Part shown: positions 1 to 64,000 of the stretch, in pieces
How the letters are laid out: every line of letters begins with the position of its first letter
Position numbering within the stretch: position 1 is the stretch's first letter
Sequence record: PZ509022.1
From: a phage
DNA length: 64,000 bases
Strand: one strand, 5' to 3'
Made by a program: the position numbers and the translations under genes
The notes under the pieces: generated by a model
Told to the model about the DNA's origin: nothing
Database searches by the model: none
The model's input: the letters and a program-made list of their open reading frames with translations, nothing else

Positions 1-49
1 CACCTGAAACTAAAACCATAAAAATTGAACCTGCTACTAAAGTTTCCAT
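1..49 (-). CDS. 5' end of a membrane-protein gene running off the window start (N-terminus METLVAGSIFMVLVSG)
   Basis: ATG at 47-49 on minus strand with GAGG Shine-Dalgarno about 7 nt upstream; hydrophobic N-terminus; partial. Confidence 0.35.
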   Translation of the reverse strand, partial: METLVAGSIFMVLVSG

Positions 50-56
50 GTTTTCC

Positions 57-437
57 TCACTTAGTCAAATTTTTTACACATGAATTATAAGAATTCACTA
101 CATACTCCATCGGAGCATTTTTACCGGTACGCCATTGGTAATTATTAGCCCAATTTGCCCAAAGCTCGGCGCAGTAGTTTTCAATTTTTTCTTCGCGTGT
201 AATTACATCAGAATTACGATATGCTTGAGCAGATTCATCTGGACGAATAGCCTCGTCAAAATTCGCCTGCATTTGTTCTACTGTCTGTTTTGGAGCTTCT
301 TTATAACACTTGACATTAGGATTATAAAACTTGCTTGAACAGTTTACAATTTTTCCTACATCAGACTGATTTACTACCGGTCCTTGAGCTACACAACCAG
401 TAAGACCTAATGCAATAACCAAAATAGCGATTTTCAT
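57..437 (-). CDS. hypothetical lipoprotein (signal peptide with lipobox LTGC)
   Basis: ORF track 126 aa; N-terminal MKIAILVIALGLTGC. Confidence 0.5.
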   Translation of the reverse strand: MKIAILVIALGLTGCVAQGPVVNQSDVGKIVNCSSKFYNPNVKCYKEAPKQTVEQMQANFDEAIRPDESAQAYRNSDVITREEKIENYCAELWANWANNYQWRTGKNAPMEYVVNSYNSCVKNLTK

Positions 438-447
438 AATAATTTCC

Positions 448-684
448 TCAAATGCAAGTAGTAATTACTCCAGTAGTGCTTATGCAGGTATTACCCATTT
501 GCACACCTAAAGATCCATTTGTATTCACATGAAGATTATCATCAATTTTAACTGATATTTTACCATTAGTGTGAATAACAGTGCTAGATTCAATCACAGG
601 TTGAGTATCATTTTCAACACTAACAAATGGAACTGCTGCTAATGCAACTAAACAAACTGCTAAGCATCCCATAACAATTTTCAT
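448..684 (-). CDS. small secreted or membrane protein
   Basis: ORF track 448..741 trimmed to internal Met (MKIVMGCLAVCLVALAAVPF signal-like); upstream residues are read-through of the early promoter repeat. Confidence 0.45.
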   Translation of the reverse strand: MKIVMGCLAVCLVALAAVPFVSVENDTQPVIESSTVIHTNGKISVKIDDNLHVNTNGSLGVQMGNTCISTTGVITTCI

Positions 685-720
685 TTTATTCTCCAAATCC
701 GTATCAGTAGTTGATAGTTG

Positions 721-751
721 TATAGTACCATGGAAGAACATTCTTGTAAAC
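721..751 (-). promoter_or_regulatory. T4-type early promoter (rc GTTTAC, 18 nt, TACTAT)
   Basis: plus tatagtacc...tgtaaac; same architecture repeated at 12 other sites. Confidence 0.55.
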
Positions 752-828
752 AGTTTTGTGAAAATTTTTTTAGGGAATTCTAAATGTCCAGAATCATCTG
801 TTTTTCATAAGTATAGATTTATATTACT

Positions 829-856
829 TGTATGAAAAAGGGACCCGGAGGTCCCT
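829..856 (-). terminator. hairpin gggacc-cgga-ggtccc followed by U-run on minus strand, downstream of gene 43
   Basis: inverted repeat plus rc CTTTTTC. Confidence 0.6.
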
Positions 857-868
857 AGATTTATTCTA

Positions 869-3565
869 TCAGCCAAACAGGAAGTCTAACGAAGCTTTTT
901 CTTCATAGTCCATACCTGCCGATTCACACATACCAGCAAGCGGTTTAACAAACGATTTTTGGAACAAAGTTGAGTAGTCAATCCAAGACAGTACATCAGA
1001 ACGAATTTCTTTTGGAAGTTCTGTACCCGACGGCCAAGCAATGCACTTATCACCAAATGGATTTCCTTCACGCAATGGAAGAACCATTACCTTATTTCCA
1101 TCCAAAATTGGAGCTACACCTAAACCGCTAACAGCTCGACGATAAGTTAGCACACCACGAATATGGAACGGACATTTAAATCCTGGCCAACCTTTATCAT
1201 CATATTTCGCTATATCGTTCGCAGTTTTTACTTCAGCAATAACTTTATAGTCAAGTTGACGATATTCTTTCTCGAAGTTCTTGTAATATTCTTGGACAGA
1301 CTCTTCACCTTCCTGAAGAATACGACGAATACTTTCTTCGAGAGCTTCTTGGACCGCTTTAGGCGTTGAACTCTGCTGAGTTTCCATACCCATGATTTTT
1401 AGATGCGGTTCAGCAAATCGCTTATCTTCCATATCATAAACGTTCAGAGCATAACGCTTTTTCGCTTTCCAAAATCCACCAACGCCCTTTGAACCAAGTG
1501 GAGGGCAAGAAATAGCTTCACGGTCCATATGCATCAGATGCTCGCGGTTATTCATATAATCACATAACTCACGATATGCAACATCAATCATAGGTTCCAT
1601 CTTTTTCTTACCGAACTGATTCATGAATTCAACTAAATCGTTCTGCTCTTTGAATCGGTCAAGACCAACTTTTTCAATAACTTTATCTACACAAACATAT
1701 ACCGAATCAGTATCACCTGCTGCGATGAAATCTTCGCCATTAGTTCCACATACTTTATTCAGATACTCATTAATTTTACGAGCAATCCACTGAATACCGA
1801 CTTGACCAAAAATTGTAATAGCAGTAGCATTTCGCAAATCATAGTAACGGAAATGAATATTACCAAGAGCACCATAAAGACTGTTAATAAGAATTTTACG
1901 GTTCAGCTGATTTGTGTTAGCAAGTGTAGCTGCTTTTTCACATTCCTCAATCAGACTATTGAGAACGGATTCGGTGTAATTCGATAGTTCATTTAAGAAA
2001 TCATCACTGAACTTAACATATCGTTCAACTTCTGGTTTAGTTGAACAAGACCCTGCGCCTTTCATAATAATCTTTTTAATAGCTTCGGCATTCATTTCTT
2101 CAGCGAACATTTTCTTTTTCCAGTCTTTACGCTGGAAAAATACTTTAGCGATTTCCTTTGGAATGATACCTTCTTGGTGCTTATCATACATCCATCCATT
2201 CGGAGAGCAAGAATATTCATCACTTGGCTTAGGAGCTGTTCCTGCGATATATTCATGAATTGGATGAACTTTAAACTGCCCACGAATAGTCTCAGGACTA
2301 ATGTTAACCTGACGAATAATGCTAGGATACAGAGACGTCAAGTCAAAACTCATAATGTATCGACGAGCAATCGGTTTAGGTTCAAACACAAATGCACCTG
2401 GAAAACTCTGTTTAACGTGCGAACCTTGTTGAGGAATAACCTTATGTTCACCTTTCAGTGAGTTAAAAATAATAGCATCCCAAGTTTTAATAGGACTCAT
2501 TACACCAGAAAAAGGCATTTTAGCGTAATAAGACATACTTAAAACTAGATCGATAAACCCACGAATTTTATCAATTGCTTGAACTGATTCTACGTCAATG
2601 ATGTTATAACTAATGTATCGTTGATGATTAGTCTCACGAAGTTTATTAATAGGACCATCGTACGGCAATTTACCTTTTTTGGTTTCATGTTGAGCAACTG
2701 ATTCCAAAGAGAACGATGGCAAATTAGTAAATGCGAACTTCTTGTATAAATCTAAATAATCAAGAATAGATACGCCATCAATAGAATAAATTTCTTTGCT
2801 ACCGTACATATTTTGAATTAGTTTAGATTTTACTCGACCGATTGGAGAGAAGCGTTTCATACTACGTTCACCGAGAACCATTTTAACACGATTCATGATA
2901 TACGGAACGTCAAATCCCTCAATATTCCAACCGGTAAAAATAGCAGGTCGTTTCTGTTCCCAGAGATTAATATATTCCATGAGCATATCACGCTCATTAT
3001 CAAATGGCATATAAATTACTCGGTCAAGAATTTCTTGAGGAACTTCATCACCACCTTCACAGTCAAGCTTAGCAGCTAACTTTGCATCCCATTTTGATAC
3101 TGAACCGTACATTGAATTCAACAAATCAAAGACGTAAAAACGATCGTCAATTGAATCATAATGAGTGATAGCATCAATTTCATATTCTGCTTTCATTGGG
3201 TCAGGAAATTTATCACCAGTAACCTCAATGTCACAGTTAGCTACACGAACAAATTTTCGGTCATAAGCAATTTCTGAACCATATGTATCACTGATATAAG
3301 CGAGTTTAAAATCGTTCATACCGAGAGCTTCGAGACCAATGTCTTCCATTCGTTTCATCCAGTCTCGTGCATCTTTCATTGATGGAAATTTTTGAGGAGC
3401 ACAATTTTTACCATAAATGTCTTTGTATTTTGACTCTTCCTTACAATGCCTAAACATAGTCGGAAGATATTCTACTTCACGGGTACGTTCCTTTCCATTT
3501 TCATCAATATAACGTTCAACAATGTTATTTCCGACTGTTTCGATAGAGATATAAAATTCTTTCAT
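869..3565 (-). CDS. 43: DNA polymerase (family B, T4 gp43), 898 aa
   Basis: 898 aa, length and sequence as I recall T4 gp43; exo and polymerase motifs (FDIE, YGDTDS). Confidence 0.97.
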   Translation of the reverse strand: MKEFYISIETVGNNIVERYIDENGKERTREVEYLPTMFRHCKEESKYKDIYGKNCAPQKFPSMKDARDWMKRMEDIGLEALGMNDFKLAYISDTYGSEIAYDRKFVRVANCDIEVTGDKFPDPMKAEYEIDAITHYDSIDDRFYVFDLLNSMYGSVSKWDAKLAAKLDCEGGDEVPQEILDRVIYMPFDNERDMLMEYINLWEQKRPAIFTGWNIEGFDVPYIMNRVKMVLGERSMKRFSPIGRVKSKLIQNMYGSKEIYSIDGVSILDYLDLYKKFAFTNLPSFSLESVAQHETKKGKLPYDGPINKLRETNHQRYISYNIIDVESVQAIDKIRGFIDLVLSMSYYAKMPFSGVMSPIKTWDAIIFNSLKGEHKVIPQQGSHVKQSFPGAFVFEPKPIARRYIMSFDLTSLYPSIIRQVNISPETIRGQFKVHPIHEYIAGTAPKPSDEYSCSPNGWMYDKHQEGIIPKEIAKVFFQRKDWKKKMFAEEMNAEAIKKIIMKGAGSCSTKPEVERYVKFSDDFLNELSNYTESVLNSLIEECEKAATLANTNQLNRKILINSLYGALGNIHFRYYDLRNATAITIFGQVGIQWIARKINEYLNKVCGTNGEDFIAAGDTDSVYVCVDKVIEKVGLDRFKEQNDLVEFMNQFGKKKMEPMIDVAYRELCDYMNNREHLMHMDREAISCPPLGSKGVGGFWKAKKRYALNVYDMEDKRFAEPHLKIMGMETQQSSTPKAVQEALEESIRRILQEGEESVQEYYKNFEKEYRQLDYKVIAEVKTANDIAKYDDKGWPGFKCPFHIRGVLTYRRAVSGLGVAPILDGNKVMVLPLREGNPFGDKCIAWPSGTELPKEIRSDVLSWIDYSTLFQKSFVKPLAGMCESAGMDYEEKASLDFLFG

Positions 3566-3625
3566 AGATATTCCTTAGTTTATAGCCCGAGTTATTAGGC
3601 TCTTGATATATATTATACTCCAAAT

Positions 3626-3643
3626 AAGGGGCCGAAGCCCCTT
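3626..3643 (-). terminator. UUCG-loop hairpin aaggggc-cgaa-gcccctt
   Basis: perfect inverted repeat; rc loop UUCG. Confidence 0.45.
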
Positions 3644-3645
3644 GC

Positions 3646-3867
3646 TTAAATTAATACCAGTTGTCGGTGAAAAATTGTTAATCCATCTGCATTAATTGAC
3701 TTAACCACTGCGGTAAAGTGTTTTTGTTCTGGGTGAACTAATTTTTGAAATTCTACCTGAAATTTTAGTTGGAGGTTTTCTGGTAAATCAAAAAGTGTTT
3801 CTGTTGCAGAAAGATTATATTTTTCTTTAAGAGACGCCATGTATTCTTGCGGAGTTATAGCAGTCAT
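3646..3867 (-). CDS. hypothetical protein between regA and gene 43
   Basis: ORF 3646..3909 trimmed to Met just after regA stop. Confidence 0.4.
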   Translation of the reverse strand: MTAITPQEYMASLKEKYNLSATETLFDLPENLQLKFQVEFQKLVHPEQKHFTAVVKSINADGLTIFHRQLVLI

Positions 3868-3868
3868 A

Positions 3869-4237
3869 TTAATTACCAATCGTATATTTAGGAACGAGTT
3901 TCCATTCATGCTTTTGTTTAAAAGAAATAACTCGGAAGTTATTAGTTAAATCTTTCATAAAAGTTCTTTGACCAGGAACGATTTCAATCAGTCCCCAATC
4001 TTCTAATAGCCATGCAATCGAATCACGACGAACTTCATCTTCTTCTGTCATTTCAACTTGGCGACCATCCATACGAAGCATTTCTTTAAAATGAACGATA
4101 TAATATAGTCCTTTTTTCTGAAGAATATGACAGGACTGATACAGAACTTTATCTTTATTATTAGCAATTCCCATACGAGTCAAAGTTTCTTTTACTTTCA
4201 GAAAATCTTCAGGTTTTTTAAGAGTAATTTCAATCAT
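3869..4237 (-). CDS. regA: translational repressor RegA (122 aa)
   Basis: 122 aa, position between gp62 and gp43 as in T4. Confidence 0.88.
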   Translation of the reverse strand: MIEITLKKPEDFLKVKETLTRMGIANNKDKVLYQSCHILQKKGLYYIVHFKEMLRMDGRQVEMTEEDEVRRDSIAWLLEDWGLIEIVPGQRTFMKDLTNNFRVISFKQKHEWKLVPKYTIGN

Positions 4238-4238
4238 T

Positions 4239-4802
4239 TTACCATTCCAATGCTAGTTTTTTGAGTTGTTTCTGTTCTTTTACGTTCTTAGTCACTTCTT
4301 TCAAAAAATCATCCGTGACTAAACCTTTAAGTTCTTTTAATACTAAAGGTAGTTTTCCATTTTTAGTAAGAATTGATTTATAGTTAATTGCATCATTTGT
4401 ATTAACTTGATACCGTTTAGTAAGTAACTTAATAATCAATACTTCGGTGGAATCTTCAACCAGTTTTGCCCATTTACCATATCTTTTACCACGAGGAACT
4501 GCAGCCATTAGATAATTAAAATGAGCTTCATCACTTAATCCAGAACCGATTAAATTCATTGCATATACAGCTGGCATGCATTCTGGAAATTGTGATAATG
4601 CATTTTCAACCATGAATTTTGAATAATCTTTTTGAGCAATAGAGCATTTAGTTTTATTATTGATAGCTCCAATTATTTCAAAAAATTCATTTTCGGCTTT
4701 TTCTTTAAAAGAATCAGCAGCGGATTGGACAGCTGTCCAATCTTTTGAATACCAAGCAATCTGATGCTCGTTTAATTGAATATCATCTTCAAATAAGCTC
4801 AT
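4239..4802 (-). CDS. 62: clamp loader small subunit gp62 (187 aa)
   Basis: length and synteny with 44/45. Confidence 0.88.
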
Positions 4803-4803
4803 A

Positions 4804-5763
4804 TCACTTCCACTGCATTTCGCACGCTAATTGAATGAAAAGATATGCTAAATGTAATTCCGTATTAGCTGCAATACCATGATACTGGTTATTTTCACCA
4901 ACAATTTCATACATACGAATAATACTTTGCGGAGTTACGCGTGTATAGATTTCTTCGGCAAGTTTACCCACGAACCACGAATAATCAGCTGCATATTTTG
5001 GTGCTAAAGCTCTGAGTTGTTTAACATCTTTATTTTTGAGAGACTCAAGAACATCATCAATAGCACCACGATCGTTAGTAACCAGTGATAAAATACCAGC
5101 ATCCAAAACACCTTTAGATGAATAACTATCGAGCTCGCCAATAGTTTTACGAAAATCAGGAAAATTCTTTTTAACCAAAGCTGCTACAACTTTCATATCA
5201 GCTATAGCAATTCCTTCATGCTTACAGATTTCAGTCAATCGACGAATCATCTGCTTCATCATTTCAATTTTATCTTCATCGGTCGGTTGACCGAATGTAA
5301 TAACTCGACAGCGTGACTGAAGTGGTTTAATAATACCATCAATATTGTTAGCAGTAATAATAATACTACAGTTTGAACTATAAGCTTCCATAAAGGAACG
5401 AAGATGTCGCTGAGACTCTGCTAACCCTGAGCGGTCAAATTCATCAATAACGATTACTTTTTGACGACCATCAAATGAAGCGGCGCTGGCAAAATTAGTC
5501 AAAGGACCACGAACGAAATCAATTTTACAATCTGACCCATTCACAAACATCATATCAGCATTTACATCATGACACAATGCTTTTGCTACAGTTGTTTTAC
5601 CTGTTCCTGGAGAAGGAGAATGAAGAATAATATGTGGAATCTTACCTTTACTTGTAATAGATTTAAAGGTTTCTTTATCAAAGGCGGGAAGAATACATTC
5701 ATCGATAGTAGATGGACGATATTTCTGTTCAAGAATGTGTTCTTTTTCATTTACGGTAATCAT
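4804..5763 (-). CDS. 44: clamp loader ATPase gp44 (319 aa)
   Basis: Walker [15 protein letters not shown] Walker B; start set at MITVNEK. Confidence 0.93.
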
Positions 5764-5796
5764 AATTTCCTCATTCAAGTTTTAGTGTAAATTATA

Positions 5797-5812
5797 AAGG
5801 GCCGAAGCCCTC
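5797..5812 (-). terminator. UUCG-loop hairpin agggc-cgaa-gccct after gene 45
   Basis: inverted repeat. Confidence 0.45.
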
Positions 5813-5814
5813 TA

Positions 5815-6501
5815 TTAAAAATCGTGGGTAGAATCAGCTTCAAGAGCTACTACATAATTCGCGTGTTCACCTTCAAATTTAGCAGCGCCTTGTTTACCTT
5901 TTGCCCAGAGCAGAAGTTTATAATTTCCTGGTTGCATTTTCATATTTGCCATATTGATAATGAAATTAAATGTGTTTTCACCATCATAATCACCAAGAGT
6001 CAAAGAATATTTAACACGAGTCAAAGCAGAATCTTCTACTTTATTAAAACCGTTAATTACGATTTTACCTTCTTTTACCGTGATAGCAATTGTATCAATT
6101 TGCAGACCACGAGATACACGCAACAGTTGTTGAAGGTCTTCAGCTTTAATTTCAGTAACAACAGATGCTACCGGGAATGGAATTGGTTTATTAGGAGCAA
6201 CTACTGTACTCGGATCGGCTGCTGGCCAAAAAATTGTTGAGCGGGCATCAGCAATTTTAATATTTCCATCTTCTGACTGGGAAATTTCTGCATCATCATT
6301 AACTAGAGACAGAATACCGAGAAAACCGTTCAAATCGTAAATTGCTACATCAAAATCAATAACGTCAGAAATATTTGCTTCCGCATAAGTTGTACCATTA
6401 ACTGCGCGAGTCATAATAAATTGACCGGATTTAAGCATAATACCAGAGTTAATAGTAGCGAAATTTTTGAGCAGAGCAGTAGTATCTTTAGACAGTTTCA
6501 T
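5815..6501 (-). CDS. 45: sliding clamp gp45 (228 aa)
   Basis: 228 aa, synteny. Confidence 0.93.
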   Translation of the reverse strand: MKLSKDTTALLKNFATINSGIMLKSGQFIMTRAVNGTTYAEANISDVIDFDVAIYDLNGFLGILSLVNDDAEISQSEDGNIKIADARSTIFWPAADPSTVVAPNKPIPFPVASVVTEIKAEDLQQLLRVSRGLQIDTIAITVKEGKIVINGFNKVEDSALTRVKYSLTLGDYDGENTFNFIINMANMKMQPGNYKLLLWAKGKQGAAKFEGEHANYVVALEADSTHDF

Positions 6502-6556
6502 GTAATTTCCTTCAATTCAAATGAGATTTAATTTTATAACTAATTTAATAAAGCAA

Positions 6557-6946
6557 TTAACGATTAAAATCAGCCGCAATTGTTTCCGCAACAATTTGAG
6601 CAGCAACAATTAGACGTTCATCTGCATTACCGCAATAATCATCTTCAAGACGTTCACCACATGAAGTCATAATAAATTTAGCACCGGCGTTTAGGGATTC
6701 TGTAGTATGTTTGCGCATTAGTTCAATCCATTTATTACTTACTTCACGATCGATAGCTTCATAATACGCATGACGAGCAGGTGCAGATTTAATTTTGTTC
6801 TGAATAACTTCCATTGCGTTATCAGAAAGAGACAAAACCCATGCTCGACGAATTTTATTTTGGTTTTGTGGATTTGATTCAGAACGCACGTGTTTTGGCT
6901 GAATATCTTTTACATCAACGTTATAATTCACAGTAATTTTAGTCAT
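6557..6946 (-). CDS. rpbA: RNA polymerase binding protein RpbA (129 aa)
   Basis: 129 aa, position downstream of 45. Confidence 0.75.
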
Positions 6947-6955
6947 AATACACCT

Positions 6956-7144
6956 TTAGTCATAATAATCAGTAACAGTCCAAGCTTCATTTCTATTGGA
7001 CATTATTTTTGTATATTCTGCTTTAAATGCATTCCTAAGCATAGATTCAGTAACTATATGCTCTTCATTAGAAAAATTATTTCTCAGAATATATCGTTTT
7101 ATTTCAGGAATAGTTAATAGATGCTGTCCAGTTGAATATTCCAT
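6956..7144 (-). CDS. small protein 45.2-like (62 aa)
   Basis: 62 aa ORF at the T4 45.2 position. Confidence 0.55.
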   Translation of the reverse strand: MEYSTGQHLLTIPEIKRYILRNNFSNEEHIVTESMLRNAFKAEYTKIMSNRNEAWTVTDYYD

Positions 7145-7161
7145 GTTTTTCCTCCATAGAG

Positions 7162-7186
7162 ATTATACTCTAATAAATTAAAGCAT
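7162..7186 (-). promoter_or_regulatory. MotA-dependent middle promoter candidate (rc TGCTTTA box plus TATAAT)
   Basis: plus attatac (rc TATAAT) and aaagca (rc TGCTTT) about 18 nt apart. Confidence 0.45.
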
Positions 7187-7199
7187 AATCTCTTATAAA

Positions 7200-8882
7200 T
7201 TAAACCATTACAGTAAATCGACCAACTTTCTTCATTTGAAGATGCTGACCGTATGCTTGTGGGTCATGGTCTCTATGCGAAATAACAAAAACATTAGTAT
7301 TTTTTAAACTATCTAAAATAGTTGAAATAGCTTTTACACCTTCAACGTCGGTCGCTGAATCAAAAACTTCATCAAGAATTAGTGTGTTTATTTTAACACC
7401 TGAAACTTTTTCAGCAATATCACGCCAAGTAAATAAAATAGCAATATCAATTCGTGCTTTTTCACCTTGACTGAATGAAGCATAACTAAAATCTTCACGA
7501 CCACGGGATTTAATTGTCTCATTAAATTCTTCATCTAATGTAAACACATAATCCGCTTCCATTATTTTAAGATAATAGTTAATCTGCTTATTAAATAATG
7601 GAATGTACTTTTTAATAATAGCACCTTTAATACCAGAATCTTTGAGCATATCAGTCAAAATTCCTCGGTGGTATTTTTCCATTACTAAATTAGTTTTTGT
7701 CTTAACAATTTTATCAAGTTCTTCTTGAAGCAGTGCTATTTCATCAGCATGGTCAATAAACTCAGAAGATGCTTTTTCTATAGCCGCTTTAACTTTTTTA
7801 GCTTTATCTACTGCTGCGATCAGAGATTGCTTTTTATTGCGAATATCATTTGCCAACGACTGCTGAGTTTTAATATTATCTCGGTATTCATCAACAAGAA
7901 CTTTTAAATTATCACGATGTGTTGAAAGCTGTTCAAACGAATGCGTGCATTCAGAAACTTTATCTTTAATTTTAGAAACAACTTTATCACCGGAACTCAA
8001 TTGTGACAAACAGGTTGGACATAATCCACCTTCGTGATACATATTAATGACTTTATTATACGAGTCAATTTTTGATTTAATTAAAACTGCTTCTTGACCG
8101 ATTTTATTAAATGCATCAGTCGGGTCTTCATCTAAAACAATATTAACTAATCTTTCATTAGCTTCTTCTATTTCCGATTTTAGCGTTCTAGCTTCTTTTG
8201 CCAAATCATCATACATATTTTGCAGACGAGTAAGGTTGTCACCAGTTAATTTTTTCTGGCGTTCAACATTATCATTATATATTTTAATTTGTTGGATAAT
8301 ACTATCTTTTTTAACATCAAGCACTTGGTTTTGTGAATTTAATTCACGTATTAGTGCTTTATTAAGCTTATCCATTTCAGCTAATGTTCCTACCTCAAGC
8401 AGGTCTTCCACAAGCTTTCTTCGTGCAGGGGTCGACAAACCCATGAAAGGGGTATACCCTGCTGTACCAAGGACAACAATCTGCTTGAAACTGGCATATG
8501 ACATTCCGATAAGCTGTTCAAATTCTGCTTGGAAATCTTTACTGCTGGCAGATTCATTAAGACGTGTACCGTTAACGGTGATTTCAAAAACGTTCGGTTT
8601 TTGTCCTCTTTTGATATAGTACTTTTTCTCATCATATTCCATCCACAGTTCAACTAAAAGTTCTTTCTTATTTGTGCTGTTTATTAATTGACCTTTCTTT
8701 ACATCACGAAATGGCTTGCCAAAAAGCCCAAATGTGATGGCTTCTAACATAGTAGACTTACCACCGCCATTTCGGCCAGTAATAAGAGTTTTTTGAACCT
8801 TATCTAATTGAATGTCAATCCCATTTTGACCAACTGACATTATATTTTTATATTTTACTCTATTAAGTTTAAAATTCTTCAC
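7200..8882 (-). CDS. 46: recombination endonuclease subunit gp46 (Rad50/SbcC-like, 560 aa)
   Basis: N-terminal P-loop GRNGGGKST, long coiled coil, C-terminal signature/D-loop. Confidence 0.93.
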   Translation of the reverse strand: MKNFKLNRVKYKNIMSVGQNGIDIQLDKVQKTLITGRNGGGKSTMLEAITFGLFGKPFRDVKKGQLINSTNKKELLVELWMEYDEKKYYIKRGQKPNVFEITVNGTRLNESASSKDFQAEFEQLIGMSYASFKQIVVLGTAGYTPFMGLSTPARRKLVEDLLEVGTLAEMDKLNKALIRELNSQNQVLDVKKDSIIQQIKIYNDNVERQKKLTGDNLTRLQNMYDDLAKEARTLKSEIEEANERLVNIVLDEDPTDAFNKIGQEAVLIKSKIDSYNKVINMYHEGGLCPTCLSQLSSGDKVVSKIKDKVSECTHSFEQLSTHRDNLKVLVDEYRDNIKTQQSLANDIRNKKQSLIAAVDKAKKVKAAIEKASSEFIDHADEIALLQEELDKIVKTKTNLVMEKYHRGILTDMLKDSGIKGAIIKKYIPLFNKQINYYLKIMEADYVFTLDEEFNETIKSRGREDFSYASFSQGEKARIDIAILFTWRDIAEKVSGVKINTLILDEVFDSATDVEGVKAISTILDSLKNTNVFVISHRDHDPQAYGQHLQMKKVGRFTVMV

Positions 8883-9094
8883 AAAAGATTCCTTTTAATG
8901 TATCTTTTAGACCATTCTATCATATCATCATAATCTAAAAAGTATTCATCAAATTCAGCCATGCAAACAACACCTTGTGCTGCTTTTGATGTGATATAAA
9001 TTATTCCAACATATCTAGAATCTTCTTCGGTATAATCAATATTTGCTATGAATTCATCATTAATGTCAAATGTCGAAAACTTCACAGTATGCAT
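8879..9094 (-). CDS. hypothetical protein (46.1 position)
   Basis: ORF 8879..9142 trimmed to internal Met. Confidence 0.45.
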   Translation of the reverse strand: MHTVKFSTFDINDEFIANIDYTEEDSRYVGIIYITSKAAQGVVCMAEFDEYFLDYDDMIEWSKRYIKRNLL

Positions 9095-9329
9095 CCTTAA
9101 TACAAGATACAGCCATATCTCGTAATGATTTAGGCGTGTCATTATCTAAAATGTTGAAGTTAAAAGATACAGCCCAGTCAGTGCAGACTGTAACCTTTTT
9201 AATACAATTATCTTCAACCTCTAGTGGTTCAAACCAATATTCAATAATTTCTTTATGACCAATATCATCTTTTACTTCACATTCAAAATGCTGACTCATC
9301 ACAACATTTTTAAATTCATCAAAAGTCAT
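9066..9329 (-). CDS. hypothetical protein (46.2 position)
   Basis: 87 aa ORF overlapping gp47 stop. Confidence 0.45.
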   Translation of the reverse strand: MTFDEFKNVVMSQHFECEVKDDIGHKEIIEYWFEPLEVEDNCIKKVTVCTDWAVSFNFNILDNDTPKSLRDMAVSCIKDAYCEVFDI

Positions 9330-10345
9330 TGTGTTGCCTCTACATATAACTGATTTGCATATTGAATAAGTGCTTCACGGTCAGAATCAGTGATGTCTGG
9401 AATTGCATTAATGTATTCTTCCATCAATGTCTGAAGAGATTGAACTTCAACTTCTTCACTGTCATCTGACTCGACAGAGTTATCAATTTTTGACACAACT
9501 CGTAATGAATGCACAACTTTTTCTAGTTCAGATTCGAACTTCGTCAGATTTTTGTCTACCTCAGTTACTATAACACGTACTGATAGATTTGTAAAATCTT
9601 TATAGTCAATTTTTCCTTTAAATGGATAATGAATTCTACGATGCCAGGTAGTATTGTTTGGAATAAATTCCATTCGTTCTGTTTCTGTATCAAACATCCA
9701 GAACCCACGAGGGTCATTCTCGTCACCTGCAGTTAGTGTCCATGGTGTCCCAATGTATCTGACGTTTGCAGCCTCAGAGATAGTATGGAAGTGACCAGAC
9801 CACACCTCTTTATAAGTCTTAAGGAAATCAGGTTCAAGACCGTGAGATTTCATTCCTTTATAAAAATAAAATCCATTCAGTTCCCAGTGACCAACACAAA
9901 AAGAAGCAGATGAAGTTTTGATGTGCTCAAGAATTTCACCAGTATTTTCTTCGCACATCCAAGGAATTAAATCAATTAAACATCCGTCAAAATCGACTGT
10001 AGTAGGCTTATCATATACTTTAACATTAGGATATTTAGCCAAAAGCTCAGTAGAAGCATTTGGGGTTAAAGTATTTTTAAAGTGCATATCATGGTTTCCT
10101 ACAACAGTATGTAGGGTAATACCAGCATCATCAAGCATTTGAACTATTTCACGGGCGAACTCCATAGTTTTATGTGTGATTGCTTTTCGCACATCAAAAA
10201 TATCGCCATATTGAATCCATGTAGTAATTCCATTTTTCTTAGAATATTCTATTGCTTGTTTAATTCCATCCAACTGAATAGATTGAACCCACTCATCATC
10301 GGCTTTAACGCCTAAATGCCAATCACCTAAATTTAAAATTTTCAT
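9326..10345 (-). CDS. 47: recombination nuclease gp47 (Mre11/SbcD-like, 339 aa)
   Basis: phosphoesterase motifs (GDWH, GNHD, GHWE). Confidence 0.93.
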   Translation of the reverse strand: MKILNLGDWHLGVKADDEWVQSIQLDGIKQAIEYSKKNGITTWIQYGDIFDVRKAITHKTMEFAREIVQMLDDAGITLHTVVGNHDMHFKNTLTPNASTELLAKYPNVKVYDKPTTVDFDGCLIDLIPWMCEENTGEILEHIKTSSASFCVGHWELNGFYFYKGMKSHGLEPDFLKTYKEVWSGHFHTISEAANVRYIGTPWTLTAGDENDPRGFWMFDTETERMEFIPNNTTWHRRIHYPFKGKIDYKDFTNLSVRVIVTEVDKNLTKFESELEKVVHSLRVVSKIDNSVESDDSEEVEVQSLQTLMEEYINAIPDITDSDREALIQYANQLYVEATQ

Positions 10346-10482
10346 ATATCAAGAACCGTCATTGAAATGCAAAATAAAATTATTGAAATAAATCCATCTG
10401 GAGTGCTAAAGAACCCAATCCAACATGCTCTAGTGAATAGATAAAATGCAAGAAAAAGTATCACATATCCAAGAAATATCAT
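10342..10482 (-). CDS. small hydrophobic protein (46 aa, 47.1 position)
   Basis: hand-translated MIFLGYVILFLAFYLF...; start overlaps nothing, stop overlaps gp47 start (ATGA); below ORF-track cutoff. Confidence 0.3.
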   Translation of the reverse strand: MIFLGYVILFLAFYLFTRACWIGFFSTPDGFISIILFCISMTVLDI

Positions 10483-10505
10483 TATATCAAACTCCGTATA
10501 AAGCT

Positions 10506-10523
10506 AAAGGGCCGAAGCCCTTT
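10506..10523 (-). terminator. UUCG-loop hairpin aaagggc-cgaa-gcccttt after a-gt
   Basis: inverted repeat. Confidence 0.5.
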
Positions 10524-11724
10524 ATTTTGTAATAATGTCAAACTGTTCTTTAAAGCAGAAGCTTGAATCTTGATGCTGATACAAAAATTCATATGCTTTT
10601 TCTCGCTCACGGTCATAAAGAGCTCTGTCAGATGACAGTTCTTTAATACGCTCGAATGTTGATTCCATGTCATTTTCATCAAACCAAATGATACCGCTAT
10701 CATGCGAGGTCAAAGGAGTATTATCAACACGGAATTTTAAATTTTCGCCAGTAGATTTCCAGAAAACAGGAATTGTACCGCAAGCACCTAATTCAAGATG
10801 AGTATATTCTAGTGAGCGTTGTAAGTATTTCTGGTTAAGTTTACTCAACTGATATCCAAAGCCAGATTTACTCATTCGTTCAAGCATTTCACTATTAATA
10901 TAACAATCTAGGATTTGTGCCGGTTGATTCGGCGTGAGATTCATTTTATCGATCTCACGATTACCGTAATATTCATACGGAATACCTTTTTCCTTAATTG
11001 CAATAAAAGCAGGGGAACGTTCAAGACCTTCCATTACAGTGGATTTACCAGCAGGTTTTAAGAATTTTTCATGAAAATCAAACATCTGATAAAAACCTTT
11101 CCATGTAGTCGTACGACCAATCCAACGGTTGATGTTCATGTTAATTTCAGAAACATCTTTCCAATAAGTTGACCGAACCTTCGCAATATCCATAGGAGGC
11201 TGAAAGTTATATACTGTTGGTGCTTCTTCAATATCATCAAACAGAGAAACAGTTTCTGGATACCATTCTTTCATCAAAACTTTATTAAAATCGCCATTAT
11301 CAGAATGACTAAAAATAACATCAGCTCGACGAACAGTTTCTTCTAATCCCAAATTTCGACGCAAAGAAAGAACAGAATGATCATGCTGATAAACTACAAC
11401 ACGAATAGAAGGTTTAATATTATCTAAAAGTTTTTTATAGTTATTAATCGTGGCTTCTTGAACGGAAGTAGCAGGAACAGAATTAATAATTAGAATATCA
11501 CAATCATTTACCAGCTTAAGTGCTTTATCGTATTCTTTAGCTAAAATAACTGGAATTGAAAATGATTTGTGGTCATGAGAACTTGTACGAGTAAATGATT
11601 TATCTTTAGCATAAACCAAAGTTACTTCATGACCATTTTTAATAAACCAATCACGCTGCTCAAGAGAAAATTTAGTTACACCGCAACCTTCAAGACCTCG
11701 AGCCATAAAAATACATACTTTCAT
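10522..11724 (-). CDS. a-gt: DNA alpha-glucosyltransferase (400 aa)
   Basis: 400 aa at the T4 a-gt position between 47 and 55. Confidence 0.85.
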   Translation of the reverse strand: MKVCIFMARGLEGCGVTKFSLEQRDWFIKNGHEVTLVYAKDKSFTRTSSHDHKSFSIPVILAKEYDKALKLVNDCDILIINSVPATSVQEATINNYKKLLDNIKPSIRVVVYQHDHSVLSLRRNLGLEETVRRADVIFSHSDNGDFNKVLMKEWYPETVSLFDDIEEAPTVYNFQPPMDIAKVRSTYWKDVSEINMNINRWIGRTTTWKGFYQMFDFHEKFLKPAGKSTVMEGLERSPAFIAIKEKGIPYEYYGNREIDKMNLTPNQPAQILDCYINSEMLERMSKSGFGYQLSKLNQKYLQRSLEYTHLELGACGTIPVFWKSTGENLKFRVDNTPLTSHDSGIIWFDENDMESTFERIKELSSDRALYDREREKAYEFLYQHQDSSFCFKEQFDIITK

Positions 11725-11775
11725 TTAATATCCTCTTTGTTTTGGTTTATTTTACCAAAAATTTATAAAGCAATA

Positions 11776-11793
11776 TAGGAGCCGAAGCTCCTA
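11776..11793 (-). terminator. UUCG-loop hairpin
   Basis: taggagc-cgaa-gctccta. Confidence 0.4.
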
Positions 11794-11982
11794 TCCGCAT
11801 AATACGCCATACAGAGGCTCATTAGAACTTCTAAATTTTATGCGCTTATATGTTATAGTTCCTTCTGCTTTAGCTTTATCGTAAGACTCTTGAAAGCGTC
11901 TCATCATTTCTACTTTAGAGGAACGAATTTTATTATAATCTATTTCAGAAGTCTGGTGTTCATCTTTCATAACTGCCACCAT
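11791..11982 (-). CDS. hypothetical protein
   Basis: ORF track 63 aa. Confidence 0.4.
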   Translation of the reverse strand: MVAVMKDEHQTSEIDYNKIRSSKVEMMRRFQESYDKAKAEGTITYKRIKFRSSNEPLYGVLCG

Positions 11983-12173
11983 TTTTTAACTTGATAAGAA
12001 TCAACCCACACTTTCATATTAGGGTCTGCTCTTACAATAGGAGGATTAACTTCTTTAATTGAACTATCATGGTATTCTTTTTCAGAAATTTTCACACAAA
12101 GATGACCATTCAAAGATTCAGTAAATCCTGCATTAATTTTAAGACGCTTGAATTTTACGTGTGTAAGCATCAA
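11967..12173 (-). CDS. hypothetical protein
   Basis: ORF track 68 aa. Confidence 0.4.
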   Translation of the reverse strand: MMLTHVKFKRLKINAGFTESLNGHLCVKISEKEYHDSSIKEVNPPIVRADPNMKVWVDSYQVKKWWQL

Positions 12174-12456
12174 TCATATCCTCAATCTGCGATCTAGTAG
12201 TCTTCCAAAGAATACTGATGAGTTCATCGTTATATGGCTGTTTTAGAATATCCCGACTTTTCTTGATAGCATATTCGTATTGAGCAAAATTATTATTTTC
12301 AGCCGCAATCTGAGCGTGCTTATAAAGACGATTCAGTTCGCGTTTATTTTTAGACAATAACTTATTTGCTTTTCTTTCTGCTTCAAGACGGTTCTTTTCT
12401 TCAATAGAAGAAATAAGCTTTTCCACTTCATCATTAATTTCGGGTTTATCAGTCAT
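12139..12456 (-). CDS. hypothetical protein
   Basis: ORF track 105 aa. Confidence 0.45.
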   Translation of the reverse strand: MTDKPEINDEVEKLISSIEEKNRLEAERKANKLLSKNKRELNRLYKHAQIAAENNNFAQYEYAIKKSRDILKQPYNDELISILWKTTRSQIEDMIDAYTRKIQAS

Positions 12457-12457
12457 A

Positions 12458-12676
12458 TTATTTCTCTAATATAAAATAAAAATCATCATCTGTTAAATGA
12501 TACCGATAGTTTAATTCTACACCATTAGATTTAAAAGCGGTATCATACGGATTTTCTGGATCAATATCAATGTCAAGAGCTAAAACTTCCCTGAGATACA
12601 TTTTAAGTAAATAGGGAATAGCTTCAACTTCAGGTATTTCTTCCAAGAATCCGGAGAGGTTAATCGTTAGCCTCAT
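12458..12676 (-). CDS. hypothetical protein
   Basis: ORF track 72 aa, abuts gp55. Confidence 0.45.
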
Positions 12677-13217
12677 ATAAAAAATCCAAACTAGGAGAAT
12701 CGTCTACAACACTTTTCTTTTCAGCCCCTGGTGTTCTATAGGTTGATTCTTCGTAATGCGTCATTTTATCGTAGATGTCTTGAATAAAAGTTTCATCTAC
12801 TAACGCAACCATATCGTCGTCACGGCTGTCATAGACATTGTGAACGAAGTAACTATATTTCTTTGCAACTTCCTTACGTTCTTTTTTAATACGTTGGACG
12901 AATGCATTAAAACAAGCTTGAGTTATATACGCATGTGGGTTTTTATATTTCGTTTCATCAAAATTGTGAAGTCCCTTAATAGAAGCTTCTATACCATCTG
13001 CAATCATTTCTTGTTTCCAAGACTGGGTGTATCCTGAAAAGTTGAAACGTTTAGATAAGCCTTCTGCAATAAGCATAATGGCTAATCCGATAGTATCATT
13101 CTGACGAACTACTTTATTTGGGTCTTTATTATTTGCTAATTCTGTTTTCCAATCAATAATAGCTTGTAAAAGCTCTTTATTGTTTACGTAATTATATTTA
13201 GGCTTAGTTTCTGACAT
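12660..13217 (-). CDS. 55: late-transcription sigma factor gp55 (185 aa)
   Basis: start set at [10 protein letters not shown]; 185 aa. Confidence 0.9.
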
Positions 13218-13560
13218 TTTCACCTCTTAGCTCAATTCATAGATCTATTATATCATAATATTTGAAGATCTATCTTAAAGCATAGAGGATATCAGTTATC
13301 TAAGTAAACAGTATGCTTGGAACACTTTTTCCATCATCTTTTTAAATTCATGAATATCTATGTAATGACTAGTTAAATCAGCATGATATAAAAAGTCTAA
13401 AACTTTTCATGTGTACTAACATATTCACTTTCATTTAATTCAGAAACATGGCTTTCCCAATATCCAACACCAGTCTTATTTGGGAAAAATGAAATTTTCA
13501 TGTATTGGTCAACATAGAAAATGCCATAATTTTCAATAGTAATAGAAATATTAATAAATT

Positions 13561-13776
13561 TCATACATTCATCAACTTAGCCGCTTCAAGAGCTGCATCT
13601 AGTGAATCAAATTGATCGACATATTCAATCAGTTCGCCATAATTGGCATATAACCACCATTGGCTAAATTCATACTCAAGGATGAATCCATTTCCTTCAA
13701 TTTGAGTTAAACCAATGCCATTTGTATTTACTTCATATCCAGCAAGACGCAAATCGTTAATAAGAGCTTCGTTCAT
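13561..13776 (-). CDS. hypothetical protein
   Basis: ORF track 71 aa. Confidence 0.45.
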   Translation of the reverse strand: MNEALINDLRLAGYEVNTNGIGLTQIEGNGFILEYEFSQWWLYANYGELIEYVDQFDSLDAALEAAKLMNV

Positions 13777-13778
13777 AA

Positions 13779-14105
13779 TTATACCTTAGTAATTTTCAGG
13801 TCTGCAAATTTTTTCTTGCGTTGATTTTTCATACGACGAATAGTTTTATCGGAAATTTCATGCTTTTGATAAGCTTTAGATTCTACGCCAAAAGCTTTAA
13901 CATCAAATTCTGACAAGATATATTGAACCAACAATTCACGGACAGTGTTGCGTCCAATCTTCTGATCATTCTGTTTCATCGTCTGATGAAGCTCTTTTTC
14001 CCATTTATCCAAAATTTGAGGAGTTACAATATCGCCTTTTTCTAGCAAAGAAACTACTTTATCGTATGCGTAAGAATTAATGACGTTTTTAATTTGAATA
14101 GTCAT
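13779..14105 (-). CDS. hypothetical basic protein
   Basis: ORF track 108 aa. Confidence 0.45.
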   Translation of the reverse strand: MTIQIKNVINSYAYDKVVSLLEKGDIVTPQILDKWEKELHQTMKQNDQKIGRNTVRELLVQYILSEFDVKAFGVESKAYQKHEISDKTIRRMKNQRKKKFADLKITKV

Positions 14106-14143
14106 ACATTATCCTCAATTACGTTAAAATTTTATTATCCAAA

Positions 14144-14159
14144 AAGGGCCGAAGCCCTT
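14144..14159 (-). terminator. UUCG-loop hairpin
   Basis: aagggc-cgaa-gccctt. Confidence 0.4.
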
Positions 14160-14358
14160 AGCTAAACTTTTTGGCACCCTTCCAGCCTTCGTACATCATT
14201 GCGGCTGATATTAATATTGCTCCTGAGCAACTTGAATATTTGTGATTCCAAAACCAGTTCAGAAAAACTTCGTCATCAATACCTTGGGCTATCATATTTT
14301 CAAAGAACTGACGACGAGCTTCGGCAATTCGCTGCGATAATTTAGATTCAGGATTCAT
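14158..14358 (-). CDS. hypothetical protein
   Basis: ORF track 66 aa. Confidence 0.4.
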   Translation of the reverse strand: MNPESKLSQRIAEARRQFFENMIAQGIDDEVFLNWFWNHKYSSCSGAILISAAMMYEGWKGAKKFS

Positions 14359-14497
14359 TTAAATTTTCCAGTTACCGTTTTCATCAATAAATTTAATCCA
14401 GTCATTTACTGACCACTTGGTCGTATCGCCTTTTGGAGCAATATTTAAAGTGTATAATCCTTGTTTAAAAAGCATGCGTTTGATATTCATATTTTCC

Positions 14498-14791
14498 TCA
14501 GCTGTAACGATAGCACTCGTTTGATTTACGCTTAGCAACTCGTTGAGAAGTATTGTAATCAAAATCATCGTCAATGTAAACTGATTTTTTCAACTTTCTT
14601 ACTTCACCGCGTAATTGACGATTTAGCTCATCTTTAACTTCTGAATCAATGCCTTTCATTCTACGCCATTTATCTGAGCGAAAAATGTTTTCAACCATAT
14701 CTTTATGACTTACCCCATCAGGAGCTTTACGCTTTCCGAAATAGTCATAATCACGCACTTTTAAGTCTTTACGACGATACGTTTTACCCAT
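14498..14791 (-). CDS. hypothetical basic protein
   Basis: ORF 14498..14836 trimmed to internal Met. Confidence 0.4.
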   Translation of the reverse strand: MGKTYRRKDLKVRDYDYFGKRKAPDGVSHKDMVENIFRSDKWRRMKGIDSEVKDELNRQLRGEVRKLKKSVYIDDDFDYNTSQRVAKRKSNECYRYS

Positions 14792-14966
14792 GGAGTTTAA
14801 TTTTCTTAGCAACTGAACTAAATACAGCACGATCACAAATCATGCGTTTATGTAACTTGAGTATAATATAGCAAACTTCAAAACTATTTACATGAGTAAC
14901 ACGAACAGCATTACCATTAATGAGATAATACTGTCCCTTTTTAATTTCTTTATCAACCATAACCAT
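14784..14966 (-). CDS. hypothetical protein
   Basis: ORF track 60 aa downstream of early promoter. Confidence 0.35.
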   Translation of the reverse strand: MVMVDKEIKKGQYYLINGNAVRVTHVNSFEVCYIILKLHKRMICDRAVFSSVAKKIKLHG

Positions 14967-14995
14967 ATCAATTCCTCAAAGGCAATTCATATGTT

Positions 14996-15026
14996 AATAA
15001 TACCACAGTTTGAGCTCGTTGTAAAC
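14996..15026 (-). promoter_or_regulatory. T4-type early promoter
   Basis: plus tgtaaacaactttgtgaaaa block with -10-like element. Confidence 0.5.
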
Positions 15027-15106
15027 AACTTTGTGAAAATTATTTTAGGGAATGATAAGAAAGGAACGATAGCTTAGAATGGTAATATACAGAATGCGAG
15101 AAAGAA

Positions 15107-15121
15107 AGGCCCAGAGGGCCC
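15107..15121 (-). terminator. hairpin ggccc-aga-gggcc after nrdH
   Basis: inverted repeat followed by U-rich tract on minus strand. Confidence 0.45.
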
Positions 15122-15124
15122 GTC

Positions 15125-15433
15125 TTAGTCTTCTATGATATCTCTATCATATCCAAGTGAAATGAGAGTTTCTTTGAAGTGTTTAATGTTCTTTTGTCTA
15201 GAATCATTAATGAAAATGACTGGATAACGAATGTTAAGAGATGTGAATCCAGCGCGTTTAGCAAGAGATACAATCAGTGGACGATCATACTCAATCTTAC
15301 CGTTATTTGTAAGAACTTTATAGAAAGTAAAAGGAGCATTGAGCTCCTTTAGAAGTTTTGTAACTGATTGACATCCAGGACAACGACCAACTTCATCTGG
15401 AATTCCATAGACTTCAATCTTATTTTGTTTCAC
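15125..15433 (-). CDS. nrdH: glutaredoxin-like NrdH-type redoxin (CPGC)
   Basis: 102 aa, CxxC motif, adjacent to nrdG/nrdD. Confidence 0.7.
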   Translation of the reverse strand: MKQNKIEVYGIPDEVGRCPGCQSVTKLLKELNAPFTFYKVLTNNGKIEYDRPLIVSLAKRAGFTSLNIRYPVIFINDSRQKNIKHFKETLISLGYDRDIIED

Positions 15434-15435
15434 AA

Positions 15436-15648
15436 CTATTCCTTACTAAGAGCAGCATTCAGCTTGTTAGTAATTTTATCCAGACGCTCATTGAACTCAC
15501 TAGAAGATAAGCCCTTTTCTGGAGAAATCAAACTAATCACGAAAAATATAGCAATAAAAGGAATAAGGAAAATAGCTCCAACTGCCATAAACAGAAAGAA
15601 TGTTACAGATGTAAGAAAATCAGCTAAACCTTTACGAAATTTATACAT
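15436..15648 (-). CDS. small membrane protein
   Basis: 70 aa with central hydrophobic stretch. Confidence 0.45.
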   Translation of the reverse strand: MYKFRKGLADFLTSVTFFLFMAVGAIFLIPFIAIFFVISLISPEKGLSSSEFNERLDKITNKLNAALSKE

Positions 15649-15763
15649 ATTTTACCCTTAATTGATTAACCAAGCATTGATAAGCACTAAACTATATTGG
15701 GAATAAAATTCTGGACCAAAATGAAAAATCATATCATTTATAGTATCCATAATGTAATTCAAT

Positions 15764-16234
15764 TTAATCATGTTTCCACACCCCATCGGTATTTGACCAA
15801 AGCCGCTGATTATCTGATCCTCGCCACAGCTTTTTAGTCGGAAGATTTTTCTCATACTTCCCATCAATAATAACATCAACATATTTAAGCATTTCTAGCT
15901 GTTTAACATCTTCAAACTTATATCCTGTCCACAACCAAATGCTTTTATTGGGATAAAGATTTTTTACTGTTTGAACAATGCAATGAATAACATCTCGGTT
16001 ATCAGGATAGAGAGGGTCACCTCCAGTTATAGTCAATCCTTCTATATAATCATTATTCAAACATTCAATTAATTGTTCTAGTGTTTCACCAGTGAATGGA
16101 ATACCATTTCTAGCATTCCATGTTGATTTATTATAACACCCTTCGCATTTATGCAAACAACCTGTAACGAAAAGAACGACCCTGCAACCAGGGCCATTCA
16201 CAAAATCGCAAGGATAAAATCTATCATAATTCAT
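15764..16234 (-). CDS. nrdG: anaerobic ribonucleotide reductase activating protein NrdG (radical SAM)
   Basis: 156 aa; CLHKCEGC cluster motif. Confidence 0.9.
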   Translation of the reverse strand: MNYDRFYPCDFVNGPGCRVVLFVTGCLHKCEGCYNKSTWNARNGIPFTGETLEQLIECLNNDYIEGLTITGGDPLYPDNRDVIHCIVQTVKNLYPNKSIWLWTGYKFEDVKQLEMLKYVDVIIDGKYEKNLPTKKLWRGSDNQRLWSNTDGVWKHD

Positions 16235-18048
16235 TGGTGTTTAACCCTATGCATGATTTCTTTATTTTTACCGAGATTAAATCCGCGTTCGTTCGGATTT
16301 CCCAAATAACCACATGTTCTTCTTATTGTGTTCATCTTTTTAGGATCAGTTTCTCCACAAATAGAACAAACAAATCCGTTTTCAGTAGGAGTCATTTCAT
16401 GGGTACTTCCGCATGTAAAACATTTATCTACTGGCATATTAACACCAAAATAATCTAAATGTTGTGCAGCATAATCCCATACGGCCTCAAGGCCTTTTAA
16501 GTTATTTTTCATATCAGGAAGTTCAACATAAGAAATGTGACCACCTGTCGCAATGAAATGATATGGCGCTTCACGAGAAATCTTTTCAAACGGAGTAATA
16601 TTTTCTTCTACTGAAACATGGAAACTATTAGTGTACCAGCCTTTATCAGTAACATCCTTTACACTTCCATATTTCTCAGTATCAAGTTTACAGAAGCGAT
16701 AGCACAGGTTTTCAGCAGGAGTAGAATACAAGCTAAAAGCAAAACCAGTTCTTTCAGTCCACTGCTTAAGACGAGCATTCATTTTAGTTAAAATTTCTTG
16801 TCCAATATCACGACCGACAAGAATATTCAATTCGTGAATACCAATGTATCCTAGGGACACTGAACTTCTACCGTTTTTAAATAACTCAATTATGTCGTCA
16901 TCAGGTTTAAGACGAACCCCGAATGCACCTTCTTGGTAAAGAATAGGAGCAACAGTAGCTTTAACTCCTTTTAAGGAACTAATTCTACACATCAAAGCTT
17001 CAAAACATAAATCCATTCGTTCATTAAATAGCTCAACAAATTTCTGTTCATTGAATTGTGTTCCAATATAAGAATCTAACGCGATGCGAGGAAGATTCAG
17101 TGTTACAACACCAAGATTATTACGTCCATCAAGAATTTCATTACCAGTCGAATCTTTCCATACGCTCAAGAAACTACGGCAACCCATTGGAGAAACAGGA
17201 ACAGATGAACCAGTGATAGCTTTATTGTTCTTAGCTGAAATAATATCAGGATACATCCTTTTGCTTGCACACTCTAGAGCAAGCTGCTTAATATCATAGT
17301 TCGGATCGTCTTTGTAAAGATTAACGCCTTCTTCGACGAACATAACAAGCTTAGGGAAAATAGGAGTTATCCCATCACGACCGAGACCTTTAATACGATT
17401 TTTCAGAATTGCTTTCTGAATCATTCGTTCAGTCCAGTCAGTTCCCGTACCAAATGTAATTGTTACAAAAGGCGTTTGTCCGTTTGAACTAAAGAGAGTA
17501 TTTACTTCATATTCATAAGCTTGGAATGCATCGTATACGTCTTTTTCTGTTTTAGATTGAGCATAATTCAACGCATCAGCGATTTGCCATTTTTCTGCAT
17601 CCTCAATATGTTTTGCATATGTGCGTTTAACATAAGGAGAAAGTACTTTATCTACATTAGCAAAAGTCGTTCCGCCGTATTGGTGAGAAGCAACCTGTGC
17701 AGTAATTTGTGCCATAATTGCAGTAGCAACGCCAATTGATTTAGGAGTTTCAATTTGAGCATTGCCTAATTTAAATCCATTCTCAAGCATTCCTTTTAAA
17801 TCTACTAAACAGCAATTAGTAAAAGGCAATGATATACTGTAATCTAAATCGTGAAAATGAATTAATCCGACATTATGAGCATTTACAATATGGCTCGGAA
17901 GAATACTACAAGCGATATGTTTAGAAACAATACCGGCCATTAAATCTCTTTTTGTTGGAAAGACACGAGAATCTTTGTTGGCATTTTCGGTATTTAATTC
18001 TTTATCTTTATTTGAAATAAAATTTAAAACATCTTTCTCTAAAGACAT
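16231..18048 (-). CDS. nrdD: anaerobic ribonucleoside-triphosphate reductase NrdD, uninterrupted (605 aa)
   Basis: 605 aa single ORF; C-terminal zinc ribbon and glycyl radical region. Confidence 0.95.
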   Translation of the reverse strand: MSLEKDVLNFISNKDKELNTENANKDSRVFPTKRDLMAGIVSKHIACSILPSHIVNAHNVGLIHFHDLDYSISLPFTNCCLVDLKGMLENGFKLGNAQIETPKSIGVATAIMAQITAQVASHQYGGTTFANVDKVLSPYVKRTYAKHIEDAEKWQIADALNYAQSKTEKDVYDAFQAYEYEVNTLFSSNGQTPFVTITFGTGTDWTERMIQKAILKNRIKGLGRDGITPIFPKLVMFVEEGVNLYKDDPNYDIKQLALECASKRMYPDIISAKNNKAITGSSVPVSPMGCRSFLSVWKDSTGNEILDGRNNLGVVTLNLPRIALDSYIGTQFNEQKFVELFNERMDLCFEALMCRISSLKGVKATVAPILYQEGAFGVRLKPDDDIIELFKNGRSSVSLGYIGIHELNILVGRDIGQEILTKMNARLKQWTERTGFAFSLYSTPAENLCYRFCKLDTEKYGSVKDVTDKGWYTNSFHVSVEENITPFEKISREAPYHFIATGGHISYVELPDMKNNLKGLEAVWDYAAQHLDYFGVNMPVDKCFTCGSTHEMTPTENGFVCSICGETDPKKMNTIRRTCGYLGNPNERGFNLGKNKEIMHRVKHQ

Positions 18049-18860
18049 AATTCTAATTTATCCTTTTGAAATTCTTCGTCTAAATATGGGTTCCAACCCA
18101 TTTTAAACCTTTTGATGAAATTATCAATTCTAAATTTCGGTAAATTTAACTCCGCAAAAATAGATGATTTACTTTTAAAATCTGGACCTAAATAATCATA
18201 TAAAATTTCTGCGTATTTTAACCATAATATATAAGTACCAGATTTAATTGCTCTAGGAGTTTTCCAAGGTTTTACGCCGTACATCGGATTTCCACTTCCT
18301 TTATGCCTGATAGAAGATGAAATTCCAATTTTAATTTTAGCTTCCTTTGTGTGCGAAAATCCATGATGTGGATTTTCTTTCCAGTATTTTTTAGAAGCTT
18401 CTGATATTTTCTTTCTGGCTAAATTAGTATGATGCTTTCCATAAAATCCATGATTTTTACCTTTATTACGATTTCTTTTAATCATGGTTATTGATTGCTT
18501 TTCTCTAGTTTCTTTAGAAGGGGAAACACCGTACGTTGTAAATTGACCATTAGCATATGCTAAATTAAAATACTCTTTATTCCATATATCTTTTTCTATA
18601 TTCTTTTGAAATTCAGCTTCAATGCTAGTTATTTGTTCATCTCCGACTAATTGAAAATATAATATTTCAACTTTCGGTGTTTCTTTCAACAGAGCTTTTT
18701 GAAATTCGGAAGATGACGAAGACGAATAATAAAATTTACCATTTTTATCAATAATATTCGTTCCGTCAAAAGTGCAATTGGTTTTACTTCCAATATAATA
18801 ATATGGCGGGGTTTTAGCATTAATTCTACTAATAAATGATAGTTTATATACTACATTCAT
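18039..18860 (-). CDS. Seg-like GIY-YIG homing endonuclease candidate with NUMOD3-like repeats (273 aa)
   Basis: N-terminal VYKLSFI...YYYIGSKTN; repeats GKNHGFYGKHHTNLARKKISEA and NPHHGFSHTKEAKIKIG. Confidence 0.6.
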   Translation of the reverse strand: MNVVYKLSFISRINAKTPPYYYIGSKTNCTFDGTNIIDKNGKFYYSSSSSSEFQKALLKETPKVEILYFQLVGDEQITSIEAEFQKNIEKDIWNKEYFNLAYANGQFTTYGVSPSKETREKQSITMIKRNRNKGKNHGFYGKHHTNLARKKISEASKKYWKENPHHGFSHTKEAKIKIGISSSIRHKGSGNPMYGVKPWKTPRAIKSGTYILWLKYAEILYDYLGPDFKSKSSIFAELNLPKFRIDNFIKRFKMGWNPYLDEEFQKDKLELCL

Positions 18861-19330
18861 TTTAAACTCTTTCTAAGCTGCTTCTTAAATGAAGCTATTA
18901 ACTGTGTTTTGGTGTCAGATTCATTATATTCAAATCCTCTTTGAAGCATCTCAGCCATCATTTCCTCTTTTCCTAAACGAGAAAATTCCTTTGATTTATC
19001 TCCAACAAAGTTAGGGTGAATATTATTTTGGGTGTAATCGGATTTTAAATAAGTAAGTAAATTTTCTAACCATTCAAGATAATCAACACCTTGACCCTTT
19101 AAGCCAGAACGATTAAATTTATGCTTCATTTGACCTTCCGCTGCATTGCAGAGATTACAGAGCAATCCACGTACCTTTCCTGCTTTTGGTCCATTTAATT
19201 CATGATCATGGTCAAGGTGATTAGCTTGAACATCAGGATTTAGTTCTCGTTGGCAAATTAAGCATTTACCGTTTTGTGCATCATAAAATTTCTGTTTTTC
19301 TTCTTTATATAATTTGCCAGTCAATAACAT
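18857..19330 (-). CDS. 49: endonuclease VII (gp49, 157 aa)
   Basis: 157 aa; Cys cluster CLICQ...CNLCN and HDHE motif. Confidence 0.88.
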   Translation of the reverse strand: MLLTGKLYKEEKQKFYDAQNGKCLICQRELNPDVQANHLDHDHELNGPKAGKVRGLLCNLCNAAEGQMKHKFNRSGLKGQGVDYLEWLENLLTYLKSDYTQNNIHPNFVGDKSKEFSRLGKEEMMAEMLQRGFEYNESDTKTQLIASFKKQLRKSLK

Positions 19331-19371
19331 AATAAACCCTTACCTTAAATAGATAAGGGTATTTATTATTT

Positions 19372-19857
19372 TCAAGTATTGTAAAACATTTGATTCAATC
19401 GCTTATATTGCCGAATCTTTTGGTCAGAAAAAGAAATTTGGGTTTCAAGCCATTCAATATATTCTGCCGCAGCTTGCATCAAATTTCCTTCATAGCCATC
19501 GTTATTTTCTTGTGCAGCTAATTTAGCTAATGCGTATGGAATACGTTCACCTTGAAAATCGGCTTTAGGCTTCTGAACAACTTGATTAGTTCTCTCTACA
19601 ACTTCTTCAATTTCACCATTTTCTACTGATTCAGTATTCCACAAGCACCAATACGTAGTTGGCTTATCGTAGATGTTAATAATCTTTCCATCAGAAAGTT
19701 CAATTTCAATAATTCCAGTATCAGGTTCTATATCATCTTCACATTCTTTTGCAAGTTCACGAACTTTAAAGACAGTACCTGCACTAAGTTCCGGCCAGTA
19801 ATTACATAGCTCTTTATCAGCACGATTAATTCTAAACCACTTATCTACTGTAATCAT
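19372..19857 (-). CDS. hypothetical protein, possibly Pin-like (161 aa)
   Basis: ORF trimmed to ATG; size and position match T4 pin; identity unverified. Confidence 0.45.
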   Translation of the reverse strand: MITVDKWFRINRADKELCNYWPELSAGTVFKVRELAKECEDDIEPDTGIIEIELSDGKIINIYDKPTTYWCLWNTESVENGEIEEVVERTNQVVQKPKADFQGERIPYALAKLAAQENNDGYEGNLMQAAAEYIEWLETQISFSDQKIRQYKRLNQMFYNT

Positions 19858-19979
19858 GTCCCATCTCCATATCAATTAAGTCATTTATCGTTGGTTCATT
19901 ATATATTGTTTCTTCATCAGTGTAAACCGGTTCTTCCGGCTCTGGCTCTACAGTTTCCCATCTAACCGCCCACCAAGGT

Positions 19980-20150
19980 TTAACCCCGAAGCTTATTAAG
20001 TTCTTCATAATCAATCCAGGATTCTAATCCTGATGGCAAATCAGATTCAATTTCCCAAAGAAGTTCTTCAATTTTCTGAAGACGATCTAGTTCTTCGGCT
20101 GGAATAGTAACCATTGACGGAGCTCGTGATACATTAATATCGTAAATCAT
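19980..20150 (-). CDS. hypothetical protein
   Basis: ORF 19980..20189 trimmed to internal Met. Confidence 0.35.
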   Translation of the reverse strand: MIYDINVSRAPSMVTIPAEELDRLQKIEELLWEIESDLPSGLESWIDYEELNKLRG

Positions 20151-20152
20151 AT

Positions 20153-20368
20153 TTACCCCAGTTTGACCATGCAATCGCCGTATTTCCACTTAGAAATAGA
20201 CTTTTCACCGTTAGAATAATAAACTTCGAGTTTAGCACGATTATTTTTAATTTGAATAACCTTTGCTGTCATCAAAGTTCCATACCCATAGTAAACTGCA
20301 ACTTCATCACCTACATATACCGCGCTTCCGCGGTAATCGTGAATATAGTCAGTTCCTTCGAGCATCAT
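20153..20368 (-). CDS. hypothetical protein
   Basis: 71 aa; start overlaps nrdC stop (ATGA). Confidence 0.45.
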   Translation of the reverse strand: MMLEGTDYIHDYRGSAVYVGDEVAVYYGYGTLMTAKVIQIKNNRAKLEVYYSNGEKSISKWKYGDCMVKLG

Positions 20369-20628
20369 TTAAAATATTCTCGCAGTTGGTCAAATCCACC
20401 AATATGACTTCCATCAGGAGCAAATACCTGAGGCATTGTCAAGCCGATTTGAGTATCACGACCTAGTTTAGTCAGAAGCTCAGCGATTTTCTCATCATCA
20501 AAAACACCTTTTTCCGGCATAATGTTGATAAATTCAAACGGCTGTTTCTTCACGGTCAAAAGACGTTTTGCATTATCGCAATACACACATTTATGGATGT
20601 TGCTATCATAACCATATACTTTAAACAT
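20365..20628 (-). CDS. nrdC: thioredoxin/glutaredoxin NrdC (87 aa, CVYC)
   Basis: 87 aa with CxxC. Confidence 0.85.
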   Translation of the reverse strand: MFKVYGYDSNIHKCVYCDNAKRLLTVKKQPFEFINIMPEKGVFDDEKIAELLTKLGRDTQIGLTMPQVFAPDGSHIGGFDQLREYFK

Positions 20629-20629
20629 A

Positions 20630-20872
20630 TTATTCCTTAATTCCTAGTACTTGTTTAAAAGTCTCGTCGTAATCAAGACTTTGGCCCGTTTGTTCTTTAT
20701 GTTTGTATATAATATCACTTACTTCTGATAGCATATTTTTATATGAACGAGTTAAAGCAGATTTAAGCACGCTGTATCTATCAGGAAATTTACCGTGTTC
20801 ATTATAATAAGCTATTGCTAATTCACGGACTGCCTTTTCAGCAGTCTCCATATATTCTTTACGCTTGGCCAT
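20630..20872 (-). CDS. hypothetical protein
   Basis: ORF 20630..21031 trimmed to MAKRKEY. Confidence 0.4.
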
Positions 20873-21176
20873 TTTCTTCTCGGTCAAATCGGTGTTTACA
20901 ATGGCGACATTTATAACGAAGATTACTAGTCTGCCAATGGACCAATTGCACCTGTTCAGTTCCACATTCAGGGCAATTAGGAACGTTTTTAGAAGCGCGT
21001 TCGCGGCGTTCAACCATAACCATAATGGCATACCAAGCAGGAGGTTTAAAATCTAAATCATCACAACCATGAATCTTTCCGCGCATTTCCAGATCGTCTT
21101 CTTCACCAGCCATAATAATTTTAATTAGACTGGAATTACTTGAAGCTGCAATATCTTCTAATAGACGCTTTTTCAT
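20859..21176 (-). CDS. zinc-ribbon protein (CPECG...CRHC)
   Basis: 105 aa, two Cys pairs. Confidence 0.45.
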
Positions 21177-22102
21177 TTCAATACCTCAATAGCATTACGT
21201 AAACCATTTGCTTTTGCATTAAGAGCTTTTAACAATTTAGTGTGTTCGGCAATCTGAGCTTCAACTTCAACTAGTCGAGATTTGAGGTATTCACGTTCTT
21301 CGCTCAAGTTATCAATCTTTTCTACTTTAGGCTCTTTTACAACTGTCTTATATGTATTAGGGTTCTTCAGTTTAATTAAAATGCGTGAACTGTATAACAT
21401 TGAACCATTATCTTCGGTTTCGTCATACATTTCTACTACATCCATAATTTTTAACATCATGCGGAGTTTATAAGACAACGAACGAATAGTTTTGTTGTGC
21501 TTATTAATTTCTTTAGCTGTCATGGTGCCGAGATTACGTGAGTAATAATAAGGAACCTGGATATTAATTAATACTGATGAACCACCTGGCTTGTGTGTTA
21601 CTTCATCAGCAATAACCCAATCTTTAACATGAACTTTATTTGTACGATTATCGCCACCTGTGAATAATTTACAAGAATGTTTAAAAAGCATATTCACTTG
21701 GTTATTGAATTCACAAGCAAATTTATCAGCAAATTTAGTTTCAGGAATGGTAGATAACCAATCAGCTAAATGAGTCTTTTTAACATCGTTAATAATAGTA
21801 AATTCAACCAAATCGGTTATAGATGTCGCAGTTTTAATGAAGCTCGGCTTCATAAAGTTTTTAATGTTATCACGAGCTACAGTAGAAGATAACATACGAG
21901 AACGTTTGAACCATTGAAGCAACGTCCCTAACGAATGAGAATAAGCGTTTTGAGTATCTTTACAGATATGATTTTCCTGGCCAACATATTGAAGGAAATC
22001 ACGAAGAATATTATTGATTACTGCTCTGTGTCCGATCTGATAATTACGGTGTTTAGTAATAAGACTGTCAAAATAATCAATATAATGTTTACGAGTTTTC
22101 AT
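21173..22102 (-). CDS. hypothetical protein with C-terminal coiled coil (309 aa)
   Basis: ORF track; heptad-like C-terminus. Confidence 0.55.
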   Translation of the reverse strand: MKTRKHYIDYFDSLITKHRNYQIGHRAVINNILRDFLQYVGQENHICKDTQNAYSHSLGTLLQWFKRSRMLSSTVARDNIKNFMKPSFIKTATSITDLVEFTIINDVKKTHLADWLSTIPETKFADKFACEFNNQVNMLFKHSCKLFTGGDNRTNKVHVKDWVIADEVTHKPGGSSVLINIQVPYYYSRNLGTMTAKEINKHNKTIRSLSYKLRMMLKIMDVVEMYDETEDNGSMLYSSRILIKLKNPNTYKTVVKEPKVEKIDNLSEEREYLKSRLVEVEAQIAEHTKLLKALNAKANGLRNAIEVLK

Positions 22103-22154
22103 GTTCTTCTCACTTGGTTAATGATTTATACTCCGAGCCATCCTTGGCTTTAAA

Positions 22155-23156
22155 TTACTTAATTAACTGTAAAGCTTGTTCCAGACGATCAAGACGATTA
22201 ACAGATTCTTCCCAAATCCTTTTAGCCTGCTCATATTCTTTCTGCGCTTTATTAGAAATTTCTAGAACTTCTTTATAAGCTTTTTCTAGTGCAATAACTT
22301 CTGGACGAATTTCTACCGGTTCAGGTGAATCGTCAAGACATTCCATTAGTTCCTCAAGGGTAGTTTCTTCTTTAGGAGTATTCACAATTTCATCACATTT
22401 TTGTTGGTAAATTTCTTTATCAGTAGGTGAATAAGCACATTTCACTTCACGAAGGCTAATTACGAGTTTATATCCTTCCCAACCGCATATATTCTTAAAA
22501 GGATATGTATGAATATTTTCTACTGTTTCCATACAAAGTAATGCGGTCTCTAATTGACGAGTTATAGTGCTAGCAATTGAGAAAAATTTATTAATATTCT
22601 TTTGGTTAGTTTCTGGTGTAAAAAATCCATAATTCACAAAAATAGATACTTTATTTTTATCAAGTTCATATTCTTTTATGATAATCATATCAGAAGCCAA
22701 AGGATGAATTTGACGATAATCGCCATAACATAATTTAGAAGCTGATTTTAGAATCTGTCCTTTGAAAAGTCTGAAATTACTAATCCAACGACGAGTAAAA
22801 ATATTCTCAGGGTCTTCTTTATTATTAAGATGATAAGAATTAACATCACCGAACCAATTATATCCTACTACATCTTTGGTTCGTTTAATTTCTTTCCCAA
22901 AATTACCAAGAATATCCCGATTAACCAAATATGAAAGAAGACGAGACTCTTTAAAGGTTTTCTTGATAACATCTTTATCTACACGACTAGAAATTTTACG
23001 AATTTCATGAATAAATTTAGTAGAAGAAACAATACTTGCATCAACACTATTGAGCCATTGATTGATAATAGAAAGAACGATATTTTGACCAAACATCGGT
23101 ATAGCTTTATCATCAATAACGCTATTGAATGATTTGATATATTCGTTACGAGTCAT
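22155..23156 (-). CDS. hypothetical protein with C-terminal coiled coil (333 aa)
   Basis: ORF 22155..23207 trimmed so the early promoter lies upstream. Confidence 0.5.
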   Translation of the reverse strand: MTRNEYIKSFNSVIDDKAIPMFGQNIVLSIINQWLNSVDASIVSSTKFIHEIRKISSRVDKDVIKKTFKESRLLSYLVNRDILGNFGKEIKRTKDVVGYNWFGDVNSYHLNNKEDPENIFTRRWISNFRLFKGQILKSASKLCYGDYRQIHPLASDMIIIKEYELDKNKVSIFVNYGFFTPETNQKNINKFFSIASTITRQLETALLCMETVENIHTYPFKNICGWEGYKLVISLREVKCAYSPTDKEIYQQKCDEIVNTPKEETTLEELMECLDDSPEPVEIRPEVIALEKAYKEVLEISNKAQKEYEQAKRIWEESVNRLDRLEQALQLIK

Positions 23157-23184
23157 ATTAATCTCCTCAGTAGAAAGTAAGAAC

Positions 23185-23215
23185 ATTATACCACATCCTT
23201 GTGGCAAAGTAAACT
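23185..23215 (-). promoter_or_regulatory. T4-type early promoter (rc GTTTAC, 18 nt, TATAAT)
   Basis: plus attataccac ... agtaaac. Confidence 0.5.
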
Positions 23216-24239
23216 AGTTCAGTGCATTTAGTGCATTGTTCAGTTTAGAACGTTGCTTTGTCAGATTTTGAACCCTTGACTGAGCTTGTTCTAACGCTTT
23301 TTCAGCTTCTAGCACTTCATTGGTCGCTTTAACGAGTTCATCATCTACTGCCTTAAGGGACTTCTCAATCGCATCCGCGTGCCATTTTTCAACAGGTTTA
23401 AGACTCGGATTTTCAATAGGAAGAAAATTCACTTTATTGAATTTCCATGCATCATTATTACCTGAACTATACATCCAAAATTTAGAATCGTTTGATGAGT
23501 AATTGGATAAATTTAAATTTAAGTTATCTTGCACTTCTTGCTTTTTCTCTTGCGGGACTTCGTCCTTTCTCAAAAATTCATATTTAAATGAAACAATCAT
23601 ATCAAGTTCATATGTTGTTGTATCTAACTTAAATCGTTCAAAACGAGGTAAAATCTTAGATTGAACAGCAGCAACAACATCCATATACTTAAATGCTTCT
23701 GTCAACTGTGATTTAAGGCATTCACAAATTGAAAGAGAATTTTTTGTATTAGGTTTAAAGCTAATTCGTGCAGTTCTATTATTTTCTTTTAACGGTCTTA
23801 CTTCCATCTGAAGAGTATAACCATCAAATTTCAGATTCTTTAAGTTAATATCAGAACCTTTTAATCGACTAGCCGTAGACAAAATTTGCTTTAATTGTTT
23901 ACGGAATAGAGCAATAAATCTCCATTCAAGACGATAATGATTTGGATTAAAAAATCCTGTTGATAAATCAACCTTACTCTGACCAACGCCTTGAACAAAT
24001 AGAGGATTTTTATAATCAATAGTTTTACAGAAATCGGTGAGCTGCTCACGAGCAGTCATTTGTGTAATATATCCCGCTTTACTAAAATGACGTAACCATT
24101 CACTGCTATTCATATACTTAAAGTGAATGGAACTATTAACTCTATCAGGGTCTAAATTATTTTGGCACAAAAATGTCATAACATTACGGGTATAGCTAGC
24201 ATTACGAACCATATCTTCAATTTGAGAACGAGTTTTCAT
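23214..24239 (-). CDS. hypothetical protein with C-terminal coiled coil (341 aa)
   Basis: ORF track. Confidence 0.55.
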   Translation of the reverse strand: MKTRSQIEDMVRNASYTRNVMTFLCQNNLDPDRVNSSIHFKYMNSSEWLRHFSKAGYITQMTAREQLTDFCKTIDYKNPLFVQGVGQSKVDLSTGFFNPNHYRLEWRFIALFRKQLKQILSTASRLKGSDINLKNLKFDGYTLQMEVRPLKENNRTARISFKPNTKNSLSICECLKSQLTEAFKYMDVVAAVQSKILPRFERFKLDTTTYELDMIVSFKYEFLRKDEVPQEKKQEVQDNLNLNLSNYSSNDSKFWMYSSGNNDAWKFNKVNFLPIENPSLKPVEKWHADAIEKSLKAVDDELVKATNEVLEAEKALEQAQSRVQNLTKQRSKLNNALNALN

Positions 24240-24247
24240 GGTGTTCC

Positions 24248-25156
24248 TTAAGATTTAAGTAAATCAACGATTTTAATTAATTTTTCACGCTCAGATTTAG
24301 CTTTACTACTCAATCCAGATAGTCTGAAAATTTCATCATCATATTGCTGAATAGAAATATTTAGCTCTTCAATCTGCTTATTAAAATAAGCAATTTGTTC
24401 AGAATGTTTTTCATTACTGCGAACTGGTACAGGTTTTGTAGGTAATTTAGTTGAACTGGATTCATCTGGGCGATAAATTAAAATGCAATTTGAACCAATC
24501 GGACATTTAGCACCAGACACATATTCTAATATTCCGGCTTCTTTTAAAACTTCAAAAGCTAAACAGAGATGATGCCCCATATTAACATAATCTGTAGAGC
24601 GAGCTCTGATGTAATAATCATCTCCACGAGTACTAAATTTAAAGCATTTAAGGTCTTCTGTATTATTGGTCTTAAAAATCATTTGTTTATCTAGACCTTT
24701 AGCTAATCGAGCGCCTAATGCTAATAATCGTCTTTGATTTTCCCACAAATCTGCGATCATTTGGTCAAATGATAATTTCGGCATTAGTCGACCATAAAGG
24801 TCGTATCCTTTATTATAATTGCGAAGGATTTCACTCGCATTAATACGAGACAATGCTCCAATTTTATTAAGGGCTTTCATAATGCGATTAGATAAACCCA
24901 TTCCAGACCCGTTTGTTCGCTGCAAATGTTTTTCTAATCCAAATCCAATATCAACTTTAAACTTATCTAAAATTTCTGCATGAACATCTCTGTCAATAAC
25001 ATTCAAATCCAAAGTTGGGTTAAATCTATGAAAAAATTTATCTGGCTCTCCACGACGAAGTACAGTCCATTCATTTGATTTTTTATTAACTAAAGATTTA
25101 ATTACTGCATTGACATTATTAATTACTACTGACATATTTTCCTCACTCAATTTCAA
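24248..25156 (-). CDS. hypothetical protein with C-terminal coiled coil (302 aa)
   Basis: ORF track. Confidence 0.55.
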   Translation of the reverse strand: MKLSEENMSVVINNVNAVIKSLVNKKSNEWTVLRRGEPDKFFHRFNPTLDLNVIDRDVHAEILDKFKVDIGFGLEKHLQRTNGSGMGLSNRIMKALNKIGALSRINASEILRNYNKGYDLYGRLMPKLSFDQMIADLWENQRRLLALGARLAKGLDKQMIFKTNNTEDLKCFKFSTRGDDYYIRARSTDYVNMGHHLCLAFEVLKEAGILEYVSGAKCPIGSNCILIYRPDESSSTKLPTKPVPVRSNEKHSEQIAYFNKQIEELNISIQQYDDEIFRLSGLSSKAKSEREKLIKIVDLLKS

Positions 25157-25556
25157 TTTTAATTTTACTAAATACGCAGAATATGATGGAAAAGACTATA
25201 TAAGCACCACACACAGATTGAACTAATACCATTCCAAAGAACCAAACAATATTATCAAACAATGTCTGTTTTACGTCGAAAGGACGTAAACTTACAGTAA
25301 TATTATCGCCTTTTTCTATTGATGAATACATCTCTGGGGAAATATATTCACTAAATCTATAACCGTCTTTGAGTTCATATACGGCAATAAACGATAAACT
25401 AGACCCCTTTCCTTGAGTTCCTGTAAGGGTATTAACTACAGTAACATCATAATCTTTATAATGCATATAATCATTAATTGCGTAATAACCATATGCAACT
25501 ACTACGCATAAACAACATATCAATAAATTCAATCTTTTAATTATCAACTGTTTCAT
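25143..25556 (-). CDS. membrane protein with N- and C-terminal TM segments (137 aa)
   Basis: hydrophobic stretches at both ends. Confidence 0.5.
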   Translation of the reverse strand: MKQLIIKRLNLLICCLCVVVAYGYYAINDYMHYKDYDVTVVNTLTGTQGKGSSLSFIAVYELKDGYRFSEYISPEMYSSIEKGDNITVSLRPFDVKQTLFDNIVWFFGMVLVQSVCGAYIVFSIIFCVFSKIKIEIE

Positions 25557-25611
25557 AATAATCTCAATTAAAAGGGCTTAGAACCATTATACCATCCTTG
25601 GTATAAAGCGG

Positions 25612-26139
25612 TTATGCGAGTACCGTCTTTAACCGTTCTTCAAACTTCCGAAGAGTATTTTGGCGTTCAGCTCTTTGCTTTTTGTAAGTTTCAATACGCT
25701 CTGAAATGAGAGTGTATCGTTCATTTACTGATTCTTTCATAAAATCAGGAATTTCACGAGAAGCTTTAATCTCATCAAATTTATCAATAACAGCTTGCTC
25801 TTCAGCAATTAAGTTATCATACATCAAAATATCTTTCTTGATGAACTCAATATCTTCTTGAGTTACACGAGATAATTTAGATGCTTTATCCTTTTTGTAC
25901 TGTTCGTTAGTATCACGAGACCAGTGCAATGTACGATTTTTATTCGTATTTTTGTAAATTTCTACAATACCAATCTCATCGATAATAACGATCCAATTCC
26001 AACGAGATTTGTAAATTTGTCCTCCGTCAACCGTGATTTCACCTCCGATTGAGATGTCATTAAAGAACTTACTTTGTGCTTCAGATTTAAATTTACCATC
26101 GTTGTAATTTACCAGGTTGAAAATATCTTTAGCGTTCAT
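25612..26139 (-). CDS. hypothetical protein (175 aa)
   Basis: ORF track, early promoter upstream. Confidence 0.5.
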   Translation of the reverse strand: MNAKDIFNLVNYNDGKFKSEAQSKFFNDISIGGEITVDGGQIYKSRWNWIVIIDEIGIVEIYKNTNKNRTLHWSRDTNEQYKKDKASKLSRVTQEDIEFIKKDILMYDNLIAEEQAVIDKFDEIKASREIPDFMKESVNERYTLISERIETYKKQRAERQNTLRKFEERLKTVLA

Positions 26140-26167
26140 TTTCTGTTCCTCCGTAGTTGATAGGGTA

Positions 26168-26196
26168 ATAATACCACGGAAGAACAGTCTTGTAAA
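26168..26196 (-). promoter_or_regulatory. T4-type early promoter
   Basis: plus ataataccac...tgtaaac. Confidence 0.5.
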
Positions 26197-26199
26197 CCA

Positions 26200-26514
26200 C
26201 TAAAAGAAACTTCTTTCACAATTTTTTCCACTGAACCATGCGCTTACCGCTTTCTTAGTCTCAGGAGCAGTGTTATCCATAAACCATTCAAAGGCAGCCT
26301 TTTTATGATTCTGGAGGGCTTCTCGGGCTTTAATCTGCTCACGGTCTATTAACACTAACATATGAGCCTTTCTTGTCACCATGGGCTTCTTATGATTTTT
26401 TGAATACTCCCAGTCATTTGTCCATCGCATTGTCGTTGCGAACTTAAATACTGCTTCTTTAATTTTAGTTTCGTAAATTTCACGAGCCTTTGAGTATAAC
26501 ATCATTACCTCCAT
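26200..26514 (-). CDS. hypothetical protein (104 aa)
   Basis: ORF track. Confidence 0.45.
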   Translation of the reverse strand: MEVMMLYSKAREIYETKIKEAVFKFATTMRWTNDWEYSKNHKKPMVTRKAHMLVLIDREQIKAREALQNHKKAAFEWFMDNTAPETKKAVSAWFSGKNCERSFF

Positions 26515-26603
26515 TCACCAGTTTAATTCTAGTCATCTTTTTAATGGCAGTCCATATAATCTATTTCTGAACTGCCTTTTTGTCATAGAAGTCCTCTTAT
26601 GAA

Positions 26604-27572
26604 TTATTTCAGAAGAGTAACCTCAGCAATTTCTTCCCAACCGTTTTTGTCGGTCATAATAAAGTCAGCAAGATAAAGAGCAGTACGCAGTGAAACATTG
26701 CGTAAACGGTTAACATTGACTTTCATCCATGATAATGCTTTATAAGTTTCTTCATCAGAAAGACCACGCTTTTGCATCATGTCGGTTGAAAGAATAACAT
26801 CTTCAACCCTGACCATAATTTCTTCATTAGTGTGAACACCCAAATCCAAATAAACTGAGCGGGACACTAATGCTTGTAAATGTGGAGCAAGTTTAGTACC
26901 ACGGTCTAATTCGCGGTCAATGTCAACGTTTGTGATAAAAACAATCGTTCCTTTAAATTCAAACTCACGCTCAATGCCTTTTTCTTCTAAGTAAGAAGAT
27001 GCAGTGCTCCAGCAGACTTTACGGGTCTCTCCAGTGTCCAGAGCAGCTTTCAGAAGATTAAGAATGTCCATATCAGAGAAAACATCCACATCATCAATCA
27101 AAAGGACAGAATTCTCTTCACGATTATTCCAAAGCTGTTCATAAAGACCGATACCGGAGATTTTACCGTTAATGCTTTTATATTCAATGTATCCATTGTC
27201 ATTTGCTTTATTTAAAGCTTTATCTAAAGAATACGTTTTACCAATACCCGCCGCACCAGAGATAATTAATGAACGAATGTTTCCGTTAATAATACCATTC
27301 GTCATCATTCCCATAACATTAAATCTTTTATTAATGCGGGTTTTCATATCTTCATACGATTCTTTAACTTCTTCAACTTTTACACCATCATATGAAATGT
27401 CTGATTTGTAAACCCAAACGCCGCGACGCTTACCGTCAATTTCAACAAAAACTTTACCATCTCCTTGTGCATCTACCGGAGCATTATCTGGGAACCATTC
27501 GCCTAAGAGCTCAAAAGTTCCAGAGATTTCTTTACCGAAGTAGATACCCTTATTGATAGTTACAGTTTTCAT
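26604..27572 (-). CDS. P-loop NTPase, AAA-like (322 aa)
   Basis: Walker A GAAGIGKT, Walker B VLLIDDVD. Confidence 0.6.
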   Translation of the reverse strand: MKTVTINKGIYFGKEISGTFELLGEWFPDNAPVDAQGDGKVFVEIDGKRRGVWVYKSDISYDGVKVEEVKESYEDMKTRINKRFNVMGMMTNGIINGNIRSLIISGAAGIGKTYSLDKALNKANDNGYIEYKSINGKISGIGLYEQLWNNREENSVLLIDDVDVFSDMDILNLLKAALDTGETRKVCWSTASSYLEEKGIEREFEFKGTIVFITNVDIDRELDRGTKLAPHLQALVSRSVYLDLGVHTNEEIMVRVEDVILSTDMMQKRGLSDEETYKALSWMKVNVNRLRNVSLRTALYLADFIMTDKNGWEEIAEVTLLK

Positions 27573-27629
27573 TTTATTCTCCTTTGATTTGATAGGACTA
27601 CTATAACATAATCCTATCAGTTTGTATAC

Positions 27630-27830
27630 TTATTTTGACATTTCTTCGATGTCACGACGATACCCGTCACGAACTTCACGAAGAGCTTCAAGGCCACACA
27701 TAGGCTCGATACCTGTAATGTGAACTTGATTAATCTGATACTCTACATCTTCTAACTGAGCGAAAACATAACGACGTTCAGCTGCACAACCAGATTTAGC
27801 TTTACCGAAACGCTTATTCAAAGTAGTCAT
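27630..27830 (-). CDS. hypothetical protein (66 aa)
   Basis: ORF track, early promoter upstream. Confidence 0.4.
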   Translation of the reverse strand: MTTLNKRFGKAKSGCAAERRYVFAQLEDVEYQINQVHITGIEPMCGLEALREVRDGYRRDIEEMSK

Positions 27831-27867
27831 TTTGTATCTCCAATTTACTCATTTGTTTTGATAGGTC

Positions 27868-27898
27868 TATAGTATCAACAACTACAGACCATGTAAAC
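27868..27898 (-). promoter_or_regulatory. T4-type early promoter
   Basis: plus tatagtatc ... tgtaaac. Confidence 0.5.
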
Positions 27899-27901
27899 AA
27901 T

Positions 27902-28165
27902 TTATTTTAATTTTCGCCAAATTTTTACTGCTTCTCGCCTCGATACTTCTACGGCGCCAAGTTCTATAGCTTTTTGACGACGACTTGCACGTAAGTCATA
28001 ATGTTTAATGCGTTTATCTTGAAACCAAGAACGTTTCATTCCTATTGCTTCTGCCATTTCGTGAAGCTCTTCAATATCTCCATCAGTGAACATATGACAA
28101 TTTTTAGTTGGATGACCGCGAAGTTTCCATCCATGATTCATTAAAACATCTACGTAAACTGTCAT
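27902..28165 (-). CDS. hypothetical protein (87 aa)
   Basis: ORF track. Confidence 0.45.
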   Translation of the reverse strand: MTVYVDVLMNHGWKLRGHPTKNCHMFTDGDIEELHEMAEAIGMKRSWFQDKRIKHYDLRASRRQKAIELGAVEVSRREAVKIWRKLK

Positions 28166-28345
28166 TGATTCTTCTCCAAATAAGTTTCGATAATTTTCTG
28201 GGCGAGATAAACCGCGTTATCTTCAGTTGCGTCTTCTAAGAAACTTTCAAAACACTCTGAAATTTCTTCTGTATCAATCAACTTTTTTACTTCAATTGGT
28301 GTAATTTTCATTTTGTTTTCCGTTTAAGTGTTTGTTTTGATAGTT

Positions 28346-28377
28346 GTATAGTACCATAAAGCTTTATGCTTGTAAAC
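28346..28377 (-). promoter_or_regulatory. T4-type early promoter
   Basis: plus tatagtacc ... tgtaaacaactttgtgaaaa. Confidence 0.5.
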
Positions 28378-28407
28378 AACTTTGTGAAAAATTTTTGAAA
28401 TAAAAAA

Positions 28408-28428
28408 GGAGCCCGAAGGCTCCCTATC
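28408..28428 (-). terminator. UUCG-loop hairpin ggagcc-cgaa-ggctcc plus U-run
   Basis: rc gives hairpin followed by TTTTTTATTT. Confidence 0.65.
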
Positions 28429-29440
28429 ATTTATAATAACTTCGATGGTTTTCGAGATACACCTTCTCAAGGAAGTCATCCCAGAAACTCATGTCTACTT
28501 TTTGCTGCATACCGTTCTTAGAAGCTTCAGTAGATGCTGCTTCTACTTGATCGACCACATCTTCCAAAAACTCTTGAACCGTTTTAAATGGATGTTTACC
28601 CAACTTCACGTCGAGAATAAATGGAGCGTCTTGAAGTGGATAAACCAAGTCACCAGTTTTGTAAATTTCCAATAGTTGAAGTCCACCACGGCATGCATGG
28701 CTCAGAGCTTTCCAGTCAATGCCTTCATTGGCTTCGGCCTTACGAGCGCGTTCACCGTATTCAGCATCTAATTTGTTCAGTGACTGCTTAAGCTCAATAA
28801 GAGAAAGCGTTGTCTGATATTTACGACCCAACACAGTGTAGAACGTTTGTGGGCCTGTTTTCTCATGATTATGGAACACCCATTCACAGAATTCGTTTTC
28901 TGGAAGACGATGCTTAATATCTTCAACTTTAGTACGACGCTGCTTAATAGAACCATCTTCTTGGTAATCAATCCATTGCTCAGGGATTTGATTAACTACT
29001 TTCAATACATCACGTAATGCAGCCAAACGAGAACCCTTGACGCCATATTTAGAAGCTTGCTTACGGACATATCCTAAATAGGATTTCATGTTAGTCGTAT
29101 AAAAACGAGAACGGTTGTCTTGAATAAACTTCCACACATCAGGCAAATCAGATTTAACCACTAGTTCAGGTGGAGTGTGAAGCATATCCAATGCTACAGT
29201 TTCACCATCTGCTGCTAATTTAAAGAAATATTTAAGACTGTATAGTTCATGGTCAATATCATCTTTAGTGTTTTTAGATGATGTGTTGTTAGTGTTTTTA
29301 CTCATGTGCTCTTTAACATTTCCGATAAGAATATCACGAGCAGGAGGAACAAAGATTTCTTTAAAATCTACATCAGATTCTGGGGTAGAAGTTCCATAAA
29401 GATGACTACCAAAATAGCTTTTCATTACTGTTTTCATCAT
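28427..29440 (-). CDS. predicted nucleotidyltransferase (Pol beta superfamily) (337 aa)
   Basis: N-terminal GSHLYGTSTPESDVDF matches the G[SG]x9-13DxD motif. Confidence 0.6.
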   Translation of the reverse strand: MMKTVMKSYFGSHLYGTSTPESDVDFKEIFVPPARDILIGNVKEHMSKNTNNTSSKNTKDDIDHELYSLKYFFKLAADGETVALDMLHTPPELVVKSDLPDVWKFIQDNRSRFYTTNMKSYLGYVRKQASKYGVKGSRLAALRDVLKVVNQIPEQWIDYQEDGSIKQRRTKVEDIKHRLPENEFCEWVFHNHEKTGPQTFYTVLGRKYQTTLSLIELKQSLNKLDAEYGERARKAEANEGIDWKALSHACRGGLQLLEIYKTGDLVYPLQDAPFILDVKLGKHPFKTVQEFLEDVVDQVEAASTEASKNGMQQKVDMSFWDDFLEKVYLENHRSYYK

Positions 29441-29898
29441 TCAGCCTTATATTCAATAACAGGACATACTTTAGCTTTACGAGCTTTTAAAAATTCGACG
29501 ATAATCGATTTCTTGGGTTGAATAGGAGGTAAACCTTTATACGCCCTATCAATATTTTCTACGTGTAAAGCATAATCCTTTTTCCATTTATAATCTTTAT
29601 ATTTTTCACGCAGTTGTGCAGGAATAACAAATGAACCGATAATAAGTAAAACAAGCAAAATGGCAAGTATAAATGCTGATGGAATAAGAGTCCATAAACT
29701 ACCAAAAATAAGCCATTTCTGCATGATTTCTGCGCAGATAATAGTTAGACCTGCGAGTATAGTACATCCGAAAAAAGAAACGAAAAATGTAGGAATAACA
29801 ATAGACCAAAAATACGCGCACAGTGTCTTAGGTCGTTGCCATTCATCGTTAAACAATTTGAATAATTTATAGTGCCAAGAGTTTTCATTAATAATCAT
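29437..29898 (-). CDS. membrane protein (153 aa, multiple TM)
   Basis: hydrophobic segments; translationally coupled to neighbours. Confidence 0.5.
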   Translation of the reverse strand: MIINENSWHYKLFKLFNDEWQRPKTLCAYFWSIVIPTFFVSFFGCTILAGLTIICAEIMQKWLIFGSLWTLIPSAFILAILLVLLIIGSFVIPAQLREKYKDYKWKKDYALHVENIDRAYKGLPPIQPKKSIIVEFLKARKAKVCPVIEYKAE

Positions 29899-29900
29899 AA

Positions 29901-30422
29901 TTATCCTTTCATTGAAGGTGTAACAGTTGTTAAATACTTAATCATAGCTTCAGCTTCTGATTTTGATAATGAAATTTCTCCATTGTTTTGACGAATAGAA
30001 ATAAAATCCGGATGACGGTCACCACCAGCTTTTAAAACACACATATAAGTATCAACTTCATCTTCAATATTTGAAATGATTGAAGCAGTTCCACATGAAT
30101 GCGGTTTTTGATAAATCAATACAGCTTTTCTTCCACCGTTTGACTGTTCATAAACTTTTAACACATCAAACAAATCACTTCTTTTATCAATAGCTAAAAT
30201 GTTGTTTTCATCTTCAATGTTAAATCCTTCGGATACTTCATAAAGTGTCACCCATAAATCACCTATATCGATAGTAGCATTTTCCTTTCCATGACTTTCA
30301 AGAGCATGACAAATTTTCTTGATTTCGTCATAACTCATTTTAATAATATCATCTCCTTGACTAAGGAAGATGTCATTTTTAAATTCAACACGAATTAAAC
30401 CACTTTCACTTGAAATAAACAT
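29901..30422 (-). CDS. hypothetical protein (173 aa)
   Basis: ORF track. Confidence 0.5.
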   Translation of the reverse strand: MFISSESGLIRVEFKNDIFLSQGDDIIKMSYDEIKKICHALESHGKENATIDIGDLWVTLYEVSEGFNIEDENNILAIDKRSDLFDVLKVYEQSNGGRKAVLIYQKPHSCGTASIISNIEDEVDTYMCVLKAGGDRHPDFISIRQNNGEISLSKSEAEAMIKYLTTVTPSMKG

Positions 30423-30643
30423 ATTTCCTCACTTTGAAATCATAGTTGGAATAACAGAATCAAGATAAGTCTTTAGTGCAATAGCTTCGTCTTTGGTAAA
30501 TGTGACAATATGTGCTCGAAAATCGTCAATTTGACGAATAGTTAAGACGTCTCCATCTTCATAGCATTTTGAAACATTTAAAATAGTTTCATCATTATGA
30601 TTACAGGAGTTAGTAATAATAGCATTGCAATTTTTAAGCCATT

Positions 30644-30982
30644 TTAAACTATGTTTTCTTTCATTAGAATAATAAAATATTTAATCTTAGTTATAAAATT
30701 ATCCCAATTGTTAATTGATAAGCATATTGACTCGCTTTCAATATTAAATCCTAGGCATAAAGAATAGAAATGAATTTTATGCTCATCATTAATGCTTACA
30801 ATTTTATCAGTATAAGGTTTTTCAATTTGGGTTAAATGAATAATTTCGCTAGGCGTAAAATATAGCATATCGTCTTCTTGCGTCAAACGATACATATTAT
30901 TTACTTTTTCTATAGCCAATTCACCAAAAAATGAACTAACTTCTAATACTAATCGTTTCATATTAATCCTTTTTATTGGCAC
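30644..30982 (-). CDS. hypothetical protein (112 aa)
   Basis: ORF track. Confidence 0.4.
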   Translation of the reverse strand: MPIKRINMKRLVLEVSSFFGELAIEKVNNMYRLTQEDDMLYFTPSEIIHLTQIEKPYTDKIVSINDEHKIHFYSLCLGFNIESESICLSINNWDNFITKIKYFIILMKENIV

Positions 30983-31241
30983 GAATTTGTTCTAAAATTT
31001 TAGAATATTCCTTTGTATCAGATTTACGTACAATTGATACACTATAAGGCATACTATCGGTGTCTTTTATAAAGCGTTCCAAATGACACTCTAACAAAAT
31101 TTCTGGATTATAAATCGTGTACATCAAATTACCTGTTGCTCCACGATATTGGCAGATTTCTACTGATTGAACACCATTCCATAATTTTGTTAAAACTAAA
31201 TCACCTACTTCTAATTTAGGAAAGCCCATGTTATTCACCAA
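30963..31241 (-). CDS. hypothetical protein (92 aa)
   Basis: ORF track. Confidence 0.4.
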   Translation of the reverse strand: MVNNMGFPKLEVGDLVLTKLWNGVQSVEICQYRGATGNLMYTIYNPEILLECHLERFIKDTDSMPYSVSIVRKSDTKEYSKILEQIRANKKD

Positions 31242-31416
31242 TTAAAGTTTCAATATAAGAATCAAGATTTACTTTAGCTTCTTCCATAAGAGTTTTGTAT
31301 TTAATCTTGTTAGCATGTCCGGAGAAAGCTGATTCATCAATAATTGTTGATGTATGAACAGCTTTACTATACGTCTCAATTAATTCTCTTAATTTAAAAG
31401 CCTGCTCACTTGTCAT
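31231..31416 (-). CDS. hypothetical protein (61 aa)
   Basis: ORF track. Confidence 0.35.
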   Translation of the reverse strand: MTSEQAFKLRELIETYSKAVHTSTIIDESAFSGHANKIKYKTLMEEAKVNLDSYIETLIGE

Positions 31417-31540
31417 TACATACTCCTTTGAATAATATCAATAATGTTGTTCACCAGATTATAAGTAAACATTGGGTAATTATATTGAATCATCACATAC
31501 ACAACAAACAAAACTTTCATTCTCTTCTCCTTGGCAGTTG

Positions 31541-31578
31541 ACAAGATTACTATACCATAACCTTGTCAACTTGTAAAC
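31541..31578 (-). promoter_or_regulatory. T4-type early promoter
   Basis: plus tactataccat ... tgtaaac. Confidence 0.45.
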
Positions 31579-31743
31579 CATTAAATGGCGTTTTCAATAA
31601 AATTCTGAAGCTTTGTGTGAGCATCAACCATGATTTTCATTTCTTCTTTTGCGAAAGCTGTACCTCTTTCCCGAGCAGAATACTCATAGTCAGAAACTGC
31701 GTTAGCATATTCTTCAATTAGTTTCATTAAAAACATCTGCTTT

Positions 31744-31938
31744 TCAGTTTTCATTATTCCACCTAATCATTTCAAGATATTGAACTAACTTAGCTTTGGA
31801 TTTATCCAAATCCTTTTTAGCTGCTTCTATACCGTCGTATGAATATCCTTCACAATGCTCAACTGCTAATTGATATGAATCTATTTCAATATCACGTGCT
31901 AATTTAATGATTTTTTCAAACTGTTCGCGTGTTAGCAT
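31744..31938 (-). CDS. hypothetical protein (64 aa)
   Basis: ORF track. Confidence 0.4.
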   Translation of the reverse strand: MLTREQFEKIIKLARDIEIDSYQLAVEHCEGYSYDGIEAAKKDLDKSKAKLVQYLEMIRWNNEN

Positions 31939-31940
31939 AC

Positions 31941-32180
31941 TTAAACTCTCGTATTATGATCGATAATTTCATCAAGAAACATATCTAACGCTTCTACAGC
32001 ATTATTAACTTTATCTTCAAGTTCTTCAATACTTTTATTTGCAATTCCTGACGAAAACCAAGCAAAGTCACTAAGTTCCTCATCTGCTTTACGAATTAAA
32101 GCTACCAATTCCTTAATTTTATCCGCTTGTTCGATACTAATCATTATTCTACCACATATGAAAGAGAGAATATTGCACAC
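31941..32180 (-). CDS. hypothetical protein (79 aa)
   Basis: ORF track. Confidence 0.4.
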
Positions 32181-32332
32181 GCCATGTGAGTTGCAACTTC
32201 ATCACACATATTATAACGTTTCTTAAGAAGTTCTACAAGTTCTTCACTAGTAACTTCATCCATGTCGACGAAAAAATCACCATTAATGATGACGTAGATA
32301 TTTCCTTCTTGATTGAGTGCTTCAATTTTCAT
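32144..32332 (-). CDS. hypothetical protein (62 aa)
   Basis: ORF 32144..32377 trimmed to MKIEALNQ so the early promoter lies upstream. Confidence 0.4.
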
Positions 32333-32358
32333 GATGTTCTCCTCTTTATCTGATAGTT

Positions 32359-32390
32359 GTATAGTACCACAACTCAAACGGAAAGTAAAC
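32359..32390 (-). promoter_or_regulatory. T4-type early promoter
   Basis: plus tatagtacc ... agtaaac. Confidence 0.5.
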
Positions 32391-32397
32391 CGGTAAA

Positions 32398-32420
32398 ATG
32401 AAAAAAGTCTCCCGAAGGAG
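32398..32420 (-). terminator. UUCG-loop hairpin gtctcc-cgaa-ggagac plus U-run
   Basis: rc hairpin followed by TTTTTTCATTTT. Confidence 0.65.
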
Positions 32421-32427
32421 ACTAATG

Positions 32428-32814
32428 TTATTCGAGGGAAAGAAGATACTTACTCTGGTAAAACATTCCAGTAATATCATCTATCGTGCTTTGAATGGCT
32501 GGAGGCATTTCTTTATAAATGCTGTTAGATTGGTCTAGTATGCGATCAATCATTTTAATTGTGTCGGTAGGAAGTTTACTGGCATCTGGAATTGAAGGTG
32601 TGTATTTTCTACCAGAATACCCCAAATATTGCTCACCAAATTTATCAATCAAATCTGGCAACTCGGAGAAAATAAAATCGTATGCTTTGTGTCTAGCATA
32701 ATTTTTAGTTTCAAAATGTGCAGAATGAAAATAAGCTTGTGCAGCCATTAATAAACCTAAGTATTCATCTGCCTTTGAAGGTTTTCCACTTTGTGAAAAG
32801 TCGCTGAATTTCAT
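32428..32814 (-). CDS. hypothetical protein upstream of rI (128 aa)
   Basis: ORF track. Confidence 0.5.
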
Positions 32815-33104
32815 TCAGTCTCCAATTTAATGTTCATAATTCTAGCGTATGATTGTGCCATCTCCGCGCCTCGCTCTATACATTCAAAATCAGAAGAGCA
32901 CGGGTCATTTTTATAGGTCGTTCTCATAAAACTATAGAATTGTTCAGACGATTCTACGCTTTTATTTTCAAAAAGTGTATAAACGTGCCTAATACCAGAT
33001 TCCATAAATTTATCAAAATGAGGATCGACATTCGCTTCAATCGGTGGAGATAAAGCAAACGCTAATCCTAGCATGGCAAATAGTGCCGTTGCTTTTAAGG
33101 CCAT
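32811..33104 (-). CDS. rI: lysis-inhibition regulator RI (97 aa, signal-anchor)
   Basis: 97 aa, N-terminal signal MALKATALFAMLGLAFA, matches my recollection of T4 RI. Confidence 0.8.
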   Translation of the reverse strand: MALKATALFAMLGLAFALSPPIEANVDPHFDKFMESGIRHVYTLFENKSVESSEQFYSFMRTTYKNDPCSSDFECIERGAEMAQSYARIMNIKLETE

Positions 33105-33116
33105 AAAGGCCTCCTA

Positions 33117-33329
33117 TCATTTTTGTCCTGTATTTACTTTATGCCGATGCACGGCCTTAACTTTATCAAGGTATTTTTCAAAATTTCGCAATCTAGTATA
33201 GTCTGCCGGAGATTGGTTGAGTGATACTTCTCGACGCAAAGCTGAAATGATATTTCCAACTTCCCTACGAATTTCATCTAATTGAAGAACAGTAAGATTG
33301 CGAAGTTGCTTTTCAGTTAATTGTAGCAT
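33117..33329 (-). CDS. hypothetical protein (70 aa)
   Basis: ORF track. Confidence 0.4.
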
Positions 33330-33371
33330 ATATACCCCTTTAGTTAGATAAACCTATTTATAACTTTTGCA

Positions 33372-33953
33372 CTAACCGAGCTTTTTAGTTAATTCGTTCC
33401 AATGTTTTCTACACAAAGAAACATAAATTTCATCACCAATACAGATTTGATTACCTTCTTTAACTGGTGTTCCATCTTCCATTAATCGAGCTGTCATAAT
33501 AGCTTTTTTACCACAATGACAAACTGCCTTTAGTTCAATAAGTTTATCTGCAATCGCCAAAAGTTCTTTAGAACCTTCAAATAATTTTCCAGCGAAATCA
33601 GTCCTTAGCCCATAAGCCATAACAGGAACATTATATGTATCAACAATTCGACTTAATTGATGCACCTGTTCAGTTTTTAAAAACTGAGCTTCATCTACAA
33701 ATACACAATGAATATCTTTTTGTGCTTCAGCCCATTTATAGAACTCAAAAATATCCATATCATCCGTAATAATATTCGCTTCCTGCTTAATTCCAATGCG
33801 AGAAACGACTTCACAGACAGAATCGCGAGTATCAATAGCAGGCTTAAGAACTAATACACCCATTCCGCGTTCTTTATAATTATGTGCAGCAGTCAAAAGA
33901 GAAGCAGATTTTCCAGCATTCATTGCTGCGTAAGTAAAAATTAAACTCGCCAT
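33372..33953 (-). CDS. tk: thymidine kinase (193 aa)
   Basis: P-loop MNAGKSASLL, C-terminal Cys pairs. Confidence 0.9.
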   Translation of the reverse strand: MASLIFTYAAMNAGKSASLLTAAHNYKERGMGVLVLKPAIDTRDSVCEVVSRIGIKQEANIITDDMDIFEFYKWAEAQKDIHCVFVDEAQFLKTEQVHQLSRIVDTYNVPVMAYGLRTDFAGKLFEGSKELLAIADKLIELKAVCHCGKKAIMTARLMEDGTPVKEGNQICIGDEIYVSLCRKHWNELTKKLG

Positions 33954-33962
33954 ATCACCTTC

Positions 33963-34154
33963 TTAAAGCATATTCACATAAGCTATTAATTCGTTTTCTT
34001 TCTTATCAAACCGATCAGCAAATTCTTCTTGCTGTTCGGGAGATAGCGGGCCGTATTCATCATAAAAGGTGTTTGCTTCTGTATGCTCATCTAGAAGTTC
34101 ATGGATAAGCTCAAACAATTTATCTTTTTGTTCTTTACTCAGACTCATAACCAT
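33963..34154 (-). CDS. hypothetical acidic protein (63 aa)
   Basis: ORF track. Confidence 0.4.
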   Translation of the reverse strand: MVMSLSKEQKDKLFELIHELLDEHTEANTFYDEYGPLSPEQQEEFADRFDKKENELIAYVNML

Positions 34155-34372
34155 GTCACCTTTAAGCAGTATTCTTCTACATGCTGTTTACGACCTTTCT
34201 TATCAATAAAGGTATATTCAACGAATGTTCCAATGTAGTCTTTATCTACATCATGTGGACTATTAATTGGACATTTAGTACGGCAAATGCGTTCCCATTG
34301 ACGAATAATTACTGCCTTATTCTTTGGGTCATACGGATGTGGATAATGTATATTCATAATAACGGTTCCCAA
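34145..34372 (-). CDS. hypothetical protein (75 aa)
   Basis: ORF track. Confidence 0.4.
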   Translation of the reverse strand: MGTVIMNIHYPHPYDPKNKAVIIRQWERICRTKCPINSPHDVDKDYIGTFVEYTFIDKKGRKQHVEEYCLKVTWL

Positions 34373-34821
34373 TCAACAATCACAATTTCTAATTTAGAGG
34401 AATATGTATCTAAAATCCCCTCAATAATATCCCAGTTCCCTTTACCTATGGCTGCTCCAATCCTAGGCATATAGATTGTAGGTTTAATCAGTTTATTTTC
34501 ACCAAACTCATTTAATTCTAACATACAATTCATTAAAGCGGAATACTCAAAATTTGGCCCTGGTTGAAATTGAGTATAAAGATTAAAGCAGTAAGCTTTA
34601 TGAGTCCTAAAGTATTTTTCATAGACTGAGTAAGAACCGAGTTTAGTTACATCGCCCCATTCTGTCTGTAATTTATCAGCTTCCAAAATTTTAGGGAAAG
34701 CTTTGGTTAATTGACCCGCTACGCCTGAACCCATAGTATGAAAACAATTGCATCCATGCGCAATATTTTTACCTTCAGCGAAAAGGGCGACAATATCGCC
34801 CTTGATATATTTTACAATCAT
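34354..34821 (-). CDS. macro-domain-like protein (155 aa)
   Basis: GDIVALFAEGKNIAHGCNCFHTMGSGVAGQL resembles the macro-domain Gly-rich ADP-ribose-binding loop. Confidence 0.5.
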   Translation of the reverse strand: MIVKYIKGDIVALFAEGKNIAHGCNCFHTMGSGVAGQLTKAFPKILEADKLQTEWGDVTKLGSYSVYEKYFRTHKAYCFNLYTQFQPGPNFEYSALMNCMLELNEFGENKLIKPTIYMPRIGAAIGKGNWDIIEGILDTYSSKLEIVIVDWEPLL

Positions 34822-35159
34822 CTAGTACTCAATCCTCGATTATAAGAATCTACCAAACGGTCAACCATTGAATGACAAGCGGCTTTATCTTTCTCCTCCG
34901 CAACTGAACATTCTAAGGTATTCCACTTTTTAGCATATCGTTTTAATAATGTATCGTTTTTGTATCTGCTTGATTTATCTCTTTCTCCGTCTTTATATGC
35001 ATATATTAATTTCTGTGCAAATTCAGCTTGGCATGCTTTATTTTTCCCACAATAATCTGCCGCAGTGCGGTTTACATATTCTCTAATTTCAGTATATGAT
35101 GTATCTGCTAACGCAGAAAATGAAATTAATCCTATACATAAAACCAAAATTTTAGTCAT
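34818..35159 (-). CDS. secreted Cys-containing protein (113 aa, signal peptide)
   Basis: N-terminal MTKILVLCIGLISFSALA. Confidence 0.5.
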   Translation of the reverse strand: MTKILVLCIGLISFSALADTSYTEIREYVNRTAADYCGKNKACQAEFAQKLIYAYKDGERDKSSRYKNDTLLKRYAKKWNTLECSVAEEKDKAACHSMVDRLVDSYNRGLSTR

Positions 35160-35697
35160 TTACTATTTCCAAAAGTTTATTATTTTTAAGGTAATTAGCC
35201 TTTTCTAGGACTTCAGAAGCATATTTAGAACCAGCTTTAACATTCCATCCCGAATTATAAGAGGATATTGCTTTTCTTATATCGCCCTTATGTATATTTA
35301 ACCAATAAGAAAGTTCAATGTACGCCCAGGAAGCTGAATTGGACCGTTTATTCAACATTCTTTTTATTTCAGCATCGGTCATATTATAACCAAGTTCCTT
35401 AACTCTCGCTCGCATAGTAGGCAAATAATTTTGGAACATTCCGTAGGCGTGATGCTTTGGTTTAGATTTTAAATTAACTCCGCCAGAGCTTTCTTGCCAT
35501 AAAATGGCTGCCATTATATGACCTAATCCGCTCTTGTGGATATTTTTGTGTGTTTTATATTTTCCATCCTTAGAAAATTGTTCCCCGAATTGATACGCGT
35601 AACGCATGTTATCGAGTTGGACATTACTGAAAGTATGCTCGGAGCTATGCGCCATCATTGAAATGGCCAATAGACCAGCGAGTAGTGCTTTTCTCAT
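35152..35697 (-). CDS. secreted lytic-transglycosylase-like protein (181 aa)
   Basis: signal peptide; WQESSGG ... YGMFQ resembles the SLT catalytic region. Confidence 0.45.
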   Translation of the reverse strand: MRKALLAGLLAISMMAHSSEHTFSNVQLDNMRYAYQFGEQFSKDGKYKTHKNIHKSGLGHIMAAILWQESSGGVNLKSKPKHHAYGMFQNYLPTMRARVKELGYNMTDAEIKRMLNKRSNSASWAYIELSYWLNIHKGDIRKAISSYNSGWNVKAGSKYASEVLEKANYLKNNKLLEIVND

Positions 35698-35704
35698 GCT
35701 TACC

Positions 35705-36166
35705 TCATTGAGTTTTAATTACTGCTTTAGAAGCCTTTCCTGGTAAACGACGACTGTTGATAATTGCCATCCTACATTGAAGTGACGGGTCTTTGAACTT
35801 CGCGTTAGGTTTACAAACTGTAAATCCAAGCCAAAGATTTCCATCTGTGATTTCTAAACGTCCAGGACGATATTCAACCCCATCAATAAAATCCTCGTCA
35901 ATGTCAGGACGCGGAGGCATACTCAGGAATTCATTAACTTCTAAAACATGGTCTTTTATTTTATGGAATAATTCAAAAACATATGTCTCATCAATCTCCC
36001 GTTGAATTGCACGATCAAGAAGATGTTGAGAATATTTTAGATGAAACGATGAGACTCCTGCTGCTTTTGATGCCTCACGAATCTCATTGTTAATTTGACG
36101 AAACTCCGACTCAAAGTGACGACGAAGCTTATTTCGACGGATAAAAACTTCTGTATTGATAGTCAT
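35705..36166 (-). CDS. regB: RegB endoribonuclease (153 aa)
   Basis: 153 aa at the T4 regB position with early promoter upstream. Confidence 0.7.
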   Translation of the reverse strand: MTINTEVFIRRNKLRRHFESEFRQINNEIREASKAAGVSSFHLKYSQHLLDRAIQREIDETYVFELFHKIKDHVLEVNEFLSMPPRPDIDEDFIDGVEYRPGRLEITDGNLWLGFTVCKPNAKFKDPSLQCRMAIINSRRLPGKASKAVIKTQ

Positions 36167-36193
36167 GTTATTCTCCTCTTAACTGATAGAAAA

Positions 36194-36223
36194 ATTATAC
36201 CACAGTCAAGAGGAAAAGTAAAC
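36194..36223 (-). promoter_or_regulatory. T4-type early promoter (rc GTTTAC, 18 nt, TGG TATAAT)
   Basis: plus attataccac ... gtaaac. Confidence 0.55.
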
Positions 36224-36225
36224 AG

Positions 36226-36504
36226 TTATTCTTTAAATCTAATCAATTTATTCATAGACTTTGAAACTTCTGCACGAACCTCATGTAGATTTTTGAGCTG
36301 TTCAAGACGCTGCTCATAGTAAGCAATTTCATCTTCTTCGAGACAGTCCTGTGAATCTTCTTTAAGATAACGTGCATAGTCCTGGAAAGCGTTACGAACT
36401 ACTTCCTGGAAGTCATCAAGACTTTGAATTTTCTTAGGAGCAACAGATACACGACGAGGGGCAGTATAATACTCATAACCAAACCCTGCGCTTAATTGAG
36501 CCAT
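36226..36504 (-). CDS. hypothetical protein
   Basis: ORF 36226..36546 trimmed to MAQLSAG. Confidence 0.4.
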
Positions 36505-36770
36505 TAGTATTTTTCCTCTGGTTGGAACACTGCGCGACAAGCCCACATACTGGCTTCTTTGAGTTTCATTTTAGCAATAGTTAACTGATCGAGGCTTTCG
36601 GCGTAATTCTTCGCGAGTTCATCATCTTCACAGCTATCAAATGCTTCCCAGAATTCATCATATAAAGCATCAAAGATAAGCCCTAAACGAACTTCAGCAT
36701 CTTTGATAGCATTCACTTTACTGATTTTATCGTCAGTATGTGGTTTATAACCTTTAATGTCTTCAATCAT
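36504..36770 (-). CDS. hypothetical acidic protein (88 aa)
   Basis: ORF track. Confidence 0.45.
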
Positions 36771-36984
36771 ATTTTACTTCCTCACCTGTTCCCAAATCAT
36801 ATTCAACTAAACGAATAGGTTCATGAATGCCATATCCTTGAACAGAAATTTCTGTCGTAGGATAAATTCCATTAATATCACCCATGTTCCATGCTTCGTT
36901 AAATTGCTGTTCGCCTGAATTACTAAACCACTCGGCGAAAGCATTTAGCACATCTTCAGAACCTTCAATAATTATCTTTGCCAT
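36763..36984 (-). CDS. hypothetical protein (73 aa)
   Basis: ORF track. Confidence 0.45.
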   Translation of the reverse strand: MAKIIIEGSEDVLNAFAEWFSNSGEQQFNEAWNMGDINGIYPTTEISVQGYGIHEPIRLVEYDLGTGEEVKYD

Positions 36985-37346
36985 TACAAACTCTCGGTGA
37001 AGGTACGAGCGATAACGTCGCGCTGCTGTTCCGGAGTCAGAGAGTTAAAGCGAACTGCATAACCGGATACACGGATGGTCAGCTGCGGATATTTTTCCGG
37101 ATGCTTAACTGCATCTTCCAGAGTTTCACGACGCAGAACGTTAACGTTCAGGTGTTGACCACCTTCAATTTTAACTGTAGGCTGTTGCTCAATTTCAATT
37201 TCACGGGCATGCAAACCATAGAAAATTTCTGGGTCTACAAAAGAGTCCTCTTTAAAGGTTTTAGAGACAATAATTCGTGCTTGAATACCATCTTCAAAAT
37301 AAATAGTACCTTTATGTGTGCCTTCAAGAATTTGATATGCTTTCAT
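36984..37346 (-). CDS. autonomous glycyl-radical cofactor, GrcA/YfiD-like (120 aa)
   Basis: C-terminal [19 protein letters not shown] matches the RVSGY glycyl-radical motif. Confidence 0.7.
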
Positions 37347-37352
37347 ATAACC

Positions 37353-37682
37353 TCAATTAAAAAATAAATTTATCCAAGATTGTTCTTTAATTAAAAATGG
37401 CTCAGAATCATATGCCATTAAACTCTGTGTGATTAGTCCTTTAAAAGGCCCATCAATAAATTCCATGGTAAAATATGGAATTTTATTCATTAGCCGTGCA
37501 TTAGGAGCCGTGCACAAAACTCTGCATCCTTTGAATACGCCTTTTTGTAATTTGTATTGCTTGGGATAAAATTCGCTCAAAATGTTATTTTTTGCCAAAA
37601 TTTCAAAATGATTCACCAATTTATTTTTAATAGTTTTTGGCGAAAAATAAAGATATTCGAAAAGCTGAGTGTCTGTCATCAT
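37353..37682 (-). CDS. hypothetical protein
   Basis: ORF 37353..37733 trimmed to internal Met after upstream stop. Confidence 0.35.
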   Translation of the reverse strand: MMTDTQLFEYLYFSPKTIKNKLVNHFEILAKNNILSEFYPKQYKLQKGVFKGCRVLCTAPNARLMNKIPYFTMEFIDGPFKGLITQSLMAYDSEPFLIKEQSWINLFFN

Positions 37683-38218
37683 TGCATTCCGATTACGAAA
37701 AACTGTGGACGAGTAATACCACCAATGCAACATTTAATATTACAGCAGCAGTGTACAGTGTCAATATGGACACTATAAATCTTATCCATATCAGGAGATT
37801 TGACAGGCTCATCAATTATATACAAAATTCGCGAAAGCGATAAACCTCTGAACTTGCTTCCTTTATTACCAATAAAACTGCGCACAGAATCAGTAAATAA
37901 ACGAAAACGTATATCATCATTAGAATAACGCGAAAATTCCTTTTTAATATTATCTGCGGAAATTTTAGCGTAAGCTGAAGTATTAGAAAGAACAATAACT
38001 GTTCCACCGTCATACAACCAATTAGCGGCAAAATTAGTTACTGCAGTTGATTTACCAGATTGACGCCCACCATCTAGTCGAAGTGTACAATACTGTTTAA
38101 GTAAGTCTTCAAATGGCGGGATATATTCGTTTTTACAAATTTCTTCTACTCTAGCATCAGAATGGTGTGTAAAAGCATTCATCAGGGATAGATAAGGACC
38201 AGTTAAAAATGTTCTCAT
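37679..38218 (-). CDS. small P-loop protein (GGRQSGKST)
   Basis: ORF 37679..38266 trimmed; Walker A-like and hhhhDE motifs. Confidence 0.4.
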   Translation of the reverse strand: MRTFLTGPYLSLMNAFTHHSDARVEEICKNEYIPPFEDLLKQYCTLRLDGGRQSGKSTAVTNFAANWLYDGGTVIVLSNTSAYAKISADNIKKEFSRYSNDDIRFRLFTDSVRSFIGNKGSKFRGLSLSRILYIIDEPVKSPDMDKIYSVHIDTVHCCCNIKCCIGGITRPQFFVIGMQ

Positions 38219-38363
38219 TTTGTTCTCTCTAGGTTTGGGCCATTCCATGGCGCATGAATTGTCCATTTCTGTATTTACCCATTACCGCACTTGGGCTCGA
38301 CCTTATTACAGGTTGGCGGGAATCCCTCACAGAATCATGAGGTCCAGGTTATTCCCATGTTAT

Positions 38364-38780
38364 TTAAATGTAAATATTTTTGCCGTAATACTTATACCAG
38401 TGTGGCTTCATTAAAATTTTTTCATCGAGTCGTTGTTGACTCAACTTAATAGCTGATTTGCATGGATTATAATCATTTTTCCATTCTACTGGAATATCGC
38501 TGATGTCAGGAACTTCAGTATCTTTTATACTGAACCCGCGTTTTAAGCATTCCGTTATAATGTCCGATTGACGCTTTCGCAAAAATTCTAACTTATCGTA
38601 AAAGAAAGTAACATGACCAGAACCTAAAATAAATTTAGAAGATATTTTAAAATCTTTAACACGCTTACCATTTGCCACATGCTTACGAACTATACCAAAA
38701 ACACGCGGCAATTCACGGTATTCTGCGATTAAATGTTGATCAGCAAGTTCAGATACTAAAGTCAAATTAATACGAGTCAT
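38364..38780 (-). CDS. denV: endonuclease V, pyrimidine-dimer DNA glycosylase (138 aa)
   Basis: 138 aa, N-terminal [17 protein letters not shown] as in T4 DenV. Confidence 0.9.
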
Positions 38781-38803
38781 TTTATCCCTCCAAGTAACTG
38801 TGA

Positions 38804-38835
38804 ATATACTATCACAATTCTAGGAGAAAGTAAAC
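38804..38835 (-). promoter_or_regulatory. T4-type early promoter
   Basis: plus atatactatcac ... gtaaac. Confidence 0.5.
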
Positions 38836-38839
38836 AACT

Positions 38840-39370
<531 letters not shown>

Positions 39371-39826
39371 TTAAAAGAGGCTGTTCATTATTCGGTAAAG
39401 TGAAGGACCCATCACATATTGCCACTGAGTACGAGGAATAAGAGCAAAAGCATCCATCTCTGGAATCATAACGCCATCTTTATTTTCAAAATAAGACTCG
39501 CAATGGCAATTTCTAAACATCTCATGCTCTACTGGAATCGTATAATAAAATAACTGTAAGTCTTTATTACTAGAATATTTAAATACACCTAGGTCTTCTA
39601 GAAGGTCTGGATTATAATTGCTAAAACCGGTCTCTTCTAAGCATTCTCTTTTTGCAGCTTCCAGTGCATTCAAATCAGAACTTTCTACACGTCCCTTTGG
39701 AATATCCCAGCGATGTGCCATCATTCCAGGCTTACGAGAACCAGTAACCCGACCCATAAATAAATCTTTATCTTCTGTCATGAAGATAATACCAGCTGAT
39801 AATGTTTTCATTTTAATTTCCTGCAT
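39371..39826 (-). CDS. nudE: Nudix hydrolase (151 aa)
   Basis: Nudix box GRVESSDLNALEAAKRECLEETGF. Confidence 0.8.
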   Translation of the reverse strand: MQEIKMKTLSAGIIFMTEDKDLFMGRVTGSRKPGMMAHRWDIPKGRVESSDLNALEAAKRECLEETGFSNYNPDLLEDLGVFKYSSNKDLQLFYYTIPVEHEMFRNCHCESYFENKDGVMIPEMDAFALIPRTQWQYVMGPSLYRIMNSLF

Positions 39827-40296
39827 TCAGTGATAAAGTTATTTAAATTTTGAGTATATTTCTTTTCATCAAAAATCTTTTGTTGTCTGCGTAGCCGCCA
39901 TGGCATTTCAATGAACGTGTACCATATCCCAGATAATATTGATGCTGTAAAAATATTAACAAGTATGGTTAAAAGAATCCAATCTCCTATTCTGTCCATT
40001 GGATTTTTTATAAAAAAGTAAAATACGAATGATGACACAGGAAGACTAATGATATACCACAGAATCATAATCTTATCTGTGAACCATTCAGCATTCGTTA
40101 ACTTAGCACGACCATTATGAATACACACGAATTTATCATCTGTTACAGTAGATGGCTTAACTGCTTGATATCCCATTCTAAACTCCCTAATTAATCGTTT
40201 CTTTGTATCTTCAGAACAGCCGCTCCAGTCAACTCTATCAACTGAAATGCCATCGTCCCCATCATCTAAATCATACCAGCGAGTTTTTAAAATCAT
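39808..40296 (-). CDS. 2-TM membrane protein, paralog family member (162 aa)
   Basis: two TM segments; C-terminal NNFITECRKLK. Confidence 0.5.
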   Translation of the reverse strand: MILKTRWYDLDDGDDGISVDRVDWSGCSEDTKKRLIREFRMGYQAVKPSTVTDDKFVCIHNGRAKLTNAEWFTDKIMILWYIISLPVSSFVFYFFIKNPMDRIGDWILLTILVNIFTASILSGIWYTFIEMPWRLRRQQKIFDEKKYTQNLNNFITECRKLK

Positions 40297-40655
40297 TTAA
40301 TTTTCCTACAATCACTCACAAACTCTTCCATTGATTCTTTTTCAATATAAGACATATAGCTATTATATTCCTTTAATTGTATTTTGTAATCCTTTTTTCT
40401 TTGCCAATTTATTTTAAAATTATCATAATGAAAATATAACATGGTACCAAAGAATGAAAATAATGAAATCGCTATAGTAAAACGAAGTTCACTCCAAACC
40501 TCTGTTATAATTACTGTGCCGTCGATATTTAAAATAAAACAGTCAATTAACAATCCAATAAGACTACCCGCAAGAGCTGTAAATACTGATACAGCAAGAA
40601 TTAATAGTGCCTCAGGAAACGAATATTTGACTTTATTTAGTTTTGGCTTTTGCAT
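40293..40655 (-). CDS. 2-TM membrane protein, paralog family member (120 aa)
   Basis: two TM segments; C-terminal EEFVSDCRKIK. Confidence 0.5.
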   Translation of the reverse strand: MQKPKLNKVKYSFPEALLILAVSVFTALAGSLIGLLIDCFILNIDGTVIITEVWSELRFTIAISLFSFFGTMLYFHYDNFKINWQRKKDYKIQLKEYNSYMSYIEKESMEEFVSDCRKIK

Positions 40656-41050
40656 CGTGATTCCTTAACAAATTTCATAATTTCATCAAATTCATACATA
40701 TCTAGCTTAAGCTGGTGTTCCTTTTTAATCTTTTTACACTGAGCTTTCCAATCACGTACACGTTTACGATAATGTCTTCCTTGATACCAGTATCCTACCC
40801 AATTTACGGGTACTAATAAAAGTGGAACTATTAATGGAAGAATTAGCATTAACACAAGTATTTCGCCAGAATCAATATCAGTCATAACATCTAAAACACC
40901 TCCAATAATCAATAGAATTACAAATGATATGAGTATAACAGGACCTATTAACACATCAGTAGAAATTATCTGACGCTTTGGTTCATACTTCACAGGTTTA
41001 CTTGGAAGGTATAGTGATGGTTTTGACATATTCTCTACATTCCTTAACAA
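40637..41050 (-). CDS. 2-TM membrane protein, paralog family member (137 aa)
   Basis: two TM segments; C-terminal MKFVKESRCKSQN. Confidence 0.5.
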   Translation of the reverse strand: MLRNVENMSKPSLYLPSKPVKYEPKRQIISTDVLIGPVILISFVILLIIGGVLDVMTDIDSGEILVLMLILPLIVPLLLVPVNWVGYWYQGRHYRKRVRDWKAQCKKIKKEHQLKLDMYEFDEIMKFVKESRCKSQN

Positions 41051-41612
41051 ATTTTTCTAGTAATAAATCACTTTCAAAATTGGGATTTTCTACAAATTTA
41101 TCAAAAAGATCATCAACAATAGTTAAGATATTCTTTTTACTAAGAATACGTTTATTTTCATGCTTCGTTTCAGAATCAACTATAAGAGTAAAGAAATATT
41201 TCTTGCCCTGAAATTTTACAGTAGTATCAATATAAAATAAATTTGACTTTTGTAAATTACGTTTAAACCATGCGTCACTTAAACTATAAACACCGAGATA
41301 ATCAAAATCGTCGTTTAAATAACAAACCGTCCATTCAGGAGAAATGAAATCAGTAAATTCAACATCAAAATCACACGTCAATGAATGAATTGATTCAATA
41401 CTGTTAATGAGTATTCCAGGACGTATTAAAGACTTTTTACCTCTAGAAAATCTTCCGGAAAGGCTTTCATCAGTTTCATATGAAGACCCCCAATAGTAAT
41501 TACGTCCTTCTGCCATGCGTTTAAGAGCATTTAGTAATTGGTCTGGAACATCAACCTGTCTTTGGAACTCTTCAAACATTGAATTGAAATCACTTTGCAT
41601 TTTCATTTTCAT
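40998..41612 (-). CDS. hypothetical protein (204 aa)
   Basis: ORF track. Confidence 0.5.
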   Translation of the reverse strand: MKMKMQSDFNSMFEEFQRQVDVPDQLLNALKRMAEGRNYYWGSSYETDESLSGRFSRGKKSLIRPGILINSIESIHSLTCDFDVEFTDFISPEWTVCYLNDDFDYLGVYSLSDAWFKRNLQKSNLFYIDTTVKFQGKKYFFTLIVDSETKHENKRILSKKNILTIVDDLFDKFVENPNFESDLLLEKFVKECREYVKTITIPSK

Positions 41613-41631
41613 TCCTATTTACTCCAAGTAT

Positions 41632-41649
41632 AAGGGGCCGAAGCCCCTT
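41632..41649 (-). terminator. UUCG-loop hairpin aaggggc-cgaa-gcccctt
   Basis: inverted repeat. Confidence 0.5.
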
Positions 41650-41653
41650 ATCA

Positions 41654-42247
41654 TTATTTCAGAGAATTAATGTATTCCTGAACATCGGCAGAGGTAGTTT
41701 CAACCCCAGAAATATTACCGTTAAAGGTTTCAACTCGAGCAAGGGTATCTTCAATATCAACCTTAGTCAGTGCTGCAATTTCAACTACATCATCAGCAGT
41801 ACTAATTCCAAGGGCATTTGCTGCACGAGTTTCACGGATATATTCCAATTTAACCGCAAGTTCTTGACGAGCATCATCTAACTCAACTACTTTCTTGGCG
41901 ATTTCAATTCGCATTTCAGCATAACCGTCAGCCTTAGTAGTCAACTGCTCAGCTGTTCGACGATATAGTAAACCGAGTTTAGCATGCATTGTTACATCTT
42001 GGCCTTCGGAAAGAAGTTTACGAATTTCACGCTCTTTTGATTCGGCCTGTCGATTCTTTTCGATAACAAGTTCACGAATACGTTTTTCTTCGTTAATAGA
42101 TTTAACAGAAGCAGTTTTTAGATCTTTAATTTTATCAAGTAGTTTTGCTGCTGCAGCAGTATACTGTTCTTCGACAGATAGATTTTTAGCCATAGCAGAA
42201 CCAAGTTTAGTGCGAATAAACTCAACAATTTTCTTCAGTGTGTTCAT
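41654..42247 (-). CDS. hypothetical coiled-coil protein (197 aa)
   Basis: ORF track. Confidence 0.5.
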
Positions 42248-42348
42248 AGTATTTCCTTAGGTTAATTGAGATTTAAAATCCGTAGGAGTATAATACTCTA
42301 TCGTCAAATTATAGGCTCATAATATCTCAATCATGAGCCTGCGTAAAC

Positions 42349-42612
42349 TTATTTCATATTATTGAAATATTCTTCTGCGATTTCGTCGTTATCATGGTAA
42401 ACTTTAGAAGACAGTTTAACATAACCTTCTGCTGTGAACATATTAATCACAACTTTTACAGTATACCACTGACCGTCTTCATTACCCATTACTGCGTAAG
42501 TTTCAAACATCGGATGATCAGGACCGATAACTTTAATATCATTCACTGTACGACCGAAATATTCTGAAACGCATTTCATAAAGAAGTTGAACAGTTCGCC
42601 GTAATTATCCAT
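42349..42612 (-). CDS. hypothetical protein (87 aa)
   Basis: ORF 42349..42732 trimmed to MDNYGELF; upstream residues are promoter-repeat read-through. Confidence 0.45.
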   Translation of the reverse strand: MDNYGELFNFFMKCVSEYFGRTVNDIKVIGPDHPMFETYAVMGNEDGQWYTVKVVINMFTAEGYVKLSSKVYHDNDEIAEEYFNNMK

Positions 42613-42654
42613 TTCATTCTCCAAGTTGTTTTCTGTATCAGTAGTTGATAGTTG

Positions 42655-42685
42655 TATAGTACCATGGAAGAACAGAGATGTAAAC
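42655..42685 (-). promoter_or_regulatory. T4-type early promoter (near-identical copy of the 721-751 element)
   Basis: plus tatagtaccatggaagaaca...tgtaaacagttttgtgaaaa. Confidence 0.55.
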
Positions 42686-42797
42686 AGTTTTGTGAAAAAA
42701 TTTTTAGGGAATTCTAGGGCAGGGATGGGCAATTAAAGGATAGGATAATATATTATAAAGGGTATAAACTAAATGATGCCTAGAGAGGTCCAGAAAG

Positions 42798-42826
42798 GCC
42801 TAGATACCAAAAAGCCCTATCATTTA
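42798..42826 (-). terminator. hairpin plus U-run on minus strand
   Basis: rc atccctatc-taaat-gatagggc followed by TTTTT. Confidence 0.5.
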
Positions 42827-42841
42827 GATAGGGATTTAAAA

Positions 42842-43405
42842 TTATTTACCTAGTTTACTTATTATAGCTTCTGCAGCAGCTTTTAGCTTAGATGCAGTGT
42901 TAATACGATTTTTAATTTCAGTATACGCATCGCCAAGAACATCAAGGCTATCAGAATAAACACTTACACTATTGCGTTCGCTATTTGAAATAGAACCTTT
43001 AGTTTTGCGGTCAAAATCGGTGTACACGTCTTGAAGATCGCGGGCTGCCTTCTTTGCATCATCCAATGCATCAAGAGCTTTATTCAAAGCATTAACGTAT
43101 TTTTTAGTGTCGAACATATTCTTAGAAATTTTAACAGGTGCGCGTTCAGGAGTAGCTAACACAGATTTAGGAACCTGAGCGCCAGATGCCAATTTCTTAG
43201 AAATTTTGAAAAATGCTTTATTGAATTTATTTTCTTGACTCATTGTAAAAGAACTATTATCGATGTTGTACATTTCAATAGCTTTAGCTTTCCACTTAAG
43301 AAAATCGCCGCGGTCTTTTGGGTCCAATTGGAAGAATACTTTAGTAAGATCTGCTTCAGATGGTAATTTTGCTGCTTCGGTTAAAAATTCGGCATAGGTT
43401 TTCAT
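42842..43405 (-). CDS. internal-protein-like, N-terminal capsid-targeting-like sequence MKTYAEFLTEA (187 aa)
   Basis: N-terminus resembles the T4 IP targeting peptide as I recall it (MKTYQEFIAEA); Glu-Ala junction consistent with prohead protease processing. Confidence 0.5.
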   Translation of the reverse strand: MKTYAEFLTEAAKLPSEADLTKVFFQLDPKDRGDFLKWKAKAIEMYNIDNSSFTMSQENKFNKAFFKISKKLASGAQVPKSVLATPERAPVKISKNMFDTKKYVNALNKALDALDDAKKAARDLQDVYTDFDRKTKGSISNSERNSVSVYSDSLDVLGDAYTEIKNRINTASKLKAAAEAIISKLGK

Positions 43406-43496
43406 TTAAAATCCTTGAAATAATTTATCGGTTGGTTATTAATTATTTATTACTTTGTTACTATCCGTAACAGCGTTATCCGAGTGATTCAAACTA

Positions 43497-43530
43497 AAAA
43501 GCCCCAACCTTTCGGTCGGGGCTAAGCCTT
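43497..43530 (-). terminator. rho-independent terminator closing the tRNA/stable-RNA unit
   Basis: rc gccccgaccgaaaggttggggc followed by TTTTTAGTTT. Confidence 0.6.
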
Positions 43531-43834
43531 GCGGCAACCTTGTCGGGGTTCCACCTGCTAAGGCAAGTGTTTGTACGAAACGCCGGGATTCGAACCCGGT
43601 TATTAAGCAGTTGACGCTACTCAATATTTTTAAAAGGCCATATCTCGACCATATCCGAACGTTCCGTCAAAAACGCTACTCGGCTTACGGCAAAGATATT
43701 TCCTCGAATCGATAATTCGGTGCGCCGTTTCTGCTGTGATGTAAGGGGATATTAACAAATCGTAAAGATTTGTTAAGACCAGTCCTTACTCAGGGAACAT
43801 CAGTCCGACGACTTACCGGTAGCGACCCGGTTTC
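43531..43834 (-). ncRNA. candidate stable small RNA(s) distal to the tRNA island (analogous to T4 RNA C/D)
   Basis: about 300 nt without credible ORF, locally GC-richer, T-arm-like ccgggTTCGAATcccgg element on minus strand, bounded by a terminator; boundaries approximate. Confidence 0.35.
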
Positions 43835-44185
43835 TTAATATTCTTTTAAAGCATCAATCTGTTCACGGCGTTTACGCCATAAATCAATTGCTTCATACGC
43901 AGATTCAGCATTTCGAATTAGACGGCATTTATATAAAGACTCGTGATTTTGATATTGCGTAGATAACGTAATTTTATCTAAAAGGTCTTTACGTTCAAAG
44001 TATTCGTAACCATCTAAGCCAAATGAACGATTTTTGAGAAATTGCCAATGACCATATTCGTTTTCGACATAAACATAATCCGCGTGTTGATAAAGCAAAT
44101 TAATTACACGTTCAGAAATAACAGTGTCATTGTGATTAAAATAAAATGTTAAATCATGAACTACTAAATAAACATTACCTTTCAT
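43835..44185 (-). CDS. hypothetical protein (116 aa) between tRNA-Arg and the small-RNA region
   Basis: ORF track. Confidence 0.5.
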   Translation of the reverse strand: MKGNVYLVVHDLTFYFNHNDTVISERVINLLYQHADYVYVENEYGHWQFLKNRSFGLDGYEYFERKDLLDKITLSTQYQNHESLYKCRLIRNAESAYEAIDLWRKRREQIDALKEY

Positions 44186-44201
44186 ATTTTCCTCACTTAA
44201 T

Positions 44202-44277
44202 TGGTCGAGGCAGTAGGGATCGAACCTACGACCTAGGACTTAGAAGGTCCTTGCTCTTCCTTCTGAGCTATGCCCCG
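44202..44277 (-). tRNA. tRNA-Arg (anticodon UCU)
   Basis: hand-folded cloverleaf; AC stem AGGAC/GTCCT, loop CTTCTAA; CCA encoded. Confidence 0.8.
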
Positions 44278-44281
44278 TAAT

Positions 44282-44357
44282 TGGGGTGACCGATGGGAGT
44301 CGAACCCATGACTACGAGAATCACAATCTCGAGTTCTACCAACTGAACTACGGCCAC
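44282..44357 (-). tRNA. tRNA-His (anticodon GUG)
   Basis: hand-folded; loop TTGTGAT; T-loop TTCGACT; discriminator C. Confidence 0.7.
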
Positions 44358-44471
44358 ATTAATACCTACTCCAACAATCAAGATGTCTTCACACGAAATT
44401 AAGAGAAGAGTGATCAGTTCAACCCCGATAATCGCGTCAAGTAGATATTAATGTGACAATTGTCACAAATT

Positions 44472-44546
44472 TGGCGGACGTGATAGGATTCGAACCTATA
44501 ACCAATCGCTTAACAGGCGATCGCTCTGCCATTGAGCTACACATCC
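44472..44546 (-). tRNA. tRNA-Asn (anticodon GUU)
   Basis: hand-folded; AC stem ATCGC/GCGAT, loop CTGTTAA. Confidence 0.75.
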
Positions 44547-44550
44547 AAAT

Positions 44551-44637
44551 TGGTGGGGAGTGATGGAGTCGAACCACCCGAGTCGCAATGACAATGGATT
44601 TACAGTCCACACCGCTACCTCTACGGGATAACTCCCC
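44551..44637 (-). tRNA. tRNA-Tyr (anticodon GUA), class II with long variable arm
   Basis: hand-folded; loop CTGTAAA; 15-nt variable arm. Confidence 0.7.
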
Positions 44638-44650
44638 TTAATTCTTAATT

Positions 44651-44725
44651 TGGTGGCCCTGGGTGGAATTGAACCACCATCTGGCGATTATGAGTCGCTT
44701 GCTTGAACCTTCCAGCTACAGGGCC
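44651..44725 (-). tRNA. tRNA with CAU anticodon (Ile2 or Met)
   Basis: hand-folded; loop CTCATAA; order after Ser-Thr matches the T4 Ile position. Confidence 0.7.
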
Positions 44726-44726
44726 T

Positions 44727-44802
44727 TGGTGCTGATTGACGGAATCGAACCGCCGACCTTCTCATTACAAGTGAGTTGCTCTACCTACTGAGCTAAATCA
44801 GC
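44727..44802 (-). tRNA. tRNA-Thr (anticodon UGU)
   Basis: hand-folded; loop CTTGTAA. Confidence 0.75.
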
Positions 44803-44807
44803 AAAAC

Positions 44808-44897
44808 TGGCGGAGGCGATAGGATTTGAACCTATGAGTCGCCGGAGCGACTGCCGGTTTTCAAGACCGGTGCATTAAACCACTCTGCCACGCCTCC
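44808..44897 (-). tRNA. tRNA-Ser (anticodon UGA), class II
   Basis: hand-folded; AC stem CCGGT/ACCGG, loop CTTGAAA, long variable arm. Confidence 0.8.
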
Positions 44898-44900
44898 AAA

Positions 44901-44908
44901 TATTTATA
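44901..44908 (-). promoter_or_regulatory. possible late promoter (rc TATAAATA) between segB and tRNA-Ser
   Basis: plus tatttata; only 4 nt from tRNA 5' end, so uncertain. Confidence 0.25.
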
Positions 44909-45554
44909 TATTGTTAATTTGATTTAGAATTCTTTTTGCTTGAGTATGACTTACACCAATATGCTTAGCATATTTAGATAATTCACCACGCTTAGAAAAA
45001 TCATATAATTTAGAAATTTCTATTCTTCTTTTTCTTTCATCCGCCGAAACTTTTGCTTCGTTTGCTTTTGCTATTTTACGTTTAGCTTCTTGAGAGTGAG
45101 TTTTACCAGCAAAGCCATTCTTCATTAATCCATTTGAAGACCATCCTTTTAATTTTCCGTTAGAATGTGCCTTTTTAACACCCAATGAAATTAATTCGCG
45201 TTGCTGGTCTGTCATAGGATAATTATTTATATGATCCCATCCACCTTCACCACCAAGTTTTAAATTATACACATCTGGTCTATTTAAAAACTCTTCCGTG
45301 ACAATATTTTTCTCGGCTTCAAGCATAGATTCTTTATCATCAAAATACTCTAATATTTCTTTAGAAAAATTTTCTATACCATACTTATCTTGGGCTCTTT
45401 TTAATAATTTACCAGAACCCATATATCCATCATCTAAATTTTCGGTAGAATGCACACCAATATAAATTTTATTATTAATTTTATTTGTTATTTTATAAAG
45501 ATAAAAATGCATATCAGTCCCTAATAAAGAACTGAGCGTCTCACGACGAGTCAT
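44904..45554 (-). CDS. segB: GIY-YIG homing endonuclease SegB (216 aa) inside the tRNA island
   Basis: FYLYKITNKINNKIYIGVH GIY-YIG motif; NUMOD3-like GKTHSQEAKRKIAKA. Confidence 0.85.
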   Translation of the reverse strand: MTRRETLSSLLGTDMHFYLYKITNKINNKIYIGVHSTENLDDGYMGSGKLLKRAQDKYGIENFSKEILEYFDDKESMLEAEKNIVTEEFLNRPDVYNLKLGGEGGWDHINNYPMTDQQRELISLGVKKAHSNGKLKGWSSNGLMKNGFAGKTHSQEAKRKIAKANEAKVSADERKRRIEISKLYDFSKRGELSKYAKHIGVSHTQAKRILNQINNI

Positions 45555-45558
45555 AAAT

Positions 45559-45632
<74 letters not shown>

Positions 45633-45637
45633 AAATT

Positions 45638-45724
45638 TGGTGCGAGAAGTGGGACTCGAACCCACAAGGAAATCATTCCGCAGCATTTTAAGTGCTGTGC
45701 CTTTACCAATTTGACCATTCTCGC
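45638..45724 (-). tRNA. tRNA-Leu (anticodon UAA), class II
   Basis: hand-folded; AC stem CAGCA/TGCTG, loop CTTAAAA. Confidence 0.8.
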
Positions 45725-45725
45725 G

Positions 45726-45799
45726 CTGGGAATAAAGGACTCGAACCTTTGCATCCTGGAATCAAAATCCAGTGCCTTACCAACTTGGCTAATTCCCAA
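45726..45799 (-). tRNA. tRNA-Gln (anticodon UUG), CCA apparently not encoded
   Basis: hand-folded; acceptor TGGGAAT/ATTCCCA, AC stem CTGGA/TCCAG, loop TTTTGAT. Confidence 0.75.
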
Positions 45800-45895
45800 T
45801 TATTAACAAAGGCTCTCAAGCAAGAACCCTTGATGATAGAGGGTATTAATCAGTGCGATATGAGTTAATAATAACAAATAATTCTTAAAGCATAT

Positions 45896-46183
45896 TTACC
45901 ATTTATGATAATACATATTTATGATGCATTCAAGACCCAAAGGATTCTTGAAAATATCATATTCAAGAGGACCTTTTTCTGTTTCAATAAAGAAATCAAA
46001 ATTTACTGTATTAAATTTACGATCTTCCTTTACTAATTTAACCTGCGAAGATGAACGATCAATGTAAACCTTTTCAACTTCAAAACATGTTAAAATGCCA
46101 TAATCATTAATCAAGGCTTTAGCTGCTTCTTGATCATATTTATATCCATTTTCAACAGACGATACTTTTGCATAAAGAATCAT
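45896..46183 (-). CDS. hypothetical protein (95 aa)
   Basis: ORF track. Confidence 0.45.
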   Translation of the reverse strand: MILYAKVSSVENGYKYDQEAAKALINDYGILTCFEVEKVYIDRSSSQVKLVKEDRKFNTVNFDFFIETEKGPLEYDIFKNPLGLECIINMYYHKW

Positions 46184-46185
46184 TA

Positions 46186-46590
46186 TTAACCTTTATCAAC
46201 AATAGTGTGAGTATGGGCATTTACAATTTGCCACCAATCGAAACTATCGCCAAATCGTTTTGATTTATTGTCTTCAATAATTTGACGTAATTCATCTTCT
46301 GTTTCAGCATACGCAATCAAATCATCATATCCACCGCAAGGATAATAATTATCGCCTGCAAACAAAAGAAAATTTACTTTAGATGGGTCTACATAATAAT
46401 GCTCTTTAGGATATTTAGTTCCTTTCCAATCAGTTACTTCAACATAACGGTAAGAAAATCCATTTTTACTTTCAACCCAACTCCACGCTTCAAAAGGAGT
46501 ATTAAAAACTCTATCAGGTATTAAATTACCTTCAAAATGAGAAGGATTTGCATAATCCCCAGCATAAACATAATATTCGTTAATATTCAT
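46186..46590 (-). CDS. hypothetical protein (134 aa)
   Basis: ORF track. Confidence 0.5.
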   Translation of the reverse strand: MNINEYYVYAGDYANPSHFEGNLIPDRVFNTPFEAWSWVESKNGFSYRYVEVTDWKGTKYPKEHYYVDPSKVNFLLFAGDNYYPCGGYDDLIAYAETEDELRQIIEDNKSKRFGDSFDWWQIVNAHTHTIVDKG

Positions 46591-46776
46591 TTATTCACCT
46601 TTAGAAATTTTATCCATAACGATAGCAATTAAACCAATTAAAAATGCTACTACAAGTGAAAAAACATTTTCTGCTGTAGTCAATAATCCGCATATAAATC
46701 CAACAAACATTGAAAAACTAAAAGCAGAAGCAGAAATTGCAATAGCAACATTTCGAATTAATTCACAACGTTTCAT
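46591..46776 (-). CDS. small membrane protein (61 aa)
   Basis: two hydrophobic segments; early promoter upstream. Confidence 0.45.
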   Translation of the reverse strand: MKRCELIRNVAIAISASAFSFSMFVGFICGLLTTAENVFSLVVAFLIGLIAIVMDKISKGE

Positions 46777-46800
46777 TTTATTCTCCTCGGTAGTTGATAG

Positions 46801-46833
46801 GGTAATAGTATCACAACTAAAACCCTATGTAAA
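46801..46833 (-). promoter_or_regulatory. T4-type early promoter
   Basis: plus taatagtatcac ... tgtaaacaactttgtgaaa. Confidence 0.5.
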
Positions 46834-46852
46834 CAACTTTGTGAAATATTTA

Positions 46853-47140
46853 TTACAAAAGATTTTTAGCAATAATCTTGAGATGTGCTGCAGAAATGTG
46901 TTTAGCTTTAAACAACGCAGTTTCTTCGGCAGGAGAGATAACGATTGTAGCACCATCCTTTTTAGCAGACCACCCATCACCTAGGTAAACAGTACCTTTG
47001 ATTTCTTCGCCATCAACCAAGCTAATCATTGGTTTACCTTCTCGTCCTTTATTTGCTTTAATAACTTCAGAAGTAAGAGTAGCCTCGGTAATGGTAGAAA
47101 CCGGGGTAGTTGTAGAAGTAAATTCTTTAAATGTTTTCAT
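46853..47140 (-). CDS. ipI: internal protein I-like (95 aa) with N-terminal MKTFKEF targeting-like peptide
   Basis: 95 aa at the T4 ipI position just upstream of 57B; own early promoter. Confidence 0.55.
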   Translation of the reverse strand: MKTFKEFTSTTTPVSTITEATLTSEVIKANKGREGKPMISLVDGEEIKGTVYLGDGWSAKKDGATIVISPAEETALFKAKHISAAHLKIIAKNLL

Positions 47141-47168
47141 TTTATTTTCCTAATTAATTTTGATGAGA

Positions 47169-47200
47169 TAATAGTATCACTACCTCATCAACGTGTAAAC
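47169..47200 (-). promoter_or_regulatory. T4-type early promoter
   Basis: plus taatagtatcac ... tgtaaacaactttgtgaaa. Confidence 0.5.
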
Positions 47201-47212
47201 AACTTTGTGAAA

Positions 47213-47909
<697 letters not shown>

Positions 47910-47910
<1 letters not shown>

Positions 47911-48635
47911 TATAGTACCTTTAGTGTATTTTTAATTTTAGAAAAAAGTTCTTCAAGAGAACCATCGTTTGTAATTACTAAATCGCCATCACGAATTGGC
48001 AATCCAGCTTCTGTAATATGAGTATCATTGGATTTTTGACCAGGACGAACTACATGAATTACTGTAGCACCCATCGCCCTAGCCGCATCCATTTCATGAT
48101 CTTGACGAGTATCAGGAACGATATAATAATCATAACCTGAGTTAAATTTATCAAGATAATCTAAAGCAAATAATTTTACCCAATACATGCGGTCGAAGTT
48201 ATTAACAATCAAATCCGTACCTAGGGCTTGCATCAGACGACGGACTGACCATTGATCTTCAATATTATTTATAACGTCAGTAATTTTGTTAAATGCTACG
48301 AAATTAACTGATTCTTTTCCTTCGTCATCAAAAACAAACACACCTTTAATTGGGCTTTTGCCGTTAAGATAGCAAAATGCTTGTTCCATAATCGTGATTA
48401 CTTCTAATTTAGTCAGATTTAAATTAGTCTCACGATCATAGTCAATTCCTTCAAACTCTTTACGAGTCAAGCAAGGATAGTCGGTGTTTGCTGCAAATAC
48501 TCCCCATGCATAAGCCAATGCATCCTTAATAGGGCCAGCAAGTTGGTATTTAACTGCAGAATAATTACTCATGATAAAATCAGCAGTAGTATCTTTTCCA
48601 CTACGCTTTACACCGCTTAAAAAGATTAGTTTCAT
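47910..48635 (-). CDS. 1: deoxynucleoside monophosphate kinase gp1 (241 aa)
   Basis: P-loop GVKRSGKDT; start set at MKLIFLSG. Confidence 0.88.
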
Positions 48636-48684
48636 GTGTTTCTCCTCAAATTTAATTAAGATTATAACACACAAAACTGAAGCA

Positions 48685-49215
48685 TTAAACTTCTGCTATA
48701 ATTTTACCATCTTTTTCTACTTGAAAATAGGTGTAAGGAATCGTTGCTGTACATACTAAAGCCGGGTCTGAATCTTCCGTGTAGCTAAATTCTACTTCAG
48801 ATAGGTCAGAAACCCAAGGCTTATAAAAATTTATTGACATCACGATTTCAGTTTTACTATTATCTAAAATGTAAAGCGTAATGTATTCAGGACCTGTTTT
48901 TTGGGCAGTATTTTCGCCTGTAAGATAGTTACTAGTTCCTAGCATCCATTCATACATTCCTATCCACGACTTAAGCTCTTCGTCAACTATAAATCTCACG
49001 ATGAGTGGATCGTACTCAAATGTAACACCTGGACGTTGTGCTCGACCAAGTCCAAACGGCCCAGTCACGGTATCAGTAACAGGTATTCTAATTCCTGGAA
49101 TAGGAACTGACTGAGCATTTAAAGTAAAAGCAGATGTAGTATTACTATGTGGTATTGATACTACAAAGTTAGTTGTATTTGCTTGGTTAAAAATTTGTTG
49201 CAGTGCTTGCGACAT
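48685..49215 (-). CDS. 3: tail completion/sheath stabiliser gp3 (176 aa)
   Basis: ORF trimmed to MSQALQQ; synteny 1-3-2-4. Confidence 0.75.
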   Translation of the reverse strand: MSQALQQIFNQANTTNFVVSIPHSNTTSAFTLNAQSVPIPGIRIPVTDTVTGPFGLGRAQRPGVTFEYDPLIVRFIVDEELKSWIGMYEWMLGTSNYLTGENTAQKTGPEYITLYILDNSKTEIVMSINFYKPWVSDLSEVEFSYTEDSDPALVCTATIPYTYFQVEKDGKIIAEV

Positions 49216-49321
49216 ATATTCCTCATAATGCTTTATAAATGTTGGTGGTATAATGGGTCTAAGTCCCTTCCATTCAATTCCAATTAGAACAAACAATAGA
49301 AAAGAATGGAAGATAATAGAA

Positions 49322-50146
49322 TTAGATATTTGACCAGACTTTGTTTGCAGAGAAACGTTTTCCTTTTGAAACGAACTGCTGAAGTGGCATTAACACAACG
49401 TTCGCCCAGTCTTTCGGGGCGATTTCAACAAGGCTACCCATAATATTACCAGGTATATATGCCTTAATCATTTGGTCTGCACCCCTAAATCCTTTCACTT
49501 GACTCCAATCAATTTTTAATTTCGTTTTATTAGTAATAGTAGGTGTATTTGAATATTGCTTTAAAAGCTCTTCTAGAAACTGTTGACGAGCTTTAGGTGG
49601 AATATAGTGCAAGTTCAATCCGTGCATTAAATTATGCTTACCTAAACCAAGGTAAATTATCAAAGGAAATTTATCCCAGTAAGGAAGAGTTTCCTTGTGT
49701 TTAGCATCATAAGCAAAAGCATATATTCGTCCCGGCTGCGGGCGAACAACCTTATGTCCTTTTACTTGCTTAATAGTTTCAGCAAACCATTTTCTGGTTT
49801 TATTATTAATTGCTGCGCCTTCATTACGAATTTTATCGCGCAATGTTTGTCTGAATGAATTTATCATAAGCAGTTGTCTTTCTTGCTTATTGAGTTTATT
49901 CATTGGTTTTGATTCAAGCTTTTGAATCTTTTCAGCCGTTTTAATTCCTGAAGCATATTTTGACATTGCTGAAGTAAACGTAGAGTATTTGATTCCTCTT
50001 TCTTCAGCAAATTGCTTTCCTGTCATTCCTTTTGCTTTGGCCTTTTTATATTCAAGACCTATCTGAATCCATTTCTTTTCGTTTAATGATTGCTTAACTT
50101 TTGGAACTTGGGGAGTGCTTTCATTAATTATTTGAAAAATAGCCAT
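49322..50146 (-). CDS. 2: DNA end protector gp2 (274 aa)
   Basis: 274 aa, synteny. Confidence 0.8.
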
Positions 50147-50598
50147 TATGCCCCCTTAAAGCCAAGAGCTCGTAATCCATCTTCTGTTAGAATTCTAAAT
50201 TTTATTCCACGCTTTTCAGCTAAAGATTGTGCTGCTTTCCATTTGTCAGTATTAACGGAATATGTATAAATTTCATTCATAAATCTTTTCTTCGCTGCAG
50301 TTGTTAGATGTGCTGGTTTAACCGGTGGTTGTGTTTCTTTTTTAGGTTTTATTTCAATAAAAAATTCTTGTCCAGAAGAATCTTTCATCCAAATATCCAT
50401 GAAGTATCTACGTTTTTTCCCTTCTGCATTACAAAAATAAGGAATTACTGCTGTTTCACTACCCCATGCAATAATTTCTGGATTTTTATCTAACCATTCA
50501 AAAAAGAATTTTTCCCAATTTGATCTATACGTAATTTTTTTAGGGTCACCTCTATACTTTGATATATTTTTAGGAACCCATTTTCCAGAATATGCCAT
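50146..50598 (-). CDS. 4: head completion protein gp4 (150 aa)
   Basis: 150 aa, synteny, late promoter upstream. Confidence 0.8.
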
Positions 50599-50609
50599 TG
50601 GATTCTCCT

Positions 50610-50632
50610 TATAAATAGATAATATATTTATA
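50610..50632. promoter_or_regulatory. divergent late promoters: TATAAATA for gp53 (plus, 50610-50617) and rc TATAAATA for gp4 (minus, 50625-50632)
   Basis: exact TATAAATA on both strands in the 47-nt intergenic gap. Confidence 0.65.
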
Positions 50633-50645
50633 AACAGGAGGGCCC

Positions 50646-51236
50646 ATGCTCTTTACATTTTTTGATCCGATTGAATATGCGGCCAAAACGGTGAATAAAA
50701 ACGCGCCGACTATTCCTATGACAGATATTTTTAGAAACTATAAAGACTATTTTAAACGCGCTCTTGCGGGATACCGCTTACGTACTTACTATATTAAAGG
50801 TTCACCACGCCCGGAAGAATTAGCAAATACTATATATGGAAATCCACAGCTGTATTGGGTTTTATTGATGTGTAATGATAATTATGATCCATATTATGGA
50901 TGGATTACTTCACAAGAAGCAGCTTATCAAGCATCTATACAAAAATACAAAAATGTGGGTGGAGACCAGATAGTATATCATGTGAATGAGAACGGTGAAA
51001 AATTTTATAATTTAATATCATACGATGATAATCCATATGTTTGGTATGATAAAGGTGATAAAGCTAGAAAATATCCTCAATATGAAGGAGCACTTGCTGC
51101 GGTCGATACGTATGAAGCGGCTGTTCTTGAAAATGAAAAACTTCGTCAAATAAAAATAATAGCAAAATCAGACATTAATTCATTTATGAACGACCTTATA
51201 CGTATAATGGAGAAATCTTATGGAAATGATAAGTAA
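50646..51236 (+). CDS. 53: baseplate wedge protein gp53 (196 aa)
   Basis: 196 aa, precedes gp5. Confidence 0.85.
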   Translation: MLFTFFDPIEYAAKTVNKNAPTIPMTDIFRNYKDYFKRALAGYRLRTYYIKGSPRPEELANTIYGNPQLYWVLLMCNDNYDPYYGWITSQEAAYQASIQKYKNVGGDQIVYHVNENGEKFYNLISYDDNPYVWYDKGDKARKYPQYEGALAAVDTYEAAVLENEKLRQIKIIAKSDINSFMNDLIRIMEKSYGNDK

Positions 51237-52947
51237 TAACCTTAATTGGTTTGTTGGTGTTGTTGAAGATAGAATGGACCCATTAAAATTAGGTCGTGTT
51301 CGTGTTCGTGTGGTTGGTTTGCATCCACCTCAAAGAGCACAAGGTGATGTAATGGGTATTCCAACTGAAAAATTACCATGGATGTCAGTTATTCAACCTA
51401 TAACTTCTGCAGCAATGTCAGGAATTGGAGGTTCTGTTACAGGGCCAGTAGAAGGAACTAGAGTTTATGGTCATTTTTTAGACAAATGGAAAACTAACGG
51501 AATTGTCCTTGGCACGTATGGTGGAATAGTTCGCGAAAAACCGAATAGACTTGAAGGATTTTCTGACCCAACTGGGCAGTATCCTAGACGTTTAGGAAAT
51601 GATACGAACGTACTAAACCAAGGCGGAGAAGTAGGATATGATTCGTCTTCTAACATTATCCAAGATAGTAACTTAGACACCGCAATAAATCCCGATGATA
51701 GACCACTATCAGAGATTCCAACCGATGATAATCCAAATATGTCAATGGCTGAAATGCTTCGCCGTGATGAAGGATTAAGACTAAAAGTTTATTGGGATAC
51801 CGAAGGATATCCGACAATTGGTATTGGTCATCTTATCATGAAGCAGCCAGTTCGTGATATGGCTCAAATTAATAAAGTTTTATCAAAACAAGTTGGTCGT
51901 GAAATTACAGGAAATCCAGGTTCTATTACAATGGAAGAAGCGACAGCTTTATTTGAGCGTGATTTGGCTGATATGCAACGTGACATTAAATCACATTCTA
52001 AAGTAGGACCAGTCTGGCAAGCTGTCAACCGTTCTCGTCAAATGGCATTAGAAAATATGGCATTTCAGATGGGTGTTGGCGGTGTAGCTAAATTTAACAC
52101 AATGTTAACTGCTATGTTAGCCGGAGATTGGGAAAAAGCATATAAAGCCGGTCGTGATTCATTGTGGTATCAACAAACAAAAGGCCGTGCATCCCGTGTT
52201 ACCATGATTATTCTTACGGGGAATTTGGAATCATATGGTGTTGAAGTGAAAACTCCAGCTAGGTCTTTATCGGCAATGGCTGTGACTGTAGCTAAATCTT
52301 CTGACCCTGCTGACCCTCCTATTCCAAATGACTCGAGAATTTTATTCAAAGAACCAGTTTCTTCATATAAAGGCGAATATCCTTATGTGCATACAATGGA
52401 AACTGAAAGCGGACATATTCAGGAATTTGACGATACCCCGGGACAAGAACGATACAGATTAGTTCATCCGACTGGAACTTATGAAGAAGTATCACCATCA
52501 GGAAGAAGAACAAGAAAAACTGTTGATAATTTGTATGATATAACAAATGCTGATGGTAATTTTTTGGTAGCCGGTGATAAAAAGACTAACGTCGGTGGAT
52601 CAGAAATTTATTACAACATGGATAATCATCTTCACCAGATAGATGGAAGTAATACAATATTTGTACGTGGCGACGAAACGAAAACTGTTGAAGGTAATGG
52701 AACTATCCTAGTTAAAGGTAATGTTACTATTATAGTTGAAGGTAATGCTGACATTACAGTTAAAGGAGATGCTACCACTTTAGTTGAAGGTAATCAAACT
52801 AATACAGTAAATGGAAATCTTTCTTGGAAAGTTGCTGGGACAGTTGATTGGGACGTTGGTGGCGATTGGACAGAAAAAATGGCATCTATGAGTTCTATTT
52901 CATCTGGTCAATACACAATTGATGGATCGAGGATTGACATTGGCTAA
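51220..52947 (+). CDS. 5: baseplate hub/cell-puncturing protein gp5 with lysozyme domain (575 aa)
   Basis: central lysozyme domain similar to gene e (MLRRDEGLRLKVYWDTEGYPTIGIGHLI), C-terminal VxGxxxxxx beta-helix repeats. Confidence 0.95.
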   Translation: MEMISNNLNWFVGVVEDRMDPLKLGRVRVRVVGLHPPQRAQGDVMGIPTEKLPWMSVIQPITSAAMSGIGGSVTGPVEGTRVYGHFLDKWKTNGIVLGTYGGIVREKPNRLEGFSDPTGQYPRRLGNDTNVLNQGGEVGYDSSSNIIQDSNLDTAINPDDRPLSEIPTDDNPNMSMAEMLRRDEGLRLKVYWDTEGYPTIGIGHLIMKQPVRDMAQINKVLSKQVGREITGNPGSITMEEATALFERDLADMQRDIKSHSKVGPVWQAVNRSRQMALENMAFQMGVGGVAKFNTMLTAMLAGDWEKAYKAGRDSLWYQQTKGRASRVTMIILTGNLESYGVEVKTPARSLSAMAVTVAKSSDPADPPIPNDSRILFKEPVSSYKGEYPYVHTMETESGHIQEFDDTPGQERYRLVHPTGTYEEVSPSGRRTRKTVDNLYDITNADGNFLVAGDKKTNVGGSEIYYNMDNHLHQIDGSNTIFVRGDETKTVEGNGTILVKGNVTIIVEGNADITVKGDATTLVEGNQTNTVNGNLSWKVAGTVDWDVGGDWTEKMASMSSISSGQYTIDGSRIDIG

Positions 52948-52981
52948 TATACTTCCAATGAGCGCTGATTTAGGAGAATCC

Positions 52982-53476
52982 ATGGAAGGTTCTTCTATCG
53001 ACGTCACCTTTACCGCTCAATTAGAAACAGGTGAAACGTTAGTATCTATAAATATAACTAGTTACGAAGAAACTCCTGGGGTTTTAGTAGAAGAAAATCG
53101 TTTATATGGAACGTATGAATCTGTATTTGGATTTGGAAATGATGCGTTGAAATATCGTTTAGATAATGAATTTAAAACTGCTGCTTCATGGGAAGACCTT
53201 CCAACTGATTCTAATACTCAGTTATATTTATGGAAAGCTCCTCAAAACCTCCAGAAGACATTCACTTACGAAGTAACATTAATATATGACTACCAAGAAC
53301 AAGGTGAATCTGGAGGTTCTGGCAGTAATTCTAGGTCATCTTCTGATACTACTGAACCGACGAATCCTCCAGCTCCAATAAGAAAAACTCTTGTTAAAAA
53401 TTATACAAAAACTATAGTTGGAAATTGGAGTCGTTGGGCTAATAAATTGAGAAGCTACGTGTATGAGAGGCCATAA
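52982..53476 (+). CDS. gp5.1-like protein
   Basis: ORF 52919..53476; start chosen at Met with AGGAG 9 nt upstream; start uncertain. Confidence 0.5.
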
Positions 53477-53770
53477 ATGTCAGGATTGAGTTATGATAAG
53501 TGTGTTACTGCCGGCCATGAAGCATGGCCTCCAACAGTTGTGAATGCTACACAAAGTAAAGTATTCACTGGAGGAATTGCTGTTCTCGTAGCAGGCGATC
53601 CAATTACAGAACATACAGAAATTAAAAAGCCATATGAAACACATGGCGGAGTGACACAACCTAGAACTTCTAAGGTATATGTCACTGGAAAGAAAGCTGT
53701 TCAAATGGCTGATCCAATATCATGCGGTGATACTGTGGCTCAGGCATCATCTAAAGTATTCATTAAATAG
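53477..53770 (+). CDS. 5.4: PAAR-repeat spike tip protein gp5.4 (97 aa)
   Basis: 97 aa between gp5 and gp6. Confidence 0.8.
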
Positions 53771-53778
53771 GATTTAAA

Positions 53779-55761
53779 ATGGCAAATACCCCTGTAAATT
53801 ATCAATTAACAAGAACAGCAAATGCTATTCCCGAGATATTCGTCGGGGGTACGTTTGCTGAAATAAAACAAAACCTCATTGAATGGCTTAATGGTCAAAA
53901 TGAATTTTTGGATTATGATTTTGAAGGCTCAAGATTAAACGTTCTGTGTGACCTTTTGGCTTATAATACGCTGTACATTCAACAGTTTGGTAATGCTGCT
54001 GTGTATGAAAGCTTTATGCGTACTGCTAACTTACGAAGTTCAGTTGTTCAAGCTGCACAAGATAACGGATATTTACCTACTTCAAAATCCGCTGCGCAGA
54101 CCGAAATTATGTTAACATGCACAGATGCATTGAATAGAAATTACATTACTATTCCTCGCGGTACTCGCTTTTTAGCATATGCAAAGGATACTTCTGTTAA
54201 TCCTTATAACTTTGTATCTACCGAAGATGTTATTGCTATTCGTGATAAAAATAACCAATATTTTCCGCGTTTAAAATTGGCCCAGGGGCGTATAGTAAGA
54301 ACTGAAATCATTTATGATAAGTTAACACCTATTATCATTTATGATAAAAATATTGATAGAAACCAGGTTAAATTATATGTTGATGGAGCGGAATGGATTA
54401 ACTGGACGAGAAAGTCAATGGTTCATGCTGGTTCAACATCAACGATTTACTATATGCGTGAAACTATTGATGGAAACACTGAATTCTATTTTGGCGAAGG
54501 TGAAATTTCTGTTAATGCTTCTGAAGGAGCTTTGACCGCTAATTATATCGGAGGTCTTAAACCTACCCAGAACTCTACGATTGTTATTGAGTACATCAGT
54601 ACTAACGGTGCAGATGCGAATGGCGCAGTCGGATTTTCATATGCAGATACATTAACAAATATAACTGTCATCAATATTAATGAAAATCCAAACGACGACC
54701 CAGATTTTGTCGGAGCAGATGGCGGCGGTGATCCAGAAGATATTGAGCGTATTCGCGAATTGGGTACTATTAAACGCGAAACTCAGCAACGATGCGTAAC
54801 TGCGACTGACTACGATACATTCGTTTCAGAGAGATTTGGTTCTATTATTCAAGCTGTTCAAACTTTCACTGATTCTACTAAACCTGGGTATGCATTTATT
54901 GCTGCTAAACCTAAATCAGGACTGTATTTAACTACTGTACAACGTGAAGATATTAAAAATTATCTCAAAGACTATAATTTAGCTCCTATTACGCCATCAA
55001 TTATTTCTCCTAATTATCTTTTTATTAAGACTAATTTAAAAGTCGCATATGCTTTAAATAAGCTGCAAGAATCCGAACAGTGGCTCGAAGGTCAAATAAT
55101 TGATAAAATTGATCGCTATTATACCGAAGATGTAGAAATTTTTAACTCGTCTTTCGCTAAATCTAAGATGTTAACTTATGTAGATGATGCAGATCATTCT
55201 GTCATTGGTTCATCAGCGACTATTCAAATGGTTCGTGAAGTACAAAACTTCTATAAAACACCTGAAGCAGGTATTAAATACAATAATCAAATAAAAGATC
55301 GTTCTATGGAATCTAATACGTTTTCATTTAATTCTGGACGAAAGGTTGTAAATCCTGATACTGGTTTAGAAGAAGATGTATTATATGATGTTCGTATAGT
55401 ATCAACAGACCGAGATTCTAAAGGAATTGGTAAAGTTATTATTGGTCCATTTGCTTCTGGCGATGTTACAGAAAATGAAAACATTCAGCCATATACAGGC
55501 AATGATTTTAATAAATTAGCAAATTCTGATGGACGCGACAAATACTATGTTATCGGTGAAATAAATTATCCGGCTGACATGATTTATTGGAATATCGCTA
55601 AAATTAATTTAACATCTGAAAAATTTGAGGTTCAGACTATTGAATTATATTCTGACCCAACCGATGATGTTATCTTTACCCGTGATGGTTCACTGATTGT
55701 ATTTGAAAATGATTTACGTCCGCAATACTTAACTATCGATTTGGAGCCTATATCACAATGA
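53779..55761 (+). CDS. 6: baseplate wedge protein gp6 (660 aa)
   Basis: 660 aa, synteny. Confidence 0.92.
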   Translation: MANTPVNYQLTRTANAIPEIFVGGTFAEIKQNLIEWLNGQNEFLDYDFEGSRLNVLCDLLAYNTLYIQQFGNAAVYESFMRTANLRSSVVQAAQDNGYLPTSKSAAQTEIMLTCTDALNRNYITIPRGTRFLAYAKDTSVNPYNFVSTEDVIAIRDKNNQYFPRLKLAQGRIVRTEIIYDKLTPIIIYDKNIDRNQVKLYVDGAEWINWTRKSMVHAGSTSTIYYMRETIDGNTEFYFGEGEISVNASEGALTANYIGGLKPTQNSTIVIEYISTNGADANGAVGFSYADTLTNITVININENPNDDPDFVGADGGGDPEDIERIRELGTIKRETQQRCVTATDYDTFVSERFGSIIQAVQTFTDSTKPGYAFIAAKPKSGLYLTTVQREDIKNYLKDYNLAPITPSIISPNYLFIKTNLKVAYALNKLQESEQWLEGQIIDKIDRYYTEDVEIFNSSFAKSKMLTYVDDADHSVIGSSATIQMVREVQNFYKTPEAGIKYNNQIKDRSMESNTFSFNSGRKVVNPDTGLEEDVLYDVRIVSTDRDSKGIGKVIIGPFASGDVTENENIQPYTGNDFNKLANSDGRDKYYVIGEINYPADMIYWNIAKINLTSEKFEVQTIELYSDPTDDVIFTRDGSLIVFENDLRPQYLTIDLEPISQ

Positions 55762-58700
55762 CAGTAAAAGCACCTTCAGTCACTAGTCTCAGAATTTCCA
55801 AGTTATCCGCAAATCAGGTGCAAGTACGCTGGGATGACGTTGGTGCTAATTTCTACTATTTTGTAGAAATCGCTGAGACAAAAACAGACTCGGGGGAAAA
55901 TCTCCCGAGTGATCAATATCGTTGGATTAATTTAGGATATACAGCAAACAATAGTTTCTTTTTTGATGATGCTGATCCACTAACATCATACATCATTAGA
56001 GTAGCTACAGCTGCACAAGATTTTGAGCAATCTGATTGGGTTTATACGGAAGAGTTTGAAACTTTTGCTACGAATGCTTACACATTTCAAAACATGATTG
56101 AAATGCAATTAGCCAATAAATTCATTCAGGAAAAATTTACTCTTAACAATTCTAATTATGTCAATTTTAATAATGACACTATAATGGCTGCATTGATGAA
56201 TGAATCGTTCCAATTCAGCCCATCATATGTTGATGTTTCATCAATCAGTAATTTTATTATTGGTGAAAATGAGTATCATGAAATACAAGGTTCCATTCAG
56301 CAAGTATGTAAGGATATTAACCGAGTTTATTTGATGGAATCAGAAGGGATTCTATATCTTTTTGAGCGTTATCAACCCGTGGTTAAAGTATCTAATGATA
56401 AAGGACAAACCTGGAAAGCTGTGAAGCTCTTCAATGACCGTGTAGGATATCCTTTATCTAAGACAGTATATTACCAATCTGCGAACACAACATACGTTCT
56501 AGGATACGACAAGATTTTCTATGGCCGTAAATCGACTGACGTTAGATGGTCAGCAGATGATGTCAGATTCAGTTCGCAGGATATAACATTTGCTAAACTT
56601 GGCGACCAGTTACATTTAGGATTTGATGTAGAAATCTTTGGTACTTATGCGACTTTACCAGCGAATGTATATCGTATAGCTGAAGCCATTACTTGTACGG
56701 ATGATTATATCTATGTTGTTGCCAGAGATAAAGTTAGATATATAAAAACGAGTAATGCACCTATAGATTCTGACCCGTTATCACCAACATACTCGGAAAG
56801 ACTTTTTGAACCTGATACAATGACTATAACTGGAAATCCTAAAGCAGTATGCTATAAAATGGATTCTATCGGTGATAAAGTTTTTGCTCTTATTATTGGT
56901 GAAGTTGAAACATTAAATGCCAATCCGAGAACTTCAAAAATAATTGATTCTGCTGATAAAGGAATATATGTTTTAAATCATGACGAAAAAACATGGAAAA
57001 GAGTTTTCGGTAATACCGAAGAAGAAAGAAGACGTATTCAACCTGGATACGCAAACATGTCAACTGACGGTAAATTAGTTTCTCTGTCTTCGAGTAATTT
57101 TAAATTTTTAAATGATAACGTTGTTAATGACCCTGAAACTGTAGCAAAATATCAGTTAATCGGTGCCGTTAAATATGAATTTCCTCGTGAATGGTTAGCT
57201 GATAAGCATTATCATATGATGGCATTTATAGCAGATGAAAAGTCTGATTGGGAAACTTTTACGCCTCAGCCAATGAAATACTATGCAGAACCATTCTTTA
57301 ACTGGTCTAAAAAGTCTAATACACGGTGCTGGATAAACAACTCTAATAGGGCTGTGGTAGTTTATGCAGATTTAAAATATACTAAAGTTATTGAAAATTT
57401 TCCAGAAACATCGCCAGATAGATTAGTTCATGAATACTGGGATGACGGCGATTGCACTATAGTAATGCCAAACGTTAAATTCACGGGATTTAAAAAATAT
57501 GCGTCTGGGATGCTTTTTTATAAATCCTCTGGTGAAATAATTTCTTATTACGATTTTAACTATCGAGTGAGAGACACGGTTGAAATAATTTGGAAGCCAA
57601 CTGGAATATTTTTAAAAGCATTTTTACAAAACCAAGAGCATGAAACTCCTTGGGCACCAGAAGAAGAGCACGGATTAGCTGACCCTGATTTAAGACCATT
57701 GATTGGCACAATGATGCCTGATTCTTATTTACTACAAGATTCGAATTTTGAGGCATTTTGCGAAGCATATATTCAATATCTTTCTGATGGATATGGAACT
57801 CAGTATAACAATTTACGAAATTTAATTCGTAACAAATATCCACGAGAAGAGCATGCATGGGAATATTTGTGGTCAGAGATATATAAAAGAAACATTTATT
57901 TAAATGCTGACAAACGTGATGCTGTTGCAAGATTTTTTGAATCACGTAGCTATGATTTTTATTCTACTAAAGGAATTGAAGCATCATACAAATTTCTTTT
58001 TAAAGTTCTTTATAATGAAGAAGTTGAAATTGAAATTGAATCTGGTGCTGGTACTGAATACGATATAATCGTTCAATCTGATTCTTTAACTGAAGATTTG
58101 GTAGGACAAACGATTTATACATCTACAGGAAGATGTAATGTTACTTATATAGAAAGAAGTTATTCTAATGGTAAATTGCAATGGACCGTAACTATTCATA
58201 ATCTTTTGGGAAGATTAATTGCTGGTCAAGAAGTTAAAGCAGAAAGACTTCCGAGTTTTGAAGGCGAAATTATTCGTGGTGTTAAAGGAAAGGATTTGCT
58301 TCAAAATAATATAGACTATATTAATAGAAGCCGATCATATTATGTAATGAAAATTAAATCCAATTTACCTTCTTCTCGCTGGAAATCTGACGTTATTCGT
58401 TTTGTTCATCCAGTAGGATTTGGATTTATAGCAATTACCCTTTTAACGATGTTTATTAATGTTGGTTTAACTCTTAAACACACAGAGACTATAATTAATA
58501 AATACAAAAACTACAAATGGGATTCTGGATTGCCTACTGAATATGCTGATAGAGTAGCTAAATTAACTCCAACTGGCGAAATTGAACATGATTCAGTGAC
58601 AGGAGAAGCAATTTATGAACCTGGCCCAATGGCTGGTGTAAAATATCCTCTTCCTGATGACTATAATGCTGAAAATAGTAATTCAATATTTCAAGGTCAA

Positions 58701-58856
58701 TTGCCTTCTGAACGACGCAAGTTAATGAGTCCTCTATTTGACGCATCTGGAACAACATTTGCACAGTTTAGGGATTTAGTTAATAAACGTCTAAAAGATA
58801 ATATAGGAAATCCAAGAGACCCTGAAAATCCAACACAGGTTAAAATAGATGAATGA
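55758..58856 (+). CDS. 7: baseplate wedge protein gp7 (1032 aa)
   Basis: 1032 aa, synteny. Confidence 0.92.
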   Translation: MTVKAPSVTSLRISKLSANQVQVRWDDVGANFYYFVEIAETKTDSGENLPSDQYRWINLGYTANNSFFFDDADPLTSYIIRVATAAQDFEQSDWVYTEEFETFATNAYTFQNMIEMQLANKFIQEKFTLNNSNYVNFNNDTIMAALMNESFQFSPSYVDVSSISNFIIGENEYHEIQGSIQQVCKDINRVYLMESEGILYLFERYQPVVKVSNDKGQTWKAVKLFNDRVGYPLSKTVYYQSANTTYVLGYDKIFYGRKSTDVRWSADDVRFSSQDITFAKLGDQLHLGFDVEIFGTYATLPANVYRIAEAITCTDDYIYVVARDKVRYIKTSNAPIDSDPLSPTYSERLFEPDTMTITGNPKAVCYKMDSIGDKVFALIIGEVETLNANPRTSKIIDSADKGIYVLNHDEKTWKRVFGNTEEERRRIQPGYANMSTDGKLVSLSSSNFKFLNDNVVNDPETVAKYQLIGAVKYEFPREWLADKHYHMMAFIADEKSDWETFTPQPMKYYAEPFFNWSKKSNTRCWINNSNRAVVVYADLKYTKVIENFPETSPDRLVHEYWDDGDCTIVMPNVKFTGFKKYASGMLFYKSSGEIISYYDFNYRVRDTVEIIWKPTGIFLKAFLQNQEHETPWAPEEEHGLADPDLRPLIGTMMPDSYLLQDSNFEAFCEAYIQYLSDGYGTQYNNLRNLIRNKYPREEHAWEYLWSEIYKRNIYLNADKRDAVARFFESRSYDFYSTKGIEASYKFLFKVLYNEEVEIEIESGAGTEYDIIVQSDSLTEDLVGQTIYTSTGRCNVTYIERSYSNGKLQWTVTIHNLLGRLIAGQEVKAERLPSFEGEIIRGVKGKDLLQNNIDYINRSRSYYVMKIKSNLPSSRWKSDVIRFVHPVGFGFIAITLLTMFINVGLTLKHTETIINKYKNYKWDSGLPTEYADRVAKLTPTGEIEHDSVTGEAIYEPGPMAGVKYPLPDDYNAENSNSIFQGQLPSERRKLMSPLFDASGTTFAQFRDLVNKRLKDNIGNPRDPENPTQVKIDE

Positions 58857-59853
58857 TTCAAGTGTTATCTATCGTGCGATAGTTACTTCAAAATTTAGAA
58901 CAGAAAAAATGTTGAATTTTTATAATTCAATTGGGAGTGGTCCGGATAAAAACACTATCTTTATCACATTTGGAAGATCAGAACCGTGGTCATCAAATGA
59001 AAATGAGGTGGGCTTTGCTCCACCTTATCCAACTGATTCTGTATTGGGTGTAACTGACATGTGGACTCATATGATGGGAACCGTAAAGGTTCTTCCATCT
59101 ATGCTTGATGCAGTTATTCCTCGCAGAGATTGGGGAGATACTAGATATCCGGATCCATACACATTTAGAATTAACGATATTGTAGTGTGTAACTCAGCTC
59201 CTTACAATGCTACTGAATCAGGCGCAGGATGGCTAGTATATCGTTGTTTAGATGTTCCTGACACAGGAACATGCTCAATAACATCTTTGACTGACAAGGA
59301 TGAATGTATTAAGTTAGGTGGAAAATGGACTCCTTCTGCTAGGTCAATGACTCCTCCTGAAGGTCGAGGAGATGCTGAAGGAACAATTGAACCTGGGGAC
59401 GGGTATGTGTGGGAATATCTATTTGAGATTCCGCCTGATGTATCTATAAATAGATGCACGAATGAATATATCGTGGTTCCTTGGCCTGAGGAATTAAAAG
59501 AAGACCCGACTAGATGGGGGTATGAAGATAATCTCACTTGGCAGCAAGATGATTTTGGATTAATTTACCGTGTTAAGGCAAATACTATCCGTTTTAAAGC
59601 ATATTTAGATTCAGTTTATTTTCCTGAAGCTGCATTGCCAGGAAATAAAGGATTTAGACAAATATCAATAATCACGAATCCTCTTGAAGCTAAAGCTCAT
59701 CCAAATGACCCAAACGTTAAAGCTGAAAAGGATTATTATGATCCGGAAGATTTAATGAGGCATTCGGGCGAAATGATTTATATGGAAAATAGGCCACCTA
59801 TTATTATGGCAATGGATCAGACAGAAGAAATCAATATTCTGTTTACATTTTAA
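58849..59853 (+). CDS. 8: baseplate wedge protein gp8 (334 aa)
   Basis: 334 aa, synteny. Confidence 0.92.
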   Translation: MNDSSVIYRAIVTSKFRTEKMLNFYNSIGSGPDKNTIFITFGRSEPWSSNENEVGFAPPYPTDSVLGVTDMWTHMMGTVKVLPSMLDAVIPRRDWGDTRYPDPYTFRINDIVVCNSAPYNATESGAGWLVYRCLDVPDTGTCSITSLTDKDECIKLGGKWTPSARSMTPPEGRGDAEGTIEPGDGYVWEYLFEIPPDVSINRCTNEYIVVPWPEELKEDPTRWGYEDNLTWQQDDFGLIYRVKANTIRFKAYLDSVYFPEAALPGNKGFRQISIITNPLEAKAHPNDPNVKAEKDYYDPEDLMRHSGEMIYMENRPPIIMAMDQTEEINILFTF

Positions 59854-59857
59854 ATTA

Positions 59858-59886
59858 AGGGAGCCCATGGGCTCCCTTTTTCTTTA
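59858..59886 (+). terminator. rho-independent terminator after gene 8
   Basis: gggagccc-atg-ggctccc followed by TTTTTCTTT. Confidence 0.7.
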
Positions 59887-59892
59887 TAAATA
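59885..59892 (+). promoter_or_regulatory. late promoter TATAAATA upstream of gene 9
   Basis: exact TATAAATA 25 nt before the gp9 ATG. Confidence 0.65.
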
Positions 59893-59916
59893 CTATAAAC
59901 TCATAAGGAAACCGCT

Positions 59917-60783
59917 ATGTTCATTCAAGAACCAAAGAAATTGATTGATACCGGCGAAATTGGTAACGCTTCTACTGGTGATATCTTATTCGACGGTGGT
60001 AATAAAATTAATAGTGATTTTAACGCAATTTATAATGCGTTTGGCGATCAGCGCAAAATGGCAGTAGCAAATGGCACTGGAGCAGATGGTCAAATTATCC
60101 ATGCTACTGGGTATTATCAAAAACACTCTATTACAGAGTACGCAACTCCAGTGAAAGTTGGCACTAGACATGATATTGATACCTCTACTGTAGGTGTTAA
60201 AGTTATTATTGAAAGAGGCGAACTCGGCGATTGTGTTGAATTCATTAACTCTAATGGATCAATATCAGTTACTAATCCTTTAACAATTCAAGCTATTGAT
60301 TCAATTAAAGGTGTTTCAGGTAATTTAGTAGTAACTAGCCCATATAGTAAAGTAACTTTACGCTGTATTTCATCTGATAATTCTACATCGGTTTGGAATT
60401 ATTCTATTGAAAGTATGTTTGGACAAAAGGAATCACCAGCTGAAGGTACATGGAATATTTCTACATCCGGATCAGTTGATATTCCACTATTTCATCGCAC
60501 TGAATACAATATGGCTAAATTGTTAGTTACGTGCCAATCGGTAGATGGAAGAAAAATTAAAACAGCAGAAATAAATATTCTTGTGGATAATGTTAATTCA
60601 GAGGTCATTTCTTCTGAATATGCTGTCATGCGAGTTGGGAATGAAACTGAAGAAGACGAAATCGCTAATATTGCATTTAGTATTAAAACAAATTATGTAA
60701 CAGCGACTATAAGTTCTTCAACTGTCGGTATGAGAGCAGCAGTTAAAGTTATCGCTACGCAGAAAATCGGGGTGGCTCAATAA
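59917..60783 (+). CDS. 9: baseplate protein gp9, long tail fibre socket (288 aa)
   Basis: 288 aa, synteny. Confidence 0.9.
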   Translation: MFIQEPKKLIDTGEIGNASTGDILFDGGNKINSDFNAIYNAFGDQRKMAVANGTGADGQIIHATGYYQKHSITEYATPVKVGTRHDIDTSTVGVKVIIERGELGDCVEFINSNGSISVTNPLTIQAIDSIKGVSGNLVVTSPYSKVTLRCISSDNSTSVWNYSIESMFGQKESPAEGTWNISTSGSVDIPLFHRTEYNMAKLLVTCQSVDGRKIKTAEINILVDNVNSEVISSEYAVMRVGNETEEDEIANIAFSIKTNYVTATISSSTVGMRAAVKVIATQKIGVAQ

Positions 60784-62591
60784 TGAAACAAAATATTAAT
60801 ATCGGTAATGTTGTTGATGATGGTACCGGTGACTACCTGCGTAAAGGTGGTATAAAAATAAATGAAAACTTTGATGAACTTTATTATGAACTTGGCGATG
60901 GAGATGTTCCATATTCAGCCGGTGCCTGGAAAACTTATAATGCTTCATCCGGTCAAACATTAAAAGCTAAGTGGGGAAAATCATACGCTATTAATACCTC
61001 TTCTGGAAGAGTAACTTTACAACTTCCTAAAGGAACTGTTAATGATTATAATAAAGTAATTAGAGCTAGGGATGTATTTGCAACATGGAACATTAATCCA
61101 GTTACTTTAGTAGCTGCTTCTGGGGATACAATTAAAGGGTCGTCATCGTCAGTTGAAATTAATATTCAATTTAGTGATTTAGAGCTCGTTTATTGCGCTC
61201 CAGGACGTTGGGAGTATGTCAAAAACAAACAAATTGATAAAATTATTAGTTCAGATATTAGTAATGTAGCTCGCAAAGAATTTTTAGTAGAAGTTCAAGG
61301 ACAAACTGACTTTTTAGATGTTTTCCATGGAACTAGTTATAATGTCAATAACATCAGAGTAAAACACCGCGGTAACGAATTATATTACGGCGATGTATTT
61401 AGTGAAAACAGTGACTTTGGCTCTCCGGGCGAAAATGAAGGAGAACTAGTTCCTCTTGATGGATTTAATATTCGATTAAGACAGCCTTGTAATATTGGCG
61501 ACACTGTTCAAATTGAAACGTTTATGGATGGTGTATCACAATGGAGAAGTTCATATACAAGACGTCAAATTAGATTGTTAGATTCAAAATTAACGTCAAA
61601 AACTTCTTTAGAAGGAAGCATTTACGTTACTGATTTATCAACAATGAAATCAATTCCATTTTCTGCTTTTGGATTAATTCCAGGAGAACCTATTAATCCT
61701 AACTCTCTTGAGGTTCGTTTTAATGGAATTTTGCAGGAATTAGCTGGCACAGTTGGAATGCCATTATTTCATTGTGTTGGTGCCGATTCAGACGATGAAG
61801 TAGAATGCTCTGTTTTAGGTGGAACTTGGGAACAATCTCATACCGATTATTCAGTTGAAACTGATGAAAACGGCATACCTGAAATTTTACATTTCGATAG
61901 AGTATTTGAGCATGGTGACATTATCAATATCACCTGGTTTAATAATGATTTGGGTACATTATTAACAAAAGACGAGATTATTGATGAAACTGATAATCTT
62001 TATGTATCGCAAGGACCAGGGGTAGATATTTCCGGTGATGTAAATTTAACAGACTTCGATAAAATTGGTTGGCCAAATGTAGAAGCAGTTCAATCTTATC
62101 AACGCGAATTTAATGCTGTTTCAAATATCTTTGATACGATTTATCCTATTGGAACTATATATGAAAACGCTGTTAATCCAAACAACCCTGTTACATATAT
62201 GGGATTTGGCTCATGGAAATTATTTGGGCAAGGAAAAGTTTTAGTTGGATGGAATGAAGATATTTCGGATCCGAATTTTGCTCTAAATAACAACGATTTA
62301 GATTCTGGCGGAAATCCTTCGCATACTGCAGGTGGAACAGGTGGTTCTACTTCTGTTACATTGGAAAATGCTAATCTTCCTGCAACTGAAACAGATGAAG
62401 AAGTTCTAATAGTTGATGAAAATGGATCAGTCATTGTTGGTGGGTGTCAATACGATCCAGATGAATCCGGTCCAATTTACACTAAATACCGTGAAGCTAA
62501 AGCATCTACTAACTCTACTCACACTCCGCCAACATCAATAACTAACATTCAACCGTATATTACAGTTTATCGTTGGATAAGGATTGCATAA
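60783..62591 (+). CDS. 10: baseplate protein gp10 (602 aa)
   Basis: 602 aa, synteny. Confidence 0.92.
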
Positions 62592-63250
62592 TGAGTTTAC
62601 TTAATAATAAAGCGGGAGTTATTTCCCGCTTAGCCGATTTTCTTGGTTTTAGACCTAAAGCTGGTAATATAGATGTAATGAATCGTCAATCAGTTGGGTC
62701 AGTGACAATTTCTCAATTAGCGAAAGGTTTTTATGAACCAAACGTAGAATCAGCTATTAATGACGTTCATAATTTTTCTATAAAAGACGTTGGTACAATT
62801 ATTACTAATAAAACTGGTGTTTCTCCTGAGGGTGTTTCTCAAACTGATTATTGGGCATTTTCTGGAACTGTAACAGACGATTCTCTTCCTCCGGGTTCTC
62901 CTGTTACGGTATTAGTATTTGGTCTTCCAGTTTCAGCAACAACTGGAATGACGGCAATTGAGTTTGTTGCAAAAGTTCGTGTTGCCATTCAAGAAGCTAT
63001 TGCGTCATTTACTGCTATCAACTCATATAAAGACCATCCAACAGATGGTAGTAAATTAGAAGTTACTTATTTAGATAATCAAAAACATGTATTAAGCACA
63101 TATTCTACATATGGAATAACTATTTCACAGGAAATTATTTCTGAGTCTAAACCTGGCTACGGTACATGGAATTTATTAGGCGCACAAACGGTAACTTTAG
63201 ATAATCAGCAGACTCCTACAGTATTTTATCATTTTGAGAGAACAGCATGA
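62591..63250 (+). CDS. 11: baseplate protein gp11, short tail fibre attachment (219 aa)
   Basis: start at MSLLNNKAG overlapping gp10 stop (TAATG). Confidence 0.9.
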
Positions 63251-64000
63251 GTAATAATACATATCAACACGTTTCTAATGAATCTCGTTATGTAAAATTT
63301 GATCCAACTGGTACAAATTTTCCGGAAGAGATTACTGATGTTCAGGCTGCTATAGCAGCCATTTCTCCTGCTGGCGTAAATGGAGTTCCTGATGCATCGT
63401 CAACAACAAAGGGAATTTTATTTCTTGCCACTGAACAGGAAGTTATAGATGGAACTAATAATACCAAAGCAGTTACACCGGCAACGTTGGCAACAAGATT
63501 ATCATATCCAAATGCTACCGAAGAAGTTTATGGACTTACACGTTATTCAACAGACGATGAAGCTGTAGCTGGTGTTAATAATGAATCATCTATAACTCCG
63601 GCTAAATTTACTACAGCAATTAATCACATTTTTGATACACGAATTTCTTCTGAAAGTTCACTTGGCGTTATTAAGTTATCATCTCTACCGCAAGCATTAG
63701 CTGGTGCAGATGATACTACTGCAATGACTCCATTAAAAACGCAGCAGTTAGCTATTAAATTAATTGCGCAAATTGCTCCTTCTGAAACCACAGCTACCGA
63801 ATCGGACCAAGGTGTTGTTCAATTAGCAACAGTAGCGCAGGTTCGTCAGGGAACTTTGAGAGAAGGCTATGCAATTTCTCCTTATACGCTAATGAATTCT
63901 ACTGCTACTGAAGAATATAAAGGCGTAATTAAATTAGGAACACAATCAGAAGTTAACTCGAATAATGCTTCTGTTGCTGTTACTGGTGCAACTCTTAATG
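63247..64000 (+). CDS. 12: short tail fibre gp12, 5' portion (runs off window end)
   Basis: [21 protein letters not shown]..., overlaps gp11 stop (ATGA); partial. Confidence 0.88.

Follow-up and report, generated by a model that had tools for sequence, protein, structure and literature searches.

Two near-identical stretches of minus-strand DNA in this phage, one preceding imm.1 and the other preceding e.8, are very probably paralogous early promoter cassettes of the T4 type, which can also act as crossover junctions of the kind described for promoter-early stem-loop (PeSL) cassettes. This reading, which draws on the sequence and its relatives, combines a well-defined promoter anatomy, an identity between the two copies that extends far past the promoter consensus, and a set of gene-content differences among related phages whose boundaries fall inside such cassettes.

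The stretch analysed, called the window here, comprises 64,000 nucleotides of record PZ509022.1. Its first 3 kb matches more than 500 Tequatrovirus (T4-like) genomes, and over these 3 kb the closest relatives are Escherichia phages WilhelmHis and UTI-E2, at 99.8% identity. According to the annotation of relatives and of T4, the minus strand holds the early genes, beginning with imm.1 (57-437) and gene 43 (869-3565) and continuing through 45, 46, 47, 55, nrdD, the nrdC region, tk, regB, denV and e, after which come e.1-e.8, the tRNA cluster, ipI, 57B and genes 1, 3, 2 and 4. The plus strand from about 50.6 kb codes for late baseplate genes. Several elements of this layout were recorded in passing. 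Between nrdD and gene 49 lies a 273-aa ORF with a NUMOD3 motif (18039-18860), similar to free-standing homing endonucleases, which constitutes an 867-nt insertion missing from T4, T2, ACG-C40 and HY01. The tRNA cluster (44202-45798) codes for ten tRNAs (Arg, His, Asn, Tyr, Met, Thr, Ser, Gly, Leu and Gln) compared to eight in T4, is split by a GIY-YIG/NUMOD3 Seg-like ORF (44904-45554) and is rearranged in all comparisons. A non-coding stretch at 43439-43560 contains a strong terminator (AGCCCCGACC-GAAA-GGUUGGGGCU followed by a U run, 43500-43523), which, judging by position, probably matches the 3' terminus of rnaC, a small stable RNA of T4. The 24-nt periodic direct repeat at 52687-52830, with at least five units inside the plus-strand 575-aa ORF 51220-52947, corresponds to the beta-helix repeat (VxGxxxxx) of gp5, the tail-lysozyme/needle protein, and is ordinary.

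The initial annotation had described a near-identical, promoter-containing repeat of about 90 bp at 690-780 and 42630-42720, and the present comparison bears this out. In a repeat search, the top direct repeat of the whole window was 698-782 / 42632-42716 (85 nt, 92% identity, ungapped), and a gapped alignment extends the pair to 682-782 (about 101 nt) and 42610-42716 (about 107 nt) on the minus strand, with about 100 nt in common. The similarity starts at TAGAATTCCC and ends at the ATG; beyond these limits the loci have nothing in common, either in the flanks or in the two ORFs downstream. The longest exact run in the pair is 40 nt, and the window has exactly two occurrences of a 34-nt core, with none expected from 100 shuffles. 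Over 90 aligned promoter positions the copies are 87% identical, while the next best of the 91 promoter pairs reaches 64% and the mean is 48% (sd 8%); the two loci thus share much more than the short promoter consensus. Most of the differences that separate the copies are locus-specific and alike in the window and in T4: four of six spacer positions after the -35, a G versus an A after GATAC, and a 6-nt insert in the leader. An assembly artefact or a recent duplication was considered as the source of the pair and rejected, since the pair is found in T4 and in all relatives examined.

Both blocks contain a complete T4-type early promoter cassette. On the imm.1 side (copy 1, 682-782, minus strand), where T4 has the same cassette, an UP-like A/T-rich block with TTTTCACAAAACT (752-782) precedes the -35 element GTTTAC (746-751; TTTACA at 745-750), a 17-nt spacer ending in TGg (728-730) and the -10 element TACTAT (722-727); by its spacing, transcription would start near A715, followed by the Shine-Dalgarno (SD) sequence GGAG (691-694) and the ATG (682-684). 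The e.8 cassette (copy 2, 42610-42716, minus strand), with orthologues in T4, T2, ACG-C40, HY01, RB69 and phi25-307, likewise has an UP-like block upstream of its GTTTAC (42680-42685), a TACTAT at 42656-42661, a presumed start near 42649, a 5'UTR with the 6-nt insert relative to copy 1, a GGAG at 42619-42622 and an ATG at 42610-42612. A consensus scan placed TTTACA-17-TACTAT with an upstream TG at 750-722 and 42684-42656. In both cassettes TACTAT is followed by the conserved start region ACAACTATCAAC and then by a leader of 30-36 nt, GGAG and ATG, and no leader RNA structure was predicted in either copy (folding z of 0.0 and +1.2). Membership among the T4-type early promoters was judged on the -35/spacer/-10 arrangement, on the TGn and UP-like block, and on a position on the early strand with an SD and ATG, all of which are present.

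From these elements the imm.1- and e.8-side blocks are predicted to be strong early promoters used immediately after infection. In each, the host sigma-70 RNA polymerase would read the UP-like block, the -35, the 17-nt TGn spacer and the TACTAT; as all the elements of the 'uber' promoters are combined with an unstructured GGAG leader, the cassette should fire immediately after infection and yield a freely translatable mRNA, as T4 orthology also suggests. Copy 1 would drive the imm.1/imm block and copy 2 e.8 (phrog_2678; 42349-42612, minus strand). A search of the literature for mapping of the imm.1 and e.8 promoters found nothing, and no remark on the near-identity of the two was found in the papers on T4 early promoters and PeSLs that were consulted.

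In T4, imm.1 (DUF5481) is driven directly by copy 1. In the window, the first ORF of the block is instead an accessory one of 78 aa (phrog_4189; 448-684, minus strand) with a hydrophobic N-terminus, placed between copy 1 and imm.1. It is present in 326 phage records and missing in T4, its place is taken by other ORFs in T2, and its junction relative to T4 falls at the microhomology ATGAAAAT. The WilhelmHis GenBank record gives this ORF as 97 aa (448-741), with a start at 741 that makes it run through its own promoter; the SD at 691-694 and the ATG at 684 correspond to 78 aa, as in the annotation of ACG-C40. Its N-terminus, MKIVMGCLAVCLVALAAVPFVSV, resembles a signal or lipoprotein peptide.

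The two long copies belong to a larger promoter family. Shorter versions had been noted at 13 or more sites, a count now confirmed: the minus strand has 17 matches to GTTTAC-N16-18-TAnnnT and the plus strand one, with about one expected in shuffled sequence, and 14 of the 17 minus-strand matches were judged credible from their upstream context. All 14 have the -35, the TGn, the -10 and the CTATCAAC start region in common, and the upstream AAAAAAATTTTCACAAAACT block of the long copies is found in four other promoters. Minus-strand members of the family include P26197 (26168-26197), which lies upstream of the nrdC.8 homologue and whose spacer AAGACTGTTCTTCCGTGG matches that of copy 1; P15026 (14997-15026), which carries the TTTTCACAAAGTT block and showed no breakpoint; P36223 (36194-36223), upstream of regB; and P23214 (23185-23214), upstream of the nrdC.4 homologue. 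Such a shared set of elements, together with the extra consensus regions that T4 early promoters are known to have (PMC2988021), would also be compatible with pure functional convergence of very strong promoters, involving neither common descent nor a role in recombination. This explanation is very unlikely, given that the 87-92% identity of the two copies extends across the non-consensus spacer (TGTTCTTCCATGG) and 21 leader nucleotides, that other equally canonical promoters average 48%, and that cassette segments recombine in a mix-and-match manner among loci and phages. Identity that continues past the consensus, across the whole spacer and the leader, argues for common ancestry of the copies.

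The same conserved leader and spacer could conceivably represent a common regulatory operator, either a protein-binding or a processing site, that co-regulates imm.1, e.8 and nrdC.10 post-transcriptionally. The -10/leader/SD half of copy 1 does precede nrdC.10 as well in T4, T2 and HY01, which places this module before three different genes, and it is nearly invariant across at least nine genomes. Nevertheless, an operator is improbable, as no RNA structure is predicted, the leaders differ by the 6-nt insert and in SD context, there is no known binding protein, and the conservation is no higher than that of neighbouring coding DNA.

The distribution of the two copies among related phages is in keeping with paralogous promoter cassettes. 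In the T4 reference one identical 34-nt core precedes imm.1 and another precedes e.8, and the pair is also present at these two loci in ACG-C40, HY01, T2 and IMG/VR contigs; in T2 the e.8 copy is intact and the imm.1-side copy diverges in the 5'UTR. A 109-nt query returned 7-10 matches per genome among the full-length Tequatrovirus records listed, of 547 matching records. The long pair is a conserved feature of T4 and of all Tequatroviruses examined, at fixed loci, and is not peculiar to this phage. The Mosigvirus genomes RB69 and phi25-307 have the e.8 copy only, 94-96% identical to copy 2 of the window, and in these genomes a generic early promoter precedes the imm.1-like gene, which has a different location (dmd ... 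imm ... sp). Since Mosigvirus phages also carry it, the e.8 copy looks older in sequence comparison and the imm.1 copy appears to be a Tequatrovirus-specific duplicate, a direction of duplication (e.8 to imm.1) that is based on two Mosigvirus genomes. Window 42349-42900 and RB69 72936-73523, which cover the e.8 locus together with DNA lying upstream of its promoter, agree at 93-96%, a value that seems high across genera and may indicate recent exchange; had the e.8 locus been transferred recently, its copy could seem ancient without being so. An exceptional cross-genus conservation of the e.8 cassette itself was rejected, the flanking DNA being equally conserved. In phi25-307 (NC_055734.1, 166216-167369) the imm.1-like gene and imm are located between dmd and sp (spackle) and not at genes 43/42, which implies that the superinfection-immunity module has moved between genera.

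It is possible, though doubtful, that the cassette is a unit copied whole onto new genes and more than a passive stretch of homology, with a possible second layer of hairpins around the -10 in other promoters. The imm.1/imm module would then have captured the e.8 cassette when it was placed next to gene 43 in Tequatrovirus, and nrdC.10 would have captured the -10/leader/SD half.

The initial annotation had proposed the two copies as potential recombination substrates flanking about 42 kb, a proposal that the comparison of genomes did not uphold. An active substrate of this type would yield 42-kb deletions, duplications or circles. The pair does offer 40 nt of exact identity and 85 nt at 92% in direct orientation, and T4 recombination can use patches of less than 50 bp, according to the citation of Singer 1982 in PMC2839356. 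The spacer of copy 1 is mosaic among phages, with AAGA[A/C]T in seven sequences and the short e.8-type allele ATCCC[T/C] in HY01, G8 and one IMG/VR contig, and this common spacer allele is the only trace of interaction between copies 1 and 2. However, none of the nine genomes compared is rearranged between the loci, and a 42-kb deletion would be inviable because the direct repeats surround the essential genes 43, 62, 44, 45, 46, 47, 55 and others. A 42-kb duplication would exceed the headful. Exchange between the copies is also rare, since each locus keeps its own diagnostic differences in the window and in T4 alike. Recombination of the two copies across the 42 kb is therefore an unlikely activity of the pair.

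Direct repeats invite a further reading, in which the copies are attachment (att) sites or the ends of an integrated or mobile element, and the GenBank record of T6 (AP018814.1, 24507-24546) indeed has a 40-nt misc_feature 'attL' exactly on the repeat core (window about 700-740). T-even phages are known as strictly lytic. The core consists, at both loci, of the promoter -10 and start region before an ORF; the 42 kb in between hold the core replication genes 43, 44, 45, 62, 46, 47 and 55, with the DNA polymerase, clamp and clamp loader, gp46/47 and gp55 among their products, and are not a dispensable mobile segment; the pair occupies fixed positions in all relatives examined; and the annotation tables of T4, T2, ACG-C40 and HY01 list no integrase in the region. 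The att-site reading was accordingly rejected as having next to no probability, and the T6 'attL' label is probably an artefact of an automated (prophage) att-site finder.

The role of the cassettes as crossover junctions was assessed in relation to the PeSL model. The statement that mobile promoter/stem-loop cassettes have been described in T4-type phages is supported by the literature: the model was published for RB49/phi1 (Arbiol et al. 2010, PMC2839356), and PeSLs were described explicitly for T4/PST, with the consensus TTTACW-N17-TAYWAT (Comeau et al. 2014, PMC4122927). For a survey of breakpoints, window 1-51000 was aligned to nine genomes and the matches were chained; the genomes were T4, T2, ACG-C40 and HY01 together with five IMG/VR Tequatrovirus contigs. 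These five were the only Tequatrovirus contigs among the IMG/VR protein look-ups, the matches from other genera being too divergent for nucleotide breakpoints and hence left out.

The clearest recombination junction is promoter P28377 with its abutting nrdC.11 terminator (28348-28425, minus strand; C(UUCG)G loop at 28406-28425). Five phages share here the nrdC.11 terminator (AGGGAGCC-UUCG-GGCUCCC), the UP block and GTTTAC, and two alleles part directly after the -35, one leading into small ORFs or nrdC.10 and the other into an ORF for a ModB-like ADP-ribosyltransferase. In HY01 a tandem terminator-promoter unit stands on either side of the ModB-like ORF, the two units sharing about 40 nt, while T4 has a single unit without the ORF, the arrangement expected from recombination between tandem cassettes. 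This contrast between HY01 and T4 is the one indirect hint at the excised mini-circles that the PeSL model predicts from recombination of flanking copies. The slot of this ModB-like RNA polymerase ADP-ribosyltransferase, between tandem terminator-promoter units, is located at 22078-22563 in T2, 27556-28041 in ACG-C40 and 27517-28002 in HY01; its equivalent in the window (27583-28360) holds three small ORFs, one of them DUF4031, and there are none in T4. Together with P28377, promoter P27898 (27869-27898, minus strand), whose -10 lies inside a 10-bp hairpin, brackets two small ORFs missing from T4.

Further boundaries inside cassettes were found at other minus-strand members of the family. The breakpoint between T2 and the window lies at about +12 of copy 1, in the 5'UTR, and leads into different ORFs. 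The variable slot of ipI (internal protein) has one boundary inside P46834 (46805-46834), upstream of trna.4; the ipII/ipIII insertion of T4 ends inside P38835 (38806-38835), upstream of denV, having entered the 5'UTR region (38785-38790); and the e.7 indel, between e.6 and e.8, ends inside P42348 (42319-42348). The T4/window indels at copy 1 and at P28377 end at the start codon, with overlaps of 14-17 nt. Similarity between the copies stops at the ATG, which agrees with the PeSL description, where the motif has its 3' end in the SD and start codon of the ORF that follows.

The direct cases (P28377, copy 1 in T2, ipI, ipII/ipIII and e.7) support in part the earlier suggestion that such cassettes bracket accessory ORFs. 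Among 51 distinct indel or replacement events, 11 touched one or more of the 14 cassettes with a boundary, the other 40 had no boundary in an early-promoter cassette, and in none of the 51 did the two boundaries fall in two different cassettes of the window. When the correspondence between accessory-gene boundaries and cassettes in relatives was examined over the nine genomes, the answer was similarly divided. Nine of 65 breakpoint clusters lie inside cassettes, which make up 3.2% of the sequence (binomial p=2e-4), yet a breakpoint was present at 8/14 promoter-bearing junctions and at 34/92 other junctions, a difference that is not significant (OR 2.3, Fisher p=0.13). Six of the 14 promoter junctions are invariant across the nine genomes, and many of the remaining breakpoints are at or near overlapping gene ends or represent homing-endonuclease insertions. 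The cassettes thus appear to be crossover points, but only one of several routes by which modules are exchanged, since polymorphism at promoter junctions does not significantly exceed that at other junctions.

A plausible mechanism follows the PeSL model. Runs of tens of identical bases link the long cassettes with each other and with about a dozen weaker relatives, and these runs would allow the homologous recombination of T4 to cross over inside cassettes. In this manner unrelated accessory ORFs may be swapped, inserted or lost between co-infecting relatives, and PeSL-type exchange of this sort would account for about a fifth of the gene-content differences in the region, not for most of them.

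Stem-loops accompany the promoters less regularly than the initial annotation implied. Both of its examples of promoters next to UUCG hairpins, at 28346-28428 and 32359-32420, are correct: P28377 and P32390, the latter with an abutting CUCC-UUCG-GGAG terminator at 32406-32423 (whole unit 32361-32423, minus strand), have a stem-loop 24-38 nt upstream. Nonetheless, of the eight sense-strand C(UUCG)G hairpins (at 3626, 5794, 10505, 11775, 14144, 28406, 32406 and 41630) these two alone, 28406 and 32406, abut an early promoter, so that "frequently" overstates the association. The nearest hairpin to copy 1 is the intrinsic terminator of gene 43 (AGGGACC-UCCG-GGUCCCU with a U run; 839-856, minus strand), about 90 nt upstream of the -35. 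For copy 2 it is a terminator-like hairpin after the ORF 42842-43405 (42815-42833, minus strand), about 130 nt upstream of the -35, and this hairpin belongs to a 659-nt ORF-plus-hairpin insertion missing from T4, T2 and ACG-C40.

A different kind of hairpin was observed around the -10 of other promoters in the family, and it is the most interesting by-product of the analysis. Minus-strand hairpins of 10-15 bp at 47160-47191, 42313-42340, 31536-31571, 27864-27890 and 27590-27619 hold the -10 in the loop or apical stem, the spacer supplying the 5' arm and the first transcribed bases the 3' arm. The four that were folded have z-scores of -3.4 to -6.1, while 27590-27619 comes from the hairpin scan only, and complementarity between the spacer and the downstream bases is enriched (permutation p about 0.004). 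One example is P47200 (47171-47200, minus strand), upstream of ipI, with its -10 inside a 12-14-bp hairpin. Another is P31578 (31549-31578, minus strand), where a 14-15-bp hairpin has the -10 in its loop and, among relatives, one of its stem pairs shows a compensatory change, A-U > G.U > G-C; the G.U step suggests that the structure is selected in the sense (read-through) RNA. A hairpin of this type would form only in read-through RNA, and may thereby cause read-through and locally initiated transcripts to be treated differently. At P38835 (denV, 38780-38835) and P36223 (regB, 36166-36223) the spacer sequences CTCC and CCTCTT are complementary to the downstream Shine-Dalgarno, so that the SD could be masked in transcripts entering from upstream, but not in those begun at the local promoter. 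In T4, read-through RNA of genes e and 49 masks the ribosome-binding site, and the hairpins described here resemble that device by analogy.

The present work adds little beyond annotation, as the feature is already known in kind: T4 has the same pair, and promoter cassettes as crossover points of accessory genes have been published. Its interest is low because elements of this kind are known from the best-studied phage. The analysis illustrates that a reading of the sequence alone can pick out the T4 early promoters and the PeSL idea. It also introduces a quantitative caution, in that cassettes mark about a fifth of the gene-content changes over 50 kb in nine Tequatrovirus genomes, next to other exchange routes such as homing endonuclease insertions and overlaps at gene ends. 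For automated pipelines, the lesson is that the repeat can be mislabelled as att (the T6 record) and the ORF after copy 1 over-extended through the promoter (the WilhelmHis record).

Several known systems bear comparison with the elements of this region. Tuerk et al. reportedly described C(UUCG)G tetraloop hairpins between the genes of T4 in 1988, and the eight GC-stem C-UUCG-G hairpins of the window are likewise intergenic and on the sense strand; as terminators or RNA stabilisers they make up a class of their own, and only two of the eight are associated with an early promoter. The polymorphism of the T4 internal-protein (IP) locus (Repoila et al. 1994, as discussed in PMC2839356) has its counterpart in the ipI slot (46818-47105), which is also replaced here relative to T2, ACG-C40, G8 and others, with boundaries at P46834 and at the conserved ipI leader beside P47200; this likeness concerns neighbouring promoters and not the long pair.

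With the PeSLs the cassettes share the composite of an early promoter ending in SD and ATG, at some promoters preceded by a terminator hairpin, the location at variable ORFs with breakpoints inside the motif in some cases, and the T4/PST consensus, which fits all copies. They differ in that the nearest hairpins of the two long copies are not adjacent, that an abutting UUCG terminator is found at only 2 of the 14 promoters, and that most gene-content differences in this region do not involve a cassette. The closest correspondence is with the T4 early promoters, known as 'uber' sigma-70 promoters for their UP/-35/TGn/-10 architecture (PMC2988021): the -35 GTTTAC(A), the 17-nt spacer, the TGn, the -10 of the type TAnnAT, the A/T-rich upstream block, the early-strand position before early genes and the GGAG SD all recur. 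The T4 reference has these same two promoters in front of imm.1 and e.8, and nothing essential differs, the one addition here being the 78-aa ORF between the imm.1 promoter and imm.1.

Follow-up and report, generated by a model that had tools for sequence, protein, structure and literature searches.

The 273-amino-acid open reading frame directly upstream of nrdD probably encodes a working homing endonuclease of the free-standing T4 Seg type, one that would cut the 5' part of nrdD in phages that lack the gene. We refer to the frame as seg and to the whole 64,000-nucleotide stretch of phage DNA that was analysed (PZ509022.1) as the window. The initial annotation had proposed a free-standing Seg-type gene probably directed at nrdD, and that proposal is now backed by homology to SegG, the predicted fold, the integrity and sporadic distribution of the gene, its linkage to a variant tract of nrdD with defined boundaries, and the footprints left by its loss; cleavage itself we infer.

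The seg gene and its position between gene 49 and nrdD

The seg frame lies on the minus strand at positions 18039 to 18860 and is intact in the open reading frame listing, with an ATG start, 273 codons and a stop. Its upstream neighbor is gene 49, encoding endonuclease VII (minus strand, 18857 to 19330; Pfam Endonuclease_7 and Endonuc-dimeris), and downstream is nrdD, encoding the large subunit of the anaerobic ribonucleotide reductase (minus strand, 16231 to 18048), which is abutted directly by the activase gene nrdG (minus strand, 15764 to 16234; Pfam Fer4_12 and Radical_SAM). The stop codon of gene 49 and the ATG of seg share four nucleotides, ATGA (18857 to 18860). The nrdD ATG, at 18048, falls inside the 3' end of the seg frame, and the resulting overlap of 10 nucleotides (minus strand, 18039 to 18048; ATGTCTTTAG), read here from the sequence, is as initially annotated. 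Such an overlap makes translational coupling of nrdD to seg possible. Because the frame overlaps both neighbors, there is no non-coding DNA around the seg gene. Gene 49 runs directly into nrdD, with no insert, in T4, RB14, ESh18, HX01, and SP18, and seg is a stand-alone frame between conserved genes, outside any intron or intein.

The description of nrdD as a single uninterrupted frame of 605 amino acids also held. Pfam NRDD matches it from end to end (6e-171), together with Gly_radical, and Rfam families, including the group I intron (RF00028), gave zero matches at an E value of ≤1 in positions 15500 to 19500; the positive control for that search, the nrdD intron of fPS-2, scored 105.6 bits. 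No mobC- or segH-type gene appears in the open reading frame listing at the nrdG/nrdD junction of the window, the place where T4 carries mobC. A motif search found no T4 late promoter (TATAAATA) near seg, and a scan for sigma-70-like promoters and terminators returned 27 matches against a shuffled expectation of 21.7, not above chance. The sequence TTGATA-16-TAAAAT at 18127 to 18100 is not claimed as a promoter, since the scan that found it did no better than that expectation. This is not a chance open reading frame, as the 273-codon frame is intact and 96 to 100% conserved in about 50 phage records, and PHROG 7504, labeled homing endonuclease, matches the protein at 1e-33. The literature searched contains no account of an endonuclease gene lying between gene 49 and nrdD.

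Domain structure and relationship to known endonucleases

The protein divides into three parts, an N-terminal catalytic domain of the SegG/I-TevII GIY-YIG type (residues 1 to 108; minus strand, 18537 to 18860), a linker with two NUMOD3 repeats (about residues 118 to 190; minus strand, 18291 to 18509), and a C-terminal domain of the SegG type (residues 191 to 273; minus strand, 18042 to 18290) that is presumed to provide DNA binding and specificity. The NUMOD3-like repeats had been recognized initially, and Pfam PF07460 bears them out in two stretches, at 33.1 bits, above its cutoff of 20.4. Compared with the SegG-like protein P0004, this block stands out as 76 extra residues.

A GIY-YIG-like N terminus had likewise been claimed, and it stands on identity to SegG, on a profile-profile match, and on a fold comparison, though not on curated models. 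The N-terminal domain is 40% identical to that of T4 SegG (E value, 5e-27; tblastn, 3e-17), with which it shares the pattern MN(I/V)VY...TPPYYYIGSK...SS...E...YFNL. The fold comparison gave a compact alpha/beta fold containing the GIY and YIG beta-strands. In an hhalign alignment, Y22, E81, and N99 correspond to Y17, E75, and N90 of I-TevI, and Y5, Y22, E81, and N99 are invariant in the seg family. The canonical arginine after YIG, R27 in I-TevI, has no obvious counterpart in the family, in which R12 and K26 are invariant instead; SegG and I-TevII, both of them active, have the same pattern without that arginine. Zero matches to PF01541 or PF19835 were found for the seg protein at an E value of ≤1, a weak test for the SegG/I-TevII subgroup, because I-TevII also falls below the cutoff (a sub-threshold match to PF19835 and none to PF01541). 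Among 18 family members, three gave weak PF19835 matches (best E value, 0.012) and one matched PF01541 at an E value of 0.94. The initial annotation had taken a missing GIY-YIG match as grounds for rejecting a nuclease, a rule that is invalid for this subgroup given that active I-TevII has no PF01541 match either. A Foldseek search of the protein against the PDB gave nothing significant, and NCBIfam returned only a sub-threshold match to "group I intron endonuclease" (23.8 bits against 56). A phmmer match to ParB-C among PDB sequences (E value, 0.34) was judged to be chance, and matches of the N-terminal profile to beta-propeller and TCR entries in the PDB were judged spurious.

The closest of the known systems is SegG of T4, a homing endonuclease of the GIY-YIG class whose free-standing gene (32.1) lies between genes 59 and 32. 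Its site-specific cleavage is proven and falls in gene 32, at a distance from the gene that encodes it (PMC2988022, Table 1, ref. 39), and co-conversion of flanks from its distant cleavage site is documented (PMC2988022). Direct BLASTP did not align the C-terminal domains of the two proteins; they share a domain type there by way of P0004, and kinship over the full length is established only through that intermediate. Both genes are promoter-less cassettes, co-oriented with their neighbors and directly upstream of the linked gene. The window protein differs in having the NUMOD3 block between its domains, and in its locus, 49/nrdD rather than 59/32, so that its target presumably differs as well. 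On these sequence comparisons, the window protein is a SegG paralog with an added NUMOD3 linker.

The initial annotation also referred to a group I intron in T4 nrdD carrying I-TevIII; the intron is correct, but its endonuclease is I-TevII (PMC2988022, Table 1). I-TevII has its host gene, nrdD, in common with the window element and belongs to the same atypical GIY-YIG subtype, in which YIG is followed by K and then Y-x-SS(S)K without the canonical arginine, and it is likewise missed by PF01541. It differs in being encoded inside a group I intron about 545 nucleotides into nrdD, whereas the window gene is free-standing and upstream. The suggestion that seg takes the place of the intron, as an alternative mobile element at the same locus, does not survive comparison with fPS-2, where this seg gene is found together with an nrdD group I intron containing an I-TevII-like frame, and where a third endonuclease gene separates nrdD from nrdG. 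Since they occur together there, seg and the intron are independent elements.

SegH and mobC are like the window gene in being free-standing endonuclease genes next to nrdD in T-even phages, but they lie at the opposite end of nrdD, at nrdG/nrdD; for SegH the comparison is one of position. The genes between nrdG and nrdD in TadeuszReichstein and fPS-2 have a domain content unlike that of the window frame, and the TadeuszReichstein protein showed no BLASTP similarity to it. I-TevI, the td-intron endonuclease that is the structural prototype of the GIY-YIG group, is identical to the window protein at only 21% of aligned residues and differs in having R27, in its DNA-binding domain of zinc finger and helix-turn-helix, and in being intron encoded.

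Distribution of seg and the linked 5' tract of nrdD

The seg gene occurs in about 50 records, compared with some 690 that have an nrdD at least 90% identical, and every copy in the phage records sits between gene 49 and nrdD. About 93% of relatives lack the gene, which rules out a conserved gene of non-nuclease function shared by every relative. The roughly 50 records include near-duplicates, so independent acquisitions number fewer than 50. Carriers include the Tequatrovirus phages fPS-2 and TadeuszReichstein and the window itself, and the Mosigvirus phages AV114, JK42, and ST0. TadeuszReichstein is also designated Bas43, and Lutter is a further carrier. There are two seg sublineages, each common to both genera; synonymous divergence (dS) is 0.019 between the window and JK42, and 0.11 to 0.13 between the window and fPS-2 or TadeuszReichstein. 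As judged from these sequences, presence is sporadic among close relatives, and the relatedness of seg cuts across genera, incongruent with phage phylogeny. Values of dN/dS range from 0.08 to 0.47, mostly 0.1 to 0.2, and the gene is under purifying selection. The frame was intact in six of the seven copies inspected.

The first 225 nucleotides of nrdD (codons 1 to 75; minus strand, 17824 to 18048) form a tract linked to the seg gene, which we call S-type. It is only 63% identical (142/225) to the same stretch in T4, RB14, ESh18, HX01, and SP18, and 97 to 100% identical to that of seg-bearing phages; homology to all phages resumes abruptly at nucleotide 226. In the phage collection, the S-type allele (at least 95% identity) was found only in the approximately 50 seg-bearing records and in OLB35. 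All fixed seg-linked differences lie within nucleotides 1 to 225. Beyond them is a variable distal extension (nucleotides 226 to 300; minus strand, 17749 to 17823), in which a variant block at nucleotides 279 to 297 is common to the window, AV114, JK42, and OLB35 and missing from the seg-bearing phages fPS-2, TadeuszReichstein, Pu-Krd-SF4, and ST0, so the distal end of the tract varies from nucleotide 225 to about 300. On the other side there is no such tract. Gene 49 of seg-bearing phages matches the type of the host genus as far as the stop codon, and over the same extent that of the window is 96 to 100% identical to its counterpart in seg-less Tequatrovirus phages. The S-type tract is presumed to be an immunity allele, and the homologous stretch of seg-less phages the target region.

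Several relatives show other stages in the history of the element. OLB35, whose record is marked UNVERIFIED, has an in-frame deletion of seg that fuses seg codons 1 to 7 to nrdD codon 8 and keeps the S-type tract; this arrangement is not ancestral, as the first seven codons of its nrdD (MNVVYKL) are the conserved Seg GIY motif. In Pu-Krd-SF3 and Pu-Krd-SF4 the gene is broken by a frameshift, +1 in the SF4 copy. The metagenomic contig L014, a single short-read contig, has the order gene 49, an nrdD remnant (codons 1 to 56), a disrupted seg, and a full nrdD with an S-like 5' end, and by its sequence the insertion was an independent one that left the 5' part of nrdD duplicated as a remnant. Taken together, the tract, the spread across genera, the loss in OLB35, and the insertion in L014 lead us to predict a cleavage site at nrdD nucleotides ∼166 to 230 of seg-less phages, just upstream of the conserved PFTNCC active-site codons.

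Proposed mechanism, alternative readings, and significance

We propose that seg, having no promoter of its own, would be transcribed and translated within a gene 49-seg-nrdD message by way of the ATGA and 10-nucleotide overlaps. On co-infection with a seg-less relative, the C-terminal and NUMOD3 parts of the protein would bind the DNA of that relative, and the GIY-YIG domain would cut within the first ∼230 nucleotides of its nrdD. Phage recombination would then repair the break from the seg-bearing genome, copying seg, nucleotides 1 to 225 of the donor nrdD, and a variable stretch beyond. The 5' end of nrdD in the carrier, 37% diverged, would allow self-cleavage to be avoided.

The tract alone does not locate the cut, as 63% identity could block recombination within the 225 nucleotides and a divergence of 37% would keep the tract intact wherever the cut falls. 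An active homing endonuclease might therefore have its target elsewhere, whether where gene 49 meets nrdD, within the conserved 3' end of gene 49, or farther away, with the diverged nrdD tract being only passenger DNA of the original donor. Indeed, Seg enzymes can cut hundreds of base pairs from their own gene (PMC2988022), and Tequatrovirus and Mosigvirus are unusually alike over the last ∼115 nucleotides of gene 49 (45 to 50 of 50 positions identical, against 33 to 44 of 50 farther upstream). However, genomes with and without seg have the same gene 49 3' sequence, and a target there would leave carriers unprotected. The fixed seg-linked differences are confined to the nrdD tract, and in L014 the resident nrdD breaks off at codon 56, where the start of seg follows, as fits a break inside nrdD. 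We consider a target outside nrdD unlikely. A catalytically dead or decaying remnant, spread by ordinary homologous recombination, is quite unlikely in our estimation. It would account for the missing curated GIY-YIG match and canonical arginine, and for the broken copies (the frameshift in Pu-Krd-SF3 and Pu-Krd-SF4, the disrupted frame of L014, and the deletion in OLB35), and the gene might be retained if nrdD translation needs it, given the 10-nucleotide overlap and the loss of the ribosome-binding context native to nrdD in T4. Against this, dN/dS is 0.1 to 0.2 over the whole frame, the invariant residues persist in a motif pattern shared with active SegG and I-TevII, near-identical copies are found in two genera that differ by 20 to 30% in gene 49, and OLB35 shows that nrdD can work without seg.

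Two further readings would give the linked N terminus of NrdD, or the phage, a larger part. The seg gene could have been co-opted for the benefit of the phage, through exclusion of competitor nrdD markers, through local recombination or amplification, or through a functionally different NrdD N terminus. Homing endonucleases do cause marker exclusion (PMC2988022), SegB was recently reported to promote amplification of anti-defence loci (PMC13096335), and the S-type and T4-type N termini differ at about one third of their 75 residues. Yet a prevalence of ∼7% and the footprints of loss and decay are more in keeping with a selfish element than with a gene of benefit to the phage, and we regard co-option as very improbable. 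It is also improbable, to about the degree of a target outside nrdD, that the unit is a two-part cassette of an endonuclease and a replacement NrdD N terminus, the latter 75 residues long and ending four codons before the active-site Cys79, with nrdD translation dependent on seg through the overlap and the endonuclease serving as vehicle and addiction module. Should that reading be true, a functionally distinct reductase N terminus would have moved between phage genera.

Free-standing homing endonucleases shape T-even phage genomes through marker exclusion and localized gene transfer, and to our knowledge only a handful of them have mapped targets. An endonuclease of the Seg type directed at nrdD, the reading we prefer, is a well-known kind of element and reveals no new kind of system; this member is uncharacterized. 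Its natural record is unusually clean: a sharp, one-sided tract of 225 nucleotides is obligatorily co-inherited in two genera, one in-frame loss has left nrdD chimeric, and an insertion that arose independently carries a duplicated remnant of the target. There is also a consequence for automated annotation, since GIY-YIG enzymes of the SegG/I-TevII subtype slip past the standard Pfam models.

Locus and domain organization of the seg gene

The nrdG-nrdD-49-pin block of this T4-like phage contains a 273-codon open reading frame (ORF), here termed seg (18039-18860, minus strand), between gene 49, which encodes endonuclease VII (18857-19330, minus), and nrdD (16231-18048, minus); nrdG lies at 15764-16234 (minus). 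The block is 97 to 98% identical over 3.7 kb to those of Escherichia phages Lutter and FL08. The seg ATG and the gene 49 stop codon overlap in ATGA, and the ORF listing and the sequence bear out the initial annotation in that the nrdD start overlaps the final 10 nucleotides (nt) of seg, ATGTCTTTAG. In T4, by contrast, genes 49 and nrdD overlap directly, and mobC occupies the nrdD-nrdG gap. The nrdD gene was correctly described as one uninterrupted frame of 605 amino acids (Pfam NRDD, 6e-171), and it lacks an intron, since no Rfam family matched window positions 15500 to 19500. The product of the T4 nrdD intron, previously named as I-TevIII, is instead I-TevII (PMC2988022, Table 1). The gap between pin and gene 49 holds a terminator-like hairpin (10-bp stem and T run; 19336-19360, minus) directly upstream of the latter. 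No T4 late-promoter consensus was found near seg, and a promoter scan around it gave no signal above chance. Together with the overlap with both neighbors, this indicates that seg is carried in the 49-nrdD transcript as a cassette lacking its own promoter, like segC, segF, and segG, which have been described as such (PMC2988022).

The 273-amino-acid protein had been proposed to combine a GIY-YIG-like N terminus with NUMOD3-like repeats. Pfam supported the NUMOD3 part in two stretches (33.1 bits; cutoff, 20.4), but no GIY-YIG model matched. The protein matched PHROGs family 7504, "homing endonuclease," at 1e-33, and the nearest phage protein outside its own orthologues is T4 SegG, with ∼40% identity over residues 1 to 126 (tblastn, 3e-17; BLASTP, 5e-27). 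Both the N- and C-terminal domains of the ORF align with P0004, a SegG-like protein of metagenomic origin, leaving the NUMOD3 block as a 76-residue insertion; P0004 is 40% identical to SegG over the full length. The architecture is thus that of SegG with an extra NUMOD3 linker. N-domain residues Y5, R12, P19, Y22, G24, S25, K26, Y44, S47, E81, N99, and A103 are invariant in 18 family members. A canonical GIY-YIG profile was built from I-TevI (100% identity on verification), I-TevII, and four Pfam-positive proteins; profile-profile comparison with the ORF family gave 67% probability (E value, 5e-5) and paired Y22, E81, and N99 with I-TevI Y17, E75, and N90. Proteins listed with the GIY-YIG comparison were PD-T4-3, T4 EndoII, R.Eco29kI, and UvrC, and Foldseek returned nothing significant for the ORF. 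The canonical Arg after YIG is absent from the ORF, as it is from SegG and I-TevII, which share its "YIG-K ... Y-x-SS" pattern; I-TevII is also missed by PF01541 and stays under the PF19835 cutoff. Since I-TevII evades them too, the failure of the curated models is a property of the subgroup and no argument against nuclease identity. Domain shuffling in the family is illustrated by a 273-amino-acid homolog on an ENA contig (ERZ13617658, 4001-4822), which has the same N-terminal domain (57% identity) and an unrelated C-terminal half, and which sits at a different insertion site, in a T4-like baseplate cluster with gp5 on one side and the 5.1/PAAR genes on the other.

Distribution of seg and the linked nrdD tract

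At ≥90% identity, seg was found by tblastn in 50 phage records, every match lying between gene 49 and nrdD, and a junction probe recovered the same 49 records. With nrdD found in ∼690 records at the same threshold, the gene is present in roughly 7% of relatives. Carriers include the Tequatroviruses fPS-2 and TadeuszReichstein and the Mosigviruses AV114, JK42, and ST0. The 273-codon frame is intact in six of seven extracted copies, among which pairwise dN/dS was 0.08 to 0.47, mostly 0.1 to 0.2. In ST0 the intact ORF was left unannotated (MF044457.1, 13942-14760), and in the Killian record (OQ446694.1) the gene beneath the nrdD match is labeled "endolysin." The seg tree disagrees with phage taxonomy: the window copy is nearly identical to that of Mosigvirus JK42 (dS, 0.019) and more distant from those of fPS-2 and TadeuszReichstein (dS, 0.11 to 0.13), which cluster with the AV114 and ST0 copies. 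Gene 49 beside seg stays of the host-genus type, Tequatrovirus and Mosigvirus versions being ∼70 to 88% identical over most of their length. At its 3' end (∼115 nt; window 18950-19070), the two genera match at 45 to 50 of 50 positions, versus 33 to 44 of 50 elsewhere in the gene, which could reflect functional constraint or old co-conversion beside an nrdD hot spot.

Toward gene 49, the window matches seg-less phages at 96 to 100% identity up to the stop codon. On the other side, nrdD nt 1 to 225 are only 63% identical (142/225) to those of T4, RB14, ESh18, HX01, and SP18, which represent three genera and are nearly identical to each other there. Among seg-carrying phages this S-type tract is 97 to 100% identical, and starting at nt 226 nrdD is 92 to 100% identical to all phages. 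By the probes used, the tract occurs at ≥95% identity in only ∼50 to 52 records of the phage collection, namely, the seg-carrying genomes and OLB35. The next matches, Klebsiella phages (∼76%) and T4-type alleles (∼72%), suggest that its native lineage is unsampled. Fixed seg-linked differences end at nt 215 to 225, and a variant block at nt 279 to 297 is common to the window, AV114, JK42, and OLB35 and absent from the carriers fPS-2, TadeuszReichstein, Pu-Krd-SF4, and ST0. A fixed proximal tract with a variable distal end is the pattern that break-initiated gene conversion from a carrier would produce. The tract stops at codon 75, directly before PFTNCCLVDL; Cys79 of T4 NrdD is an active-site cysteine.

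Loss, a probable independent insertion, and neighboring endonuclease genes

Escherichia phage OLB35 (Mosigvirus; MH992122.1, flagged UNVERIFIED) has no seg gene yet keeps the S-type tract. Its nrdD start (positions 2980 to 3010 of the extracted region), ATGAATGTAGTATATAAACTA, joins seg codons 1 to 7 (MNVVYKL) in frame to nrdD codon 8. We considered OLB35 as the ancestral state and rejected this, since these codons include MN(V/I)VY, the GIY motif that family members conserve; the endonuclease gene was deleted in frame, leaving this footprint and a chimeric reductase. In Escherichia phage Pu-Krd-SF4 (3839-4661 of the extracted region), an extra T at seg nt 734 (GAATTTG versus GAATTG) cuts the C-terminal domain short, for a product of 245 amino acids, and the junction probe detects the same additional base in SF3 (182 versus 181 nt). 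Either decay or a sequencing error could explain this. A distant metagenomic relative (L014, Logan contig SRR27536177) shows 58% amino acid identity and carries a seg homolog. Its order (2188-3180) is gene 49, a 56-codon nrdD remnant with T4-type signatures (PTQRD), the seg homolog, its frame broken near residue 50, and a full nrdD with S-type signatures (ELNTEN, PTKRD, GLIHxHDLDY); the remnant stop overlaps the seg ATG, ATATGAAT. This arrangement appears to stem from an independent insertion, one-sided and following a break in nrdD at or beyond nt ∼166, with the target 5' end duplicated. Illegitimate one-sided repair has been described for intron homing (PMC2988022).

The suggestion that seg is an alternative to the nrdD intron does not hold: alongside seg, fPS-2 has an nrdD interrupted by a group I intron (RF00028, 105.6 bits) holding an I-TevII-like ORF, as well as a third endonuclease gene at the nrdD/nrdG junction. 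The TadeuszReichstein gene at that junction is different and has no similarity to the seg ORF. The seg gene, the intron, and the nrdG/nrdD genes are independent occupants of the nrdD neighborhood rather than alternatives. The two nrdG/nrdD genes (fPS-2, a Yersinia phage, 2031-2765; TadeuszReichstein, 2024-2863; positions in the extracted regions) are distinct, endonuclease-like, and in the mobC position of T4, one having NUMOD3 and an I-TevI-type DNA-binding domain and the other NUMOD1/I-HmuI-like motifs. Each of them may be SegH or a novel gene.

Predicted target and significance

The enzyme would act in mixed infections, cleaving the nrdD allele of the seg-less phage; repair off the carrier genome would then copy seg along with nrdD nt 1 to 225. 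Our best estimate places the predicted cut at nrdD nt ∼166 to 230 of seg-less phages, because the left junction of L014 falls at nt ∼166 and the fixed tract ends at nt 225, the point of lowest local identity (11/25 at nt 201 to 225). The placement is tentative: at 37% divergence, the tract would stay intact for a cut at any point inside it or at the junction.

Many GenBank/RefSeq records already label the ORF "homing endonuclease," and one says "SegG"; among the papers searched, none describes or tests it. The seg ORF is an uncharacterized addition to a well-known class. Its value lies in a clean natural record and a testable target prediction rather than in a new principle.

Follow-up and report, generated by a model that had tools for sequence, protein, structure and literature searches.

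The DNA analysed here is a 64,000-nt window of phage sequence record PZ509022.1, which belongs to a T4-like phage (Tequatrovirus). The interval under study, 28346-30422, falls within the tk-nrdC accessory region, an early and non-essential stretch of the genome of such phages. As a sequence-only reading of this DNA had described, the interval carries three open reading frames (ORFs) on the minus strand: in order of transcription, those for a 173-aa protein, a 153-aa membrane protein (hereafter MEM), and a 337-aa nucleotidyltransferase (NTase) (Table 1). Since homologues are numerous for each of them, the three are genes and not chance ORFs.

Table 1. Features of the studied interval and its immediate surroundings
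Feature	Position	Strand	Basis
Early-type promoter of the next unit	28348..28376	minus	TTTACA-17-TACTAT with TG
Intrinsic terminator, UUCG tetraloop hairpin and U-run	28406..28425	minus	sequence; annotated terminator at the matching G9062 site
nrdC.11 orthologue, 337-aa NTase	28427..29440	minus	ORF and homology
MEM, 153-aa inner-membrane protein, phrog_944	29437..29898	minus	ORF and homology
173-aa two-domain y05I-family protein	29901..30422	minus	ORF and Pfam
MobD.1 orthologue, first y05I copy, interrupted	30432..30961	minus	alignment with G9062 and T4
Candidate early promoter of the unit holding the three genes	31549..31577	minus	TTTACA-17-TATAGT with TG, consensus match only

The earlier reading had treated the three genes as a translationally coupled unit bracketed by an early promoter and a hairpin terminator. 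The stop/start overlap is present between MEM and the NTase gene (ATGA, 29440..29437) but not between the 173-aa gene and MEM; these two meet as TAA-TT-ATG, and an AAAGGA Shine-Dalgarno sequence is located within the 173-aa gene. Start/stop overlaps occur in 12 of the 28 adjacent gene pairs of the T4 tk-nrdD region; because overlap is usual here, it is no evidence for a special unit, and we rejected translational coupling as the sign of a module. The terminator is where it was expected: the GGGAGCC-UUCG-GGCUCC hairpin and its U-run come directly 3′ of the NTase stop codon. The nearby promoter-like site, however, is located 3′ of that terminator and is directed away from the three genes, toward ORFs for a 49-aa protein and a DUF4031 protein; from its position relative to the terminator, it would serve these downstream genes. 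The nearest good early-type promoter upstream of the three genes is the candidate listed last in Table 1, which, judged by its sequence, is most likely the early promoter of the unit that holds them. As the preceding terminator is located at 32423..32406, the transcription unit would comprise ~3.1 kb and ~7 ORFs, rather than three. No MotA-box middle promoter was found in 28000-32500.

The 337-aa protein has the N-terminal sequence MMKTVMKSYFGSHLYGTSTPESDVDF, in agreement with the NTase signature first noted there, and is 98% identical over 336 residues to T4 NrdC.11 (NP_049709; UniProt [quoted passage not shown]). By sequence, the gene is thus the orthologue of an already-known gene, T4 nrdC.11, and the suggestion that the cassette is foreign to T4 is wrong for the NTase. 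Both genes come after the mobD.1 region and before nrdC.10, and they share the terminator and promoter region. They differ in that the window protein is longer by one N-terminal Met codon, and in that the gene immediately upstream is mobD (encoding an HNH homing endonuclease) in T4 and MEM, preceded by the 173-aa gene, in the window. Homologues of the NTase are present in 1518 phage records, and identity across genera is 79-88%.

The NTase matches phrog_388 (E 6e-137) and the Pfam family RlaP (PF10127; E 1.8e-11, 44.6 bits, cut-off 23), and all close NrdC.11 homologues carry a precomputed PF10127 assignment. The RlaP match covers protein residues 7-135 only, corresponding to profile positions 23-142 of 249. 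Careful alignment preserves the GS-x-DxD motif and supports membership in the Pol-beta superfamily: the GS, the DxD, and the third Asp (G11, S12, D23, D25, and D63) are intact, and are invariant in 48 diverse homologues having 33-54% identity. Alignment of the NrdC.11 clade with canonical RlaP in hhalign gave 95% probability over residues 8-100, with GS, DxD, and D63 aligned, and was confined to the N-terminal domain, leaving the C-terminal 200 residues, including a beta-rich insert, unaligned. The AF2 model (pLDDT 94) predicts an NTase domain (~1-115), a helical domain with the beta-rich insert (~155-209), and C-terminal helices (214-336).

The 173-aa protein contains both T4_y05I domains (PF24449 and PF24448), each above its cut-off: T4_y05I_N with E 2.7e-32 (111.8 bits, cut-off 24.9) and T4_y05I_C with E 1.5e-22 (80.2 bits, cut-off 27). 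It shares this domain content with T4 MobD.1, of the "y05I-like putative transcription factor" family, stands in tandem with the MobD.1 orthologue and, on this sequence evidence, is a tandem paralogue of MobD.1, although it is only 25% identical to the T4 protein. The second y05I copy is absent from T4; in other genera, unlike the window, the C domain is all that is present, as a stand-alone protein of about 70-85 aa. The AF2 model of the 173-aa protein is poor (pLDDT 52, shallow alignment). Alignment with G9062 and T4 indicates that the loss of 1 nt from a T-run near 30674-30680 has broken the MobD.1 orthologue of the window; both half-translations align to the family. The literature on mobD.1, on y05I, and on PF24449 and PF24448 yielded nothing functional.

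MEM has an N-terminal conserved motif, SWH[YF][KR]L…P.SLC.YFW. After it come two long hydrophobic stretches (2-4 transmembrane segments) and a basic C-terminal tail that ends in a conserved KA[RK]K.K.CP.IEF. There are homologues of MEM in 928 phage records, every one of them Straboviridae-like, and it has no significant family in Pfam, NCBIfam, or PADLOC.

The region is colinear with T4, where mobD is present in place of the 173-aa and MEM genes and 16 nt of the 173-aa gene are left. The T4 mobD cassette, which is unrelated in sequence to the two genes, fills exactly their site between mobD.1 and nrdC.11. Because mobD has replaced two genes, and because 440 phage records have the window arrangement versus 47 with mobD, the T4 reference genome represents an atypical arrangement, which is a modest new point. 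At one further locus (L089), the NTase is kept and the upstream pair is lost entirely. The three genes are therefore no obligate unit, as had been proposed: the presence/absence survey of T4-like genomes shows that the pair is separable from the NTase gene and is not required for its retention.

The conserved pairing at this locus is that of a y05I_C-domain protein followed by MEM, and not that of MEM and the NTase. Specifically, MEM is immediately preceded by a y05I_C-domain ORF in 36 of 43 loci, and 0 to 3 genes, the inserted ones unrelated, separate MEM from the NTase in other genera. In Dhakavirus VR5, the NTase is ~83% identical and MEM only ~33%. From these sequences, the y05I_C protein and MEM are a conserved, fast-evolving Tevenvirinae pair, again a modest new point, and we infer that the pair is a separate module, independent in function from the NTase. 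Some room for a functional link between MEM and the NTase is kept by their same-strand proximity, which is conserved across several genera, and by the ATGA overlap, which occurs in at least three genera.

The closest characterised relatives of NrdC.11 are members of the RlaP family. PfRlaP and PaRlaP of Pseudomonas add 1-2 NMP to an RNA 3′-OH in a Mn2+-dependent manner and favour a mimic of cleaved tRNA, giving a product that fits 5′-phosphate ligases; RlaPs also label many cellular RNAs, full-length tRNA and rRNA included, with little NTP specificity (bioRxiv 10.64898/2025.12.29.696909, a 2025 preprint). In the PfRlaP crystal structure, the C-terminal helical domain and the NTase domain form a cleft, and the last helix packs back on the NTase domain; the same work places T4 NrdC.11 in PF10127 cluster 5 of the sequence similarity network, whereas the characterised RlaPs are in cluster 1a (bioRxiv 10.64898/2025.12.29.696909). 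NrdC.11 resembles the RlaP family in its N-terminal NTase domain, where GS, DxD, and the third Asp are present; its C-terminal region is predicted to be helical. It is ~85 residues longer than the ~250-aa canonical RlaP encoded at the neighbouring loci and has a beta-rich insert. Neither Pfam nor hhalign can align its C-terminal half, and its substrate choice could therefore differ from that of RlaP.

Genomic neighbourhoods supply a second line of comparison. For distant full-length bacterial and archaeal homologues, the 120 same-strand neighbours up to two genes away include 10 RlaP, 3 AAA_33 kinase, 2 PNKP_ligase, 2 RtcA, 2 TROVE/Ro60, 2 Metallophos, and 2 HD proteins; one neighbour is a kinase-phosphatase-Rnl1 fusion. 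RNA-repair genes (Pnkp-type ligase, RtcA, Ro60, or a paralogous RlaP) accompany the NrdC.11 clade in a minority of the bacterial loci (about 20/68). The bacterial clade often adjoins a second, canonical RlaP, a third modest new point. An HD protein is located at +1 of the NTase homologue in three viral loci. An NTase with a membrane partner, the recurring architecture that the sequence-only reading had invoked, was not found among the distant homologues: no membrane gene recurs beside them in the loci examined. Phage nrdC.11 differs from RlaP neighbourhoods in having no adjoining ligase gene. T4 encodes pseT and rnlA, which are annotated for tRNA repair; they are unlinked to nrdC.11, at a distance of ~78 kb, and neither is within the window.

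Searches for other NTase systems gave the following results. Neither the single NTase sequence nor the 48-sequence profile retrieved anything relevant from the PDB set searched, in which no PfRlaP chain was found, and Foldseek of the NTase model against the PDB returned weak generic NTase matches only, with Cid1 at E > 0.2. We rejected CD-NTases (CBASS), for which there was no PADLOC family at E <= 1 and no CD-NTase chain among the fold matches. Likewise rejected was the MNT antitoxin of MNT-HEPN (type VII toxin-antitoxin) systems: the MntA model reached 13.3 bits, below its cut-off of 60, MNT proteins have about 100-150 aa versus 337 aa here, and the window NTase adjoins a transmembrane protein and a y05I protein with no HEPN neighbour. 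Neither of these two memberships, both raised at the outset, was therefore borne out. Class II CCA-adding enzymes and poly(A) polymerases were set aside as well, with no PolyA_pol-type Pfam match at E <= 1 and a weak Cid1 fold match. Hailong membership, judged by likeness to the NTase HalB, a HalA-like tetrameric channel partner, and obligate pairing, was also rejected: the link between the NTase and MEM is dispensable in phages, the NTase is 15% identical to HalB (PDB 9dbh) with no sequence-profile match, and MEM resembles no PADLOC model. HalB is a 217-aa enzyme that makes Tyr-primed oligo-dA and has the HalA membrane channel as its partner.

We consider it somewhat better than an even chance that nrdC.11 encodes an RlaP-type RNA 3′-end repair enzyme, and that the y05I-MEM pair is separate and shares the early transcript by chance. 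By analogy with the two characterised bacterial RlaPs, NrdC.11 would most likely extend the 3′-OH of a broken RNA by one or two nucleotides without a template, the substrate probably being the 5′ half of a tRNA cleaved within its anticodon loop. The phage Pnkp/PseT and RNA ligase 1 could then restore tRNAs that a host RloC-type anticodon nuclease has also stripped of a nucleotide. Among signalling, anti-defence, and RNA repair, the three roles suggested earlier for such an NTase, repair fits best, because of the Pfam RlaP match and the repair genes beside distant homologues, and the CD-NTase and MNT/HEPN branches fall away; RNA repair by NrdC.11 in the phage is, by this analogy, plausible. T4 with a deletion that spans nrdC.11-mobD.3 remains viable on laboratory hosts (PMC9825161), which fits an accessory role and is uninformative on function.

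NrdC.11 might instead tail RNA in some non-repair role, early in infection, as a decay mark on host mRNA or tRNA or in the 3′-end maturation or protection of phage transcripts or tRNA. The broad labelling of RNAs by RlaPs with little NTP specificity, the place of nrdC.11 within an early transcription unit, and its high identity across genera, which would be expected if a conserved RNA were the target, favour such a role; but RlaPs add only 1-2 nt and favour a nicked anticodon-loop end, and in bacterial genomes the associated genes are those of ligases, end-healing enzymes, and Ro60. We consider it unlikely. The target might also be something other than RNA, with NrdC.11 acting in anti-defence, apart from RNA end repair, as an MNT-like antitoxin that silences a host HEPN-type RNase toxin by AMPylation or through KNTase-like modification of a small molecule; we regard it as slightly more doubtful than non-repair tailing.

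An equally doubtful alternative is that the three genes form one module, in which a nucleotide or oligonucleotide made or modified by the NTase acts on MEM in signalling or anti-defence of the Hailong HalB/HalA type and the y05I protein is the regulator. We consider highly improbable a phage NTase-membrane system, made up of the y05I_C protein, MEM, and NrdC.11, that mimics or antagonises a Hailong-type system, or a y05I_C-MEM pair that is itself a new early membrane module. In the former case, an oligonucleotide made by NrdC.11 would hold shut a membrane channel of the host or the phage. The latter is the weaker version, with the pair serving, for example, in superinfection exclusion or anti-defence, its fast evolution reflecting an arms race.

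RNA repair was first discovered in T4, where Pnkp and Rnl1 counter the PrrC anticodon nuclease, and RloC-type nucleases are thought to defeat Pnkp/Rnl1 repair by also excising the wobble nucleotide. If RNA repair by NrdC.11 is correct, the phage would have in its RlaP the missing counter-counter-measure, an enzyme that puts a nucleotide back ahead of ligation, and the predicted 3′-OH product, by analogy with the bacterial enzymes, would suit T4 Rnl1 directly. Gene, family, and repair hypothesis alike are already in the literature, and our scan adds nothing on the NTase; what is new is modest and concerns the atypical T4 arrangement, the y05I_C-MEM pair, and the second RlaP beside the bacterial clade. 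Because about 1500 sequenced phages carry nrdC.11 and its conservation is high, the repair hypothesis is cheap to test.

The window is a genome segment of a Tequatrovirus (T4-like phage), and the DNA of interval 28346–30422 is 98% identical to that of numerous T4-like phages of Escherichia, Shigella, and Yersinia, matching 596 phage records and covered to at least 80% in 440 of them. Every gene here lies on the minus strand. A sequence-only reading had described the interval as a three-gene nucleotidyltransferase-membrane protein cassette. The genes and features are largely real, but the framing is wrong. The nucleotidyltransferase (NTase) gene corresponds to nrdC.11, already known from T4, and encodes a member of an established family, RlaP.

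Genes and transcription signals of the nrdC.11 locus
Feature	Coordinates	Strand	Remark
173-aa ORF	30422..29901	minus	
153-aa ORF (membrane protein, MEM)	29898..29437	minus	
337-aa ORF (NTase)	29440..28427	minus	
Promoter-like site	28376..28348	minus	3′ of terminator, within interval 28346–30422
Early-type promoter	31577..31549	minus	best upstream candidate
Preceding terminator	32423..32406		

The stop/start overlap attributed to the cassette is present at the 153-aa/337-aa junction (ATGA) and absent from the 173-aa/153-aa junction (TAA-TT-ATG). Of 28 neighbouring gene pairs annotated in the tk-nrdD region of T4, 12 overlap; overlapping or abutting genes are therefore the rule in this region, and coupling is not special to these three genes and is uninformative about them. 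The predicted terminator is confirmed, with a hairpin (GGGAGCC-UUCG-GGCUCC) and a U-run immediately 3′ of the 337-aa stop codon. The promoter-like site that had been taken to bracket the cassette lies downstream of this terminator and therefore belongs to the next unit. The positions of the upstream promoter and the preceding terminator thus make the three genes the final three of an early unit of ~3.1 kb and ~7 ORFs. No MotA-box site is present in 28000–32500; in the whole window, the MotA-box-like middle-promoter pattern TGCTTNA-N11-13-TANNNT has 22 occurrences, the majority on the minus strand, vs an expectation of 4.65.

The 337-aa protein (N-terminus MMKTVMKSYFGSHLYGTSTPESDVDF) is 98% identical to T4 NrdC.11, and the DNA on either side keeps the T4 order; we regard the gene identities at the locus as virtually certain. 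The protein falls in Pfam RlaP (PF10127; 44.6 bits vs a cut-off of 23) and in PHROGs phrog_388. An exhaustive search returned 3443 cluster representatives (830 with E < 1e-30), nearly all full length (310–350 aa). Across 48 diverse members, the catalytic residues (G11, S12, D23, D25, and D63) are invariant, as are G16, S22, N57, Y124, Y132, R231, K244, H248, A249, R251, and P268. An hhalign comparison with canonical 255-aa RlaPs aligns residues 8–100 with 95% probability, matching the GS, DxD, and third Asp and leaving the C-terminal halves unaligned; membership of the NTase domain in RlaP is very probable. The confident AlphaFold2 model (pLDDT 94) has an N-terminal NTase domain, helices, a beta-rich insert at ~155–209, and a C-terminal helical region. 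The relatives suggested earlier were not recovered: family searches gave no CD-NTase, MNT (MntA), or CCA-adding membership, and Foldseek found no close solved structure (KNTase, 3c18, and HalB at E >= 4e-3). Hundreds of phage records annotate NrdC.11 orthologues as "thioredoxin", a name-propagation error apparently derived from nrdC; the MobD.x label [quoted passage not shown] is another.

The sequence-only reading did not recognise the cassette from T4 because the 173-aa and membrane genes, though not the NTase gene, are missing from reference T4. There, mobD (an HNH homing endonuclease gene) lies between mobD.1 and nrdC.11, in an 801-nt segment vs 955 nt in the window carrying the two genes; the segments have no sequence relationship. 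After the mobD.1 stop codon, T4 keeps 16 nt, ATGTTTATTTCAAGTG, from the start of the 173-aa gene; the T4 lineage thus once had the two genes and lost them to the mobD cassette. Phage records with the window-type arrangement number 440, vs 47 with mobD, the latter at least 99% identical in every case. The NTase is also kept, without MobD.1, the 173-aa gene, or MEM, in an IMG/VR Tequatrovirus contig (L089:3820–5014), where NrdC.11 is 97% identical and directly follows a MobD.3-like 66-aa ORF, a third natural arrangement of the locus. A viable T4 deletion spans nrdC.11-mobD.3 (PMC9825161). Two window segments lack a T4 counterpart, together a sign of an indel-rich region: 27583–28336, with 66-aa, DUF4031 87-aa, and 49-aa ORFs, all three with a separate early-type promoter (TTTACA-17-TAnnnT) in front, and 30960–31412, with 92-aa and 61-aa ORFs.

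The 173-aa protein matches Pfam T4_y05I_N and T4_y05I_C and is a tandem paralogue of MobD.1 (25% identity); its structure is poorly predicted (pLDDT 52). MEM belongs to phrog_944; its homologues, in 928 phage records, are practically confined to T4-like phages. Its N-terminus carries the conserved motif SWHYKL…P.SLC.YFW, followed by two extended hydrophobic segments and a basic tail with KA[RK]K.K.CP.IEF at its end; on the positive-inside rule, the two termini probably face the cytoplasm. Of 80 viral loci surveyed, 43 have MEM, invariably upstream of the NTase, with 0–3 unrelated genes between. In 36 of these 43 loci, the next ORF upstream of MEM has a y05I_C domain, often as a stand-alone ORF of 65–87 aa, and within 4 kb of the NTase y05I_C never occurs unless MEM is there too; y05I_C and MEM are therefore a tight pair. 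In T4, the y05I protein MobD.1 is able to persist alone.

The constant position of MEM upstream of the NTase would allow the proposed nucleotidyltransferase-membrane partnership. Against it stand the retention of the NTase without the pair in T4 and L089, the far higher conservation of the NTase than of MEM (~83% vs ~33% identity in Dhakavirus VR5), and the neighbourhoods of distant homologues. Among 80 bacterial and archaeal loci fetched (homologues 32–54% identical to the window NTase; 68 analysable), no membrane family recurs, and in distant viral loci the only recurrent NTase partner is an HD protein (3 loci). Pfam matches among 120 same-strand bacterial and archaeal neighbours within two genes were RlaP (10), AAA_33 (3), PNKP_ligase (2), RtcA (2), TROVE/Ro60 (2), Metallophos (2), and HD (2), and one neighbour is a kinase-phosphatase-Rnl1 fusion. 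These families support an RNA-repair role of the whole NrdC.11 clade and not a membrane partner. On present evidence, the three genes are not a functional unit: y05I/MEM is an accessory pair that precedes nrdC.11 in a hyperplastic early region, some lineages, including T4, have lost it or had it displaced, and the NTase is probably independent of it.

A canonical RlaP lies immediately 3′ of the NrdC.11-type homologue in 11 of the 68 analysable loci. At L040:5001–6746 and ten other bacterial loci (including L025, L037, L060, L061, L064, L065, L076, and L082), the gene directly after the long NrdC.11-type RlaP, in the same orientation, encodes a canonical ~255-aa RlaP (Pfam E as low as 6e-81); the two paralogous NTases, paired so repeatedly, may cooperate.

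Two Pseudomonas RlaPs characterised in a December 2025 preprint add 1–2 NMP to RNA 3′-OH ends, show no activity on DNA or protein, prefer Mn2+, work preferentially on the 5′ half of a nicked tRNA mimic, and partly restore aminoacylation of a tRNA lacking one anticodon-loop nucleotide (bioRxiv 10.64898/2025.12.29.696909). The same study proposes RlaP as an antidote to nucleotide-excising nucleases such as RloC, notes that its 3′-OH product fits 5′-phosphate ligases, and names T4 NrdC.11 explicitly among the RlaPs, in SSN cluster 5 and with unknown function. T4 Rnl1 is a ligase of this kind, and pseT and rnlA, annotated for tRNA repair in T4, lie ~78 kb from nrdC.11, beyond the window. The most likely role proposed for NrdC.11 would be untemplated addition of 1–2 nt to damaged RNA 3′ ends, which would then enter the phage Pnkp/Rnl1 repair pathway. 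An RNA-repair role has been proposed previously; for the phage enzyme it is putative, and we give it about an even chance.

In two more distant T4-like contigs (L114:1430–2167 and L121:1607–2335), MEM has an extra ~95-aa soluble N-terminal domain, and a small y05I_C-like ORF lies downstream of MEM rather than upstream. Three more families, without Pfam match, recur between MEM and nrdC.11 in Klebsiella, Citrobacter, and Enterobacter T4-like phages (L101:3462–4004, L105:3219–3440, L100:3585–4007, and relatives): ~180 aa (ending …VGD.F.K…Y.VLAI…G..MFLE), ~75 aa, and ~140 aa. Relative to T4 and phage G9062, the MobD.1 orthologue of the window (30432–30961, minus strand) has a 1-nt T-run deletion near 30674–30680, which divides it into an N-terminal part of 105 aa and a C-terminal part of 81 aa in a different frame; this reflects a pseudogene, a slippery site, or an error in sequencing. 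A 179-aa metagenomic protein, P0154, with a MobD.1-like N-half and a C-half identical in type to the 173-aa protein, looks like a recombinant of the two tandem y05I paralogues.

What the first reader, a model, noticed from the sequence alone, without database searches (positions are those of the whole stretch)
34354..34821. Macro-domain-like protein in a phage that ADP-ribosylates host proteins
The Gly-rich GDIVALFAEGKNIAHGCNCFHTMGSGVAGQL segment resembles the ADP-ribose-binding loop of macro domains. T4-type phages are known to encode ADP-ribosyltransferases, and macro domains can reverse ADP-ribosylation or degrade ADP-ribose-derived signals. The protein could regulate phage-driven modification or counter a host defence.
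Basis: partly seen in the sequence, partly recalled or inferred. Interest (0 to 1): 0.45.

Follow-up and report, generated by a model that had tools for sequence, protein, structure and literature searches.

The report
T4 Tk.4/AdfM macrodomain, anti-DarTG2 factor

Summary

The function is published. In a 2025 preprint a T4 transposon screen found tk.4 as the only hit on a DarTG2 host. A clean knockout sensitised T4, and the gene was renamed adfM. That it removes ADP-ribose from thymidine in DNA is inferred, not shown for T4.

Three points are added here.
- The protein is not a DarG-family member. Its DarG model scores fall far below the cut-off, it has no DarT-binding domain, and the catalytic Lys of DarG/TARG1 is replaced by an invariant Gln84.
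- This is the active site of SCO6735, which does hydrolyse thymidine-linked ADP-ribose, but here with a short mobile loop. PhiKZ "AdfM" is a different, genuinely DarG-like subfamily.
- This window carries a private G124A change at a 96%-conserved phosphate-loop glycine, with unknown effect.

No evidence links the protein to T4's own ADP-ribosyltransferases. Novelty: already known. Interest is low.

The parts
34354..34821 (-). tk.4 / adfM coding sequence, 155 aa, a single macrodomain
34708..34800 (-).
   Evidence: Translation checked. Conservation: G8 231/246, N25 246/246, G33 245/246, A35 244/246.
34717..34758 (-). Loop 1, H22-G-C-N25-C-F-H-T-M-G31-S-G33-V-A35. Asn25 aligns with SCO6735 Asn27 and the DarG/PhiKZ catalytic-site Asn. 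His22 aligns with SCO6735 His24. The Gly23 backbone aligns with SCO6735 Val25.
   Evidence: MAFFT alignment with BT1257, SCO6735, TARG1, DarG and PhiKZ gp104. SCO6735 N27S is nearly inactive (PMC9411070). PhiKZ N23A has reduced activity (PMC13309987).
34570..34584 (-). N80-L-Y-T-Q84 motif. Gln84 occupies the position of the catalytic Lys of TARG1 (K84) and DarG (K80), and of SCO6735 Gln85.
   Evidence: Profile alignment to TARG1, MAFFT, Q84 in 246/246 homologues. SCO6735 Q85A/E is dead.
34432..34467 (-). Phosphate-binding loop 2, P119-R-I-G-A-A124-I-G-K-G-N-W130. The family consensus is P-x-I-G-(C/A)-G-(L/I)-A-G-G-D-W.
   Evidence: It aligns with TARG1 PRIGCGLDRLQW and DarG PPLGxGNGGL. TARG1 Asp125 corresponds to Gly126 here.
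34450..34452 (-). Codon 124, GCC (Ala). This is the only residue that differs from T4 Tk.4 (GGC, Gly), through a single-base change at window position 34451.
   Evidence: The exact protein is absent from the 15-billion-sequence collection. Gly occurs at this position in 237/246 homologues.
34818..34821 (-). ATGA overlap of the vs stop codon with the tk.4 start codon, suggesting translational coupling. GAGGA lies 12-16 nt upstream.
   Evidence: Read directly from the sequence.
34354..34357 (-). ATGA overlap of the tk.4 stop codon with the tk.3 (DUF7202) start codon
   Evidence: Read directly from the sequence. tk.3 matches Pfam DUF7202 at E 1.6e-38. T4 has the same arrangement.

Best explanation
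The gene is the ortholog of phage T4 tk.4 (adfM). It encodes a free-standing, minimal ALC1-like macrodomain made inside the infected cell, within the tightly packed regB, vs.1, vs, tk.4, tk.3, tk gene block.

Proposed mechanism: when the host carries a DarTG2 toxin-antitoxin defence, infection frees DarT2. DarT2 uses NAD+ to attach ADP-ribose to N3 of thymidine in TNTC motifs of single-stranded phage DNA, which blocks replication. Tk.4/AdfM binds the ADP-ribose through its two glycine-rich loops and hydrolyses the thymine-ribose bond. This releases free ADP-ribose and restores the DNA, so the phage acts as its own orphan antitoxin.

The chemistry is most likely that of SCO6735 rather than DarG. 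No lysine nucleophile is present. Instead the invariant Gln84, held in place by Asn25, positions the distal ribose, and a backbone-held water starts the reaction.

What is shown and what is inferred:
- Shown here: orthology, fold, class and active-site residues.
- Shown in the literature for T4: the protein is required for growth on a DarTG2 host.
- Shown in the literature for the relative SCO6735 and for PhiKZ gp104: hydrolysis of DarT2-made thymidine-linked ADP-ribose on DNA.
- Inferred: that T4-type Tk.4 performs this hydrolysis, that it uses the Gln mechanism, and that the G124A allele in this window is still active.
For: - Orthology: 99.4% identity to T4 Tk.4 with the same neighbours.
- Genetics in T4: tk.4 was the single significant hit of a transposon library on a DarTG2 host. 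The clean knockout was sensitised and the gene was renamed adfM (10.1101/2025.11.20.689424). Independently, T4 lacking adfA and adfN stayed DarTG2-resistant, which predicted another factor (PMC11825919).
- Class function: thymidine ADP-ribosylation reversal has been proposed as the unifying activity of the ALC1-like class. SCO6735 removes DarT-made thymidine-linked ADP-ribose faster than DarG or TARG1 and rescues cells from DarT (PMC9411070).
- Active site: Gln84 sits at the TARG1 K84 / DarG K80 / SCO6735 Q85 position and is invariant in 246/246 homologues, as is Asn25. SCO6735 Q85A is dead and N27S nearly dead.
- Spread: the family occurs in 2742 of 50,697 phage records and 3739 protein clusters at 50% identity, as expected for a counter-defence gene.
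Against: - No biochemistry exists for T4 Tk.4. The preprint authors state the mechanism as 'seems likely'.
- The genetic evidence is one non-peer-reviewed preprint, obtained under special conditions (M9 glucose medium, 30 C).
- The protein is only a remote relative of DarG: 26.5 bits against a 250-bit cut-off, and 21% identity to the biochemically proven PhiKZ AdfM. It lacks the Lys that DarG needs.
- It also lacks the long mobile loop, with its basic residues, that SCO6735 is proposed to use for DNA processivity. Here 8 residues lie between Gln and Tyr, against 13-14 in SCO6735/BT1257.
- This window's allele has Ala at the near-invariant Gly124. The equivalent SCO6735 G128E reduces activity, so this copy could be weakened.
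- SCO6735 Q85A still inhibits DarT by binding, so protection need not be purely catalytic.
Confidence: 0.78

Rival explanations
1. The macrodomain regulates the phage's own ADP-ribosylation. It would remove ADP-ribose or RNA chains placed on host proteins by the T4 enzymes Alt, ModA and ModB.
For: T4-type phages do encode these transferases (listed in PMC9503650). Arginine-specific macrodomains exist in principle, for example Legionella MavL, cited as reference 35 in PMC13036486.
Against: Alt/Mod modifications are arginine-linked, by my recollection of Goff 1974 and Tiemann 2004, which appeared only as reference titles. Arginine-linked ADP-ribose is normally reversed by ARH1/DraG-type enzymes (PMC7050489). 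Tk.4 is ALC1-like, and tested members of that class act on Glu/Asp esters and T/U bases, not arginine. The tk.4 knockout showed a defect only on the DarTG2 host. The gene is not adjacent to any transferase gene in this window.
Confidence: 0.04
2. It is a small-molecule enzyme: an ADP-ribose-1''-phosphate phosphatase or O-acetyl-ADP-ribose deacetylase. This is the origin of the database labels 'phosphatase', 'Poa1p-like' and 'O-acetyl-ADP-ribose deacetylase'. It would clean up by-products of RNA repair or of sirtuins.
Against: These labels are transferred by homology, not tested. Poa1p has Ser, not Gln, at the key position, judged by reading the alignments together. The 2'-phosphotransferase pathway that generates ADP-ribose-1''-phosphate is not known in T4 infection (my knowledge). 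The only phenotype found for T4 tk.4 is DarTG2-specific.
Confidence: 0.07
3. Protection against DarTG2 comes mainly from binding and blocking DarT2, or from shielding modified DNA, rather than from hydrolysis.
For: Catalytically dead SCO6735 Q85A inhibits DarT more strongly than dead DarG or dead TARG1 (PMC9411070). This window's allele carries a substitution in the phosphate loop, yet the gene is otherwise under purifying selection, with 7 synonymous and 1 non-synonymous differences from T4.
Against: Tk.4 lacks the C-terminal DarT-binding domain of DarG, matching only positions 2-146 of the 338-position model. All catalytic-site residues are invariant across 246 homologues, which argues for selection on chemistry. 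Hydrolysis alone is enough for PhiKZ AdfM and SCO6735 to rescue cells from DarT.
Confidence: 0.08
4. The anti-DarTG2 role is one of several. The enzyme would also erase other host-made ADP-ribose marks, such as uracil-linked ADP-ribose on RNA or Glu/Asp-linked marks on proteins, and so would counter further, still unidentified ADP-ribosylating defences.
For: The nearest characterised relatives, SCO6735 and TARG1, hydrolyse thymidine-linked ADP-ribose on DNA, uracil-linked ADP-ribose on RNA and Glu/Asp-linked ADP-ribose on proteins. The family is far more widespread in phages than a single defence system might explain.
Against: No such phenotype has been reported. CmdTAC, which ADP-ribosylates mRNA, still defends strongly against wild-type T4, so at least that mark is not erased. 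RNA adenine ADP-ribosylation by CmdT is described as irreversible.
Confidence: 0.2
5. In this particular phage the gene is a weakened or inactive allele because of G124A, or the base at 34451 is a sequencing error.
For: 34451 is the only difference from phage vB_EcoM_FT across window 34039..35271. The exact protein is absent from 15 billion sequences. Gly occupies this position in 237/246 homologues, and only one other homologue has Ala. The equivalent SCO6735 G128E lowers activity.
Against: Gly to Ala is the mildest possible change. The reading frame is intact. A few homologues carry N, T, V, S or A at this position together with intact Asn25 and Gln84.
Confidence: 0.15

Closest known systems
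Phage T4 Tk.4 = AdfM (anti-DarT factor Macrodomain), bioRxiv 10.1101/2025.11.20.689424
   Same: It is the ortholog: 154/155 identical, the same length, and the same position between vs and tk.3. It is already annotated in GenBank records as 'macro domain protein', 'Poa1p_like family protein with Macro domain' or 'ADP-ribose binding module protein'.
   Different: There is one residue difference, G124A, in the phosphate-binding loop. The window's phage is a different mosaic Tequatrovirus, at most 97.4% identical to catalogued genomes over 25 kb.
Streptomyces coelicolor SCO6735 (PDB 5E3B) and Bacteroides BT1257 (PDB 2FG1/2AFC), the Gln-type ALC1-like macrodomains
   Different: Identity is only about 25-29%. 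The T4-type protein has a short 'mobile loop', with 8 residues between Gln and Tyr against 13-14, and so lacks the loop said to be characteristic of that subclass. Its first loop reads HGCNCFHTMGSG rather than H(I/V)CND(I/L)GGWGKG. The bacterial proteins are chromosomal housekeeping genes, not phage counter-defence genes.
DarG antitoxin macrodomain (T. aquaticus 5M31/5M3E, M. tuberculosis 5M3I; NCBIfam NF048014)
   Different: The score is 26.5 bits against the 250-bit cut-off. There is no C-terminal DarT-binding domain. The FPTK motif with catalytic Lys80 is replaced by LYTQ. It is not encoded next to a darT gene.
PhiKZ gp104 'AdfM' (Cell Rep 2026, PMC13309987)
   Same: It has the same given name and the same proposed job, a phage macrodomain that counters DarTG2. 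For gp104, removal of thymidine-linked ADP-ribose from DNA was shown in vitro.
   Different: It belongs to a different subfamily. gp104 is genuinely DarG-like: E 9.4e-25 to Mtb DarG, 133-138 bits on the DarG models, and an FPTK Lys. It shares only 21% identity with Tk.4, at pairwise E 0.002. The two 'AdfM' proteins appear to be independent recruitments of ALC1-like macrodomains.
Human TARG1/OARD1 (PDB 4J5R/4J5S) and yeast Poa1p (PDB 6LFQ)
   Different: The TARG1 catalytic dyad Lys84/Asp125 corresponds to Gln84/Gly126 here. Poa1p is characterised as an ADP-ribose-1''-phosphate phosphatase.

Membership tests
Macro domain superfamily (Pfam PF01661) | Profile match above the curated gathering score | tested here: met
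   23.3 bits against a cut-off of 22, E 6.6e-5, covering residues 22-132. This is marginal for the single sequence. The family profile hits solved macrodomains at E down to 1.8e-26.
Macro domain superfamily (Pfam PF01661) | Three-layer alpha/beta macro fold | tested here: met
Macro domain superfamily (Pfam PF01661) | Conserved Asn and Gly-rich ADP-ribose-binding loops 1 and 2 | tested here: met
   Asn25 and G31-x-G33 are present and invariant or near-invariant. Loop 2 (P-x-I-G-x-G) is present, but its second Gly is Ala in this allele.
ALC1-like macrodomain class (TARG1, DarG, SCO6735, ALC1) | Nearest structural and sequence neighbours are members of the class | tested here: met
ALC1-like macrodomain class (TARG1, DarG, SCO6735, ALC1) | Minimal domain with no N- or C-terminal extension and only five helices (Rack et al. 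2020, PMC7050489) | tested here: met
   The protein is 155 aa. The model has five helices: 10-15, 33-41, 43-52, 93-108 and 130-140. The definition is quoted.
DarG antitoxin family (NCBIfam NF048014 equivalog; PADLOC DarG) | Score above the curated cut-off of the family model | tested here: not met
   26.5 bits against a cut-off of 250. The PADLOC DarG model gives 32.3 bits, against 132.9 for PhiKZ gp104.
DarG antitoxin family (NCBIfam NF048014 equivalog; PADLOC DarG) | Catalytic lysine in the FPTK motif (Lys80) | tested here: not met
   The aligned residue is Gln84 in the motif LYTQ, and it is Gln in 246/246 homologues.
DarG antitoxin family (NCBIfam NF048014 equivalog; PADLOC DarG) | C-terminal DarT-binding domain and an adjacent darT gene | tested here: not met
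   The match covers only model positions 2-146 of 338 and the protein ends at residue 155. The neighbours are vs and tk.3 (DUF7202), not darT.
TARG1-type hydrolases | Lys84/Asp125 catalytic dyad | tested here: not met
   The aligned residues are Gln84 and Gly126 (family consensus Ala).
SCO6735/BT1257 subclass (Gln-type ALC1-like hydrolases) | Gln at the catalytic-Lys position, stabilised by the conserved Asn, with a preceding His | tested here: met
   Q84, N25 and H22 align with SCO6735 Q85, N27 and H24. Their mutational importance is given in PMC9411070.
SCO6735/BT1257 subclass (Gln-type ALC1-like hydrolases) | Mobile loop about five residues longer than in TARG1/DarG, stated to be characteristic of the subclass | tested here: not met
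   Eight residues lie between Gln84 and Tyr93, the same as TARG1 K84 to Y93, against 13-14 in SCO6735/BT1257. Many more distant family members have 11-14.
SCO6735/BT1257 subclass (Gln-type ALC1-like hydrolases) | Hydrolysis of thymidine-linked ADP-ribose on single-stranded DNA | not testable with these tools
   This needs an in vitro assay on DarT2-modified TNTC oligonucleotides. It has been shown for SCO6735 and for PhiKZ gp104, not for Tk.4.
T4 AdfM (tk.4) orthologous group | Near-identity and conserved gene neighbourhood | tested here: met
   99.4% amino-acid identity to T4 Tk.4, with the order regB, vs.1, vs, tk.4, tk.3, tk as in T4.
T4 AdfM (tk.4) orthologous group | Required for plaque formation on a DarTG2-expressing host | not testable with these tools
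   Published for T4 only. It is untested for this phage and for the G124A allele.

The most novel reading that the evidence does not exclude
T4-type AdfM may be a third active-site architecture within the ALC1-like macrodomains. It combines the lysine-free, Gln-dependent, water-initiated chemistry of SCO6735 with the short loop of TARG1/DarG. It would have been recruited by phages independently of the DarG-derived PhiKZ 'AdfM'. Like SCO6735 and TARG1, it might erase more than DarT2 marks, for example uracil-linked ADP-ribose on RNA or Glu/Asp-linked ADP-ribose on proteins, which would make it a broad-spectrum eraser of host ADP-ribosylating defences. The private G124A allele in this window would then be a natural probe of how much change the phosphate loop tolerates.
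Probability: 0.35. Interest if true: 0.4.

Novelty: already known. Interest (0 to 1): 0.2.

Why it matters
Phage macrodomains are very common. This family alone is found in about 5% of catalogued phage genomes, and until 2025 none had a demonstrated role. The T4 protein now has one: it neutralises a DNA-ADP-ribosylating toxin-antitoxin defence, alongside the NADAR protein AdfN, which handles the guanine-modifying DarTG1.

For annotation, the practical lesson is that the widespread database label 'phosphatase' for this family is a legacy homology transfer and should read anti-DarT2 macrodomain (AdfM).

The residual scientific value of this locus is modest:
- T4-type AdfM is not DarG-like in its catalytic residues, so its chemistry cannot simply be copied from DarG.
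- Two unrelated subfamilies now share the name AdfM.
- This particular allele carries a rare change in the phosphate-binding loop.

Tried and rejected
- I looked for a direct link to the phage's own ADP-ribosyltransferases. There is none in the gene neighbourhood. By the T4 map (my knowledge, plus adfN = gene 30.3), alt, modA, modB and adfN lie outside the part of the genome that this window covers. I did not verify this by scanning every ORF in the window.
- I considered filing the protein as a DarG homologue, as the preprint's wording suggests. I rejected this as a family assignment because the DarG model cut-off, the catalytic Lys and the DarT-binding domain all failed.
- I considered it the same family as PhiKZ AdfM. 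I rejected this at 21% identity with different motifs.
- I considered the 'phosphatase' label (PHROG 335). I treat it as transferred annotation only.
- I tried to read LeRoux et al. 2022 (the DarTG defence paper, PMC9250638) for the T4/DarTG2 phenotype. It is not held, so I relied on PMC11825919 and the preprint.
- The promoter and terminator scan gave nothing above the shuffle expectation for promoters: 14 found against 16.1 expected. I draw no conclusion about expression timing.
- The CmdTAC paper was checked for macrodomain reversal and mentions none. It only shows that wild-type T4 remains sensitive to CmdTAC.
- I did not model the effect of G124A, because AlphaFold2 is not informative for single substitutions.

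Full report
**Observation.** The ORF listing shows an ATG-to-stop frame of 155 codons at exactly 34354..34821 on the minus strand. The start codon overlaps the stop of the upstream gene in an ATGA, and the stop overlaps the start of the downstream gene in another ATGA. The gene therefore sits in a tightly packed, co-oriented block.

Pfam scans of the neighbours identify, in transcription order:
- RegB endoribonuclease (35705..36166)
- an SLT-domain protein, vs.1 in T4 (35152..35697)
- vs (34818..35159)
- the ORF in question
- a DUF7202 protein, tk.3 (34145..34357)
- a DUF7438 protein (33963..34154)
- thymidine kinase (33372..33953)

**Source of the window.** The 2.9-kb region is 99% identical to many Tequatrovirus genomes. 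Over 25 kb the best catalogued genome reaches only 97.4%, so this is a mosaic T4-type phage that is not itself in the reference collection. By tblastn the protein is 99.4% identical to T4 'ORF 60.5', which is Tk.4, with the same neighbours as in T4. GenBank records already call the orthologs 'macro domain protein', 'Poa1p_like family protein with Macro domain', 'ADP-ribose binding module protein' or 'phosphatase'.

**Is it a macrodomain?** Yes.
- The single sequence passes Pfam Macro only narrowly, at 23.3 bits against 22.
- A profile of 75 homologues hits solved macrodomains at E 1.8e-26 (BT1257), 6e-22 (SCO6735), 1.5e-18 (TARG1), 2.5e-17 (Poa1p) and 1.4e-16 (M. tuberculosis DarG).
- AlphaFold2 with that alignment gives pLDDT 95.1 and pTM 0.90, with five helices and no extensions.
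- This places the protein in the ALC1-like class, which Rack et al. define as minimal five-helix macrodomains (PMC7050489).

**What is already known about function.** A full-text search found a November 2025 preprint on a method named HIDEN-SEQ (10.1101/2025.11.20.689424). In it a T4 transposon library was passed through a DarTG2-expressing host and gave a single significant hit, tk.4. A clean knockout became sensitive, and the authors renamed the gene adfM, anti-DarT factor Macrodomain. They state that removal of ADP-ribose from DNA 'seems likely', on the basis of structural similarity to DarG. An earlier paper had shown that T4 lacking both adfA and adfN remains fully DarTG2-resistant, and had predicted another factor (PMC11825919).

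**Mechanism: what kind of macrodomain it is.** The preprint compares Tk.4 with DarG, but the sequence does not support DarG membership.
- The NCBIfam DarG equivalog scores 26.5 bits against a cut-off of 250, and the PADLOC DarG model gives 32 bits. Both cover only the macrodomain part of the model.
- The other phage protein called AdfM, PhiKZ gp104, is biochemically shown to remove DarT2-made ADP-ribose from DNA (PMC13309987). It scores 133-138 bits on the same models and E 9.4e-25 against Mtb DarG. It shares only 21% identity with Tk.4.
- A MAFFT alignment of Tk.4-family members with BT1257, SCO6735, TARG1, two DarG macrodomains and gp104 agrees with the HMMER profile alignment. The catalytic lysine of TARG1 (K84, ITK) and of DarG and gp104 (FPTK) aligns with Gln84 of Tk.4 (LYTQ) and with Gln85 of SCO6735 and the equivalent Gln of BT1257 (MIGQ). 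TARG1 Asp125 aligns with Gly126.
- Gln84 and Asn25 are invariant in 246 of 246 homologues drawn from two database searches.

SCO6735 has been studied in detail (PMC9411070).
- It removes DarT-made thymidine-linked ADP-ribose faster than DarG or TARG1.
- It rescues cells from DarT.
- It is inactive on guanine-linked ADP-ribose.
- It loses all activity on Q85A/E and almost all on N27S.
- It is proposed to work through a backbone-positioned water rather than a lysine nucleophile.

That paper also proposes that thymidine de-ADP-ribosylation is the unifying activity of the ALC1-like class. The best-supported mechanism for Tk.4 is therefore SCO6735-type hydrolysis of thymidine-linked ADP-ribose on phage single-stranded DNA.

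One difference stands out. The 'mobile loop' after the Gln, said to be five residues longer in the SCO6735/BT1257 subclass, is short in the T4 clade. Eight residues lie between Gln84 and Tyr93, as in TARG1, whereas more distant members of the same phage-rich family have 11-14. T4-type AdfM is thus a hybrid: a Gln-type active site on a short-loop scaffold.

**The allele in this window.** The one amino-acid difference from T4 Tk.4, and from Yersinia phage PYPS2T, is G124A. Against the nearest DNA match, phage vB_EcoM_FT, the gene differs at one base, window position 34451. The two sequences are otherwise identical from 34039 to 35271. The exact protein is absent from a 15-billion-sequence collection. 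Residue 124 is the second glycine of the phosphate-binding P-x-I-G-x-G loop. It is equivalent to SCO6735 Gly128, whose G128E mutant loses activity, and by my own residue count on the, 57 alignment to TARG1 Gly123. It is Gly in 237 of 246 homologues and Ala in only one other. Against T4 the gene has seven synonymous changes and this single non-synonymous one, so the gene as a whole is under purifying selection. I cannot tell whether this change is neutral, weakening, or a base-calling error.

**Rivals.**
Alt, ModA and ModB make arginine-linked marks (my recollection). Such marks are the substrates of ARH1/DraG-type enzymes. An arginine-specific macrodomain, MavL, does exist (reference), so the idea is not impossible. 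But Tk.4 belongs to a class with no such activity reported, the knockout phenotype is DarTG2-specific, and no transferase gene is nearby. I give it about 4%.
- *The 'phosphatase' and 'O-acetyl-ADP-ribose deacetylase' labels.* These are homology transfers from Poa1p and YmdB. They may reflect side activities.
- *Inhibition of DarT2 by binding.* This deserves a test, because dead SCO6735 does inhibit DarT. The strict conservation of catalytic residues argues for catalysis.
- *A wider substrate range.* Uracil-linked ADP-ribose on RNA and Glu/Asp-linked protein marks are plausible by analogy with SCO6735 and TARG1, but untested. Wild-type T4 remains sensitive to the mRNA ADP-ribosyltransferase system CmdTAC.

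**Distribution.** Homologues occur in 2742 of 50,697 phage records across Escherichia, Klebsiella, Salmonella, Pseudomonas, Vibrio, Acinetobacter and other phages. They fall into 3739 clusters at 50% identity with E <= 0.001, and 1115 with E <= 1e-10. This is consistent with a survey finding macrodomains in 41% of myoviruses (PMC9503650).

**Verdict.** The functional guess is half right, and the right half is already published. The finding is a known gene with a recently assigned function. Interest is low.

Noticed in passing
window 34451 (codon 124 of tk.4, 34450..34452, minus strand): There is a private single-base change, GGC to GCC (Gly124Ala), at a 96%-conserved glycine of the phosphate-binding loop. 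It is the only difference from phage vB_EcoM_FT across 34039..35271, and the exact protein is absent from a 15-billion-protein collection. It could be a natural variant, a weakened allele or a sequencing error.
   Followed up: partly
window 33963..34154 (minus strand), between tk and tk.3: Only one small DUF7438/PHROG-653-type ORF (63 aa) lies between thymidine kinase and tk.3. T4 has two paralogues there (tk.1 and tk.2) and Yersinia phage PYPS2T has three, which accounts for the roughly 370-bp length difference in the megablast hits. The copy number of this small paralogous gene varies between close relatives.
   Followed up: partly
window 39371..39826 (minus strand): A 151-aa Nudix hydrolase (Pfam NUDIX, E 3.8e-13) lies about 4.5 kb upstream of tk.4 in the same orientation, next to lysozyme e and endonuclease V. 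It is the counterpart of T4 NudE (e.1). By my recollection T4 NudE hydrolyses ADP-ribose, so it could dispose of the free ADP-ribose released by the macrodomain. This link is speculative.
   Followed up: no
window 34818..35159 (minus strand), gene vs: The gene immediately upstream of tk.4, translationally overlapped with it, is vs, the valyl-tRNA synthetase modifier. It has no Pfam match here. The same preprint reports vs as the T4 gene most strongly depleted in minimal M9 glucose medium compared with LB.
   Followed up: no
window 34783..34803: A perfect 8-bp-stem hairpin, AAGGGCGA-TATTG-TCGCCCTT on the coding strand, lies within codons 7-13 of tk.4, 19-39 nt after the start codon. The terminator scan flagged it on the opposite strand. 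It may be chance or a translation-modulating structure. Its conservation was not examined.
   Followed up: no
window 35152..35697 (minus strand), vs.1: The 181-aa protein has an N-terminal hydrophobic, signal-like segment and a weak SLT lytic-transglycosylase domain (E 1.4e-5). Public records annotate it inconsistently, as 'endoribonuclease', 'putative transglycosylase' or 'unknown function'.
   Followed up: no
literature (not in the window): Two unrelated macrodomain subfamilies now carry the same name, AdfM. T4 Tk.4 is Gln-type and SCO6735-like. PhiKZ gp104 is Lys-type and DarG-like. They share 21% identity. The two were named in separate papers that do not cite each other in the passages read.
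   Followed up: yes
window 22000..46900: No genome in the August 2025 phage collection exceeds 97.4% identity over this 25-kb stretch, and matches break into 6-8 pieces. The source is a mosaic Tequatrovirus not represented in that collection.
   Followed up: partly
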